A DNA stretch of 64,000 bases from Eledone cirrhosa (Eukaryota), in the NCBI GenBank assembly GCA_964016885.1, contig OZ024755.1, positions 40,486,001 through 40,550,000 on the forward strand, given 5' to 3'. The notes below the pieces were generated by a model. The model saw only the letters and a program-made list of their open reading frames with translations. It had not been told where the DNA came from and did not search any database. Below are positions 1 to 64,000 of this stretch, piece after piece; position 1 is the first letter of the stretch, and each line of letters opens with the position of its first letter. A program made the translations under genes and the position numbers.

Positions 1-1464
1 GAAACTTGAAAATTTTGATGAGGGATTGGCTGAAGAGAAAAGTGTCTGTCTTCAGTCCTTTCAACCTGGTCCACCATACAACCTCTTTCGCAACTGCCGC
101 CAGACAGGAAAATTGCCTGCCCTTCCTGGCCAAAAGAAGGCGGCGGTTTGATCTTCACTATGGACTCGGCCAATAGCCGGATCCGTTCTACACGCGACAA
201 CAGCTGTTCGACATAATTCCACAAGTCAGTAATGCAGGGACACTGGACGAGTACGTGTAGAACGGTTTCGTCGCTCTGCGGGCATCTCAGGCAGATCCGT
301 CTGACAGCACTTCCGTGCTTGCAGAGTTTATCTCGAACCGGCAGTGCCCCTCCCTCCCCCCCCCCCCTGTAGCACTGCCAAGCGAGGGATTTTGGGAAAT
401 TATCCTTCGTCCCCGGCTCGAAAGTTCTCCGAAACAGACTGGTCAGTTCGACTTCGCCGACGCCTAGAACAGCTCCGAGTGCGTTGTCGCACTTGCCCAC
501 TACTAATCTTCTATAGCACTCAAGAGTTGGGGTTCACTGACCGCATTGCCCGCCTGGTAGTGGGCAGTGAGTGTCTGGCAACATTCCAGATGCCATTCAC
601 CCAGTCTCGGTCTCTTCTTGACCCAGGACTGCAGCTCAGTCAAAGAGACGAGCTGCGCAAAGGCCTGTCTCACAAACGGCGACCACACCTGTTCACCGTT
701 TAGGCAGAATATCTGCAGATGTCGCAGCCTCAGCGCATGTCTGCGCATCATTAGCCACGGCATGTTCAGCCCTCCACGTAGAGGGTGCTAGCAGCAGATG
801 GACCGCCTCACCAACAGACCCTATCCCTTCCACAAAATTTGAAGAGGAGCCGATCCAAGCTGGCAAGGTGCGGACAGGGACAAGGGACGAGGGTTAGGCG
901 GTAGTAGATGTCGGACGCGATGTACGCGTTCACAACCTCCGCCCGACCTTTCAGTGATAGCTTCCTTGCAGCCGATTTCTGGGTAAGACTGGCTACCCTG
1001 CCCGTCACCTCGTCCTAATACTTATCCGCCTGGAGGTCTGGCCCGAACTAAACACCTAGCAACTTTACCGGTCCGTTCAGCGCCCAGCGACGCTGTTGGA
1101 CGGCATGGACTTGCCTCTCCAGGTGCCGAGTTGCAAGCCCACCGACTTTTCCGAATTAAGTTTTGCTCCCATCAACCGTTCATATTCCTCCAATAAGTTG
1201 CCGACCACCTCGATTTCCGAGGTGTCCGACGCATAAGTCAACACATCCTTTCCGTGTCACGATTCGAGCGGGATGCCCTGCAACAGCTCCAGCTTCCGCA
1301 GTAAAGGCTCAAGAGCCAATGCGGAGAGAGAGGGCACCCTTGAAGGAGCGATCTGGAGATCTGAAACGGTTCCGAGAGGTGGCCATTAACTTTGACGACA
1401 GAGCAGATGCCGCTGTGCACTGCAGCGATCCAGCTTCTGAAGACGGGGCCGAAGCCAGCTGCCT
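1..1464 (-). pseudogene. Degenerate Tx1/L1-clade LINE ORF2 fragment (RT C-terminal half plus Zn-finger region)
   Basis: Collinear with 35468-36955 of the intact element. Peptides QGCPLS, RKLSLKGRAEV and MPWLMMRRHALRLRHLQ are retained but broken by frameshifts and deletions. Confidence 0.9.
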
Positions 1465-1489
1465 TCATGTATGTACGTATGTACACTGT

Positions 1490-2107
1490 CAGAGTTACCT
1501 CAGGTGATGGCGAGGCTGAGGTGTTGGAACAACCAAGCGCCTTAGCGAGATTCGCCAGTTACTTCTATTAGCCGAGCCGCCAGTGAAGAGAGGAACCTCG
1601 CAGTCAGTAGCCCAAACATCTCGAAAGCCACAGGCTGAAAAATGTAGCTGGCTGACAGATTGCAGTATTTGAGGGCCTTACTCCGTTCGGCTGCGGAAGC
1701 TGTAGCTCTCGTCTTAACCGCAGCATCCAGGATGTGGGAACAAGCAAAAGAGTCACTAACAATGACGTCCCAGACAAGGCACCTGCCTCTCGACCAGGGA
1801 CACAGGGTAAGGCTGTCAGGTCTTTTGCCGTCATTTCTGGACAACCAAGATGGTTCTAAGATTGAGGGGATGTTCGCCAGAGCCAAAGCTCTCTTGAGAA
1901 TGAGATTTAGCTCTGTGTGACGCGCAAAGCAGCCGGCATTCAGGCGGCAAGAAAGACCGTGGAGGCCTGTGGAGACGAGGAGTTTGCCGCATCGGCACCT
2001 CATACCCATGCAGACGTCAGGTCCCACTCTGAGGGCGATGGAGACACGAAGTTCGTCCAGGCTGAGTAGGCCACCAACTATGGCCACGAGTAGGGCATCA
2101 ACCCAGT
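1490..2107 (-). mobile_element. 5'-truncated CRE-like (R2-group) non-LTR retrotransposon, C-terminal restriction-like endonuclease domain
   Basis: ORF 1542-2141 contains CRCG...HGLSC...RH, EP...DGKRPD, WDV, and E..K..KY...FQPVAFE.FG, the Zn-knuckle plus PD-(D/E)xK layout of RLE elements. Confidence 0.8.
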
Positions 2108-2130
2108 TATATAAATATATATATATATAT

Positions 2131-2380
2131 ACGTATATCAATAATATTAATAAATGGAGGCTATCTTTGTGAAACCATATTTATTTTATTATATATATTT
2201 CAAGGGTACCAAAATTTTGGTACCCTTCAAATATATATAATGAAATAAGTGTGGTTTTGTAAAGATATTTTCCATTTATTAATATTATTGATATTATACT
2301 CCAGAAGAACGCTGTTGGGTGCTTCTAATCTGTTATAAATTAAATTTGTTGAATAATCAACAAATTAAATAACTCATTGC
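2131..2380. repeat. Palindromic PLE-end fragment in (TA)n, inversion centred near 2214
   Basis: Arms 2135-2213 and 2214-2293 are inverted. Related to 4790-4890 and 20520-20690. The centre gaagggtaccaaaattttggtacccttg-aaa corresponds to an HHR stem II/GAAA half. Confidence 0.65.
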
Positions 2381-2502
2381 TATATAGACGTTTATATATT
2401 TATATATACGTATATATATTTATGTATATATATATTTATATATACGTATATATATTTATGTATACGTATATATATTTATATATATATATATATTAATATA
2501 TA

Positions 2503-2542
2503 CTGAAGAGGTCACAGAGTGTGTGACGAAAGGACTATGACT
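2503..2542 (+). ncRNA. Hammerhead ribozyme family H1, 5' stem I lost at the (TA)n junction
   Basis: CTGAAGA-g-gtcac/gtgac-GAAA-ggac-TA-tgact. Same family as 22955 and 27644. Confidence 0.7.
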
Positions 2543-2843
2543 ATATATAAACAACTATCTGGTTGTGGAACCAACCAACCAACCAGAAATTTATAAATTT
2601 ATAAATTTGTAAATTTATAAGTATATAATAAATTGAAGTGAAAGTAACTGGTGAGTGTGTTTCTTATTGGCAACATGACCCTCCCAAAGTATAACAATAT
2701 ATATATATACATAACGATAAATTAACGGAGGCATAGACTCTCGTTATTCCCTGTCAATAATGTGCACAAATGAAAAGGAATCCTGAGCTCTTTAAAATAC
2801 AATATGTTGAGAGAGAGAGAGAGAGAGTTGAGGTGTGTAGACC

Positions 2844-2914
<71 letters not shown>

Positions 2915-2985
2915 TACGCTATCAATATAACAGGGAAAACCATCGGCGTATGGAATCTATAACAGTTTTTCCCCTCTCTCTCATT

Positions 2986-3016
<31 letters not shown>

Positions 3017-3301
3017 ACATACATTATAACACCTGTAGGTGAAATTTTATTCCTGAATCTTAGTGTGTGTGTATGTGTGGTGTGTATATATGTATGTATG
3101 TTGCATGTGTGTGTGTATGTGTGGCTATAGGTGCGACTACATGAATGTGTGTGTATTGTAGTATCTAGGTGCATATATGTAGTTATATAGACGTGCGTAT
3201 AACGGTTTCTATGCGTGTATATATTATATTATGCCATGGTTATATCTATATATATGTATATATATATATATTATTATGTAATAAACAACATAAGGCAATT
3301 A

Positions 3302-3361
3302 TTCCATTTACCAGTGGTTTCTTAAAAGCAAAAGGTTTTGCTTTCAATCCTCAGAATGAAA
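3302..3361 (-). ncRNA. Hammerhead ribozyme family H2
   Basis: Minus strand reads tttcatt CTGAGGA ttgaaagcaaaa-cc-ttttgcttttaa GAAA ccactgg TA aatggaa. Stems I, II and III all pair; GUA cleavage site. Confidence 0.85.
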
Positions 3362-4271
3362 AAATCCTGGTTTGTTTATTGAATTTGGATTTTAAAAAAC
3401 AAAAATGCAATCTATATGAAAGTGAGGCTGGAGAAGGAAGAAGGAAAGGAAAAATAAAATAAAACTACACATGCAAACACACACACAGAAACACAAAAGC
3501 ATACATACACGCACATACATATATATATATATATATACACATACACATATATATAAAACATACACTTATATACACATACACATACATACACATATACACA
3601 TACATACATTCATACATACACACACACACACACACATATATACACATATATATACATATATATGTATATATACACACATACACATACATATATATACATG
3701 TGTGTACAAGCATACACATACACAAACATGGCCATACACACACACGTATATACATACATACATTCACACAATCATACATATATACATACGTACATACATA
3801 CACATACATAAATGCACTCCTCTACATATTCACACACGCAAATAAATATAAGAAAAAAATATATAAATATTAAAAATGTTTGACACCGTTACATAAGGCA
3901 GCTAACTGGACAGACACGCGTGGTAAGTAATACACACAAATGCACGTATACATACGTACGAAATCGTAAACACATACACACACTCTCACACATAAATATA
4001 CATATACAAATACATAAACACATACATACACATACATGCACACACACACACACGTATACAATATATACACACACATATGTATATGTAATTATATACACAC
4101 ACGCATATATATATATATATATATACATAAATATAAACGCACACACACACACATATACATACATAGCTAAACAATTATACACATACAAATACGTACATAA
4201 CATAAACACGCCCAACCAAATACAAACACACACACACACACACACACATACATATAAACATACACATGCAT

Positions 4272-4368
<97 letters not shown>

Positions 4369-4496
4369 TACATATGCATACACATACACACACACATACA
4401 TGTGTGTATGTGTAAAACTCAGTCTTAGATAATTCATATGAACCTTACATATACGTATATATAGTAGTAAAGTAATAAAGCAACATAAGGCAATTA

Positions 4497-4556
4497 TTCC
4501 ATTCACCAGTGGTTTCTTAAAAGCAAAAAAGTTTTCCTTCAATCTTCAGAATGAAA
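4497..4556 (-). ncRNA. Degenerate H2 hammerhead copy
   Basis: CTGAAGA core but GUG at the cleavage triplet and a mismatched stem II. Confidence 0.6.
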
Positions 4557-4655
4557 AAAACCTGGTTTATCCACATATACATACATATACACACACAAAT
4601 ATATACATATATATACACACATACACATACACACACATACATATATATATATATA

Positions 4656-4703
<48 letters not shown>

Positions 4704-4716
4704 ATATATATATGTG

Positions 4717-4785
<69 letters not shown>

Positions 4786-4827
4786 GATATTAAATAAATG
4801 GAAACTATATTTATAAAACCATATTTA

Positions 4828-4889
4828 TTTCATTATATATATTTCAGGGATATCATATTAACAATATGTTATGCCTTCTTCAGACAAAA
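4828..4889 (-). ncRNA. Hammerhead ribozyme family H3
   Basis: Minus strand reads ttttgt CTGAAGA aggcataacatatt-gtt-aatatgatatccct GAAA tatata TA atgaaa. Palindromic stem III. Confidence 0.75.
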
Positions 4890-5089
4890 TACAATATAGA
4901 CAGTTTTATAAATAAATAGATTTGACATACCTTTCAACATCGACTTGTATTTGAAAAGTTGATTTGGCAGTGAAAAATTGTAAACAGAAAGAAAGAAAGA
5001 AAGGAGGAAAGAAAGAAATACTTGTTGAGTGCTTTTATATCAGTTATAAATATTTACTAGTTGTAACCCAACAATTTAAATATAACTTT

Positions 5090-5149
<60 letters not shown>

Positions 5150-5193
5150 AAGTTAAATAAAAGTCAAATGATTAAAATTTAGCTTCGTTTATT

Positions 5194-5248
5194 ACTGCTA
5201 TATATATTTCAGTGACAGCCATCTTTGGCTGTGACCTCTTCAGGCAGT
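5194..5248 (-). ncRNA. Hammerhead ribozyme family H4
   Basis: Minus strand reads actgc CTGAAGA ggtcacagcca-aaga-tggctgtcact GAAA tatata TA gcagt. Lies in a partly inverted island (5143-5197 versus 5357-5412). Confidence 0.85.
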
Positions 5249-5505
5249 TTGAATTAGTATGGTATAGACAAGTACATATGTTGTTTAGGTGTATGATATT
5301 GTCAATATTCTGATATGCCCAGTTCCTTGTTGGGTTGTTAATTCACTGGGGAACTGGAGTAATAAACGAAGCTAAATTTTAATCATTTGACTTTTATTTA
5401 ACTTTATTTTACACTACTCCGGAGTAACCAAACCAACCTGCGCACTTCGTCGAGTGCTCCAGCCTGCATACTGAGGTGTTGGTATACAACGAACATAAAC
5501 TCAAA

Positions 5506-5566
<61 letters not shown>

Positions 5567-5889
5567 CGTGGTTGTAAGTGCGTATATATGTATGCGTGTG
5601 AGAGTGTATATGTACATGTGCGTGTGTGGTGCGCGTGTGTGTATATACGTGTGTGTGTGTGTATGTGCATGTGCGTTGGTGGTGCGTATAATTATGTATG
5701 TGTGTATGTATATGTGTATCAACTGTATATAAATATATATATATATATATATACGTGGTTGTAAGTGCGTATATATGTATGCGTGTGAGTGTGTATATGT
5801 ACATGTGCGTGTGTGGTGCGCGTGTGTGTATATACATGTTTGTAAGTGTGTGTGTATGTGCATGTGTGTATGTATATGTGTATCAAGTG

Positions 5890-5942
<53 letters not shown>

Positions 5943-6512
5943 GTGGTTGGAAGTGCGTATATATGTATGCGTGTGAGAGTGTATATGTACATGTGCGTGT
6001 GTGGTGCGCGTGTGTGTATGTACCTGTTTATAAGTGTGTGTGTATGTGCGTATAATTATGTTTGTGGTGCGTATAATTATGTATGTGTGCGTATAATTAA
6101 GTATATGTGTATGTATATATGTGTGTGTGTGTGTGTGTGTGTATGTGTGCATGTATAAGTTTGTATGTGTGCGTGTTTGTGTGTCTGTTATGTATGATTT
6201 TATTAAAACACTTAATGCCACTAATTTTCTACAATAACATATATTCACTGTCAGTGATGCATGCATTAATCTGCTAAGACAGGTTTCATTCTATTTCATA
6301 TAACTCTCCATTGCAACAGAAAACTTATTTAATGTTGCTGACATCTGGCTAATTGTAGATAGTACTATGTAATAATTCTGTTCAGCTTTGATTAGAGGCC
6401 AACATTTAAGCAGCCATATTGTTTGTGTTACAGAACAACAATACTGAGAAGACATTCTCTTAGTTTCTTTGGTTTCCGACATTTTCTAACACCTCTTCAT
6501 TGATAGATAGAG

Positions 6513-6616
<104 letters not shown>

Positions 6617-6659
6617 TTCTTTATTATAGATATCTTTCTTTATAGAGATAGATAGATAG

Positions 6660-7375
6660 ATATCTTTCTTTATTTGCCACAGGGGCGTACAAAAATGGGA
6701 CATTACAAGACGTGACGGCGCGGGTTTTACATAAAAATCATATAACTTTAACATTAATAAATAAAAATAAACTATATATAAAATAAAAAAACAATCGAAA
6801 TCCCCAATAGGGGGAGACATTAATGCAGGGTTGTTTTACACCCCGTGGATAGAATAACCCTCAACACCAGGTTTTGTAGGTGTTCCCGTCTTCCCTCTGT
6901 TTGTCTTCCTCAACCTACAGGTTTATATACAGAGAAGGCCCATTCACTCGGGCCATTTTCGCCACATTCAACCACTTTTCAGCGAATTTACTGGGGTGTA
7001 GCACCTCTCTCTCCACTCTCACCTTCCTTCTGAAGTGGTATTTAAAGAAGGGGATAAGTGTTGTCCAGAGAGAAAGGTGTTTGCCCTCAGTCCTTTTAAC
7101 CTCGTCCACCATATTACCTCTTTCGCCATAGCCACCAGACATAGGAAAACCGCGTCTCCTTCATTCTTAAATGAAGGCGCCGGAGTGATCCTCACGATGG
7201 ACTCGGCTGACAACTGGATACGTCCCACATGTGACAGTAGCTGTTCGACATAATTCTACAGGTCGCTCACTTATCCTCCACTAATCCCCTATAGAATGTC
7301 GAAGTGGAGTTTCCGCTGATTTCCATTTCCGCTTGATAGAGGGCTGTGAGCACCTGAAGGCACTCGAAGTGCCAG
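6660..7375 (-). mobile_element. 5'-truncated Tx1-clade LINE (3' end of ORF2 plus 3' UTR), flanked by (GATA)n
   Basis: Peptides RIQLSAESIV, KEVIWWTRLKGL and KVRVEREVL...WLNVAKMAR are homologous to the ORF2 C-terminus. The 3' end gtggcaaataaagaaaga abuts (TATC)n. Confidence 0.85.
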
Positions 7376-7429
7376 ATACACACATAGATAGATGTAGATA
7401 GATAAATAGATAGATAGCTAGATAGATAG

Positions 7430-8540
7430 ATGTCTTTATTTGCCACAAGAGCGCACAAGAAAAGGAGACAATACAAAGACACATGCCGGGGGATTTTACA
7501 TACAGTCGTATAAAAATATTATTAAAACAAACAAATTTAACAATCGAAATCCCCAATAGGGAGGAGGCGTTACAAATGGGTTGTTTAATACCCCGTCAAT
7601 AGAACAACCTCAACTCCAAGAGCATGTTGTACAAGTGCTTCTTTCTTCCTTTTGCCCTCTTCTTCAACCTACAGGTTTATATACAGAGAATGCCCAATTA
7701 CTCGGGCCATTTTTGTTACATTCACCCACCTTTCATTAAATTTACTGGGGTGCAGTGCCTCTCTCTCTAAAGAAGAGAATGAGTAGTTGTCCGGAGAGAA
7801 AGGCATCTGTCCTCAGTCCTCTCAATCTCGTCCACCATATAACCTCTTTTACCATAGCCAGTATACAGAGGAAAACCGCCTCTCTTTCGTTTTTGAAAGA
7901 AGGTGGCGGTTTGATCCTTACTATGGACTCGGCAGTCAACTGGATTTGACCAATACGCGACAGCAGTTGTTCTGCGTAGTCCCACAGGCCGGTTACGTCC
8001 GAGCAGTGTACAATTGCGTGCAGGACGGTTTCAATGGCCTGCTCGCATCTTGGACACGTCTTCTTGCAAGGATCCCTGCCGGAGCGTCCGTGCCTGTAGA
8101 TCTTGTCTCGAACTGGTAGAGCTCCTCGGGCGGAAAGTCTCAAACTGGTGAGCTCGTCGTTTTCGACGCCTAGAGTCTCTCCGAGCCTGTCGTCACACTT
8201 GTAACGTACTAACCCTCTATAGAATGTCGAAGTGGAGTCTTCGCTGATTGTTGTGCCCGCCTGGCAGAGGACTGTGAGCGCCTGAGTGCATTAAATGTTC
8301 CAGGCGCCCATTTTTTACGGTCTCTGCTTGACCCAGGACTGCAGCTCCGTCAGCGAGACAAGTTGCGGGAAGGCCTGTCTCACAAACGGTGCCCACACCG
8401 GTTGGTCGATGAGGAATACCTGGAGATGCCGTAGCATCAGCGCATGTTTGCGCATCATCAGCCACGGCATTCCCAGCCTTCCGCTGGAAGGGTGCTGACA
8501 GCAGACGGATCTCCTCACCAGTGGGGCCTGCTTCTTCTAA
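7430..8540 (-). mobile_element. 5'-truncated Tx1-clade LINE, different subfamily, flanked by (GATA)n on both sides
   Basis: Peptides CCQHP..GRLGMPWLMMR, GALPVRDK and CPRC...ETVLHA..HC, with internal deletions. Confidence 0.85.
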
Positions 8541-8704
8541 AGGAACTAGATAGATAGATAGATAGACTGACAGACGGGCAGATATATATAGTCATAATTA
8601 TAAATATAAAGTAATAATTACATAGGGATGGTATGTAGTAGTTCTTATTCTATATTGAATTATTTCAGAATTTCATATATCTGATAAATGACTTAACGAT
8701 GCAG

Positions 8705-9115
8705 GGCATATGACTTGATCTGAGACTGTGTTGTACATCTCCAGCAAATGACTTGATCTGAGACTGTGTTGTACATGTATGGCAAGTGACTTGATCTGAG
8801 ACTGTGTTGTACATGTCTAGCAGGTGACTTGATCTGAGACTGTGTTATACATGTCTGGTGGGTGACTTGATCTGAGAATGTGTTGTACATATCTAGCAGA
8901 TGACTTGATCTGAGACTGTGTGTACATGTCTGGTAGGTGACTTGATCTGAGACTGTGTTGTACAAGTCTGGAAAGTGACTTGATCTGAGACTGTGTTGTA
9001 CATGCCTGACAGATGACTTGATCTGAGACTGTGTTGTTCATGTCTAGCAGGTGACTTGATCTGAGACTGTGTTGTACATGTCTGACAGATGACTTGATCT
9101 GAGACTGTGTTGCAT
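8705..9115. repeat. 38-bp minisatellite, about 11 copies
   Basis: gacttgatctgagactgtgttgtacat recurs at 8712, 8750, 8788 and onward. Confidence 0.9.
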
Positions 9116-9534
9116 CTGATTTCAATTACAGTGTCGAAGTATTTTGTTAGCCACAGTTGTATTTCATCTGTGTTTTGAAACTAAAACAATTACTTCATAG
9201 AAGAATCATGTTGTAAACCATTTAAAAAATACACCAAATTTGTTATCCTTACTTTGTGTTGATCATATTATCTGGTGTCAAATTTTGTCAGACAGTCTAC
9301 GACCTCATGTTGAGAATTTTAACACCAAGAAATATAATGTTTTTGTTAATATAATGTTTTTGTTTGTTTTTATATCGCCAAAATGATTCTTCCCCGCTGT
9401 AATAGAATTATTTATTTTATATCTCTAGTTTTTTTTTACTTCTAAATATTGATTGAAAATGATATCATGTTCTCTAATAGGTCCTGATGCAGGAACATTG
9501 TATACAATCAGTGTATTCATGAGTGTATTAAACA

Positions 9535-11185
9535 ATACACACTGTAAAGTATTAGTGTTACGATAAATTACACCCAGTACACTCTGTAAAGTATTAGTGC
9601 TACGATAAATTACACCCAGTACATTCTGTAAAGTATTGGTACTGCAATAAATTACACCCAGTACACTCTGTAAAGTATTGGTGCTGCAATAAATTACACC
9701 CAGTACACTCTGTAAAGTATTGGTGCTTCAATAAATTACACCCAGTACACTCTGTAAAGTATTGGTGCTGCAATAAATTACACCCAGTACACTCTGTATA
9801 GTATTGGTGCTGCAATAAATTACATCCAGTACACTCAGTAAAGTGGTAGTGGTGATGCTACAATATAATACACCCAGTACACTCTGTAAAGTGGTAGTGT
9901 TGGTGGCACAATAAAATACACCCAGTACACTCTGTAATGTGGTAGTGTTGGTGTCATGATTAAATACACCCAGTACACTCTGTAAAGTGGTAGTGTTGGT
10001 GTCATGATATAATACACCCAGTACACTCTGTAAAGTGGTAGTGTTGGTGGCACAATAAAATACACCCAGTACACTCTGTAATGAGGTAATGTTGGTGTCA
10101 TGATAAAATACACCCAGTACACTCTGTAAAGTAGTAGTGTTGGTGTCATGATATAATACACCCAGTACACTCTGTAAAGTGGTGGTGCTGGTGTCATGAT
10201 AAAATACACCCAGTACACTCTGTAAAGTAGTAGTGTTGGTGTCATGATATAATACACCCAGTACACTCTGTAAAGTGGTAGTGCTGGTTGCACAATAAAA
10301 TACAGCCAGTACACTCTGTAATGAGGTAATGTTGGTGTCATGATAAAATACACCCAGTACACTCTGTAAAGTGGTAGTGTTGGTGTCATGATATAATACA
10401 CCCAGTACACTCTGTAAAGTGGTAGTGTTGGTGGCACAATAAAATACACCCAGTACACTCTGTAATGAGGTAATGTTGGTGTCATGACAAAATACACCCA
10501 GTACACTCTGTAAAGTAGTAGTGTTGGTGTCATGATATAATACACCCAGTACACTCCGTAAAGTGGTGGTGCTGGTGTCATGATAAAATACACCCAGTAC
10601 ACTCTGTAAAGTAGTAGTGTTGGTGTCATGATATAATACACCCAGTACACTCTGTAAAGTGGTAGTGTTGGTGGCACAATAAAATACACCCAGTACACTC
10701 TGTAATGAGGTAATGTTGGTGTCATGATAAAATACACCCAGTACACTCTGTAAAGTAGTAGTGTTGGTGTCATGATATAATACACCCAGTACACTCTGTA
10801 AAGTGGTGGTGCTGGTGTCATGATAAAATACACCCAGTACACTCTGTAAAGTAGTAGTGTTGGTGTCATGATATAATATACCCAGTACACTCTGTAAAGT
10901 AGTAGTGCTGGTTGCACAATAAAATACAGCCAGTACACTCTGTAATGAGGTAATGTTGGTGTCATGATATAATACACCCAGTACACTCTGTAAAGTAGTA
11001 GTGCTGGTTGCACAATAAAATACAGCCAGTACACTCTGTAATGAGGTAATGTTGGTGTCATGATAAAATACACCCAGTACACTCTGTAAAGTGGTAGTGT
11101 TGGTGTCATGATATAATACACCCAGTACACTCTGTAAAGTGGTAGTGCTGGTTGCACAATAAAATACAGCCAGTACACTCTGTAA
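9535..11185. repeat. Minisatellite with 42-bp units (9535-9835) changing to 48-bp units (9835-11185)
   Basis: Shared core cacccagtacactctgtaaagt. The spurious ORFs show 14-aa and 16-aa periodicity. Confidence 0.9.
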
Positions 11186-11902
11186 GATGATGATGATGAC
11201 GATGAAGAAGGAGATGATGACGATGATGATGGTGATGGTGATGGTGATGGTGATGGTGGTGGTGATGATGACGACGACGATGTGATGATGATGATGACGA
11301 CGACGATGATAATAATGGTGATAATGATGATGATAGTGATGATGACAATTAATTACATCTGTAGCAACAACTGGACTTCAATTGCCAGATGACTTCCAGA
11401 TAACCAGCGATGTTTTCCCTGGCTCTAATGAACCGTACATAACTACCTTTCTCTACCTGTTCACGTGGCGGCTGTGTCTGTCACTGTGGCTGTGTGTGTA
11501 TGCGTGTGTTTGTGTGTGTATGCGCGTGTGTGTAAGTGTGTCTGGGTGTGTGTCTCTGTGTGTCTGTGTATGCGTGTATCTATCTTCTGTGTGTGTATCT
11601 GTGTATGTGTGTGTGTCTGTGTATGTGTGTGTGTCTGTGTATGTGTGAGTGTGTGTATGTGTGAGTGTATCTGTGTGTGTGTCTCTGTATGTGTGTGTGT
11701 GTGTGTGTGTGTCTGTGTATGTGTGAGTGAGTGTATGAATTATTTAATAATCCATATCTTAGTAAACTCTAATACCACAGAATAACAACAACAACAACAA
11801 CAATAACAATAACAATAACAATAACGACAACAACAACAATAACAACAACAGCAACAACAACAACATCAGCAACAATAACAGCAACAACAACAACAATAAT
11901 AA

Positions 11903-12087
11903 CTGTTTCTACTTTTGGCAAAAGGCCAGCAATTACCCAGTACATCAGTACATTACTGGTACTTTATTTTATCGACCCCCGTAAGGATGAAAGGCCAAGT
12001 TAACCTCGGCTGGATTTGAACTCAGATCGTAAAGGGACGTAACTATGCTGGAAAGCATGTCCGACCCTCTACCGATACTGCCAATTC
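11903..12087 (-). mobile_element. tRNA-derived SINE (Meta-domain-like core)
   Basis: A-box tggcagtatcgg, B-box gagttcaaatcc, core gcctttcatccttacggggtcgataaaataaagtaccag. Multiple copies in the window. Confidence 0.85.
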
Positions 12088-12416
12088 AACAACAGCAACA
12101 ACAACAACAACATTATTACATATGTGAAATATCAACCTAGGAATCCATTACCAAAGAAGTATTGCCACAGAGGATTATAATAAATTTTCCAGTAATGTCG
12201 TTTCGTTATATTTGAAAATATGTTGGACTGGACACGACGCCATCATTTGCTTTTAATAACCTCCAGGCAAGACAGTTTACTTCGAAACCCAACAACTTTT
12301 ATTAAATATCTGTCTGTCTATCAATATGTCTATCTATCTCTCTCTCTGTATATCTATCTATCTGTTGTTTATCTATCTAGCTATCTAGCTATCTATCTAT
12401 CTATCTATCTATCCAT

Positions 12417-12730
12417 CAATGTGGCGAAAATGGCCCGAATGAATGGCCTTCTCTGTATATAAACCTGTAGGTTGAGGAAGATAAACAGAGGGAAGACGGG
12501 AACACCTACAAAATGTGTTCCTGGTGTTGAGGGTTGTTCTATCCACGGCGTGTAAAACAACCCCACAGTAGCGTTACACCCCCCCCCCCCCTAACGGGGT
12601 TTTCAATTGTTTTATTTTTATATAGTTTATTGTTATTTATCATTGTTAAATATTTTATGTATAACCCCCGCCGTTACGTCTTGTAATCACCCATTTTTGT
12701 TCGCCCATGTGGCTGGCAAATAAAGAAAGA
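12417..12730 (+). mobile_element. Short 3' fragment of Tx1-clade LINE within (CTAT)n
   Basis: NVAKMARMNG plus a 3' UTR that is an inverted homologue of 6660-6970. Confidence 0.85.
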
Positions 12731-12765
12731 TATCTATCTATTTATCTATCAATGAAGAGGTGTTA

Positions 12766-12829
<64 letters not shown>

Positions 12830-12859
12830 AAATCAAAAGATGGTTAAAAGAGTTCCATG

Positions 12860-12930
12860 TATTTTATTATGCGCATTTCAAAAACAAATATCATCATGGG
12901 ATGATATTTGCGTTCTCATCAGATAAAATA
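12860..12930 (-). ncRNA. Hammerhead ribozyme family H5
   Basis: Minus strand reads tattttat CTGATGA gaacgcaaatatcatc-ccat-gatgatatttgttttt GAAA tgcgca TA ataaaata. 8-bp stem I, palindromic stem III. Confidence 0.88.
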
Positions 12931-13342
12931 GGGAGACATGATATGAAACTTAAAAAACACTTGCGAGCAGTGAAGTGTTAAATCAACATATGAAAAATAA
13001 AATAAGAAGGATATATGAGTTTGGAAAAAAGGAAAGGAAGGAGGAAAGAAAAGATAAGGAAGAGGAAGAAAAATATCATATATATATATCTCCCCACTCC
13101 ACCCGCCACCACCCCTACACACTCCACACCCTTCCACCACCTGTTTTACCCCTTTTTAATTTCCGTTTATTTTGATCATGCTTTTATATTTATTTTTATT
13201 TCATTTCATTTTATTTTGATCATGCTTTATTTTTATTTTTATTTTTAATTTCGTTCACACCGTTTCCTCCCACCCCCTTTTCGCTATATGTCTCTCCACC
13301 ACTCCACTACACACCCTTTGAACTCTCTTCCCACACACTTCT

Positions 13343-13376
13343 CAACTGAGGAAGGGCTTATGCCCGAAACGTCGTT
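13343..13376 (+). ncRNA. Minimal hammerhead-like motif H6 inside a ~370-bp insertion (13090-13465)
   Basis: CTGAGGA-a-gggc-ttat-gccc-GAAAC-GTC with weak stem I. The insertion is absent from the sister copies at 21430 and 23700. Confidence 0.55.
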
Positions 13377-13643
13377 CCCCACCACCACCCCACTCTCCAG
13401 AGCGTGAAATTAATAAACATTCGTTGTACTGCCTCTCTGTTTTGTTCCTGTTCAAATTTTCCATTATATATATATCAGTGTCTATATATATATATGTCAG
13501 TGTCCATCTCTATATATATAAAATTCTTTGTCTGCCTGTCTGCAAAGAAGACAAAATAAAATGAACAAATAAATAAATAAATATATAAACAGACTAAATA
13601 AAGATGGCGTAGAAAATACAATGTAAAGGGAGGAAACAATAGC

Positions 13644-13685
13644 ACCACTGACGATGTTGCAGATGTACAACGAAAGAACTTTGAT
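13644..13685 (+). ncRNA. Hammerhead-like motif H7 (relative of H1); copies at ~21645-21686 (+) and ~23458-23500 (-)
   Basis: CTGACGA-t-gttg..caac-GAAA-gaac-TT-tga with short stem I. The host island ends in ccctccccaagtataacaat, like the H1 islands. Confidence 0.6.
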
Positions 13686-13937
13686 AAACTATATATATGT
13701 GTTTGTGTCTATATTGTATCTGTATTATGACAACATTGAGGACCGAATATATTAGATTACCGATATAAAAGACACAGAAGCGAAAAGCGAAAACACACCA
13801 AACAGTGAGTGTGTTCTGTTATTAATTCTGGCAATATTACACAAATATGGCCCTCCCCAAGTATAACAATATATATATATATATGTATATATGTATATAT
13901 GTATATATATATATGTATATATATATATGTATATATG

Positions 13938-13968
<31 letters not shown>

Positions 13969-14505
13969 GTATATATGTATATATATATATGTATATATAT
14001 ATATGTATATATGTATATATATATATATGTATATATATATATGTATATATATATATGTATATATATATATGTATATATATATATGTATATATATATATAT
14101 GTATATATATATATGTATATATATATATGTATATATATATATGTATATATATATATATGTATATATATATATGTATATATATATATATGTATATATATAT
14201 ATGTATATATATATATATGTATATATATATATGTATATATATATATGTATATATATATATGTATATATATATATGTATGTATGTATATATATGTATATAT
14301 ATATATGTATGTATATATATATATGTATATATATATATGTATATATATATATGTATATATATATATGTATATATATATATGTATATATATATATATGTAT
14401 ATATATATGTATATATATATATGTATATATATATATGTATATATATATATATGTATATATATATATGTATATATATATATGTATATATATATATATGTAT
14501 GTATA

Positions 14506-14539
<34 letters not shown>

Positions 14540-14554
14540 CATATATATATATAC

Positions 14555-14585
<31 letters not shown>

Positions 14586-14592
14586 CATATAC

Positions 14593-14647
<55 letters not shown>

Positions 14648-14772
14648 CATATATATATATACATATATATATATACATATATATATATACATATATATAT
14701 ATACATATATATATATACATATATATATACATATATATATATACATATATATATATACATATATATATATAC

Positions 14773-14869
<97 letters not shown>

Positions 14870-14884
14870 CATATATATATATAC

Positions 14885-14933
<49 letters not shown>

Positions 14934-15145
14934 CATATATATATATACATATATACATATATATATATGTATATATATATATGTATATATATATATGTAT
15001 ATATGTATATGTATATATGTATATGTATATATGTATATATATATATGTATATATATATATGTATATATATATGTATATATATATGGATATATATATATGT
15101 ATGTATATATATATATGTATATATATATATGTATATATATATATG

Positions 15146-15236
<91 letters not shown>

Positions 15237-15253
15237 GTATATGTATATATATG

Positions 15254-15300
<47 letters not shown>

Positions 15301-15317
15301 GTATATGTATATATATG

Positions 15318-15348
<31 letters not shown>

Positions 15349-15357
15349 GTATATATG

Positions 15358-15388
<31 letters not shown>

Positions 15389-15431
15389 GTATATATATAT
15401 ATGTATATATATATATGTATATATATATATG

Positions 15432-15526
<95 letters not shown>

Positions 15527-15547
15527 GTATGTATATATATATATATG

Positions 15548-15579
<32 letters not shown>

Positions 15580-15583
15580 TGTG

Positions 15584-15617
<34 letters not shown>

Positions 15618-15650
15618 TGCATATATATGTATATATATATATATATATAT

Positions 15651-15768
15651 AAGCGCGTGTGGCTGAGTAGTTAGGGAATTGGATTCGCAATCGTAAGGTT
15701 GTGAGTTCGATTCCTGGACCAGGCGATGCGTTATGTCTTTGAGCAAGACACTTTATTTCACGTTGCTC
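15651..15768 (+). mobile_element. 3'-truncated tRNA-derived SINE of a second family; duplicate at 17337-17454
   Basis: A-box tggctgagtagt, B-box gagttcgattcc, then tgtctttgagcaagacacttt (V-domain-like). Confidence 0.7.
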
Positions 15769-15769
15769 C

Positions 15770-15869
15770 TTCTACCTGGTGTTGCGACCGATAGATAGTA
15801 TTAGCAAGTGGAAAGACCAACGGAAACATTGTTCCCTCGGTCCGTTTTGACGAAAGTCGATCGTTCCTG
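15770..15869. repeat. ~100-bp structured dispersed repeat; also at 17456-17555 and 46719-46817
   Basis: All copies begin ttctacctgg and end gatcgttcc-(TA)n. Internal stems gaccga/tcggtc and ttgac-gaaa-gtcga. Confidence 0.75.
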
Positions 15870-15924
15870 TATATATATATATATATATATATACATATAT
15901 ATACATATATATATATATATTTAC

Positions 15925-15965
<41 letters not shown>

Positions 15966-16421
15966 CACATATATATATATACATATATATATATACATAT
16001 ATATATATACATATATATATATACATATATATATATACATACATATATATATACATATATATATATACATATATATATACATATATATATATACATATAT
16101 ATATATATACATATATATATATACATATATATATATACATATATATATATACATATATATATATACATATATATATATACATATATATATATACATATAT
16201 ATATATACATATATACATATATATATATACATATATATATATACATATATACATATATATATATGTATATATATATATGTATATATATATATGTATATAT
16301 ATGTATATATGTATATATATATATGTATATATATATATGTATATATATATGTATATATATATATGTATATATATATATGTATATATATATATGTATATAT
16401 ATATATGTATATATATATATG

Positions 16422-16470
<49 letters not shown>

Positions 16471-16471
16471 G

Positions 16472-16522
<51 letters not shown>

Positions 16523-16811
16523 GTATATATATATGTATATATATATATGTATATATATATATGTATATATATATATATGTATGTATATATATATATGTAT
16601 ATATATATATGTATATATATATATGTATATATGTATATATATATATGTATATATATATATGTATATATATATATGTATATATATATATGTATATATATAT
16701 ATGTATATATATATATGTATATATATATATGTATATATATATATGTGTATATATATATATGTGTATATATATATATGTGTATATATATATATGTGTATAT
16801 ATATATATGTG

Positions 16812-16846
<35 letters not shown>

Positions 16847-16907
16847 GTATATATATATATATGTATATATATATATGTATATATATATATATGTATATAT
16901 ATATATG

Positions 16908-16938
<31 letters not shown>

Positions 16939-16953
16939 GTATATATATATATG

Positions 16954-17027
<74 letters not shown>

Positions 17028-17039
17028 TGTATATATATG

Positions 17040-17070
<31 letters not shown>

Positions 17071-17133
17071 GTATATATATATATATGTATATATATGTAT
17101 ATATATATATATATATGTATATATATGTATATG

Positions 17134-17164
<31 letters not shown>

Positions 17165-17165
17165 G

Positions 17166-17260
<95 letters not shown>

Positions 17261-17555
17261 GTATATATATATATGTATATATGTATATATATGTATATAT
17301 ATATATGCATATATATGTATATATATATATATATATAAGCGCGTGTGGCTGAGTAGTTAGGGAATTGGATTCGCAATCGTAAGGTTGTGAGTTCGATTCC
17401 TGGACCAGGCGATGCGTTATGTCTTTGAGCAAGACACTTTATTTCACGTTGCTCCTTCTACCTGGTGTTGCGACCGATAGATAGTATTAGCAAGTGGAAA
17501 GACCAACGGAAACATTGTTCCCTCGGTCCGTTTTGACGAAAGTCGATCGTTCCCG

Positions 17556-17614
<59 letters not shown>

Positions 17615-17778
17615 TTACATATATATATATATATATACAAATATATATATATATATATATATATATTTACATATATATATATATATATATACAAATATAT
17701 ATATATATATATATTTACATATATATATATATATATTTACATATATATATATATATATTTACATATATATATATATAT

Positions 17779-17815
<37 letters not shown>

Positions 17816-17954
17816 CATATATATATATATTTACATATATATATATATATATATACAAATATATATATATATATATATTTACATATATATATATATTTAC
17901 ATATATATATATACAAATATATATATATATATTTACATATATATATATATATAT

Positions 17955-18002
<48 letters not shown>

Positions 18003-18003
<1 letters not shown>

Positions 18004-19411
18004 AACAATTAAGTTAAAAATGTACATCTACATATGCATACTGAAATACTAGTATGCATATGAATACACACACGTATACATATGTAGATGTACCAAGTCT
18101 TTCACTGGTTACTTTACTGTGAGCAACCCAGCTATTCTGTATGTAAACACACAGACAAACCGGTTTTTAGAGTCATACTGGTTTTCGAGGAAACGCCTTT
18201 CCTCTATTCTCCAGAAAGCCAGACAAGGAATATTGAACTAGTTTCGTTGTTGTTACAACTCATCAGCAATATTTACCTATCTACCGGCCTTTCTGGAGAA
18301 TCGTAAAAGCACATATCGTTATATGCTTTTTCTATGAAAATTAGTAGTGGGCAGACCAATTTGCATAGATTGTGAGTACGCACCGGTTCAGCGGAGACGA
18401 TAAAAACAAATAACGAAACGAAATTAAATTTCGCTTCGTTTGTAACTCACTTTTGTATGACTGACGCTTAAACAATTAAGTTAAAAATGTACATCTACAT
18501 ATGCATACTGAAATACTAGTATGCATATGAATACACACACGTATACATATGTAGATGTACCAAGTCTTTCACTGGTTACTTTACTGTGAGCAACCCAGCT
18601 ATTCTGTATGTAAACACACAGACAAACCGGTTTTTAGAGTCATACTGGTTTTCGAGGAAACGCCTTTCCTCTATTCTCCAGAAAGCCAGACAAGGAATAT
18701 TGAACTAGTTTCGTTGTTGTTACAACGCATCAGCAATATTTACCTATCTACCGGCCTTTCTGGAGAATCGAAAAAGCACATATCGTTATATGCTTTTCAG
18801 TCATACAAAAGTGAGTTACAAACGAAGCGAAATTTAATTTCGTTTCGTTATTTGTTTTTATCGTCTCCGCTGAACCGGTGCGTCAGTCATACAAAAGTGA
18901 GTTACAAACGAAGCGAAATTTAATTTCGTTTCGTTATTTGTTTTTATCGTCTCCGCTGAACCGGTGCGTACTCACAATCTATGCAAATTGGTCTGCCCAC
19001 TACTAATTTTCATAGAAAAAGCATATAACGATATGTGCTTTTACGATTCTCCAGAAAGGCCGGTAGATAGGTAAATATTGCTGATGAGTTGTAACAACAA
19101 CGAAACTAGTTCAATATTCCTTGTCTGGCTTTCTGGAGAATAGAGGAAAGGCGTTTCCTCGAAAACCAGTATGACTCTAAAAACCGGTTTGTCTGTGTGT
19201 TTACATACAGAATAGCTGGGTTGCTCACAGTAAAGTAACCAGTGAAAGACTTGGTACATCTACATATGTATACGTGTGTGTATTCATATGCATACTAGTA
19301 TTTCAGTATGCATATGTAGATGTACATTTTTAACTTAATTGTTTAAGCGTCAGTCATACAAAAGTGAGTTACAAACGAAGCGAAATTTAATTTCGTTTCG
19401 TTATTTGTTTT

Positions 19412-19412
<1 letters not shown>
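18003..19412. mobile_element. ORF-less ~467-bp tandem HHR repeat (candidate non-LTR retrozyme), 1.7 units plus 1.2 inverted units
   Basis: Units start at 18003 and 18470, and the array is inverted from ~18797. HHR H8 at 18229-18273 (-), 18696-18740 (-, core mutated to CTGATGC) and 19074-19118 (+). Confidence 0.8.
19074..19118 (+). ncRNA. Hammerhead ribozyme family H8
   Basis: aatattg CTGATGA gttg-taacaa-caac GAAA ctag TT caatatt. Perfect 7-bp stem I, palindromic ACUAGU stem III. Confidence 0.9.
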
Positions 19413-20521
<1,109 letters not shown>

Positions 20522-20715
20522 ATTAAATAAATGGAAACTATATTTATAAAACCATATTTATTTCGTTATATATAAATATAGTTTCCATTTATTTAATATC
20601 ATAAATATACTCCAAATACTTGTTGAGTGCTTTTATATCAGTTATAAATATTTACTCGTTGTTAACCCAACAATTTAAATATAACTTTCCATATATATAT
20701 ATATATATATATATA

Positions 20716-20910
20716 TAGGAACGAGTAGGACCCCGACGGCTGAGCTCAAGCCGTTTCGACGGCTAATTGAATCCAGAATTAGCCGTCGAAAAGGCTTGAG
20801 CTCAGCCGTCGGGGTCCTACTCGTTCCTATTACCCACTCTACTACCCTAAGTATTGAGTACTTTGGTGCGTTATGGTCCACCTGGTTCCTTACCACATTT
20901 CCTTCGTTAT
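20716..20910 (+). mobile_element. Palindromic, truncated 3' end of a Naiad-1-related pLTR; duplicate at 25095-25290
   Basis: Homologous to 51266-51400. Inverted arms meet at ~20770, inside HHR H9 stem II. Confidence 0.85.
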
Positions 20911-20984
20911 ATACATATATATATATATAGAGAGAGATAGATAGATAAATATACACGGGTGTGTATGATTGTGTATAGAAGATT

Positions 20985-21165
20985 ATATTAATAAGAGGAA
21001 TTCCAACTTTGTCTGATTTACTCGTTTTATTTACAATCCCTTAAAATTTATAATGGTATTATAATGAAATAATAGTACTGTTTCATTATAATACCATTAT
21101 AAATTTTAAAAGATTGTAAATAAAACGAGTAAATCAGACAAAGTTGGAATTCCTCTTATTAATAT
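20985..21165. repeat. Near-perfect ~180-bp palindrome (end of the H11 family); duplicate at 25365-25545
   Basis: attaataagaggaattccaac...gttggaattcctcttattaat. The same arm starts the island at 28898. Confidence 0.85.
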
Positions 21166-21212
21166 ATATATAATATAATATAAAATCAAAAGATGGTTAA
21201 AAGAGTACCATG

Positions 21213-21283
21213 TATTTTATTATGCGCATTTCAAAAACAAATATCATCATGGGATGATATTTGCGTTCTCATCAGATAAAATA
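21213..21283 (-). ncRNA. Hammerhead ribozyme family H5, second copy
   Basis: Same fold as 12860-12930. Confidence 0.88.
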
Positions 21284-21754
21284 GGGAGACATGATATGAA
21301 ACTTAAAAAACACTTGCGAGCATTGAAGTGTTAAATCAACATATGAAAAATAAAATAAGATGGATATATGAGATTGGAAAAAAGGAAAGGAAGGGGGAAA
21401 GAAAAGATAAGGAAGAGGAAGAAAAATATCATATATATATATATATATATGTGTGTGTGTCTATATATATATATATCAGTGTCTATATATATATATATCA
21501 GTGTCCATCTCTATATATATATAATTCTTTGTCTGCCTGTCTGCAAAAAGACAAAATAAAATGAACAAATAAATAAATAAATATATAAACAGACTAAATA
21601 AAGATGGCGTAGAAAATACAATGTAACGGGAGGAAACAATAGCACCACTGACGATGTTGCAGATGTACAACGAAAGAACTTTGATAAACTATATATATGT
21701 GTTTGTGTCTATATTGAATCTGTATTATTTCTGACAGTCAATGACAACATTGAG

Positions 21755-23208
21755 GACTACCCAAGTAAACACCCCAACCATCGATTACCTGTACGAGACA
21801 CAGAGCTCTGGTTAGATACCATTAATAACAAAAAACAAATCCTCCATTCCCATTATGCCAAACCCATGACTTCCAAACATCTGATCCACCGAAACTCGGC
21901 CGTTTCGGACCATACCAAAATCAACATACTGATTGCGGATTTGGTACGGGTGATGAGAAACGTGTCCCGCATGTGCAACCCCGAAGAACTAGAGAGACAC
22001 ATACAACACTTCATCCACCGTATGCAGTTATCTGGCTACAATCAGAGAGATAAAATCAGAGTGTATAGAGGAGCCAGAACCAAATGGGAAAAAATGGTAA
22101 ATAATGACATAAATGGGACCTGCCCCTAGTATAGGAGCAAATTTTGGAATAGAATAGAAAGAACTAGGAACAAGGCTAATAGAATAAACTCATGGTATGA
22201 TAGCAATAAATACCAGAGTGTAATGTTCATCGATACAACCCCTAGAGGTGAATTAGCTTACAAATTTAGAAGGGCCCTAGATAAACATAAACTCAATATT
22301 AAGATAGTAGAAAGACCAGGTACCTCCGTAAAAACACTTATTAGCAAGACATACCCTTTTCAAAGACCCTCATGTATAGATAAGAAATGTATAACCTGTA
22401 AAATAATCCCCCATATTAACTGTAAAACTAGAAATGTAGTGTATAGCATAAGATGTACTGAATGACAATGTAGAGACAAAAATATAGTGTACATAGGTGA
22501 GACAGCTCGTAGTGTAGGGGAACGGATAAATGAACACTGGCGAGACCTTCAAGATAGTAAAGAATCATCTGTACTCTACCAACATGCTAAAATAGAACAC
22601 AAGGGTAAATTAGAGAACAGAAATAAAAATAGAATCTACACACAGAAAAGACGCAATGTTTAGACAAATCACAGAGGCAATAAACATAAAAGAATTACAA
22701 CCAAAATTAAATAGAAAATATGAGTGGAACAGCAACATCACAACTTACAATTAAGGACAAAATGGAAACACACACACACATAGAAAAAACAACCAACCAG
22801 TAACATGTAAATAGACAAATAAATAAATGAACATAAACACACACAGACACCCGGATGTGGCGCATGCGCAGACTGAGCGCATGACACACACACAGAAACA
22901 AAATGGCGTAGGACAGAACAAAGGAGAGGCACAAAAACAAAGAAAGGAATCCCCAGTCACTGAAGAGGTCACAGAGTGTGTGACGAAAAAACTATGACAT
23001 TATATAAACAACTATCTGTTTGTGGAACCAACCAACCAACCAGAAACTTATAAATTTATGAATTTATTATAAATTTATTATAATAAATTGAAGTGAAAGC
23101 AACTGGTGCGTGTGTTTCTTATTGGCAACATGACCCTCCCAAAGTATAACAATATCGGTTTCAACACACGATTTCAGATAAAGAATCTTGCTAAACAAAT
23201 TCAGAAAC

Positions 23209-23210
<2 letters not shown>
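21755..23210 (+). mobile_element. 5'-truncated Penelope-like element: RT thumb plus GIY-YIG endonuclease pseudo-ORF (21755-~22750) and HHR-bearing 3' repeat
   Basis: DYPS..P..RLPV.D..LW, HYAKPM.S, SGY, CKTRNVVYSIRC...YIGETARSVGERINEH. Stops at ~22127 and ~22463. H1 HHR at 22955-22998. Ends in (TA)n. Not Naiad-like; possibly Nematis-like (uncertain). Confidence 0.85.
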
Positions 23211-23265
<55 letters not shown>

Positions 23266-23669
23266 ATACTTGGGGAGGGCCATATTTGTGTAATATTGCC
23301 AGAATTAATAACAGAACACACTCACTGTTTGGTGTGTTTTCGCTTTTCGCTTCTGTGTCTTTTATATCGGTAATCTAATATATTCGGTCCTCAATGTTGT
23401 CATTGACTGTCAGAAATAATACAGATACAATATAGACACAAACACATATATATAGTTTATCAAAGTTCTTTCGTTGTACATCTGCAACATCGTCAGTGGT
23501 GCTATTGTTTCCCCCCGTTACATTGTATTTTCTACGCCATCTTTATTTAGTCTGTTTATATATTTATTTATTTATTTGTTCATTTTATTTTTGTCTTCTT
23601 TGCAGACAGACAGACAAAGAATTTTATATATATAGAGATGGACACTGACATATATATATATAGACACTG

Positions 23670-23704
<35 letters not shown>

Positions 23705-23812
23705 ATATTTTTCTTCCTTTTCCTTATATTTTCTTTCCTCCTTCCTTTCCTTTTTTCCAATCTCATATATCCATCTTATTTTATTTTTCATATGTTGATT
23801 TAACACTTCAGT

Positions 23813-25020
23813 GCGTACATACCGTAATTATATCTCTACCATGGTTTCATCCTTATTTTTAGACATCCAAATAATAGGAATGTCCTGAGACAAACTCAAA
23901 ATCAGACATCTAGTTTTTCAATCCGATCCCACCAAAAATAGATTCAAAAATGGCTAAGAATCGCTATGTGGCTGTGGTCAAGCCAGAAAGAATGTGATTG
24001 GTTGCTTACGGCGGGTAGGCTTGCTGCTAGAAAGCGCAGCCAAATATCGCCAAATTTAATCTCAACCTATCGGGAGATTATTAAATTGCAACATGTATAT
24101 ATCTATAACTTTATGTATATGTTAACCTATATATTTAATAATCTCCAGGTATGCATTTCTTCTAAGTTTAATTTTACACCTAATTATGTATGGTTGATGA
24201 TATATTTAGTCAGTTTCAATGGCTAAAAATCGCTATGTAGCTGTGTTCCATGCTCTGATCTTTTGATTTTAATTTATTAATTCTTCATATAGCTTAAAAG
24301 TGAACAGTTGCAACATATATATATCTTTAATTTTGTGTATATGATAACCTTTATATTTAATAATCTCCCAGTTGGTTGAAATTAAATTTGGCGATATATG
24401 GCTGCACTTTCTAGCAGCAAGCCTACCCGCCGTAAGCAACCAATCACACTCTTTCTCTCTGGCTGGAACACAGCTACATAGCGATTTTTAGCCATTTTTT
24501 AATCTAAATTTGGCGGGATCCGATTGAAAAACTAAATGTCTGATTTTGAGTTTATCCCCTGATGAAACTAACTCTGGAAATTCAAATTATTTGGCTATCC
24601 TAAATAAAGAAGAAACCATGGTAGGGATATAATTACGGTATGTGCACATTTCTTCTAAGTTTAATTTTACTACTAATTGTGTGTGGTTGATGATATATTT
24701 GGTCGAAGTCTGCATGCTGTCGAAATGTTCGATAAATAATGGAACGGGGCTGCCGCGAAGAGGCTACGATCGATTGTTTGTCAGAGATTTCCCCATAAGA
24801 AAATTTATTCTTAAAGCTTGCTAGATTTGATTTTGTATATGGTTAATTATGCTAATTAGAAGAAGAAATAGTATATATTTTAATATGTGATGATTCAAAA
24901 GACATGATTTATGATATAATGCGCTGATCTTTTGATTTTAATTTATTAATTCTTCATAGAGCTTAAAAGTGAACAGTTGCAACATATATATATCTTTAAT
25001 TTTATGTATATGATAACCTT

Positions 25021-25022
<2 letters not shown>
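23813..25022. mobile_element. ORF-less ~669-bp tandem HHR repeat, locus 1 (scrambled inverted 5' part plus 1.15 units)
   Basis: ctgatcttttgatttt recurs at 24255 and 24924. HHR H10 at 24553-24629 (+). Confidence 0.7.
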
Positions 25023-25098
<76 letters not shown>

Positions 25099-25567
25099 AA
25101 CGAGTAGGACCCCGACGGCTGAGCTCAAGCCGTCTCGACGGCTAATTGAATCCAGAATTAGCCGTCGAAACCGCTTGAGCTCAGCCGTCGGGGTCCTACT
25201 CGTTCCTATTACCCACTCTACTACCCTAAGTATTGAGTACTTTGGTGCGTTATGGTCCACCTGGTTCCTTACCACATTTCCTTCGTTATATACATATATA
25301 TATAGAGAGAGAGAGAGATAGATAGATAAATATACACGGGTGTGTATGATTGTGTATAGAAGATTATATTAATAAGAGGAATTCCAACTTTGTCTGATTT
25401 ACTCGTTTTATTTACAATCCTTTAAAATTTATAATGGTATTATAATGAAATAATAGTACTATTTCATTATAATACCATTATAAATTTTAAAGGATTGTAA
25501 ATAAAACGAGTAAATCAGACAAAGTTGGAATTCCTCTTATTAATATATATATATATATATATATATA

Positions 25568-27326
<1,759 letters not shown>

Positions 27327-27329
27327 CAT

Positions 27330-27374
<45 letters not shown>

Positions 27375-27407
27375 TATATACATATATATATATATACATA
27401 TATATAT

Positions 27408-27958
<551 letters not shown>

Positions 27959-28007
27959 ATATATATATGTATGTATGTATGTATATATATATATGTATGT
28001 ATGTATG

Positions 28008-28041
<34 letters not shown>

Positions 28042-28179
28042 TGTATGTATGTATGTATGTATGTATGTATGTATGTATATATATATATATGTATGTATGC
28101 ATATATATATATATATATGTATGTATGTATATATATATATATGTATGTATGTATGTATGTATATATATATATATATATG

Positions 28180-28229
<50 letters not shown>

Positions 28230-28332
28230 CATATTGTTATACTTTGGGATGGTCATGTATAACAAAGTATAACAATATCGGTTTCAACACACGTTTTCAG
28301 ATAAAGAATCTTGCTAAACAAATTCAGAAACG

Positions 28333-28389
<57 letters not shown>

Positions 28390-28397
28390 CATATGTA

Positions 28398-28854
28398 TAA
28401 CAAGCAAATTATAAATGTAAACATGTAAGTATGTTTTTGAAACGGTGCGCGAGTTTGAAAATTAAAAATTAGAAATTATAAGCTTTCACCGTATTTTAGA
28501 CTAAAGAAATTTCTAGCCTGATAGTGGGGTTTATAACCCTCGGAGAAATGGAAAAAGATGAGTGTTGCCGTACATGGGAGTCGAACCCACATCTTTGGTT
28601 ATCCAGACCAATTTGCTACCATTACACCAATACACATCCCGTCTCCTTCCATTCGAATTAGAAGATGTGGGTTCGACTCCCATGTACAGCAACACTCATC
28701 TTTTTCCATTTCTCCGAGGGTTATAAACCCCACTATCAGGCTAGAAATTTCTTTAGTCTAAAATACGGTGAAAGCTTATAATTTCTAATTTCTAATTTTC
28801 AAACTCGCGCACCGTTTCAAAAACATACTTACATGTTTACATTTATAATTTGCT

Positions 28855-28856
<2 letters not shown>
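28398..28856. mobile_element. Palindromic insertion in (TA)n containing a tRNA-like head (28567-28637, minus)
   Basis: Arms 28400-28594 and 28663-28856. Minus strand reads tggtgtaatggtagca...ttggt-ctggata-accaa...gtggg-ttcgact-cccat, with an imperfect acceptor stem. Confidence 0.7.
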
Positions 28857-28902
<46 letters not shown>

Positions 28903-29014
28903 TAAGAGGAATTCCAACTTTGTCTGATTTACTCGTTTTATTTACAATCCTTTAAAATTTATAATGGTATTATAATGAAATAGTATGATAGAATATTAAA
29001 TTCTAAATGATAAT

Positions 29015-29053
29015 TGAACAAGTACTTTCATGCTTTCGCAATCTTCAGGTTCA
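29015..29053 (-). ncRNA. Minimal hammerhead ribozyme family H11
   Basis: Minus strand reads tgaac CTGAAGA t-tgc-gaaa-gca-t GAAA gtac TT gttca. Palindromic AGUACU stem III. Confidence 0.8.
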
Positions 29054-29122
29054 TAATATGTGGTGACAGTCAAGTTTGCAATTTTCAACTATATACATAT
29101 ATATATATAAACATATATATAT

Positions 29123-29303
<181 letters not shown>

Positions 29304-29304
29304 C

Positions 29305-29423
<119 letters not shown>

Positions 29424-29430
29424 CATATAA

Positions 29431-29490
<60 letters not shown>

Positions 29491-29496
<6 letters not shown>

Positions 29497-30515
29497 GTTC
29501 AAGATGTACATCCATATATGTATACTGAAATACTAGTATGTATATGAATACACACACGTATACATATGTAGATGTACCAAGTTTTTTTTCACTGATCACT
29601 TTACTGTGAGTGGCCAGCTATTCTGTATGTAAACACACAGACAAACCGGTTTTTAGAGTCATACTGGTTTTTGAGGAAACACCTTTCCTCTATTCTCCAG
29701 AAAGCCAGACAAGGAATATTGAACTAGTTTCGTTGTTGTTACAACTCATCAGCAATATTTACCTATCTTCCGGCCTCTCTAGAGAATCGTAAAAGCACAT
29801 ATTGCTATATGCTTTTTCTATGAAAATTAATAGTGGGCAGACCAACTTGCATAGAGTGTGAGTAAGTACCGGTTCAACGGAGACGATAAAAACAAATAAC
29901 GAAACGAAATTAAATTTCGTTTCGTTTGTAACTCACTTTTGTATGACTGACGCTCAAACAATTAAGTCAAAGATGTACATCCATATATGTATACTGAAAT
30001 ACTAGTATGTATATGAATACACACACGTATACATATGTAGATGTACCAAGTTTTTTTTTCACTGATCACTTTACTGTGAGTGGCCAGCTATTCTGTATGT
30101 AAACACACAGACAAACCGGTTTTTAGAGTCATACTGATATGTGCTTTTACGATTCTCTAGAGAGGCCGGAAGATAGGTAAATATTGCTGATGAGTTGTAA
30201 CAACAACGAAACTAGTTCAATATTCCTTGTCTGGCTTTCTGGAGAATAGAGGAAAGGTGTTTCCTCAAAAACCAGTATGACTCTAAAAACCGGTTTGTCT
30301 GTGTGTTTACATACAGAATAGCTGGCCACTCACAGTAAAGTGATCAGTGAAAAAAAACTTGGTACATCTACATATGTATACGTGTGTGTATTCATATACA
30401 TACTAGTATTTCAGTATACATATATGGATGTACATCTTTGACTTAATTGTTTGAGCGTCAGTCATACAAAAGTGAGTTACAAACGAAACGAAATTTAATT
30501 TCGTTTCGTTATTTG

Positions 30516-30520
<5 letters not shown>
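29491..30520. mobile_element. Second locus of the ~468-bp tandem HHR repeat (1.4 units plus an inverted part)
   Basis: aattaag unit starts at 29491 and 29960. H8 at 29715-29759 (-) and 30180-30224 (+). Differs from the 18-kb locus by many substitutions, but the HHR is unchanged. Confidence 0.8.
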
Positions 30521-30555
<35 letters not shown>

Positions 30556-30694
30556 CTTATAGAATCCTAGTAAATAATCAGGAACTGATTATACAGAGCG
30601 GTTGCCGGTCAAGCAGAATTTACTAGAATAATTATTTACTAGAATTCTATGAGAACATAACATCCGTAATTTCAGCAGACGGGAGGGAGTAGTT

Positions 30695-30740
30695 GGCTTT
30701 GATAAGCATCAATAAATGCAGAAACAAGGCCTTGTCAGCT
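30695..30740 (+). ncRNA. Hammerhead ribozyme family H12, U3-A8 core variant
   Basis: ggct TTGATAA gcat-caataa-atgc a GAAAC aaggcctt GTC agct, enclosed by the long stem 30667-30683 / 30750-30766. Confidence 0.75.
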
Positions 30741-30904
30741 TTATCTCCCCCTGTTTGCTGAAATTAAAGTAAGTGAGTCTGTCACTACTCTAAAACAATA
30801 GCATACTGTCTTCAAAATGCTTTTAATTAAGCATAAAGTGTATTGCAAAACACACTATATATACATTCATATATATATATAGCTATTTCAGAGCACCAAT
30901 TCTA

Positions 30905-30953
<49 letters not shown>

Positions 30954-31596
30954 TAAAATTAGTCCTTCATCAGTGATCTTCCAACCTTCATTGGTATTTC
31001 ATCACTTTAAAAATCATATACCTCTAGTTGGTGCGAGCAATAACTAAATAAAGCTATTGGGACAAGTAAAATAGGGTAAAACGAGCGAGACATGTAAACA
31101 AACAAAGATGGTATTGCAACGGAAAGATAGAAAGAAACAAGTACATGATATCTATTAAGCTTAAGCTTGGTGAATTCATGGACGAGAGATACAGACAATC
31201 CAACATGGGTGAGATGTGAGCGAGAAAAGGATTTCACACAGGTCAAACGGGAGGAAGTGAGAGAGGGGGAGAAGCAGAGAGTGAGTGAGTGGAAGTTTGA
31301 GGAAGAGGCCAGTCGAGAGATAATGTGACGGACAGAGGGGGTAAAAAGAAGGTGAGAGATAGAGAGAGAGGGGGAAAGCAGTAAGAAAGAAACAGACAAT
31401 CGCAACTGAGGAAAAAATATAAATATGAGAAGAATTGAGTGCTGCGTGGTTGCACATGGGTTACATATGAATAAAATTAGTCCTTCATCAATTTTTCCGT
31501 TGCAATACCATCTTTATTTGTTTACATGTCTCGCTCGCTTCACGCTATATTACTTGTCCCAATAGCTTTATTTAGCTATTGCTCGCACCAACTAGT

Positions 31597-31646
<50 letters not shown>

Positions 31647-31810
31647 ATGTTGAAAAGGTAACACACCAGAGAGAGATATATAGTGCGTTATCAATAATAC
31701 AGGGAAAAAACCACGAGTGTATGGAATCTATAACCTATGAAAGGCAGACTATAGACACGATAATTTAAAATATAAATTAAAGCGTAAATAAATACCTCTA
31801 TAACTATATA

Positions 31811-31890
31811 ACACACGTACAAATCCAAAGATATGTTTCACCAAACATTTATTGAAAGAAATGGTCTAGTCTCGGTTCATCAGCGTGTGT
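31811..31890 (-). ncRNA. Hammerhead ribozyme family H13 in island 31640-32260 (related fragment at 2713-2975)
   Basis: Minus strand reads acacacg CTGATGA accgagac...gtttggt GAAA catatc-tttg-gatttg TA cgtgtgt. 7-bp stem I, extended stem III. Confidence 0.85.
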
Positions 31891-32257
31891 AAGGCTATAC
31901 ATTTCAGACAACACTAAGAGAATTTTAAAATTGACTGTCCAGCTACACGTGGGAGAGAGAAGTCACAGCGTGTTTAAGGGCAGTGAACCTGTGGCCTCTG
32001 AGGGTTGAACTACTAGAAAGGGCAGCCCAAAGCCACTCAGAGAAGTGTGCTCAACCAAACAGAGTTGGGAAAGGATTATTAGGAGCGAAATATTACGATA
32101 AATTAACGAGGAATAGGCCCTCGCTATGATGACGCACTATATATCTTTCTCTGGTGTGTTACCGTTTTATTGTATTTTAAAGAGCTCAGGATCTCTTCTC
32201 CTTTGAGCAGATTATTTACAGGGAATAGCGAGGGCCTATGCCTCCCTTAATTTATCG

Positions 32258-32413
<156 letters not shown>

Positions 32414-32425
32414 ATATATATATAT

Positions 32426-32499
<74 letters not shown>

Positions 32500-32601
32500 A
32501 TGTATATATATATATATAGTAATAATAATAAATTTGAAGACTAAAATCCAAAGAGGGCTCGATAAGGATAAATATATATCAAATATATAAGAACAGTAGA
32601 G

Positions 32602-32733
<132 letters not shown>

Positions 32734-32853
32734 CTACTAATTTTGAATAAAATTCTCATTGCTTTTGACAACAGCTGGTGATGTGCATGTAAGTATAGGT
32801 TGCTGACGATAGCTAATAAGCTTGAAACTAGTACAGCGTTCCTTTGTTAGTCT

Positions 32854-35025
32854 TTCTACTGAGATAGGCTCCGACATGTTACCTCCGACATTAACCCAAG
32901 CCTTCATGTCGTCATGGAAAGACCTAACTAAAGCAAGGAACTTATCAGGGCAACCAAGTTTCTGGAGAACCTTCCATAATGCATCTCTGTTGACAGTATC
33001 GAAAGCCTTTGTCAGATCGACAAAAACCTGATACAGATCCAAGCCCTGTTCAATGCACTTCTCCTGGAGCTGTCTAGCTGAGAAGATCATATCAGTAGTG
33101 CCGCGTCCAACACGAAAACCAGATTGACTTTCAGGAAGGACACAATCTGCAATGTGTGTCAGCAGACGGTCCAGAAGCACCCTACATAAAACTTTCCCCA
33201 CGACAGAAAGCAATGATATACCTCTGTAGTTCCCACAATCATTCCTGTTACCCTTTCCCTTGTACAAGACCACCATTACCGCATCTCTCCAGTCCTCAGG
33301 CACGGATTCATTAGCCCATATCCTTCCAAACAGAGAGTGAAGATGTTGCAGGAGTCTCTCACCACCATATTGTAGGAGCTCAGCATGTATGCCATCCATA
33401 CCTGGAGATCTTCCACTGTTCAGCTTCGAAATAGCCACTGCAACCTCCACAAGTGTCGGAGGCTCTGCGAGAGCTACTTTCACAGGACTTTCCGGAATGA
33501 GATTGAGGAAATCTTCACTGACGACAGACGGCTGATTCAAAAGATCATCAAAGTGCTCCCGCCACCTTCGTAGAATTCCCTGTGAGTCACGAAGAAGTTC
33601 TTTGCCATCCCTGCTGCGAATCGGTGTCACCAGAGAAGAAGACGGTCCATAAACCTCACGCAAGAGACTGTACAACAGCTTTGTGTTATTGCAATCAGAC
33701 GCAGTTTGTATCTCACCAGCCTTCTCACTCCACCACTGATCCTTCATCTGAGAAAGACTCCGCCTAACACGTGATTTTACATCCCTGAGCTCCTCATGCA
33801 ACGTATTCCTCTCCTGTGGTCTTGCCGTCAAGTAGCGTGACAGAGCGCGCCTCTTATCAGCCAACAAGTCATCTATATGCACATCTTTCTCATTAAACCA
33901 GTCCTGATGTTTTCTCTGCACCAATCCCAGAACACGTCTGCCTACATCATAAACCGACTTTTTAAGGGTCGGCCAATCCTCACCAAGATCTGCAGCCTGC
34001 ATCTCTTCTTCCAATGTCCTCTTCACATTTTTATCCTTAAGACGAGCAGCATTCAATCTTTTGGGCAGGGTAACACCAGGAGCCCGGATTTTACGTTTGG
34101 TGATTAGATTCACTTTTGCGCGTACCAGGCGGTGGTCCGTCCAGCACTCAGCTCCACGAAGAACACGAACACACCGCACATCCTGTCTGTCACGCATCCT
34201 GACTAGGACGTAGTCCAAAAGATGCCATTCCTTAGATGCAGGATGCATCCATGTGGTCTTGAATTTGTTCTTTTGTTGGAACATGGTGCTGGTAACACAC
34301 AGATCCAGCTCCTCACACATCTGCAGCAAGAGCATACCATTGCTGTTACACTTTCCCACCCCATGCCTTCCGATTACATTCCATGTGTTAAAATCCCTAC
34401 CCACTCTAGCATTAAAGTCACCAAGCACGATGACCTTGTCTGCCTGAGGGATATTTCTTAAAACACCTTTCAAGGCATGGTAAAAGGACAGTTTTTCTTC
34501 ATCGACAGAATTCATAGTTGGAGCATACACACTCACCAGGGTAGCATATCTTCCCTTGTCCAGCGGAACTCTCATGGACATAAGACGCTCACTAATCCCC
34601 ACTGGGAATTCTTCCAATTTATTCACCAGTACAGTCTTAACAGCAAATCCTACCCCAGCCTCTCTTCTGGTTCCTTCATCTCTTCCTTTCCAGAAGAATG
34701 TATACTCTCCACAAAATTCCGTAAGATGACCATCTCCAGCTAACCTCGTCTCAGACAAAGCCACGATGTCAAGATCGTAACGTCGAAGCTCCTTCGCAAC
34801 AAGAGCGGTCCTTCGTTCAGGACGCTCCAAAGAATCCCTGTCAAGCAGCGTCCGTACGTTCCAGCAGCCAAGACTAAATGCCCTGTTTGGCTCTATTACA
34901 ATGGCACGATGACGGGCGGGCCCAGGTTGTGATAACTTGGGGCCCCTGCCCTTATTGCCAATGATCCCTTTTGTTCCAGAACCCAAATTGGCAATTATCT
35001 CGTTTACATTGTTCTGGAACATCAT
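32854..35025 (-). CDS. RTE-clade LINE ORF (AP endonuclease plus N-terminal part of RT), 3'-truncated
   Basis: WNVRTL, ALSETR, YAPT, GDFNARVG, TDH, PGMDG, NYRGISLL, ESQSGFR and FVDLTKAFD. Homology stops at EPISVE, before the GVxQG and YADD motifs. The N-terminal 70 aa of the listed 832-aa ORF are microsatellite read-through. Confidence 0.9.
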
Positions 35026-35345
35026 TGAATTGGGAAAAAAAAAAAAAAAAAAAAAAAAAGTAATAATAATAGTAATAATAATAATAATAATGATTTCATT
35101 TATTGGCCACAAGGGCCGACATATAGGGGACAACACAATAGACAGGGACAGTGGGGGTTTACATAGAGATCGAGTAAGTATAAATAACAAAAAAAACAAA
35201 ATAACAATAAAAATACAACAATGAAAGTTCCCCAATAAGAGGGATCACCACCCAGGGTTGACTCAAGCACCCCACCAGTCCTGAGCCACCCGACGCTCCT
35301 AGGGCACCCGGGAAGGGCACCCCTCTCCTTCTCGAATTCACCAGC

Positions 35346-38300
35346 CTACAGGCGCATGATCAGAGTAGGCCCACTCACGCGGGCCATTCTCGCCACATTC
35401 ACCCACCTTTCAGTAAATGTACTGGGGGGCAGCACTTCTCTCTCCACCCTCACCTTCCTTTCCAAGTGAAACTTGAAGAAGTTGATGAGGGATTGGCCGA
35501 AGAGAAAAGTGTCTGTCTTCAGTCCTTTCAACCTGGTCCACCATGCAACCTCTTTCGCTACTGCCACCAGGCAGAGGAAAATTGCCTGCCCTTCCTGACC
35601 AAAAGAAGGCGGCGGGTCAATCTTCACTATGGACTCGGACGATAGCCGGATCCGTTCTACACGCGACAATAGCTGTTCGACATAACCCCACAAGTCAGCA
35701 ATGCACGGACACTGGACGAGTGCGTGCAGAACGGTTTCGTCGCTCTGCGCGCATCTCGGGCAGGTTCGTCTGACAGCACTTCCGTGCCTGTAGAGTTTAT
35801 CCCGAACCGGCAGCGCCCCCCGGTAGCACTGCCAAGCGAGGGATTTCTGGAAGTTATCCATCGTCCCCGGCTCGAAAGTCCTCCGGAACATACTGGTCAG
35901 TTCTACTTCGTTGACGCCCAGAGCCTCTCCTAGTACGTCATCGCACTTGCCCTCCACTAATCCTCTATAGAAATCTTGAGTGGAAGTTCCACTGACCGCA
36001 TTGCCCACCTTGCAGAGTGCAGTGAGCGCCTGGCAACATTCCAGATGCCAGTCGCCCAGTCTCGGTCTCTTCTTGACCCAGGACTGCAGCTCAGTCAAAG
36101 AGATGAGCTGCGGAAAGGCCCGTCTAACAAACGGCGACCACACCTGTTCACCGTTTAGGCAAAATATCTGGAGATGTCGCAGCCTCAGCGCATGTCTGCG
36201 CATCATTAGCCACGGCATGCCCAGCCCTCCACGAAGAGGGTGCTGGCAGCAGATGGACCGCCTCACCAACGGGACCCGTCCCCTCCACAAAAATTTGAAA
36301 AGGAGCCGTTCCAAATTGGCGAGGCGTGGACGGGGGCAAGGCACGACGGTCAGGCGGTAGTAGATGACGGACGCGATGTACGCGTTCGCCACCTCCGCCC
36401 GCCCTTTCAGTGATAGCTTTCTCTCAGCCCATTTCTGGGTGAGGTTGGCTATCCTGCTCGTCACCTCGTCCCAATTCTTATCCACCTGGAGGTCTGGTCC
36501 GAACCAAACCCCGAGCAACTTTACCGGTCCGTCTGTCCAGCGCCCAACGACGCTGTTGGACGGCATGGACTTGCCTCTCCAGGTGCCGAGCTGCAAGCCC
36601 ACCGACTTTTCCGGGTTAAGTTTTGCTCCCGTCAACCTTTCATATTCCTCCAAATGGGTGCGGATCACCTCGATTTCCGAGGTGTCCGACACCATCACGG
36701 TGATGTCGTCCGCATAAGCGGACGCAGCCTTTCTACGTCCCGGTTCGAGCGGGATGCCCTGCAACAACTCCAGCTTCCGCAGTAGAGGCTCAAGAGTCAA
36801 TACGTACAGAAGTGAGGAGAGAGGGCACCCTTGACGGACCGATCGAGAGATCTGAAACGGTTCCGAGAGGTGGCCATTAACTTTGACCACCGAGCGGATG
36901 CCGCTGTACATTGCAGCGATCCAGCTTCTGAAGACGGGGCCGAAGCCAGCCGCCTCGAGGACAGCCTCCAAGTACCGATGGTCGACCCTATCGAATGCTT
37001 TCGATTGATCTAAATTGATCAGAGCCCCACCGAAGCCAGGTTTGCACCCAACCCTCTCTATGATGTATCGCATGAGGTGGAGGTTGTCGTGTATGGACCT
37101 GGTCGGGATTGCGCAAGTTTGCGCCTCCCCAACCAAATCTTTGACGACAAGCGCCAACCTTTTCGCTAACACCTTGGCCAAAATCTTAAACTCTGTGTTG
37201 AGCAGGGTTATGGGCCTGAAATTATCTAGTGTGTCCCTCTTGTTCTCGTCTTTCCTTATCAGCGTCACTACGCCACGGCTCACAGAACTGGGAATGCTCC
37301 CGTTCTGCTGCCAGTTGCAGTAGAGCGCTTCGAGGAGATCGGAGAACAAGTCTGGCATATTTACGTAAAGCTCGTAGGGCAGACCATCCAAACCGGGTGA
37401 CTTGCGACTCGAGCAGCCGACAAGGGCGTCCTGAATTTCGGCTGATGTTATCGGCTCTTCGCAGCGCTCAGCGTCGGCCGTCGAGAGGCGTGGCAAGCCG
37501 TCGAGGTAGGGACTGAAGTCCGCCGCCGTCTCCGACTCACCCATCCTCCCGAACAATCGAGCAAAGTGCTGGCGAAAGGCCTCACACATCCGCTTGGAAT
37601 CGCTCAGTTCGTGTCCATCTCGATCCGTCAAAGACCGAATTGTGGTTTTATTTCCACGCTGCGTCTCTGCAAAGCGAGCCCATCGGGCAGCTTTGGTTCC
37701 CTCGTTCCTCAGAGCACGCGCCTTAGCTCTGACAATGCAACCTTCGTGTTTCGCATTGAAGAAATGGTCTAGTGCCATTCTCGCCGCTAGCACGTCTGTT
37801 GCAATGCCACTACAAATAGCCTCGTCTAACTTAGCTATCAGCCCCTCCTCCTTTCTATTTTTCTCTATTGCTACTTCTTTGCTAAATCCTATCGAGGTTG
37901 CTCTAATCTCTCTTTTGAGTGCCCCCCACCACCTGTTGTTGACAACCCCCCCTGTCAACTTTTGCTTAACTAAGTTGTTGACCCGGTCCCTGTAAGCTTT
38001 ACGTGCCGGAAACGACATGTTTAGCTTCCAGTAGCTAGGTCCTAACCTACGTGTCTTATCTAGGTCGACCATACAGATCACAAGCTTGTGATCTGAATAG
38101 GCAACCGTTTTAAAATGTGGACATCCTACACTATTTCTATCTCTTTTCCTAATGAAAATCCTATCTATGTACGATCTAGATGACCCTATGCGATTGGTCC
38201 AGGTCCATACTGGCGCATTAGGGAAATCTAGTCGGTACCTGTCAGACAGTTGAAACTGGCTGATCAGGTACTTGAGGCTTTTGCACCCCCCGCTCCTATC

Positions 38301-38765
38301 AGATACTCCCACACAATCCCAGCGTGCTTCTAAGATGCCATTCCAATCCCCTATTAACAGTAAAGGGCGAGACGTAAGCAGAAAGTTTTCCAGGCGCCTA
38401 AAGAAGTCCGGCCGACCGGCCCCAGTAGGGGCGTAGACGGCCACCAGTCTAAAGGCACCACCTTCGCTATTGCTCACGTCCAGGACCACCAACTTTCCGT
38501 CAGGATCCCGGAAGATTGACCTTACCTCGAGATCCAGACATTTCCTAAACAGCACAGCCACTCCACCTCCCATTCCCGGCCGACTAACAGATGCAAAGAT
38601 CTGATAATCGTCGAAAATCGGCGCCAGTGCGCGTGTGTCGGAAATTCTGGTCTCGCTGATGGCAATTACATCCATTCCTAGTGACCTGAGGTCGTTGAGC
38701 AAGTGACCTTGCTTCCAGGGCGACCCCAGGCCACGAACATTTAAACTTCCTACTCTTATGGCCAT
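35346..38765 (-). CDS. LINE ORF2p: AP endonuclease, reverse transcriptase and C-terminal Zn finger (1139 aa)
   Basis: SLNVRGL, GDWN, SDH, PGLDG, RPITLLNTEFKIL, LDQSKAFDRV, QGCPLS, YADD and CPRC..H...C, uninterrupted. Confidence 0.97.
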   Translation of the reverse strand: MAIRVGSLNVRGLGSPWKQGHLLNDLRSLGMDVIAISETRISDTRALAPIFDDYQIFASVSRPGMGGGVAVLFRKCLDLEVRSIFRDPDGKLVVLDVSNSEGGAFRLVAVYAPTGAGRPDFFRRLENFLLTSRPLLLIGDWNGILEARWDCVGVSDRSGGCKSLKYLISQFQLSDRYRLDFPNAPVWTWTNRIGSSRSYIDRIFIRKRDRNSVGCPHFKTVAYSDHKLVICMVDLDKTRRLGPSYWKLNMSFPARKAYRDRVNNLVKQKLTGGVVNNRWWGALKREIRATSIGFSKEVAIEKNRKEEGLIAKLDEAICSGIATDVLAARMALDHFFNAKHEGCIVRAKARALRNEGTKAARWARFAETQRGNKTTIRSLTDRDGHELSDSKRMCEAFRQHFARLFGRMGESETAADFSPYLDGLPRLSTADAERCEEPITSAEIQDALVGCSSRKSPGLDGLPYELYVNMPDLFSDLLEALYCNWQQNGSIPSSVSRGVVTLIRKDENKRDTLDNFRPITLLNTEFKILAKVLAKRLALVVKDLVGEAQTCAIPTRSIHDNLHLMRYIIERVGCKPGFGGALINLDQSKAFDRVDHRYLEAVLEAAGFGPVFRSWIAAMYSGIRSVVKVNGHLSEPFQISRSVRQGCPLSSLLYVLTLEPLLRKLELLQGIPLEPGRRKAASAYADDITVMVSDTSEIEVIRTHLEEYERLTGAKLNPEKSVGLQLGTWRGKSMPSNSVVGRWTDGPVKLLGVWFGPDLQVDKNWDEVTSRIANLTQKWAERKLSLKGRAEVANAYIASVIYYRLTVVPCPRPRLANLERLLFKFLWRGRVPLVRRSICCQHPLRGGLGMPWLMMRRHALRLRHLQIFCLNGEQVWSPFVRRAFPQLISLTELQSWVKKRPRLGDWHLECCQALTALCKVGNAVSGTSTQDFYRGLVEGKCDDVLGEALGVNEVELTSMFRRTFEPGTMDNFQKSLAWQCYRGALPVRDKLYRHGSAVRRTCPRCAQSDETVLHALVQCPCIADLWGYVEQLLSRVERIRLSSESIVKIDPPPSFGQEGQAIFLCLVAVAKEVAWWTRLKGLKTDTFLFGQSLINFFKFHLERKVRVEREVLPPSTFTERWVNVARMARVSGPTLIMRL

Positions 38766-38794
38766 GCTGGCAGGATGAATGGGAGAGGAAAGGT

Positions 38795-40657
38795 TTACTT
38801 ACCTTCCGGGGTCTTGTGAAGGTCGGGTGGTTCGACCTCCATGGTTTGTGGGGTTTCTTTTGGGAACCCCTTTAATAGTCTTGACGTGGGTTTTACGTTC
38901 GGGGTTCCCACATCCCGAGGAAAGCTCTTTCGAATTTCTTTGTATGAAGCGAGCGACATTCGCATCAGAAGCAAATTATCTGGTACGCGAAATGTGCTCG
39001 CTTCAAATGTTTCCCCGTCTTTTTCGATGTTTGTGCTTCGTGCTACATGGGCCATCAATTCCTTGTTGGCCCTTCTGGCGAGCACGAAGTTTTTAATGTT
39101 TTGTTGCTCGGGTTTTATTTGTTCGTGTGATTGTGGTGGTGATAGCTTTGTTAGTGTTGTTTCTATTGTGTCTGCGTTTGTTGTGGGTGGGGTGTCTGTA
39201 GTTTCTGATGTTTGTGTGTCTATTTGTTCTTGTGTCTGTTTAGCTTGTTTGCGTTTGGGGGATTTTGGTGGTTGTGTTGGTGATGCTGTGGGGAAAATGT
39301 TTGTGTGGGTGGTGTGTGTATTTTGTTTTGTGGGGGTGTTTGTGCTTTGTGGATTTCTTTTTTTTTTGTGTTTTGTTTTTTGTATTTTGGGGGACTTTGG
39401 TTTTCCCTCATCTTCACTGCTGGAGGATGAGGGGTCTGTGGCTGTGAGCGTGTTTGTGTCTGAGTGAGTGTTTATGTTCTTGTTCGTGTGTGTATTTTGG
39501 GGGGGAGGGGGAATGGGAGAGCTTTCCTCGTTTCCCCCCTGGGTGTGCAATTTTGGTGGTTCCATTGTTGACGGTGTTGCTGGTGGTCCTTGTCCCGGCG
39601 TCGCCAGCAGTGGAATCTTTCGACCCCTTGCGCTTTTCGGCAGTTGAGGGCAGAAGGCTCGCAAGTGTGTCGTTTCCCCACAAAGGAAACAATGCGGCCT
39701 TTTGCCCTCAGTCATTATATGCAACACCCTCCCGTTTTGGAGGCGGATGTGGTCCGGGATTGCTTTCACGTTTTCGGGTCTGATTTGGAGCAGTATCTCC
39801 AGATCAACCCCGGACCAGTCGTCCCTGGCAGTTCTCGTTGCCTCTACCGGGACTGTATCCGTTCCTTCCACGATTACGCAACCCAGGAGCCACCACATAT
39901 CAAGTCCTGGTGGAATCCTGGGAATGCGCACACGTGCTATTCGTTTTCCCATGTGGGAGGGGTACATTATGACCTTGCTGGTTTTGCAAGGGGTCATTGA
40001 ATGCTTCACAGCGAGGGCTTCAGACTTGAACAGCACCGAAACGGTGCCGTATTGCCTGCCCCTCTCTATGAAGTCTGTGTCCTCTCTGATGTATTTCAGT
40101 GCGGCTTCTATGTCAGCTTGGGCGATTATCGCTGCCCTCTTTGTCTCTACTGAGATGCATCTGAAATGCACCGTTCTTTTTTCCACTGCCTCAATGGCTT
40201 CTGCCGGGACAGTTAAGTTTGCCCAGGTCTGCTCTTGATTTATGATTTTCCAGGCCTGGGCCAACTTTTCCTCTCTGTTGGTTAAGTCGATGCTGTAGCA
40301 TGGTCTCCTTTTAGCCGCTGCCACAGCAGCGAAAGTGTTCTTGTTGGTGTTGTCACTGTTGTTGTTCTTGTTGGTGTTGCTGCTGCTATTGCTGTTGTTG
40401 TTCTCCCCTGTGTCGTGGTTACCTTCTGTGCTGTTGGCCTTGTTGGTGCTCTCGCTATTACCACCTTCTGCGCTGTTCGGCTTGTTGGTGTTGGTGTTGT
40501 CGCTGTTACCACCTTCCGCGCCGCTCGGCCCGTTGGTGCTGGCACTGTCGCTGCTCACATTCGTGCTGGTGGCGCTCCTCGCCTCACCTCTCCTCTCAAC
40601 GCTCAAGTCGCCGTTGCACGACAGCAGACCCGCCTCTAGGGGGCGTGGCTCCGCCAT
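38795..40657 (-). CDS. LINE ORF1p (gag-like nucleic-acid-binding protein, 620 aa)
   Basis: Immediately upstream of ORF2. CCHC knuckle CFLCGETTHLRAFC and low-complexity N/T/K-rich linkers. Confidence 0.9.
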   Translation of the reverse strand: MAEPRPLEAGLLSCNGDLSVERRGEARSATSTNVSSDSASTNGPSGAEGGNSDNTNTNKPNSAEGGNSESTNKANSTEGNHDTGENNNSNSSSNTNKNNNSDNTNKNTFAAVAAAKRRPCYSIDLTNREEKLAQAWKIINQEQTWANLTVPAEAIEAVEKRTVHFRCISVETKRAAIIAQADIEAALKYIREDTDFIERGRQYGTVSVLFKSEALAVKHSMTPCKTSKVIMYPSHMGKRIARVRIPRIPPGLDMWWLLGCVIVEGTDTVPVEATRTARDDWSGVDLEILLQIRPENVKAIPDHIRLQNGRVLHIMTEGKRPHCFLCGETTHLRAFCPQLPKSARGRKIPLLATPGQGPPATPSTMEPPKLHTQGGNEESSPIPPPPQNTHTNKNINTHSDTNTLTATDPSSSSSEDEGKPKSPKIQKTKHKKKRNPQSTNTPTKQNTHTTHTNIFPTASPTQPPKSPKRKQAKQTQEQIDTQTSETTDTPPTTNADTIETTLTKLSPPQSHEQIKPEQQNIKNFVLARRANKELMAHVARSTNIEKDGETFEASTFRVPDNLLLMRMSLASYKEIRKSFPRDVGTPNVKPTSRLLKGFPKETPQTMEVEPPDLHKTPEGK

Positions 40658-40889
40658 GTTTTTTTGAGAAAAAAATTATTATTTTTTTTCAAAATAAAGT
40701 TCAAATATTTGGGCCAAAAGGCCCAAATATTATGAGTTATTCCTTCACAGGATACAAATGAATGTCTTATAATGCTTCAGCGGTACAAAAAATAAACAAT
40801 TCTCTACAATTAATCCTCAAAAAATTGCTTACTCACGGAGCTTCAAAAAACGTACATCCACTTTCGTCAATAATAATAATAATAATAAT

Positions 40890-41195
40890 ACTACACTATT
40901 AATGATTATTAATGCACTCGTGCAATGCCTGTGCGTGACGAATATTTTTAAAGTGAGGAAAGACTGTGCACTGAACCAATCCCACTCTCTGAGCGACAGT
41001 AGCTATAACCCGAAAAGAAGAAAAGATCAACATCATCGGTAACTACTGAGCCGCAGGTTTTATATCGGAGTTAACCCAGTTTCCTGAGATGCCTTCTCCT
41101 AGAAGAATACCCTGACATCGGCTAGGGGTTCTTCACTCCCAGTGGTTTAACTGCGCGATCGGGCATCCAGCCCGATTATTTCTATGTCCCCGCGC
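40890..41195 (-). mobile_element. Probable 5' UTR of the RTE element, separated from its ORF by the Tx1 insertion
   Basis: GC-richer unique block directly beyond the (TAA)n flank, with a hairpin tcgggctggatgcccga. The assignment is positional inference. Confidence 0.45.
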
Positions 41196-41718
41196 AAAAA
41201 AAAAAAAAAAAAAAAAAAATTACTTATTGACACTTATACGTACGACATACACACACACGCATACATATGCGTGCACACAGCAACACTCACACACACAACA
41301 AACACACACACACGCTACTCTACTCACTTACACGCACACACACACATATATATATATATATATTACCGTCATTACTGATACAAGATTACCAGATTATGTC
41401 AACTGTTGACTTTCAAGAGTTTGTATAGTTGAAGCCGATCGTATTACAGTCCAGTATTACTATAATTGCTTTACAGCATAGAGTTATGGCTCTCCACGGA
41501 GTCAACAAAAGAGAGTACCAGTGATGCGCTGGCCAGTCGCTGGATCCGTGCCAAAAGCAGAAAAATTATTATTAAAGTTGTTCTTAAGGCCAGGTCGCTG
41601 GTGATGGTGATGGCGACGGCGGTGGCGGTGGTGGTGGTGGTGGCAGTTGATGTTGTTGTTCTGTTGTGTGTGTGTGTGTGTGTGTTTTGTTATTTTGAGT
41701 TTTTTTTTTTTTTTTTTT

Positions 41719-41751
<33 letters not shown>

Positions 41752-42121
41752 CCCCTTCCCTTTTCTTTTTTCTTTTCCCTTCCTTTTTTTTTATGTTTTG
41801 ATGCCGCTGTTGTTGTTGTTGTTGTAATTGTTGTAAATGTTCATATATATATATATATACATACTACTGTACGTCTGTATACATATATGTATGTACGTAT
41901 ACATACTTATATTTAAGTAACAGCCGTACTAAGAGTGGGAAACGAAATTTCGTTTCATTTTTTCCGTTTATGTATATGTATATATATGTATATATATATA
42001 TATATACATATATATACATATATATATATACAAATAAATATATGAGAGGGGGGGGGAACACTGATACAAGTATACATGTGTTCTCATTGCAAATGACCAA
42101 GTTAACTAGGCTGAAAAATAC

Positions 42122-42296
42122 TTGTTTCTACTTTAGGCACAAGGCCAGCAATTAACCAGTACATTACTGGTACTTTAATTTATCGACCCCGTTAAAGTTA
42201 ACCTCGGCGGGATTTGAACTCAGATCGTAAAGGGACGTAACTATGCTTGAAAGCATGGCGTCCGACCCTCTACCGATACTGCCTATCCACCGCCAT
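42122..42296 (-). mobile_element. SINE (Meta-like family) with target-site duplication
   Basis: Homologous to 58612-58800 with an internal deletion. taggctgaaaaatact flanks both sides. Confidence 0.85.
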
Positions 42297-42816
42297 TAGG
42301 CTGAAAAATACTAATTTAAAATAATATGGTTTGCCTGTCTCGATTTAAAATAATAAATCAATAAAAATAACAAACCTATATTGGCAATGGCCGTGATACC
42401 CGGACAAATTCTAAATTTGTTTCTCAACAATTATTAAGTGAAAGTCACTATTCCTGTGCTCTTCTGTGGGTATCCAGGAACATTTGTACCTTTCACTTCA
42501 AAATACTTAAGAAGACTGAGAAATATGTGTTTTTTAACGCACATTTGTCACAGCGCCTAACTCGTCTCATACTCGTTCCGCTATAAATAGCAGCCGGTTT
42601 TATGAGACTAAAAATTAGCTCTACGTATGGAACCTAGAATATCATATATTGAGTTATTCAACCTAGCTAACTTGGTCATTTGCAATTCGAACACATGTAT
42701 ACTTGTATCAGTGTTCATCCCTCTCATATATTCATTTGTATTACACGGCTCGGAAATATTCCCTTCTTTGAGGTATTTTATTGTAAAAGACTATTTCGAG
42801 TTTATAAATCAATATA

Positions 42817-43008
<192 letters not shown>

Positions 43009-43030
43009 TTATATACATATACATATATAC

Positions 43031-43061
<31 letters not shown>

Positions 43062-43142
43062 CATGTATGTATATATATATATATATATGTGTGTATATTT
43101 ATATATATATATGTATATATACATATGTATATATATATACAC

Positions 43143-43173
<31 letters not shown>

Positions 43174-43210
43174 TATATATACATATATATATATATACAT
43201 ACACACACAC

Positions 43211-43324
<114 letters not shown>

Positions 43325-43339
43325 CTGCCTATGTATGCC

Positions 43340-43374
<35 letters not shown>

Positions 43375-43936
43375 CTGTGTGTCTTTACCTATTTATGGTC
43401 GCCATTCAGCTTGAGAGATGTGATAGATTTTTCCTGGCAGAAATCTGCTGAAGATTAAAAGGAAGCTGACTTCTGTGAAATGTTCATGTGAAAAAACTAA
43501 CAGCAAGATGAGAAAACATTGCACCTTATTGGTGCGTACGGAATCTACTATTGACAGAGTATAGTAGATAAAGAATAATATATAGAATTAGACTTTATAA
43601 TGCTATGAATAGATACGATATGAATATACCTAGAGGCCATTCAGGTTTTGATAAGAAAAAAAAATTCAATAACATTAAATGCAGCAATAGATATCTTATT
43701 TAACCGCAAGAAATAATTATGACAAAATTAATTACTGTGTTAGATATCAAATCTTATCGTGTCTGATAACAAGGGCCACTTGGTTCGATTATATCTCTTT
43801 CTCTTATTTCATTAGATCAATGAAATTTATGGTAATGATGTATTGTGGGAGGGAAAAATGTATTTCATAAAATTCTACTTTTCACGCCATCAAATTGAAC
43901 TTGTTCTTCACTAAGTAAGACTTCCTCGTCACAGGA

Positions 43937-44380
43937 CTTCTTCTTCTTTTTCTTCTTCTTCTTCTTCTTCTTCTTCTTCTTCTTCTTCTTCTTCTTCTTT
44001 TTCTTCTTCTTCTTTTTCTTCTTCTTCTTCTTCTTCTTCTTCTTCTTCTTCTTCTTCTTCTTCTTCTTCTTCTTCTTCTTCTTCTTCTTCTTCTTCTTCA
44101 CCAACTTGTTCCTGGGAGTGTCATGGCAGCAGAGTTCTCAAACAGCCCCTTCCAGTAGGTCCTGTCAGAAGCAACCATCTCCAACTGATCCGGCTAGATC
44201 CCCAAGCAAGACCAGCCAAGCTCAAGAATGTTATTCAACCATCTTGCTCGGGGTTTTTGCCCCTGGGGATCCAACCAGTTGCTTTTTGCCTGTAAAATCT
44301 GTCCAGAGATTCTTTCCTGGGACATTCTAACCACATATCCATAGTATCAGAGCTGTGATCTCTCAATTCGGAGGAATAGC
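43937..44380 (-). mobile_element. 5'-truncated RTE-type LINE 3' end with (GAA)n tail
   Basis: Minus translation LRIERSQL*YYGYVVRMSQER...PRARWLNNI is typical of an RTE C-terminus. (CTT)n at 43937-44099. Confidence 0.75.
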
Positions 44381-45277
44381 GGTTCAACCTGGAGTGACTC
44401 TCTCATCTCCGAACTAGACACTCCATTAAAGACCCTTTAAGGAAAGTAGGGTTCTAACTGGAGTGACTCTCTCATCTCCGAGCTACACACTCTATTGAGT
44501 AACGTTACACCAAAGACCCTTTAAGGAAAGTAGGGTTCTAACTGGAGTGACTCTCTCATCTCCGAGCTACACACTCTATTGAGTAACGTTACACCAAAGA
44601 CCCTTTAAGGAAAGTAGGGTTCTAACTGGAGTGACTCTCTCATCTCCGAGCTACACACTCTATTGAGTAACGTTACACCAAAGACCCTTTAAGGAAAGTA
44701 GGGTTCTAACTGGAGTGACTCTCTCATCTCCGAGCTACACACTCCATTGAGTAACGTTACACCAAAGACCCTTTAGAAGAAGTAGGGTTCAACCTGGAGT
44801 GACTCTCTCATCTCCGAGCTACACACTCCATTGAGTAACGTTACACCAAAGACCCTTTAAGGGAAGTAGGGTTCTATCTGGAGTGACTCTCTCATCTCCG
44901 AGCTACACACTCCATTAAGTAACGTTACACCAAAGACCCTTTAGAAGAAGTAGGGTTCAACCTGGAGTGACTCTCTCATCTCCGAGCTACACACTCTATT
45001 GAGTAACGTTACACCAAAGACCCTTTAAGGGAAGTAGGGTTCTATCTGGAGTGACTCTCTCATCTCCGAGCTACACACTCCATTAAGTAACGTTACACCT
45101 AAGACCCTTTAAGGGAAGTAGGGTTCTATCTGGAGTGACTCTCTCATCTCCGAGCTACACACTCCATTGAGTAACGTTACACCAAAGACCCTTTAGAAGA
45201 AGTAGGGTTCAACCTGGAGTGACTTTCTCATCTCCGAGCTACACACTCCATTGAGTAACGTTACACCAAAGACCCTT
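44381..45277. repeat. 84-bp tandem repeat, about 10.5 copies
   Basis: ggaaagtagggttctaactggagtgactctctcatctccgagc recurs at 44441, 44525, 44609 and onward. Confidence 0.92.
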
Positions 45278-45317
45278 CGGTCACAGACCTTCTTTCCTTA
45301 CTTTACTAGATTTCTGG

Positions 45318-45533
45318 GTGGCAGATTGGGAGTATCGGTAGAGCGTTGGACAACGTTTTGCGATATATAGTTACGGCCCTTTACGTTCTGAGTTCAAATC
45401 GCGTCGAGATTAGCTTTGCCTTTCATTCTCACGGATATTGACAATATAAAGTACCAGTAATGGACTGGGGTCAATTTAATCGACCTCCCCTTCTTTTCTC
45501 ATTGCTGGCCTTGTGCCGAAGGTAGGAACAATT
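45318..45533 (+). mobile_element. Diverged SINE (Meta-like family); partial copy at 45548-45675
   Basis: gagttcaaatc, ctttgcctttcat, aaagtaccag and gctggccttgtgcc motifs. Confidence 0.75.
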
Positions 45534-45786
45534 CTTTCTTTGTTTTATGAGTTCAAATTTGACCCTAGGTCAACTTTTCCTTTCATACATCCGGAGTGGA
45601 TAAAATAAAGTACCAGTGAAATTTAATCGACTTTTCCCTCCCACAACTTACAGACCTTCTGCTAAAAGTAGAAATCCTTATTTAGTCAATAGAGAGAGGA
45701 ACAAAAATAAAATTGTTAAATTATTTGAAACTGTTTCCATGTGAATAGATTTTCTTTCTTGAATCTTTATTCAATTACCTACAGAT

Positions 45787-45858
<72 letters not shown>

Positions 45859-46608
45859 TGTATGTCTGTGTATGTGTATGTCTGTGTGTGTCTGTGTGTG
45901 TATGTGTGTGTATGTGTGTGTGTATGTGTATGTCTGTGCCGGTCTGTGTATGTGTATGTCTGTCTGTGTGTGTGTGTATGACTCTGTGTATGTATATGTC
46001 TGTGTCGGTGTGTGTGTGTATGTCTCTGTCTGTCTGTGTGTGTATGTGTGTGTATGTGTATGTCTTTGTGTGTCTGTGTGTGTCTGTCTGTGTGTGTCTC
46101 TGTGTGCCTATGTGTGTATGTGTGTGTCTCTCTGTGTGTCTCTCTGTGTGTGTATGTGTCTGTGTGAGTATCTCTGTGTGCGTCGCTGTGTGTCTCTGTC
46201 TGTGTCTATGTCTGTCTGTCTATGTGTGTCTGTGGTGGTGTTGGTGGTGGTTGTAGTAGTGTGGTGTTGATGATGAGGGACGTGATAATGGTGGTGGTGG
46301 CGGTGGTGTTAGTGGTGAGGTGGTGATGGTGGTGGGGGGTTGATAATGGTGGTGATGGTGATGATGATGATAGGAACAAGATTAAAATTCCCACAAGCCA
46401 CCTAATGATGTATATGTGGTAGGGGGTGGTGGAGGGGTGATGGAGGGGTGGAGGTGTAATTTTATAAAATAATTAGGAATATTTTGAAAAGCAATATTAG
46501 ATGTCATATAAAAGCACATGAGTATATATATATATATATGTATATATATATACAATATATATATGTATATATATATACATATATATATATACATGTATAT
46601 ATATATAC

Positions 46609-46639
<31 letters not shown>

Positions 46640-46654
46640 CATATATATAATATG

Positions 46655-46688
<34 letters not shown>

Positions 46689-47045
46689 CATATATATATA
46701 TATACATATATATAATATTTCTACCTGGAGTTGCGACCGATAGATAGTATTAGCATCTGGAAAGACCGACGAAAACATTGTTTCCTCGGTCCGATTTGAC
46801 GAAAGTCGATCGTTCCTATATATATAATATGTATATATATATATAATATATATATGTATATATATATATACATATATATAAATATATATATACATATATA
46901 TAATATGTATATATATATATATAATATAATATATATATGTATATATATATACATATATATACATATATATATATACATATATATACATATATATATATAC
47001 ATATATAATATGTATATATATATATATATATAATATATATATATG

Positions 47046-47077
<32 letters not shown>

Positions 47078-47222
47078 CATATATATACATATATATATAT
47101 ACATATATATATACATATATATAATATATATATATATATATAGGGAATATATACATATATACATATATATATATACATATATATAATATATATATATATA
47201 TAGGGAATATATACATATATAC

Positions 47223-47288
<66 letters not shown>

Positions 47289-47308
47289 ATATATATATAT
47301 ATGTGTAT

Positions 47309-47341
<33 letters not shown>

Positions 47342-47415
47342 GTGTAAATGAAGTAATTCCATCGGAAAAGTCCAGGAAAAAAGAGTGCTCTATGTAAGCA
47401 ACAGAGCTTAATTAT

Positions 47416-47673
47416 TATTATTATGTAATAAACAACATAAGGCAATTATTCCATTTACCAGTGGTTTCTTAAAAGCAAAAGGTTTTGCTTTCAATCCTCA
47501 GAATGAAAAATCCTGGTTTGTTTATTGAATATGGATTCTAAAAACCATTTTTTAGAATCCATATTCAATAAACAAACCAGGATTTTTCATTCTGAGGATT
47601 GAAAGCAAAACCTTTTGCTTTTAAGAAACCACTGGTAAATGGAATAATTGCCTTATGTTGTTTATTACATAAT

Positions 47674-47677
<4 letters not shown>
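47416..47677. mobile_element. Perfect palindrome of two H2 hammerhead-bearing ends (HHR 47449-47508 minus, 47585-47644 plus)
   Basis: Arms meet at ctaaaaa-cca-ttttttag (~47546). Nearly identical to 3271-3400. Confidence 0.88.
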
Positions 47678-47727
<50 letters not shown>

Positions 47728-49099
47728 CGAAGGAAATGTGGTAAGGAACCAGGTGGACCATAACGCACCAAAGTACTCAATACTTGAGGTAGTAGAGTGG
47801 GTAATAGGAACCAGTAAGACCCCGACAGCTGAGCTCAAGCCGTTTCGACGGCTAATTCTGGACTAAATGAAAATTTATCCTGGTATTTAAATAGCCGATC
47901 TTCTCAAGGGGAATTCCATATATGGTCAAAGTGATTGTCAAGAATCAGTAGTAATTCTGTGATTGCAAATTAGTAGGGGAGATGGTGGCTAAACCTGCCA
48001 GTAGGAGAAAGAGGGGAGGGGGTGGAGTAGACCCAATCAAGCGTTGGTAGTGCCAGCTACAGCTGGGCATGAGGTCAAAGAAGATACTGGGGAGGGGGAG
48101 GGGCAGGAAGTCGGAACGGTAGGTAGAACAATGGGGGGTAAAAATATATATGAAAGAAAAAATACTGAGAGTGAAGAAAAGCGAATAAGTGTAAAGAAAA
48201 AAAAAAAAAAAAGAAAAAAAAGTAAAGCAAGTTCTACGACCTAGGTCTCTAGTTATTGTTAGGCTAGAATAAATAAATAAAGAAAGAAAGAAAGAAGTAA
48301 AGAAATAAATAAAGAAATAACGAAATAAGTAAAAGAACTAGGTGGGACGGAATAGGCAAGGACCCTTTTAAGAGGTATAAGTACGTAAATGATACGGTGA
48401 CGGGTCAACAAAAGGGGCCAAAATACTAAAGAGACTACCACGAAATAAATAATAAAGGTTTCTATCCCGGGTACAATGCCAGCAACCACCCAGTGCAGCA
48501 AAGTGAACTAGTACGAGATAATAATTCTGAGTCCCGAAAAAAATATATACTAATGCTAACTCTAAAAGATCTAAAACAAGCTACATGAAAGTTCGTACGA
48601 AGTAAAGGTAGAATACGGAAAAATAAATTCAGAATCCACCCCGCCCAAAAGAAAAGCGAAGAAAGAAATACTGAAACGAAAAAATAAGGCATAAGTGCCA
48701 CTAAGAAATATAGAAGGCACGGAGAATAGTGGGAGCGGTCGGAAAAAGGGGGCAAGTATCCGGGGTCTAAACCAACTGCTATAAAAGGCGGAGTCCGCCA
48801 AATCTATCATAGACTAGGGGAGGGGGTGGGGATACTAAGGCTACAAAGGGCCAAAGGGCAGCCTCGGGTGGGCGAGAAAAGACGCCGACAAAGGAGAAGA
48901 GCTGGGGTAGAAGGACTAAGGAGAGATGGGGGGAAGGAAATAAAGGAAGCGATAAAAGAATAAAAAGAAGATCTTACGTCTCCCTTGGCAAGCAGGGGTT
49001 ACCCATTGCAAAATCGGCAAGTGGGGTGTTATAGCCCTAGTCTACCCCCCCCCCCCCCCCCCCCGGGTCATTATGGGGTTTGAGGGCGAGGTAAGTCCT

Positions 49100-51174
49100 A
49101 CGCAATCTATGTTTACATGCAGTAACCAGTTCATCGTTCTTGTTTAGGAGTTAGTCCGTCGAAAACAGCATTTGTAAAGTTTCCTCCGAGCATAAATTGC
49201 ACGGACGGCGTCCTCCCGTGTAAGAATTGGCTCTGGACAGTAATCTCCAAGTGAGATCATAGGTGATGTTGTTGTCCTTGAGGTCCCATATGTGGCCCGA
49301 AAGTGTAGTGGCGTGACGCCGGGCCGGGTTTCGGAAGGTATGTCTATGTTGGTATAGCCGGGTCTTGAAGTCACATGCGGTAAGTCCTATATAGGCTTTG
49401 TTGGAGGTATCCGTCCTCACGTTGCACTGGTAGATCACATTACGGTCTCTGCATCTATTGTCGAGTGGGCAAATGGATCTATCCGGACAGTTACACCTCC
49501 TGGTTGGTTCTCCACTGCTATTTAGGTTATTTCTGCCATCGGGGTTGAGTTTTTTGTTGTTAGAGGAGACGATGTTTTGTGCGAAGTTTGGTGTAGTGCT
49601 GTAAGAGAGTTTGATGGTATTTTTGTTAATTATGTTGTGGTAGCGGTGTTGTAATGGGAAGTATTTTTCAATGAGCCTAAAGAATAGTTTCCCGATGGGA
49701 GTTGTCACCTCTGCGTTGTGGGGAGGATTGAACCATGTTACATTGCGTGAGCGGCGGTGTCTCCTGCTGGTTCCGCTAATGGGAGCTGGACAGTAGGATA
49801 TTTCCTCCCGGAAACCACTCCGCTTGAGGGCCTGGTTGTAATAAGGCGCATGTTCATCGAATATCCGCTCATTAGCTGACAAACGGGATATGCGGAGGGA
49901 GATGTTTTTGACCAGGTTGTTTGTGATGTTTCTAGGATGGTTTGATCGGCGGTGGATGTAGTGCAGATTGTCATTAGGTTTCCTGTATGGGTAGTACAGG
50001 TCGTTTTCGAGGTCGAGGGTCACGTCCAGGAAGTTTACTCGGGTCAGGGACGTTTGTAGGGTTATTTTAAATCCCCAGTCGCGGAAGAATCTGATTAATT
50101 GTTTCCGGACCCGATCTGTACTACATCACGGTACAATCCACCACCGAATGCAGGAAACATATCAGTGAGTTTGGCTATTAGGAATAATCCTATAAGATCT
50201 GTGACCTCCGCCGAATCCGTGGCGCCCATGCTGATGTCGAAGGGTGAGTCGGGAGCTCTTTTTATCCATTTAGAGTCGTCAAAGAGTAAGACTATCTTCC
50301 TGGCGTGGAGGATGATTTTTCTTTCCTGGTCGGTGATGGGCACAAGTGTTTCGGCGAAGTCCAAGGCGGCAGTAAGTAGTGGTAAGGTGATTGAAGCATA
50401 GTAGCTCTCTATGTCGAACTGTATGAATTTAGTGTCTCGTTTATCCTCCATATTGCTGAACCATGAGATTACTTCCTGGGTGTTGATCCATAGGCTAAGT
50501 CGGGCGTATTGCTTGACTTTTGGTATCACGCGGTCTAGGATTTTTTTGCTGATTCTCCCTATGTCGGACTTCGTTGGGTTAATAAGCCTGATAGAGGGTT
50601 TACGGTCAAAATCGGATTTATGGTCCTTCAGTGTGAAGTATGGTGTCCGTGGGTCTAGAGGTTCCGTGCGGTCGGCGACCCCGAGGCTGGAGGTAATTTG
50701 TTGTCCATCTCGATTTATGTCCTCGATGCAAGAGTGGTTGGCCTTTTTATAGGTGGAGTTTAGGCTGCTCCTGATCAGTGTGTGGTATCTGTCAGGGTTG
50801 ACAAAGTATAGGTTCCCAGTTTTATCCGAATGCACCATGATGTCATTTGTGTTATCATACTCTGTTAAGTTGCTACGGAGTTTTTGTAGGAATCGGTTGT
50901 GTCTGGGTTTAAATTTAATGTTCTTGACCAGTTGGAAGAGGTCATTCTCGAAGGGTGAGAGCAAGGGGTTCGGGGGCGGAGATTTGTAGGTAATAAATCC
51001 GAATCTCTCCTTGGTGCCGAAGTCTTGGTTGTCGCAATATCTGTCATAGAAAAAAGTTCTCCATCTAAGTCTTTTCGCAAATAGATCGATTTTTTGCGTG
51101 AGCATCCGAAGGTAAAGTTTTTTCGGTGGAATTGGGATGTTCTTGGTAGAGAAGTCAATGTTGTGTTTTCGCAT
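49100..51174 (-). pseudogene. PLE RT plus GIY-YIG endonuclease ORF, disrupted
   Basis: FSTKNIPIP..LRWR, DKTGN, TLKDHK, RLINPTKS, FDIESYY, MGATDSAE, LYRD, NFLDVT, WFNPP, CNC..CPL..C, VIYQC..YIGLT..FKTR..H and CNLC. A deletion/frameshift follows LYRD (~50125), and TAA at 49151 precedes the conserved LLNK..E....CKH. Confidence 0.92.
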
Positions 51175-51910
51175 GGTGCGGGTGAAATGAAATGAGCTCA
51201 GCGGAAAAGTCTGGATACGGCGTGGTAGGGTCGGAAAGTGCTCTACTACGGGAGTAGGAGCTAGATAACGAAGGAAATGTGGTAAGGAACCAGGTGGACC
51301 ATAACGCACCAAAGTACTCAATACTTGGGGTAGTAGAGTGGGTAATAGGAACCAGTAAGACCCCGACAGCTGAGCTCAAGCCGTTTCGACGGCTAATTCT
51401 GGACTAAATGAAAATTTATCCTGGTATTTAAATAGCCGATCTTCTCAAGGGGTAATTCCATATATGGTCAAAGTGATTGTCAAAAATCAGTAGTAATTCT
51501 GTGATTGCAAATTAGTAGGGGAGATGGTGGCTAAACCTGCCAGTAGGAGAAAGAGGGGGGGGTAGACCCAATCAAGCGTTGGTAGTGCCAGCTACAGCTG
51601 GGCATGAGGTCAAAGAAGATACTGGGGAGGGGGAGGGGGGGGGGGGAAGTCGGAACGGTAGGTAGAACAATGGGGGGTAAAAATATATATGAAAGAAAAA
51701 ATACTGAGAGTGAAGAAAAGCGAATAAGTGTAAAGAAAACAAAAAAAAAACATGCCCAGCTGTAGCTGGCACTACCAACGCTTGATTGGGTCTACTCCAC
51801 CCCCTCCCCTCTTTCTCCTACTGGCAGGTTTAGCCACCATCTCCCCTACTAATTTGCAATCACAGAATTACTACTGATTTTTGACAATCACTTTGACCAT
51901 ATATGGAATT

Positions 51911-52004
51911 ACCCCTTGAGAAGATCGGCTATTTAAATACCAGGATAAATTTTCATTTAGTCCAGAATTAGCCGTCGAAACGGCTTGAGCTCAGCTGTCG
52001 GGGT
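51911..52004 (+). ncRNA. Hammerhead ribozyme family H9 (U3-A8 core); element-sense copies at 51360-51453 (-) and 47819-47911 (-)
   Basis: acccc TTGAGAA ga(t)cggcta-[long loop]-tagccgtc GAAAC ggc-ttgagctca-gct GTC ggggt. Copies at 20.8 and 25.2 kb have gcc in place of gct in stem III. Confidence 0.8.
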
Positions 52005-52126
52005 CTTACTGGTTCCTATATATATATATATGTATATATATATATAATATATATATGTATATATATATTTATATATATAATATATATACGTATATATATA
52101 TATATTTATATATATAATATATATAC

Positions 52127-52216
<90 letters not shown>

Positions 52217-52413
52217 AAAATTATATAAATCAACAAAGAAGCCTTTAATACATTAAAAATCTTTATTCGCTGACAATGTTTCGTCCCAGTAATTAGGACT
52301 CTTCAGAGCAAGGAAAAGACAACAAATATCAACGGCTAGAACAAGCCAAAATTCAGAAGAATAGAGAAATAGAAGAATAGAAATTTAAATGTTACATTAT
52401 TAGATATAATATG

Positions 52414-52503
52414 ACTTTGCCTTTCATCCTTACGGGGTCGATAAAATAAAGTACCAGTAATGCACTGGGTAATTGCTGGCCTTGTGCCTAAAGTAGAAAC
52501 AAT
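52414..52503 (+). mobile_element. 5'-truncated SINE inserted in the Naiad-2 inverted arm
   Basis: TSD ttattagatataatatg. Absent from the homologous arm near 56045. Confidence 0.85.
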
Positions 52504-53700
52504 TATTAGATATAATATGTAGGTAATATAAAAACAGGATAAGGAGGCAAGGTCTAGGATGTTGCGACATATTTAGATTTCAGGTAACTAAGAAAGGGCA
52601 CTTAATTACTAATGGGTAAAAATTTATAATATTTATAACATACCCGATAGTATGTAAGGAAGGATATTTCGGAAAATTATCTAGGAAAGACGTGTCAAAC
52701 CTAATAGGGAACATTGGTACATAAAAACTATAGGGCAAGAGAGCAAGCAAGCATTAAAATAGCCACGTTAAAAGTACAATATATGTCCAATACTAGAAAT
52801 ACAACATAGTAATATAATCCGAGAAATAAGATATAAAAAATATAATATAATATACAATACAATGCAATATATAATACAGAAATAAAATTTAATATATATA
52901 TATACACACACACTCACACACATATATATACACACACATATACACATTTACACATACACATATTAACACAAATATATATATATATGCACTATAATAGAAT
53001 AATCACCCTGATGGTGTGATTAAACAATACTAAAAACAAAGAAATATTGACATTAAAAAACATAGATACTACCAACGTACCATGCAAAGTCAACATAACA
53101 TGTATAAAAACATAACGTATACCACAGGGTAAAAAATAATACCATAAAATAAAATAAAATATGGTAAAAAAAATATATATATATATATGGTAAAGAATAT
53201 ATAATAGACAATAAATAATGAAATATAACAGGTAAATATTTAAGTAATTAAGTGCCCTTGCTTAGTTACCTGAAATCTAAATATGTCGCAACATCCTAGA
53301 CCTTGCCTCCTTATCCTGTTTTTATATTACCTGCATATTACATCTAATAATGTAACATTTAAATTTCTATTCTTCTATTTCTCTATTCTTCTGAATTTTG
53401 GCTTGTTCTAGCCGTTGATATTTTTTGTCTTTTCCTTGCTCTGAAGAGTCCTATTTACTGGGAGGAAACATTGTCAGTGAATAAAGATTTTTAATGTATT
53501 AAAGGCTTCTTTGTTGATTTATATAATTTTTTCGGCTCTGTTTGATAACATTGAGCTATCTCTTGTACTGTCATTTCTCTAATGCGATGAGTGTGTTTGA
53601 CTCTAATGCACTCACGTGTTTTTATCTTATTTCGGCTCCCTATTGGTTGAGCTTTATTCTATATACTGTTTTTTTTTGGCCTTTATATACATCTGACAGT

Positions 53701-55320
53701 ATGCTAACAAAGAGCTACTTGCCTTTATCTCTGAAGAATATCCTCATCCCCTCTAGAAATACTTATGAAAAACTCCTGATTGCTAGCGTTAACTCTTTCG
53801 TAAAACGTATTAGATAGCGTGCATTCCATTTTGATAGTAATAGGAATACCCACCGTGATGAAAATCCATTTAATAACTTCGGCTTCAAAACTTATAAAAG
53901 TCCACCGCATAATATTCTACTAGATAATTTTGAGAACGATTTACTTTCCCTTGTCAGAAATATTAAATATAAGCGGCGTAATAAATATGGGAACTACAAT
54001 AAATTTAGCAGGTTCCAGTCTAAACTTAAGAATATTGTTAAGGATTTTAAAGGGAATGAGTCTATACTTGTCCCAGCTGACAAGACTAAGAATCTTTACT
54101 CTATGGATTATAATGCCTACCGTAATTTTATTTATAAGGAGTTACATAAAAATTACAAAAAAACAACGCAGGATAATTTAGATCAAATTAATATTGAGGG
54201 TCTTAAAATAGTTTCGAATCTGGGTCTGGATAAATACACCCAACCATATTACCCTAGAGAACCGAGATTCACCCTTAAGGATCACAAGGTAGACTTTTTA
54301 AGTAATCCTACTGTTAGACTTATCAGTCCTTCTAAGTCTGATATAGCAATAATTAGTAAAAAGAATTCTTGACCAGATTATTCCTACCGTTAGGGACAAG
54401 ATTCATTTTAATCTATGGGGGAATACTATGGATGTTATTAATTGGTTCTCTAATATTAATAAGCTTAAGTCTAGTAGATTTATCCAATTTGATATCGATG
54501 CCTATTGCACGTCGATTTCACCTATCCTCCTCAATAAGGCCTTAATTATGGCCATGCGAATGTCTAGTCTTATGCGACCCCAGATTGATGTTATACTAGC
54601 GGCCCGTAGGACTATCATCAAATTCGAGGATACTCTTTGGACGCGTATGAATACACCCAATAATTTTTGACGTTACCATGGGATCGAGTGATTCTGCACA
54701 GGTGACTGATCTTGTTGGGCTGTACCTCTTAAATGAGCTTTATGTTAGCTTTCCGCACCTTAAAGTGGACTTTATCGTGATGACGCATTATTTATGATAA
54801 ACTCTAGTACTAATAGTATTGAACATAATAGGAAGAAGTTATATAAGTTTTTTTTAAGTTTTAACCTTTCGATCACGATTGCTAGGAACGATAGAGCAGT
54901 TAATTTTTTAGACGTGACGTTAGACTTAGTTACTAATAATTATAAACCCTTCCACAAGCCCAATGAGACACTCTCTTACGTTAATCCTAATTCCAAACAC
55001 CCTAAATCTATGATTAGTTCTATTATTAACGGTGTGTCTTATAGGATCTCCACACTCTCTAAAGATGTAGGAACTTTTAACTCGCATGCTGAGTATTATA
55101 ATAATGCCCTAGCTAACTCTGGATACTCTGGTAGGCTACATTATAAGGATGACAAAGTAGAAACGACTCCGATTACCCATAGTAATGTGATATCCCACAA
55201 CATGGCCTTTAATGGGTGTAGGAAATATAGGAGTTATAGAAATTTTATAGATAAATCCAAACCGCACCCTACGAATACCAACCGCAATAGTAATTATAGT
55301 AGTGTATCTAATGGTACACA
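53701..55320 (+). pseudogene. Naiad-like RT pseudo-ORF lacking the GIY-YIG domain
   Basis: LSLKNI.IP, FGFKTYKSPP, DKT, FTLKDHK, FDID, MGSSDSA, LYRDD (54770-54784), NFLDVT and SGY, with several frameshifts. No WFNPP or YIG motif downstream. Confidence 0.88.
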
Positions 55321-56139
55321 AATATTTACCTGTTATATTTCATTATTTATTGTCTATTATATATTCTTTACCATATATATTTCTTTTTTTACCATACTTT
55401 ATTTTATTTTATGGTATTATTTTTTTACCCTGTGGTATACGTTATGTTTTTATACATGTTATGTTGACTTTGCATGGTACGTTGGTAGTATCTATGTTTT
55501 TTAATGTCAATATTTCTTTGTTTTTAGTATTGTTTAATCACACCATCAGGGTGATTATTCTATTATAGTGCATATATATATATATTTGTGTTAATATGTG
55601 TATGTGTAAATGTGTATATGTGTGTGTATATATATGTGTGTGAGTGTGTGTGTATATATATATATTAAATTTTATTTCTGTATTATATATTGCATTGTAT
55701 TGTATATTATATTATATTTTTTATATCTTATTTCTCGGATTATATTACTATGTTGTATTTCTAGTATTGGACATATATTGTACTTTTAACGTGGCTATTT
55801 TAATGCTTGCTTGCTCTCTTGCCCTATAGTTTTTATGTACCAATGTTCCCTATTAGGTTTGACACGTCTTTCCTAGATAATTTTCCGAAATATCCTTCCT
55901 TACATACTATCGGGTATGTTATAAATATTATAAATTTTTACCCATTAGTAATTAAGTGCCCTTTCTTAGTTACCTGAAATCTAAATATGTCGCAACATCC
56001 TAGACCTTGCCTCCTTATCCTGTTTTTATATTACCTACATATTATATCTAATAATGTAACATTTAAATTTCTATTCTTCTATTTCTCTATTCTTCTGAAT
56101 TTTGGCTTGTTCTAGCCGTTGATATTTGTTGTCTTTTCC

Positions 56140-56184
56140 TTGCTCTGAAGAGTCCTAATTACTGGGACGAAACATTGTCAGCGA
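56140..56184 (+). ncRNA. Hammerhead ribozyme family H14; also 53436-53480 (+, mutated) and 52267-52311 (-)
   Basis: ttgct CTGAAGA gtcct-aattact-gggac GAAAC att GTC agcga. Lies in the pLTR, in ORF sense. Confidence 0.9.
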
Positions 56185-56329
56185 ATAAAGATTTTTAATG
56201 TATTAAAGGCTTCTTTGTTAATTTATATAATTTTTTCGGCTCTGTTTGATAACATTGAGCTATCTCTTGTACTGTCATTTCTCTAATGCGATGAGTCTGT
56301 TTGACTCTAATGCACTCACGTGTTTTTAT

Positions 56330-56386
<57 letters not shown>

Positions 56387-56389
<3 letters not shown>

Positions 56390-56577
56390 ACGAAGGAAAT
56401 GTGGTAAGGAAACAGGTGGACCATAACGCACCAAAGTACTCAATACTTGAGGTAGTAGAGTGGGTAATAGGAACCAGTAAGACCCCGACAGCTGAGCTCA
56501 AGCCGTTTCGACGGCTAATTCTGAATTAGCCGTCGAAACGGCTTGAGCTCAGCTGTCGGGATCTTACTGGTTCCTAT
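56387..56577 (-). mobile_element. Palindromic truncated Naiad-1 pLTR end
   Basis: Matches 47726-47860. Inversion at ~56521, inside H9 stem II. Confidence 0.88.
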
Positions 56578-56653
56578 TATATATATATATAATATATATA
56601 TGTATAAATATATATATAATATGTATAATATATATATGTATATGTATAATATA

Positions 56654-56754
<101 letters not shown>

Positions 56755-56783
56755 TATATATGTATATATATATATATTATATA

Positions 56784-56850
<67 letters not shown>

Positions 56851-56881
56851 GTATATATATATATGTATATATATATGTATA

Positions 56882-56975
<94 letters not shown>

Positions 56976-57085
56976 TATACATACGTATATATATATATAT
57001 ATGTACATATATATATATATATATATGTATATACATATGTATATATGTATGTATATATATATGTATATACATATATCTATATATG

Positions 57086-57234
<149 letters not shown>

Positions 57235-57257
57235 GTATATACATATATGTATATATG

Positions 57258-57294
<37 letters not shown>

Positions 57295-57297
57295 GTA

Positions 57298-57360
<63 letters not shown>

Positions 57361-57373
57361 GTATATACATATA

Positions 57374-57431
<58 letters not shown>

Positions 57432-58326
57432 ATAATAATAATATTATATATATAATAATAATAATATATATATATATAATAATAATAATATATATATATA
57501 TAATAATAATAATATTATATATATAATAATAATAATATATATATATATAATAATAATAATATATATATATATAATAATAATAATATTATTTATAGTTATG
57601 TATACACTATATACATATATATATATATAATAATAATATTATTATTTATAGTTATGTATACACTATATACAACTATAAACAGGAAAGGTCAATAATTTAT
57701 TACTACCTTATTACCAGTAAAAAAATTAGCTCAATGTAAGAACATCAGTTGTTTTACAGAGCAGTAATATAGATTACACAATAATCAAAACTATGTTCAA
57801 ATCCTTTTATTGCTGTCAATCGTTTCTTCCAAACTTTCGTCTGGAATCATCGGAGCACTAGCAAAGTTTGGATATATAATTAACTTCCTATTCAACTGAA
57901 CAATCATACAGATACATGGATATTAATGTTGTCATCAACAGTTTCGTATTTACAGAGTGGAATACATGTGACAGAGATCACAAGAGAATAGTATAATAAT
58001 TAAAGCAGTATAGAGAGTGCAAATGCGTTAGGTTAATGTGAAAGGGGAGGTAATTAGCGATTAATTTGTATATGATAGAAAAAATGGAAAAAATGTATAG
58101 TTGTTTACAGCTCCAATAAATATAATCTATTTTCCTATAATACATTAAAGGTCTCATTATATTGTTATCTATCCATTACTGAATAAAATATAAGTAAGCT
58201 ATAGAAAAAAATGTTTAGTTGTTTACAGGTCCAATTAGTTGTGTTATTAACATACATTATACAGGTCCAATTGGTTGTGTTATTAACATACATTATACTA
58301 TGTTATATGTGAATCCCTTATATATA

Positions 58327-58532
58327 ATTGTTTCTACATTTGGCACAAGGCCAGCAATTACCCAGTGTATTACTGGTACTTTATTTTATCGACCCCGTAA
58401 GGATGAAAGACAAAGTCAACCTCGGCGGGATTTGAACTCAGATCATAAAGGGACGTAACTCTAAGCTTCAAAACATAGCATCCGACCCTCTACATAGCAT
58501 CCGACCCTCTACTGATACTGCCAATCCACATG
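58327..58532 (-). mobile_element. SINE (Meta-like family)
   Basis: Reverse complement of the family consensus, with a small internal duplication acatagcatccgaccctct. Confidence 0.85.
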
Positions 58533-58611
58533 CTATTAATTTATATATTTAATTATAAATATAATTTATTTTCCTATAACACATTAAAGGTCTCATTATA
58601 TTATTATCTAA

Positions 58612-58800
58612 GGGCGGTGGATTGGCAGTATCGGTAGAGGGTCGGACGCCATGCTTTCCAGCATAGTTACGTCCCTTTATAATTTGAGTTCAAATCCCGC
58701 CGTGGTTAACTTTGCCTTTCATCCTTACGGGTCGATAAAATAAAGTACCAGTAATGCACTGGGTAATTGCTGGCCTTGTGCCTAAAGTAGAAAACAATTA
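58612..58800 (+). mobile_element. Full-length SINE (Meta-like family)
   Basis: ggcggtggattggcagtatcgg...gagttcaaatccc...gcctttcatccttacgggtcgataaaa...agtagaaaacaatta. Confidence 0.9.
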
Positions 58801-59314
58801 TATTATTATGTATCCATTACTGAATATAATATTAGTAAACTATAGTAGTTATATTAAATGGTGGTAACTTTATATTTATTCCTAATAGTTATTGTAGAGT
58901 ATAAGGTTTGAGATAAATAGGAGTTAAGTAGAGGAATGAGCTGATCATAGAGTGTGATGCTGTGGGGGTAATTATATGCTGATAAGACCTAGAGGTGAAG
59001 GCTTAATGGTGGTGAGGAATCCAAATCTGACATTGTTATATACTAGCAGCAAGGTTTAAAGTTATGGAAAGAGTGTCGGTGGTCGTGTTGGCACATAGTA
59101 AAAATCTCTGATTTTCTATTTAAGAGGTCTAGTTTAGAATAGATTATAGTGCGGGTTTATAGAAGACAGAGGTTACAAAATTTATTCGGTGGTTTTTTTA
59201 ATTTTAATTATTGTACAATTCTCTTGTAATTTATGTCGCATCCATTCCACTCTGCAAATACGAAACTGTTGTTGACAACATTAATATCCATGTATCTATA
59301 TGATTGTTCACTAG

Positions 59315-59361
59315 TGCTCCGATGATTCCAAACGAAAGTTTGGAAGAAACGATTGTCAGCA
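59315..59361 (+). ncRNA. Hammerhead-like family H15, U4C core variant
   Basis: tgct CCGATGA ttccaaac-gaaa-gtttggaa GAAAC gatt GTC agca. CCGATGA is present in both copies. Confidence 0.7.
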
Positions 59362-59700
59362 ATAATTTGAACATAGCTTTGATTATTGTGTAATTTATAT
59401 ACAGATATATTTATATATATTTACATATATAATTTATATATATATTTACATATATATATATATATACATATATATATACATATATATATATGTGTGGGTG
59501 TATGGTGCCCCAGCATGGCGCTCAGCCTATCGGCTGGAACACACAATGGAGCGGAATATAATAACATTTTAGAAAATAATAAGAAAGGAAAGTAATATGT
59601 TAATGAAGGTAAAATTAATGGAACAGTTTGTGTGGAAAAGGTTGTAGAGAATCTCAGGAACATAATGTTGAGGACAACACATATATACAGACACCCCCCC

Positions 59701-59755
<55 letters not shown>

Positions 59756-59761
59756 CATATA

Positions 59762-59811
<50 letters not shown>

Positions 59812-59884
59812 ATATATATATATATACATATATATGTGTATATATATATATATATATATACATATATATATGTATATATATGTA

Positions 59885-59966
<82 letters not shown>

Positions 59967-59994
59967 CACGCACACATATATTCATATATATATG

Positions 59995-60053
<59 letters not shown>

Positions 60054-60112
60054 TAATATATGAATATATGTGTGCGTGTATATGTGTGTATATATAAATA
60101 TTATATATATAT

Positions 60113-60165
<53 letters not shown>

Positions 60166-60514
60166 TATAATATAATATATATATATATATGAATATATGT
60201 GTGCGTGTATATGTGTGTTATATAAATATATATATATAATATATATATATATATATAATTAAGACAGTATTGAAGTTTGCTTGAAGCATTGTGGAATAAT
60301 AAGTAAATATCTTTAAGTCGTTGGAAGCCTCGGCAATGCAGATGGGTAAATCTCCGGGTAACAAGATCCGGTGGTGGAGAGAGAGATGTATACATATATG
60401 TATGTATATATGTATGTATATATATATGTGTATATATGTGTGTGTGGGGGGGGTCTGTATATGTGTGTACATATACATACATACACATATATAAATATAT
60501 CACAAGAAAGCTAC

Positions 60515-61200
60515 ATCAACACACCACCAACACCACACCACCAACACCAACACCACCACCACAAACACCAACACCAACACCAACACCACCAACACCATCA
60601 CCACCAACAACACCACCACCACCACCACCACCCAACACCAACACCACCAACACCAACACCACCACCACAAACACCAACACCAACACCACCAACAACACCA
60701 CCACCACCAACACCACCAACAACAACAACACCACCACCAACAACAACAACACCACCATCAACACCACCACAACCACAACCACCAACAACAACACCACCAA
60801 CAACAACAACACCACCACCATCAACACCACCACAACCACAACCACCAACACCACCACCAACACCACCAACACAAACAACAACAACACCACCAACAACACA
60901 ACCACCACCAACATCCCACCAACACCACCAACGCCCACCACCCACCAACACCCTACCACTACCACCACCACCAACAAAAACAACAACACCACCACCAACA
61001 CCACCACCACCACCACCACCACCACCACCAACACCACCACCACTACCACCACCAACAACACCACCACCACTACCACCACCACCACCACTACCACCACCAA
61101 CAACACCACCACCACCATCACCACTACCACCACCACCACCACCACCACTACCACCACCACTTCCACCACCACCAACAACAATGACGACGACGACAACAAT
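60515..61200. repeat. (CCA/ACA)n low-complexity tract
   Basis: Direct inspection. It gives spurious Pro/Thr/Val/Gly ORFs. Confidence 0.9.
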
Positions 61201-61359
61201 CTTGCAAAACAATCTTAATTATGACCTTTTCAAATCTTCCCATTTTTCTCTGGAAGCTGTGTTGTGTGTGGAAGATGGCGGAGGGGTTCTTCCGCCATAT
61301 TTATCCGGCACCGTGTCATATTTTAATGGTAGCCTTTCATTATTTTATTGGTTTCACTC

Positions 61360-62245
61360 ACTGTGGCCATGCTGGGGCACTGTTATGTTACTGGTGTCAG
61401 TCATTAGACTGTGGCCATACTGGGGCACTGTTATGTTACTGGTGTCAGTCATTAGACTGTGGCCATGCTAGGGCACTGTTATGTTACTGGTGTCAGTCAT
61501 TATACTGTGGCCATGCTGGGGCACTGTTATGTTACTGGTGTCAGTCATTAGACTGTGACCATACTGGGGCACTGTTATGTTACTGGTGTCAGTCATTAGA
61601 CTGTGGCCATGCTAGGGCACTGTTATGTTACTGTTGTCAGTCATTAGACCGTGGCCATACTGGGGCACTCTTATGTTACTGGTGTCAGTCATTAGACTGT
61701 GGCCATACTGGGGCACTCTTATGTTACTGGTGTCAGTCATTAGACTGTGGCCATGCTGGGACACTGATATATTACTGGTGTCAGTCATTAGACTGTGGCC
61801 ATGCTAGGGCACTGTTATGTTACTGGTGTCAGTCATTAGACCGTGGCCATACTGGGGCACTCTTATGTTACTGGTGTCAGTCATTAGACTGTGACCATAC
61901 TGGGGCACTCTTATGTTACTGGTGTCAGTCATTAGACTGTGGCCATAGTGGGGCACTGTTATGTTACTGGTGTCAGTCATTAGACTGTGGCCATGCTGGG
62001 GCACTGTTATGTTACTGGTGTCAGTCATTAGACCGTGGCCATGCTGGGGCACTGTTATGTTACTGGTGTCAGTCATTAGACCGTGGCCATGCTGGGGCAC
62101 TGTTATGTTACTGTTGTCAGTCATTAGACTGTGGCCATGCTGGGGCACTGTTATTTTACTGGTGTCAGTCATTAGACTGTGGCCATACTGGGGCACAGTT
62201 ATGCTACTGGTGTCAGTCATTAGACTGTGGCCAGGCTGGGGCAGC
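61360..62245. repeat. 48-bp minisatellite, about 18 copies
   Basis: Unit ctgtggccatgctggggcactgttatgttactggtgtcagtcattaga. Confidence 0.93.
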
Positions 62246-62718
62246 ACTTTAAAGAGATTTTAGTCAACATATTAGATCTGTTTTTTGCCGAATAACTAAT
62301 TATAGATATAAAAAAATAGTAACACACACATACATATATACACAGACACACATACACAGAGACACACTCACAGACACACACACACGCAAACAAACACACA
62401 CACATACAGACACAGGCACACACTCACACACACACATATACAAATAAACACACATTCACAAGTACGAAAGACTTTCATTGTTTCTGTCTACCAAATTTCG
62501 AAGCTGTACTAAAAGACACCAAAGTTGGTTCTCAGTGTCAGTAAACACAAAATTGACTCCAGAACTACAACACAGCCATGACCACCTCTATGCACTTTTA
62601 AAGTACAGAAAACGGTGCACACGGATCGGCGAAACTGCAGTCGGGACTTTGAAGTAAAAATAGGTATATTTTTGTCTAATATTTCCTCATGTTTTGTAAT
62701 TTTGTATATATATATATG

Positions 62719-62719
<1 letters not shown>

Positions 62720-62769
<50 letters not shown>

Positions 62770-62770
62770 T

Positions 62771-62802
<32 letters not shown>

Positions 62803-62803
62803 T

Positions 62804-62847
<44 letters not shown>

Positions 62848-62851
62848 TTAT

Positions 62852-62908
<57 letters not shown>
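62720..62908. repeat. (CTA)n microsatellite
   Basis: Direct inspection. Confidence 0.95.
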
Positions 62909-62910
<2 letters not shown>

Positions 62911-62949
62911 TGTGGTAGCTTGCTAGCTTGTCTGTAATGTAATACAGCG

Positions 62950-63220
62950 AAAAGGGCGCATAACGGGAAAATACTTTGAAAGGAAGTTGACCCTGAAATG
63001 GGAATACAAACGGAATAAAACAAGTTTCGCGCAAGCCGGAGCACGGGTTCCCCGAGATATGGGGTTTTCTAGGCACCTTCATAAATAACCAAAACGGTGC
63101 ATAATGAGAAAATACTCCAAAGGTAACATAACCCTGAAACGGGAATATAAACGGAATAAAACAAGTTTTTCGGGTACCTTGAACTATTGGTGACCCAACA
63201 ACGGGTCACGGGTAGTCTAA
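62950..63220 (+). mobile_element. Possible non-autonomous Helitron 3' end
   Basis: Two diverged ~140-bp repeats, then the hairpin gtgaccc-aacaac-gggtcac (63190-63209) followed by CTAA|T. Confidence 0.4.
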
Positions 63221-63279
63221 TATAATATATAAAAGAGGAAAATGTGAAGTTGAAGATGTTAGTGTCTTTTATTAATTGA

Positions 63280-63330
63280 GCCGTTATACATATTTCAATG
63301 ACGATAGATATCGTGATTTCTTCAGACAGC
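63280..63330 (-). ncRNA. Hammerhead ribozyme family H16
   Basis: Minus strand reads gctgt CTGAAGA aat-c-acgat-atct-atcgt-c-att GAAA tatgta TA acggc. Confidence 0.82.
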
Positions 63331-63518
63331 AAAATTGAGTAAAAGGCAACATTTCCGAGGCAATGATGGGTGGAAGGGAGCGGACTAAAAAAATGTATGT
63401 TTTTGTTTTGGTTGTCCGCTTCCTTCTAACTTTCAGAACTTCCCGACAGCTCTGCGCAGACGCAGGTATGTGGGAGGTTTACCACTCAACTACCAGCCAG
63501 AATACTACTACCCTTAGC

Positions 63519-63597
63519 TGGCAGGTAAACAGTATACGGTACTGATGAAGGGTAGCCACCCAGAAGCATTAGTGTCTGCAGTTCTGTTTACATGCCA
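63519..63597 (+). ncRNA. Degenerate hammerhead-like motif H17 (GAAG instead of GAAA)
   Basis: gta CTGATGA a-gggt-agcc-accc-a GAAG ca-ttag-tg TC tgc, inside the extended stem ggcaggtaaacag/ctgtttacatgcc. Confidence 0.5.
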
Positions 63598-63660
63598 ACA
63601 CAAGTCATTCTACTCACCTGGTTTAAAGAGGCTGTTTGCATAATTGCAAACGAATCGAAT

Positions 63661-63848
63661 GTGAATTGGCAGTATCGGTAGAGGGCTGGACGCCATGCTT
63701 TGACGCATAGAGTTACGGCCCTTGCCATTCTGAGTTCAAATCCCGCCGAGGTTAACTTTGCCTTTCATCCTTACGGGGTCGATAAAATAAAGTAGCAGTA
63801 ATGTACTGGGTAATTGCTGGCCTTGTGCCAAAAGTAGAAACAATTATT
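63661..63848 (+). mobile_element. SINE (Meta-like family)
   Basis: Matches 58612-58800. Confidence 0.88.
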
Positions 63849-64000
63849 AATATTCGAAAAACTCAGATTTACATTTCTCATATATATATAATATTAAAGA
63901 TACTATTTATAGTTATGTATATACTATACTATAAACAACTATAAACAGGGAAGGTCAGTCATTTATTACTACCTTATTACCAGTAAGATAAATAGCTCAA

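What the first reader, a model, noticed from the sequence alone, without database searches (positions are those of the whole stretch)
18003..19412. ~467-nt head-to-tail ORF-less HHR repeat: candidate non-LTR retrozyme or circRNA
Seen: the unit repeats directly with no ORF between units and one HHR (H8) per unit. The same junction (gactgacgct(t/c)aaacaattaag) occurs at the diverged second locus 29491-30520, where the HHR is unchanged while the flanks differ. Established: metazoan non-LTR retrozymes are tandem repeats of a few hundred nt whose HHRs release monomers that circularise, and they are thought to be mobilised by PLEs. Inference: the tandem state is intrinsic to the element (reverse transcription of a circular template), not a local duplication.
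Basis: partly seen in the sequence, partly recalled or inferred. Interest (0 to 1): 0.8.

Follow-up and report, generated by a model that had tools for sequence, protein, structure and literature searches.

The report
Ribozyme repeat with Penelope insertion footprint
A 467-base non-coding unit carrying a hammerhead-ribozyme motif sits in TA microsatellites as two opposed arms with fixed, unequal ends, a footprint that likely means a Penelope-type jumping-gene enzyme copied it from RNA at both sides of the cut, and whether that RNA is a circle is untested.

Summary
The 467-nt ORF-less unit and its hammerhead (HHR) are real, but 18004-19411 is not a plain head-to-tail array. It is a fold-back: 1.7 units on the minus strand joined head-to-head to about 1.3 units on the plus strand, with both 3' ends in (TA)n. 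One arm stops at unit position 1-4, the other about 70 nt further on (a 'tail'). The locus at 29491-30519 has the same design. Both TA junctions recur in whole-run contigs. Of 18 TA-bounded fold-backs in the window, 17 are one-sided like this, including an RT+GIY-YIG Penelope-like element (PLE). This is the PLE insertion signature, explained in vitro by two internal RT start sites and extension of both target strands (PMC11167929). The HHR has canonical type I geometry and family variants fit its helix II, so the unit works like a retrozyme. It fails one retrozyme criterion at both loci (no two consecutive intact HHRs). Verdict: a non-autonomous, retrozyme-like PLE passenger, likely inserted by two-ended priming. 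A circular template is about 55% likely and untested; the partner PLE was not found. Interest 0.45.

The parts
17556..18003 (.). Left (TA)n-rich target array
   Evidence: sequence
18004..18470 (-). Left arm, full 467-nt unit (u1-u467); its 3' end (inner start site, u1) abuts (TA)n
18213..18284 (-). Type I hammerhead, intact core (CUGAUGA at 18266-18260, predicted cut between 18236 and 18235)
18471..18797 (-). Left arm, upstream partial unit (u1-u327), 2 private substitutions
18680..18751 (-). Second hammerhead copy with core change A9 to C at 18727
   Evidence: 34.9 bits
18797..18797 (.). Head-to-head inversion junction of the two arms (about 1 nt overlap)
18797..18883 (+). Right arm, 87-nt re-copied segment (u461-u375), joined to the next segment through a 4-nt overlap: likely RT template switch
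18880..19343 (+). Right arm, main segment (u464-u1), identical to the left unit
   Evidence: 0 differences in 464 nt
19063..19134 (+). Third hammerhead copy, intact core, predicted cut after 19111
19344..19411 (+). One-sided 'tail' (u467-u400) with a 13-bp hairpin; its 3' end (outer start site) abuts (TA)n
   Evidence: (overhang 67 nt)
19412..20523 (.). Right (TA)n-rich target array
29491..30136 (-). Second locus, left arm (u4-u467, u1-u177), inner end in (TA)n; HHR core 29752-29722
30136..30519 (+). Second locus, right arm (u314-u1 plus tail), outer end in (TA)n; HHR core 30187-30217
   Evidence: (overhang 71 nt)

Best explanation
This is a protein-free, hammerhead-bearing 467-nt mobile unit that lies in TA microsatellites as two head-to-head arms ending at two fixed sites about 70 nt apart, and it is likely inserted in trans by a Penelope-like element's reverse transcriptase-endonuclease, likely priming from both cut target ends on an RNA that is probably (about 55%) a ribozyme-cut and rejoined circle. 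Steps. SHOWN: ORF-less unit; fold-back layout; two fixed 3' ends, one per arm; (TA)n on both sides; variable 5' ends; all four arms run through the predicted cut site with intact sequence; each arm holds sequence the other lacks in that order. INFERRED from PMC11167929 (a lizard PLE protein cuts and extends both target strands and starts at two internal RNA sites that bracket the tail): the enzyme cuts both strands of (TA)n, one 3'-OH starts copying at the outer site and the other at the inner site, and the two cDNAs are joined at their far ends with 0-1 nt of overlap. INFERRED, weaker: each site is used once because both ends are primed on one RNA molecule, which would explain the one-tail-per-insertion rule and the near-identical arms. 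PREDICTED, untested: the HHR (likely dimer-activated, since helix III is 2 bp with a palindromic loop) releases monomers from tandem transcripts, these close into circles, and RT runs more than once round.
For: Layout and ends. Recurrence outside the window: a TA-run loose end at the outer site (18400) in 11 contigs of run X1 and 1 contig of X5 (another organism label), and at the inner site (18474) in 3 contigs of X1; 990 contigs were laid in X1. Internal control: 17 of 18 TA-bounded segments with a terminal inverted repeat (56 segments examined) are flush at one end and overhang 59-211 nt at the other. After removing 2 duplicated segments this is 15 of 16, binomial p 2.6e-4 against independent site choice; also dropping one 27-nt arm gives 14 of 15, p 4.9e-4. 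One of these is an RT+GIY-YIG PLE at 47726-52016 (tail 81 nt; Atlas neighbours carry HTH_animal, GIY-YIG, RVT_1; DKT and CxCx5C motifs match the Hydra clade description). Arms differ by 0-3 changes within a locus against 28 in 461 nt between loci. HHR: helix I 7 bp, helix II 4 bp with a 6-nt loop, helix III 2 bp, the canonical metazoan geometry of PMC4209133. Family reads show complementary changes on both sides of one helix II pair (18247 and 18258; 403 of 552 and 410 of 578 plus-direction reads in X21; linkage on one read not shown) and a GUU to GUC variant at the cut site (186 of 526 plus-direction reads in X21; 8 contigs in X1). Family substitutions break 3 of 40 predicted sense-strand pairs against 12.1 +/- 2.3 expected, and locus 2 breaks 2 of 23 against 7.7 +/- 1.7, p 0.001. 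The depth-weighted share of laid contigs that runs on into unlike sequence is 0 in X1, so most copies are not joined to an ORF.
Against: No partner PLE with these termini was found: no convincing nucleotide match to the window's PLEs and best tblastn E 0.058 over 8 aa (the middle of the output was cut), no assembly held, 0 hits in four collection scans. Against the circle: the window copies have a GUU triplet (weaker than GUC, recalled); neither locus has two intact HHRs in tandem; ORF-bearing PLEs in the window are also partial tandems; the lizard PLE inserts from uncut RNA; 8 of 9 Xenopus retrozyme dimers did not cleave in vitro; both private substitutions of locus 1 fall in the upstream 327-nt partial unit, which mildly favours a linear template with a diverged upstream copy. 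The in vitro study saw no difference in start site between strands, so the one-site-per-end step is not explained by it. The structure test is not independent of the sequence it was folded from, the antisense fold is also preserved more than chance for the read variants (10 broken against 16.0, p 0.013), and my strand-neutral G.U versus A.C count was inconclusive (14 against 9, p 0.20, with some sites counted twice). 102 loose ends and 43 variant rows were not shown. One of 18 fold-backs is symmetric, and not all 18 were shown to be PLE-derived.
Confidence: 0.7

Rival explanations
1. Same PLE-driven two-ended insertion, but the template is a linear, uncut multi-unit transcript from a tandem source locus; the HHR is slow or needs protein, and no circle is involved. 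This rivals only the template step.
For: Uncut RNA is the main substrate for the lizard PLE, and its HHR cuts only with protein present. 8 of 9 Xenopus dimers did not cleave. ORF-bearing PLEs in the window give the same partial tandems. Both private changes of locus 1 are in the upstream partial unit.
Against: The left arm plus the outer site of locus 1 needs about 860 nt of template with two HHRs left uncut, although this HHR type is activated by a second copy. The HHR is canonical in geometry and its variants fit helix II. Units with such HHRs give circles in coral, mussel and axolotl.
Confidence: 0.4
2. The unit is only the 3' terminal repeat (pLTR) of an autonomous PLE, and these loci are 5'-truncated stubs chained by template jumps.
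For: The window holds such stubs of an ORF-bearing PLE (20717-20914, 56389-56577). Retrozyme families in Xenopus match PLE termini. Hidden loose ends could hold an ORF junction.
Against: Both loci run from the tail end straight back into the same unit at the same base, giving the same period (467 and 469 nt), which random truncation would not do. Contigs of X1 and X4 bridge that point or end at it in TA, depth covers 30 of 30 bins, and the share running on into unlike sequence is 0-0.02.
Confidence: 0.1
3. Only one end is target-primed; the inverted arm is made by the first cDNA folding back and copying itself (self-priming, as proposed in PMC3846280).
For: Arms within a locus are 99-100% identical. 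The model was proposed for PLE palindromes.
Against: At locus 2 the left arm holds u315-u396, which the right arm lacks, while the right arm ends in a terminal tail the left arm does not have beyond its own primed end. Locus 1 has the same two-way excess. Simple fold-back would need an extra exact jump that recreates the native junction and the family's fixed outer end at both loci.
Confidence: 0.1
4. Local DNA duplication and inversion inside an unstable microsatellite, or an assembly artefact.
For: Both flanks are long (TA)n arrays, and long palindromes are hard to assemble.
Against: Two loci 7% diverged share both ends but differ in inner breakpoints. The same ends meet TA runs in independent contigs, in two organism labels. 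Other families in the window follow the same rule.
Confidence: 0.03

Closest known systems
Insertion unit of endonuclease-bearing Penelope-like elements (PMC8557442, PMC3846280, PMC11167929)
   Same: Partial tandem, adjoining inverted 5'-truncated copy, one-sided tail, HHR in the repeat, (TA)n target (as in the Hydra and Naiad clades), two fixed internal ends.
   Different: No ORF at all; the unit closes on itself with a 467-nt period; the tail is about 70 nt, not 30-40; no partner element identified.
Metazoan non-LTR retrozymes (PMC7229834; bioRxiv 10.64898/2026.07.22.740005)
   Same: Short AT-rich (36.6% GC) non-coding unit, canonical type I HHR geometry, strong self-pairing, more-than-unit copies, proposed dependence on PLEs.
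   Different: Only 0.8-1.7 units per arm, in opposed arms; no two consecutive intact HHRs at these loci; slightly longer than the 150-450 bp quoted; fixed ends, tail and inversion are not described in the parts I read; cleavage and circles untested here.
Non-autonomous Chlamys PLEs such as MRC1 of Chlamydomonas (PMC8557442, passage)
   Same: ORF-less PLE passengers that form pLTRs and multi-copy head-to-tail insertions.
   Different: Green algae; most Chlamys lack HHRs; they share 3' sequence with known autonomous families, which was not shown here.

Membership tests
Non-LTR retrozyme | Short non-coding repeat unit, under 50% GC, no LTR or ORF | tested here: met
   467 nt, 36.6% GC; no Pfam hit, longest stop-free stretch 72 aa. 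Length is just above 150-450 bp and inside 51-972 bp.
Non-LTR retrozyme | Canonical type I HHR geometry (helix I about 6 bp, helix II 4 bp, short helix III with palindromic loop) | tested here: met
   Rfam score 38.6 is below the gathering score 52; predicted MFE of the motif -8.5 kcal/mol
Non-LTR retrozyme | [quoted passage not shown] | tested here: not met
   Locus 1: second HHR has A9 to C; locus 2: one HHR per arm. Other loci in the genome could not be examined.
Non-LTR retrozyme | Self-cleavage of the transcript | not testable with these tools
   needs in vitro assay
Non-LTR retrozyme | Monomeric linear and circular RNA in vivo | not testable with these tools
   no run on record as RNA was available; contigs cannot show a circle
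Non-LTR retrozyme | Target-site duplication where present | tested here: inconclusive
   both flanks are (TA)n, so a duplication cannot be read
EN+ PLE insertion unit | Partial tandem (pLTR-like) arrangement | tested here: met
   1.7 and 1.4 units in the left arms
EN+ PLE insertion unit | Adjacent inverted 5'-truncated copy, head to head | tested here: met
   junctions at 18797 and 30136
EN+ PLE insertion unit | Tail on one arm only, between two fixed ends | tested here: met
   67 and 71 nt; both ends recur in contigs; longer than the published 30-40 bp
EN+ PLE insertion unit | AT-rich or (TA)n target | tested here: met
   4 of 4 arm ends
Autonomous PLE | ORF for RT plus GIY-YIG endonuclease | tested here: not met
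   none in the unit; not filed as an autonomous PLE
Non-autonomous PLE derivative | Terminal sequence shared with an identified autonomous PLE | tested here: inconclusive
   no match to PLEs in the window; no assembly; scans empty; 102 loose ends hidden

The most novel reading that the evidence does not exclude
A true retrozyme circle is the template, and a PLE enzyme dimer primes both cut ends of the target on that single circle, once at each of two sites 70 nt apart, rolling in parallel. The genome would then hold the direct insertion footprint that ties animal retrozymes to PLE machinery, and the strict one-tail-per-insertion rule would reveal a coordinated two-site priming step general to PLEs.
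Probability: 0.3. Interest if true: 0.7.

Novelty: new variant of a known kind. Interest (0 to 1): 0.45.

Why it matters
Which enzyme moves animal retrozymes is still argued from co-occurrence and terminal similarity (PMC7229834; the 2026 preprint). This unit has retrozyme-like RNA features and also carries the PLE insertion footprint, which points to PLE machinery from the insertion itself. It offers a compact 467-nt substrate with mapped start sites, with which two open points can be tested in an existing in vitro PLE system: circle versus uncut linear template, and whether the two target ends use different start sites on one RNA. The ingredients are each known, so the surprise is moderate.

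Tried and rejected
No whole genome is held, so copy number, end statistics for this family and the partner PLE could not be obtained. Collection scans with an HHR motif and a tail motif found nothing (metagenome; viral 38; genomes 64). Sequencing runs: no RNA holder listed; this says nothing on expression. Run X4 is small and of unrecorded kind; I did not treat it as RNA. In RAD run X21 the piles of read ends at 18339/18342, 18358, 18425, 18427 and 18477 all fall on AATT sites (sequence), so I rejected them as library digestion ends (enzyme identity recalled). Summed contig depth of about 1-7 x 10^5 in X1 suggests a high-copy family but is not a copy number. Rfam at gathering level found no HHR; the microRNA hits are AT-hairpin noise far below threshold. 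HHR geometry does not separate retrozymes from autonomous PLEs here: the ORF-bearing element at 52218-56331 also has a 4-bp helix II HHR (Hammerhead_1, 23.9 bits), and the motif at 22960 gave no Rfam hit. The strand-neutral wobble test was inconclusive. The idea that RT stalls at the inner site on its second pass fits the two switches at u461-u464 of locus 1 but not the 5' ends at u327, u177 or u314; dropped. A search for ORF remnants in the unit gave nothing. No earlier scan notes exist for this place or sequence.

Full report
What is there. Call the 467 nt at 18004-18470 u1-u467. BLAST and pairwise alignment resolve 18004-19411 into two opposed arms. The left arm is u1-u467 then u1-u327 (18471-18797). 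The right arm is the reverse complement: u461-u375 (87 nt), a jump through a 4-nt overlap back to u464, u464-u1, then u467-u400. The HHR marks the sense strand: minus in the left arm, plus in the right. Both 3' ends therefore point outward into long (TA)n arrays and the 5' ends meet at 18797. The left arm ends at u1. The right arm ends about 70 nt further along the unit (overhang 67 nt). The locus at 29491-30519 is about 93% identical and has the same design: left end at u4, right end at u400, overhang 71 nt, but other inner breakpoints (u177, u314). One of the three HHRs of locus 1 has a core change (A9 to C, 18727), so no arm here has two intact HHRs in a row.

No coding capacity. The longest stop-free stretch in the unit is 72 aa, with no Pfam match. 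tblastn with the window's PLE proteins gave nothing better than E 0.058 over 8 aa. The sense unit folds into a row of hairpins, -164 kcal/mol, z -9.55 against 100 shuffles. Both arm ends lie in unpaired U-rich stretches just 3' of a hairpin in that prediction.

The family outside the window. No assembly is held. I laid 4 of 23 listed runs on a permuted unit. In X1 (990 contigs laid) all 30 bins are covered. Loose ends made of TA runs occur at the outer site (18400, 11 contigs) and the inner site (18474, 3 contigs); X5, another organism label, shows the outer junction in 1 contig. The depth-weighted share running on into unlike sequence is 0 in X1, 0.01 in X4 and 0.02 in X5, and none of the 18 loose ends shown looks like an ORF junction; 102 were not shown. 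Most copies are thus ORF-less, but a rare autonomous relative is not excluded. The read-end piles in the RAD run X21 fall on AATT sites and were rejected as library artefacts.

The ribozyme. Helix I is 7 bp, helix II 4 bp with a 6-nt loop, helix III 2 bp with a palindromic loop. Rfam's best ribozyme match is Hammerhead_HH9 at 38.6 bits, E 7.7e-8, under the gathering score of 52. This is the canonical metazoan geometry and not the minimal PLE form with a 7-8 bp helix II (PMC4209133). Family reads carry complementary changes at both sides of one helix II pair (403 of 552 and 410 of 578 plus-direction reads in X21; linkage not shown) and a GUC variant of the cut triplet (186 of 526). Of the 40 variant rows shown (43 more were hidden), 3 break a predicted sense-strand pair against 12.1 +/- 2.3 at random. 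Of 23 locus-2 substitutions (the indel cluster at u94 and u121-u124 left out), 2 break a pair against 7.7 +/- 1.7. Against over-reading: the antisense fold is also spared for the read variants (10 against 16.0, p 0.013), though not for locus 2 (7 against 9.3, p 0.16); the structure comes from locus 1 itself; variants are related by descent; and a strand-neutral wobble count was inconclusive (p 0.20).

The internal control. Of 56 segments between (TA)5+ runs, 18 have a terminal inverted repeat. Seventeen are flush at one end (10 nt or less) and overhang 59-211 nt at the other; one (28389-28856) is symmetric. Two are duplicates of others, leaving 15 of 16 (p 2.6e-4 if each end chose its site independently), or 14 of 15 without a 27-nt arm (p 4.9e-4). 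Some overhang lengths are blurred by simple repeats, and not all 18 were shown to be PLE-derived. One is an element at 47726-52016 with a frameshifted RT-GIY-YIG frame whose DKT and CxCx5C motifs fit the Hydra clade, described as (TA)n-targeting with canonical HHRs (PMC8557442). It is a partial tandem with an 81-nt tail, and its short stubs use the same two ends (end classes L and M). A second related element at 52218-56331 has the same layout with a tail of about 97 nt; internal TA runs kept it out of the automatic count. The 467-nt unit shares the architecture but not the sequence of these elements.

Mechanism. Published PLE insertions are partial tandems with an adjoining inverted copy and a one-sided 30-40 bp tail (PMC8557442, PMC3846280). 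A purified lizard PLE protein cuts and extends both target strands and starts copying at two internal RNA sites that bracket the tail (PMC11167929). I infer that a PLE enzyme acting in trans cut (TA)n, primed one end at the outer site and the other at the inner site, and joined the two cDNAs head to head. Simple fold-back copying is disfavoured because each arm holds sequence the other lacks in that order. Arms within a locus differ by 0-3 changes against 28 between loci, and tails occur once per insertion; both fit a single RNA molecule serving both ends, which is inference. All four arms cross the predicted cut site intact (five crossings) and none of their 5' ends lies there, so a cut linear monomer was not the template at these loci. 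It was a rejoined circle or an uncut multimer. For the circle: canonical, apparently maintained HHR; exact one-unit period; circles from similar units in coral, mussel and axolotl (PMC7229834). For the uncut multimer: the lizard PLE uses uncut RNA; 8 of 9 Xenopus dimers did not cleave; ORF-bearing PLEs are partial tandems too; both private changes of locus 1 sit in the upstream partial unit. I put the circle at about 55%. The rival confidences address different steps and do not sum to one.

Comparison and novelty. It works like a non-LTR retrozyme but is not filed as one, because the two-intact-HHR criterion fails at both loci and cleavage and circles are untested. It meets the four tested features of a PLE insertion unit but has no ORF, so it is best filed as a non-autonomous PLE-type element of unknown partner. 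That retrozymes derive from PLE termini is already proposed (2026 preprint), and ORF-less PLE passengers are known in algae. I did not find a description of a retrozyme-type unit with the inverted arm and one-sided tail: searches; 'inverted' has 0 hits in PMC7229834, and 'tail' has 0 in the preprint. The library lacks most subscription journals and Repbase, so this is a limited negative. Other notes of this scan report similar fold-back PLE stubs in other genomes; they are unchecked leads and not support. The host is not given; an octopus-like mollusc is my recalled impression from the SINEs and was not tested.

What I read. PMC11167929: parts 1-2 of 4 (abstract, main text, start of methods) and passages. 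10.64898/2026.07.22.740005: parts 1-3 of 5 (main text) and passages. PMC4209133: parts 1-2 of 4. PMC7229834: parts 2-3 of 6, the Discussion and passages. PMC8557442: passages and section 11. PMC3846280 and PMC13282606: passages only. No figures or supplements were seen.

Verdict. Observation partly confirmed, interpretation partly supported. New variant of a known kind, interest 0.45.

Noticed in passing
window 47726-52016 (minus strand): Hydra-clade-like PLE: RT and C-terminal GIY-YIG frames split by a frameshift near 50100-50125, 3541-nt unit plus partial copy, inverted arm of 266 nt, 81-nt tail; stubs at 20717-20914, 25096-25293, 56389-56577. My HHR scans found no core in its repeat.
   Followed up: partly
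window 52218-56331: Second Hydra-like PLE (about 40% protein identity to the first), decayed ORF lacking a clear endonuclease part, HHRs at 52306(-), 53441(+), 56145(+), tail about 97 nt, SINE inserted in the inverted arm.
   Followed up: partly
window 21524-23211 and stubs at 2493-2696, 27410-27844, 28224-28334: Another PLE-like element (C-terminal zinc-finger and GIY-YIG-like motifs by eye, Neptune-like by recall, no Pfam hit) with an HHR-like motif at 22960 and two fixed ends about 60 nt apart.
   Followed up: partly
window 28389-28856: The only symmetric fold-back of 18; its arm holds a tRNA-like segment (Rfam tRNA 36.2 bits at 28569-28633).
   Followed up: no
window 18164-18183, run X21: 112 reads from a single start carry seven T-to-C changes in 20 nt, i.e. 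an A-to-G cluster on the sense RNA strand. It could be an edited RNA fixed by retrotransposition or one artefactual molecule.
   Followed up: no
window 18234, run X1: One contig folds back within 2 nt of the predicted HHR cut site, as expected if some copies came from a cut RNA or pivoted on the local palindrome. Single contig.
   Followed up: no
window 20718-21161 and 25097-25542: A 446-nt block holding two different fold-back stubs is duplicated at 97% identity.
   Followed up: no
window, 17 of 18 fold-backs: Overhangs in this genome are mostly 60-95 nt, about twice the 30-40 bp tail given in the papers read.
   Followed up: partly
window 41855-41963: Weak likeness (66% over 124 nt, E 0.085) to the unit's 3' part, ending in a similar hairpin and T run before a TA array; possibly an old relative.
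   Followed up: no
window 32737-38798 (minus strand): Two LINE-type frames with AP endonuclease and RT domains (834 and 1150 aa).
   Followed up: no
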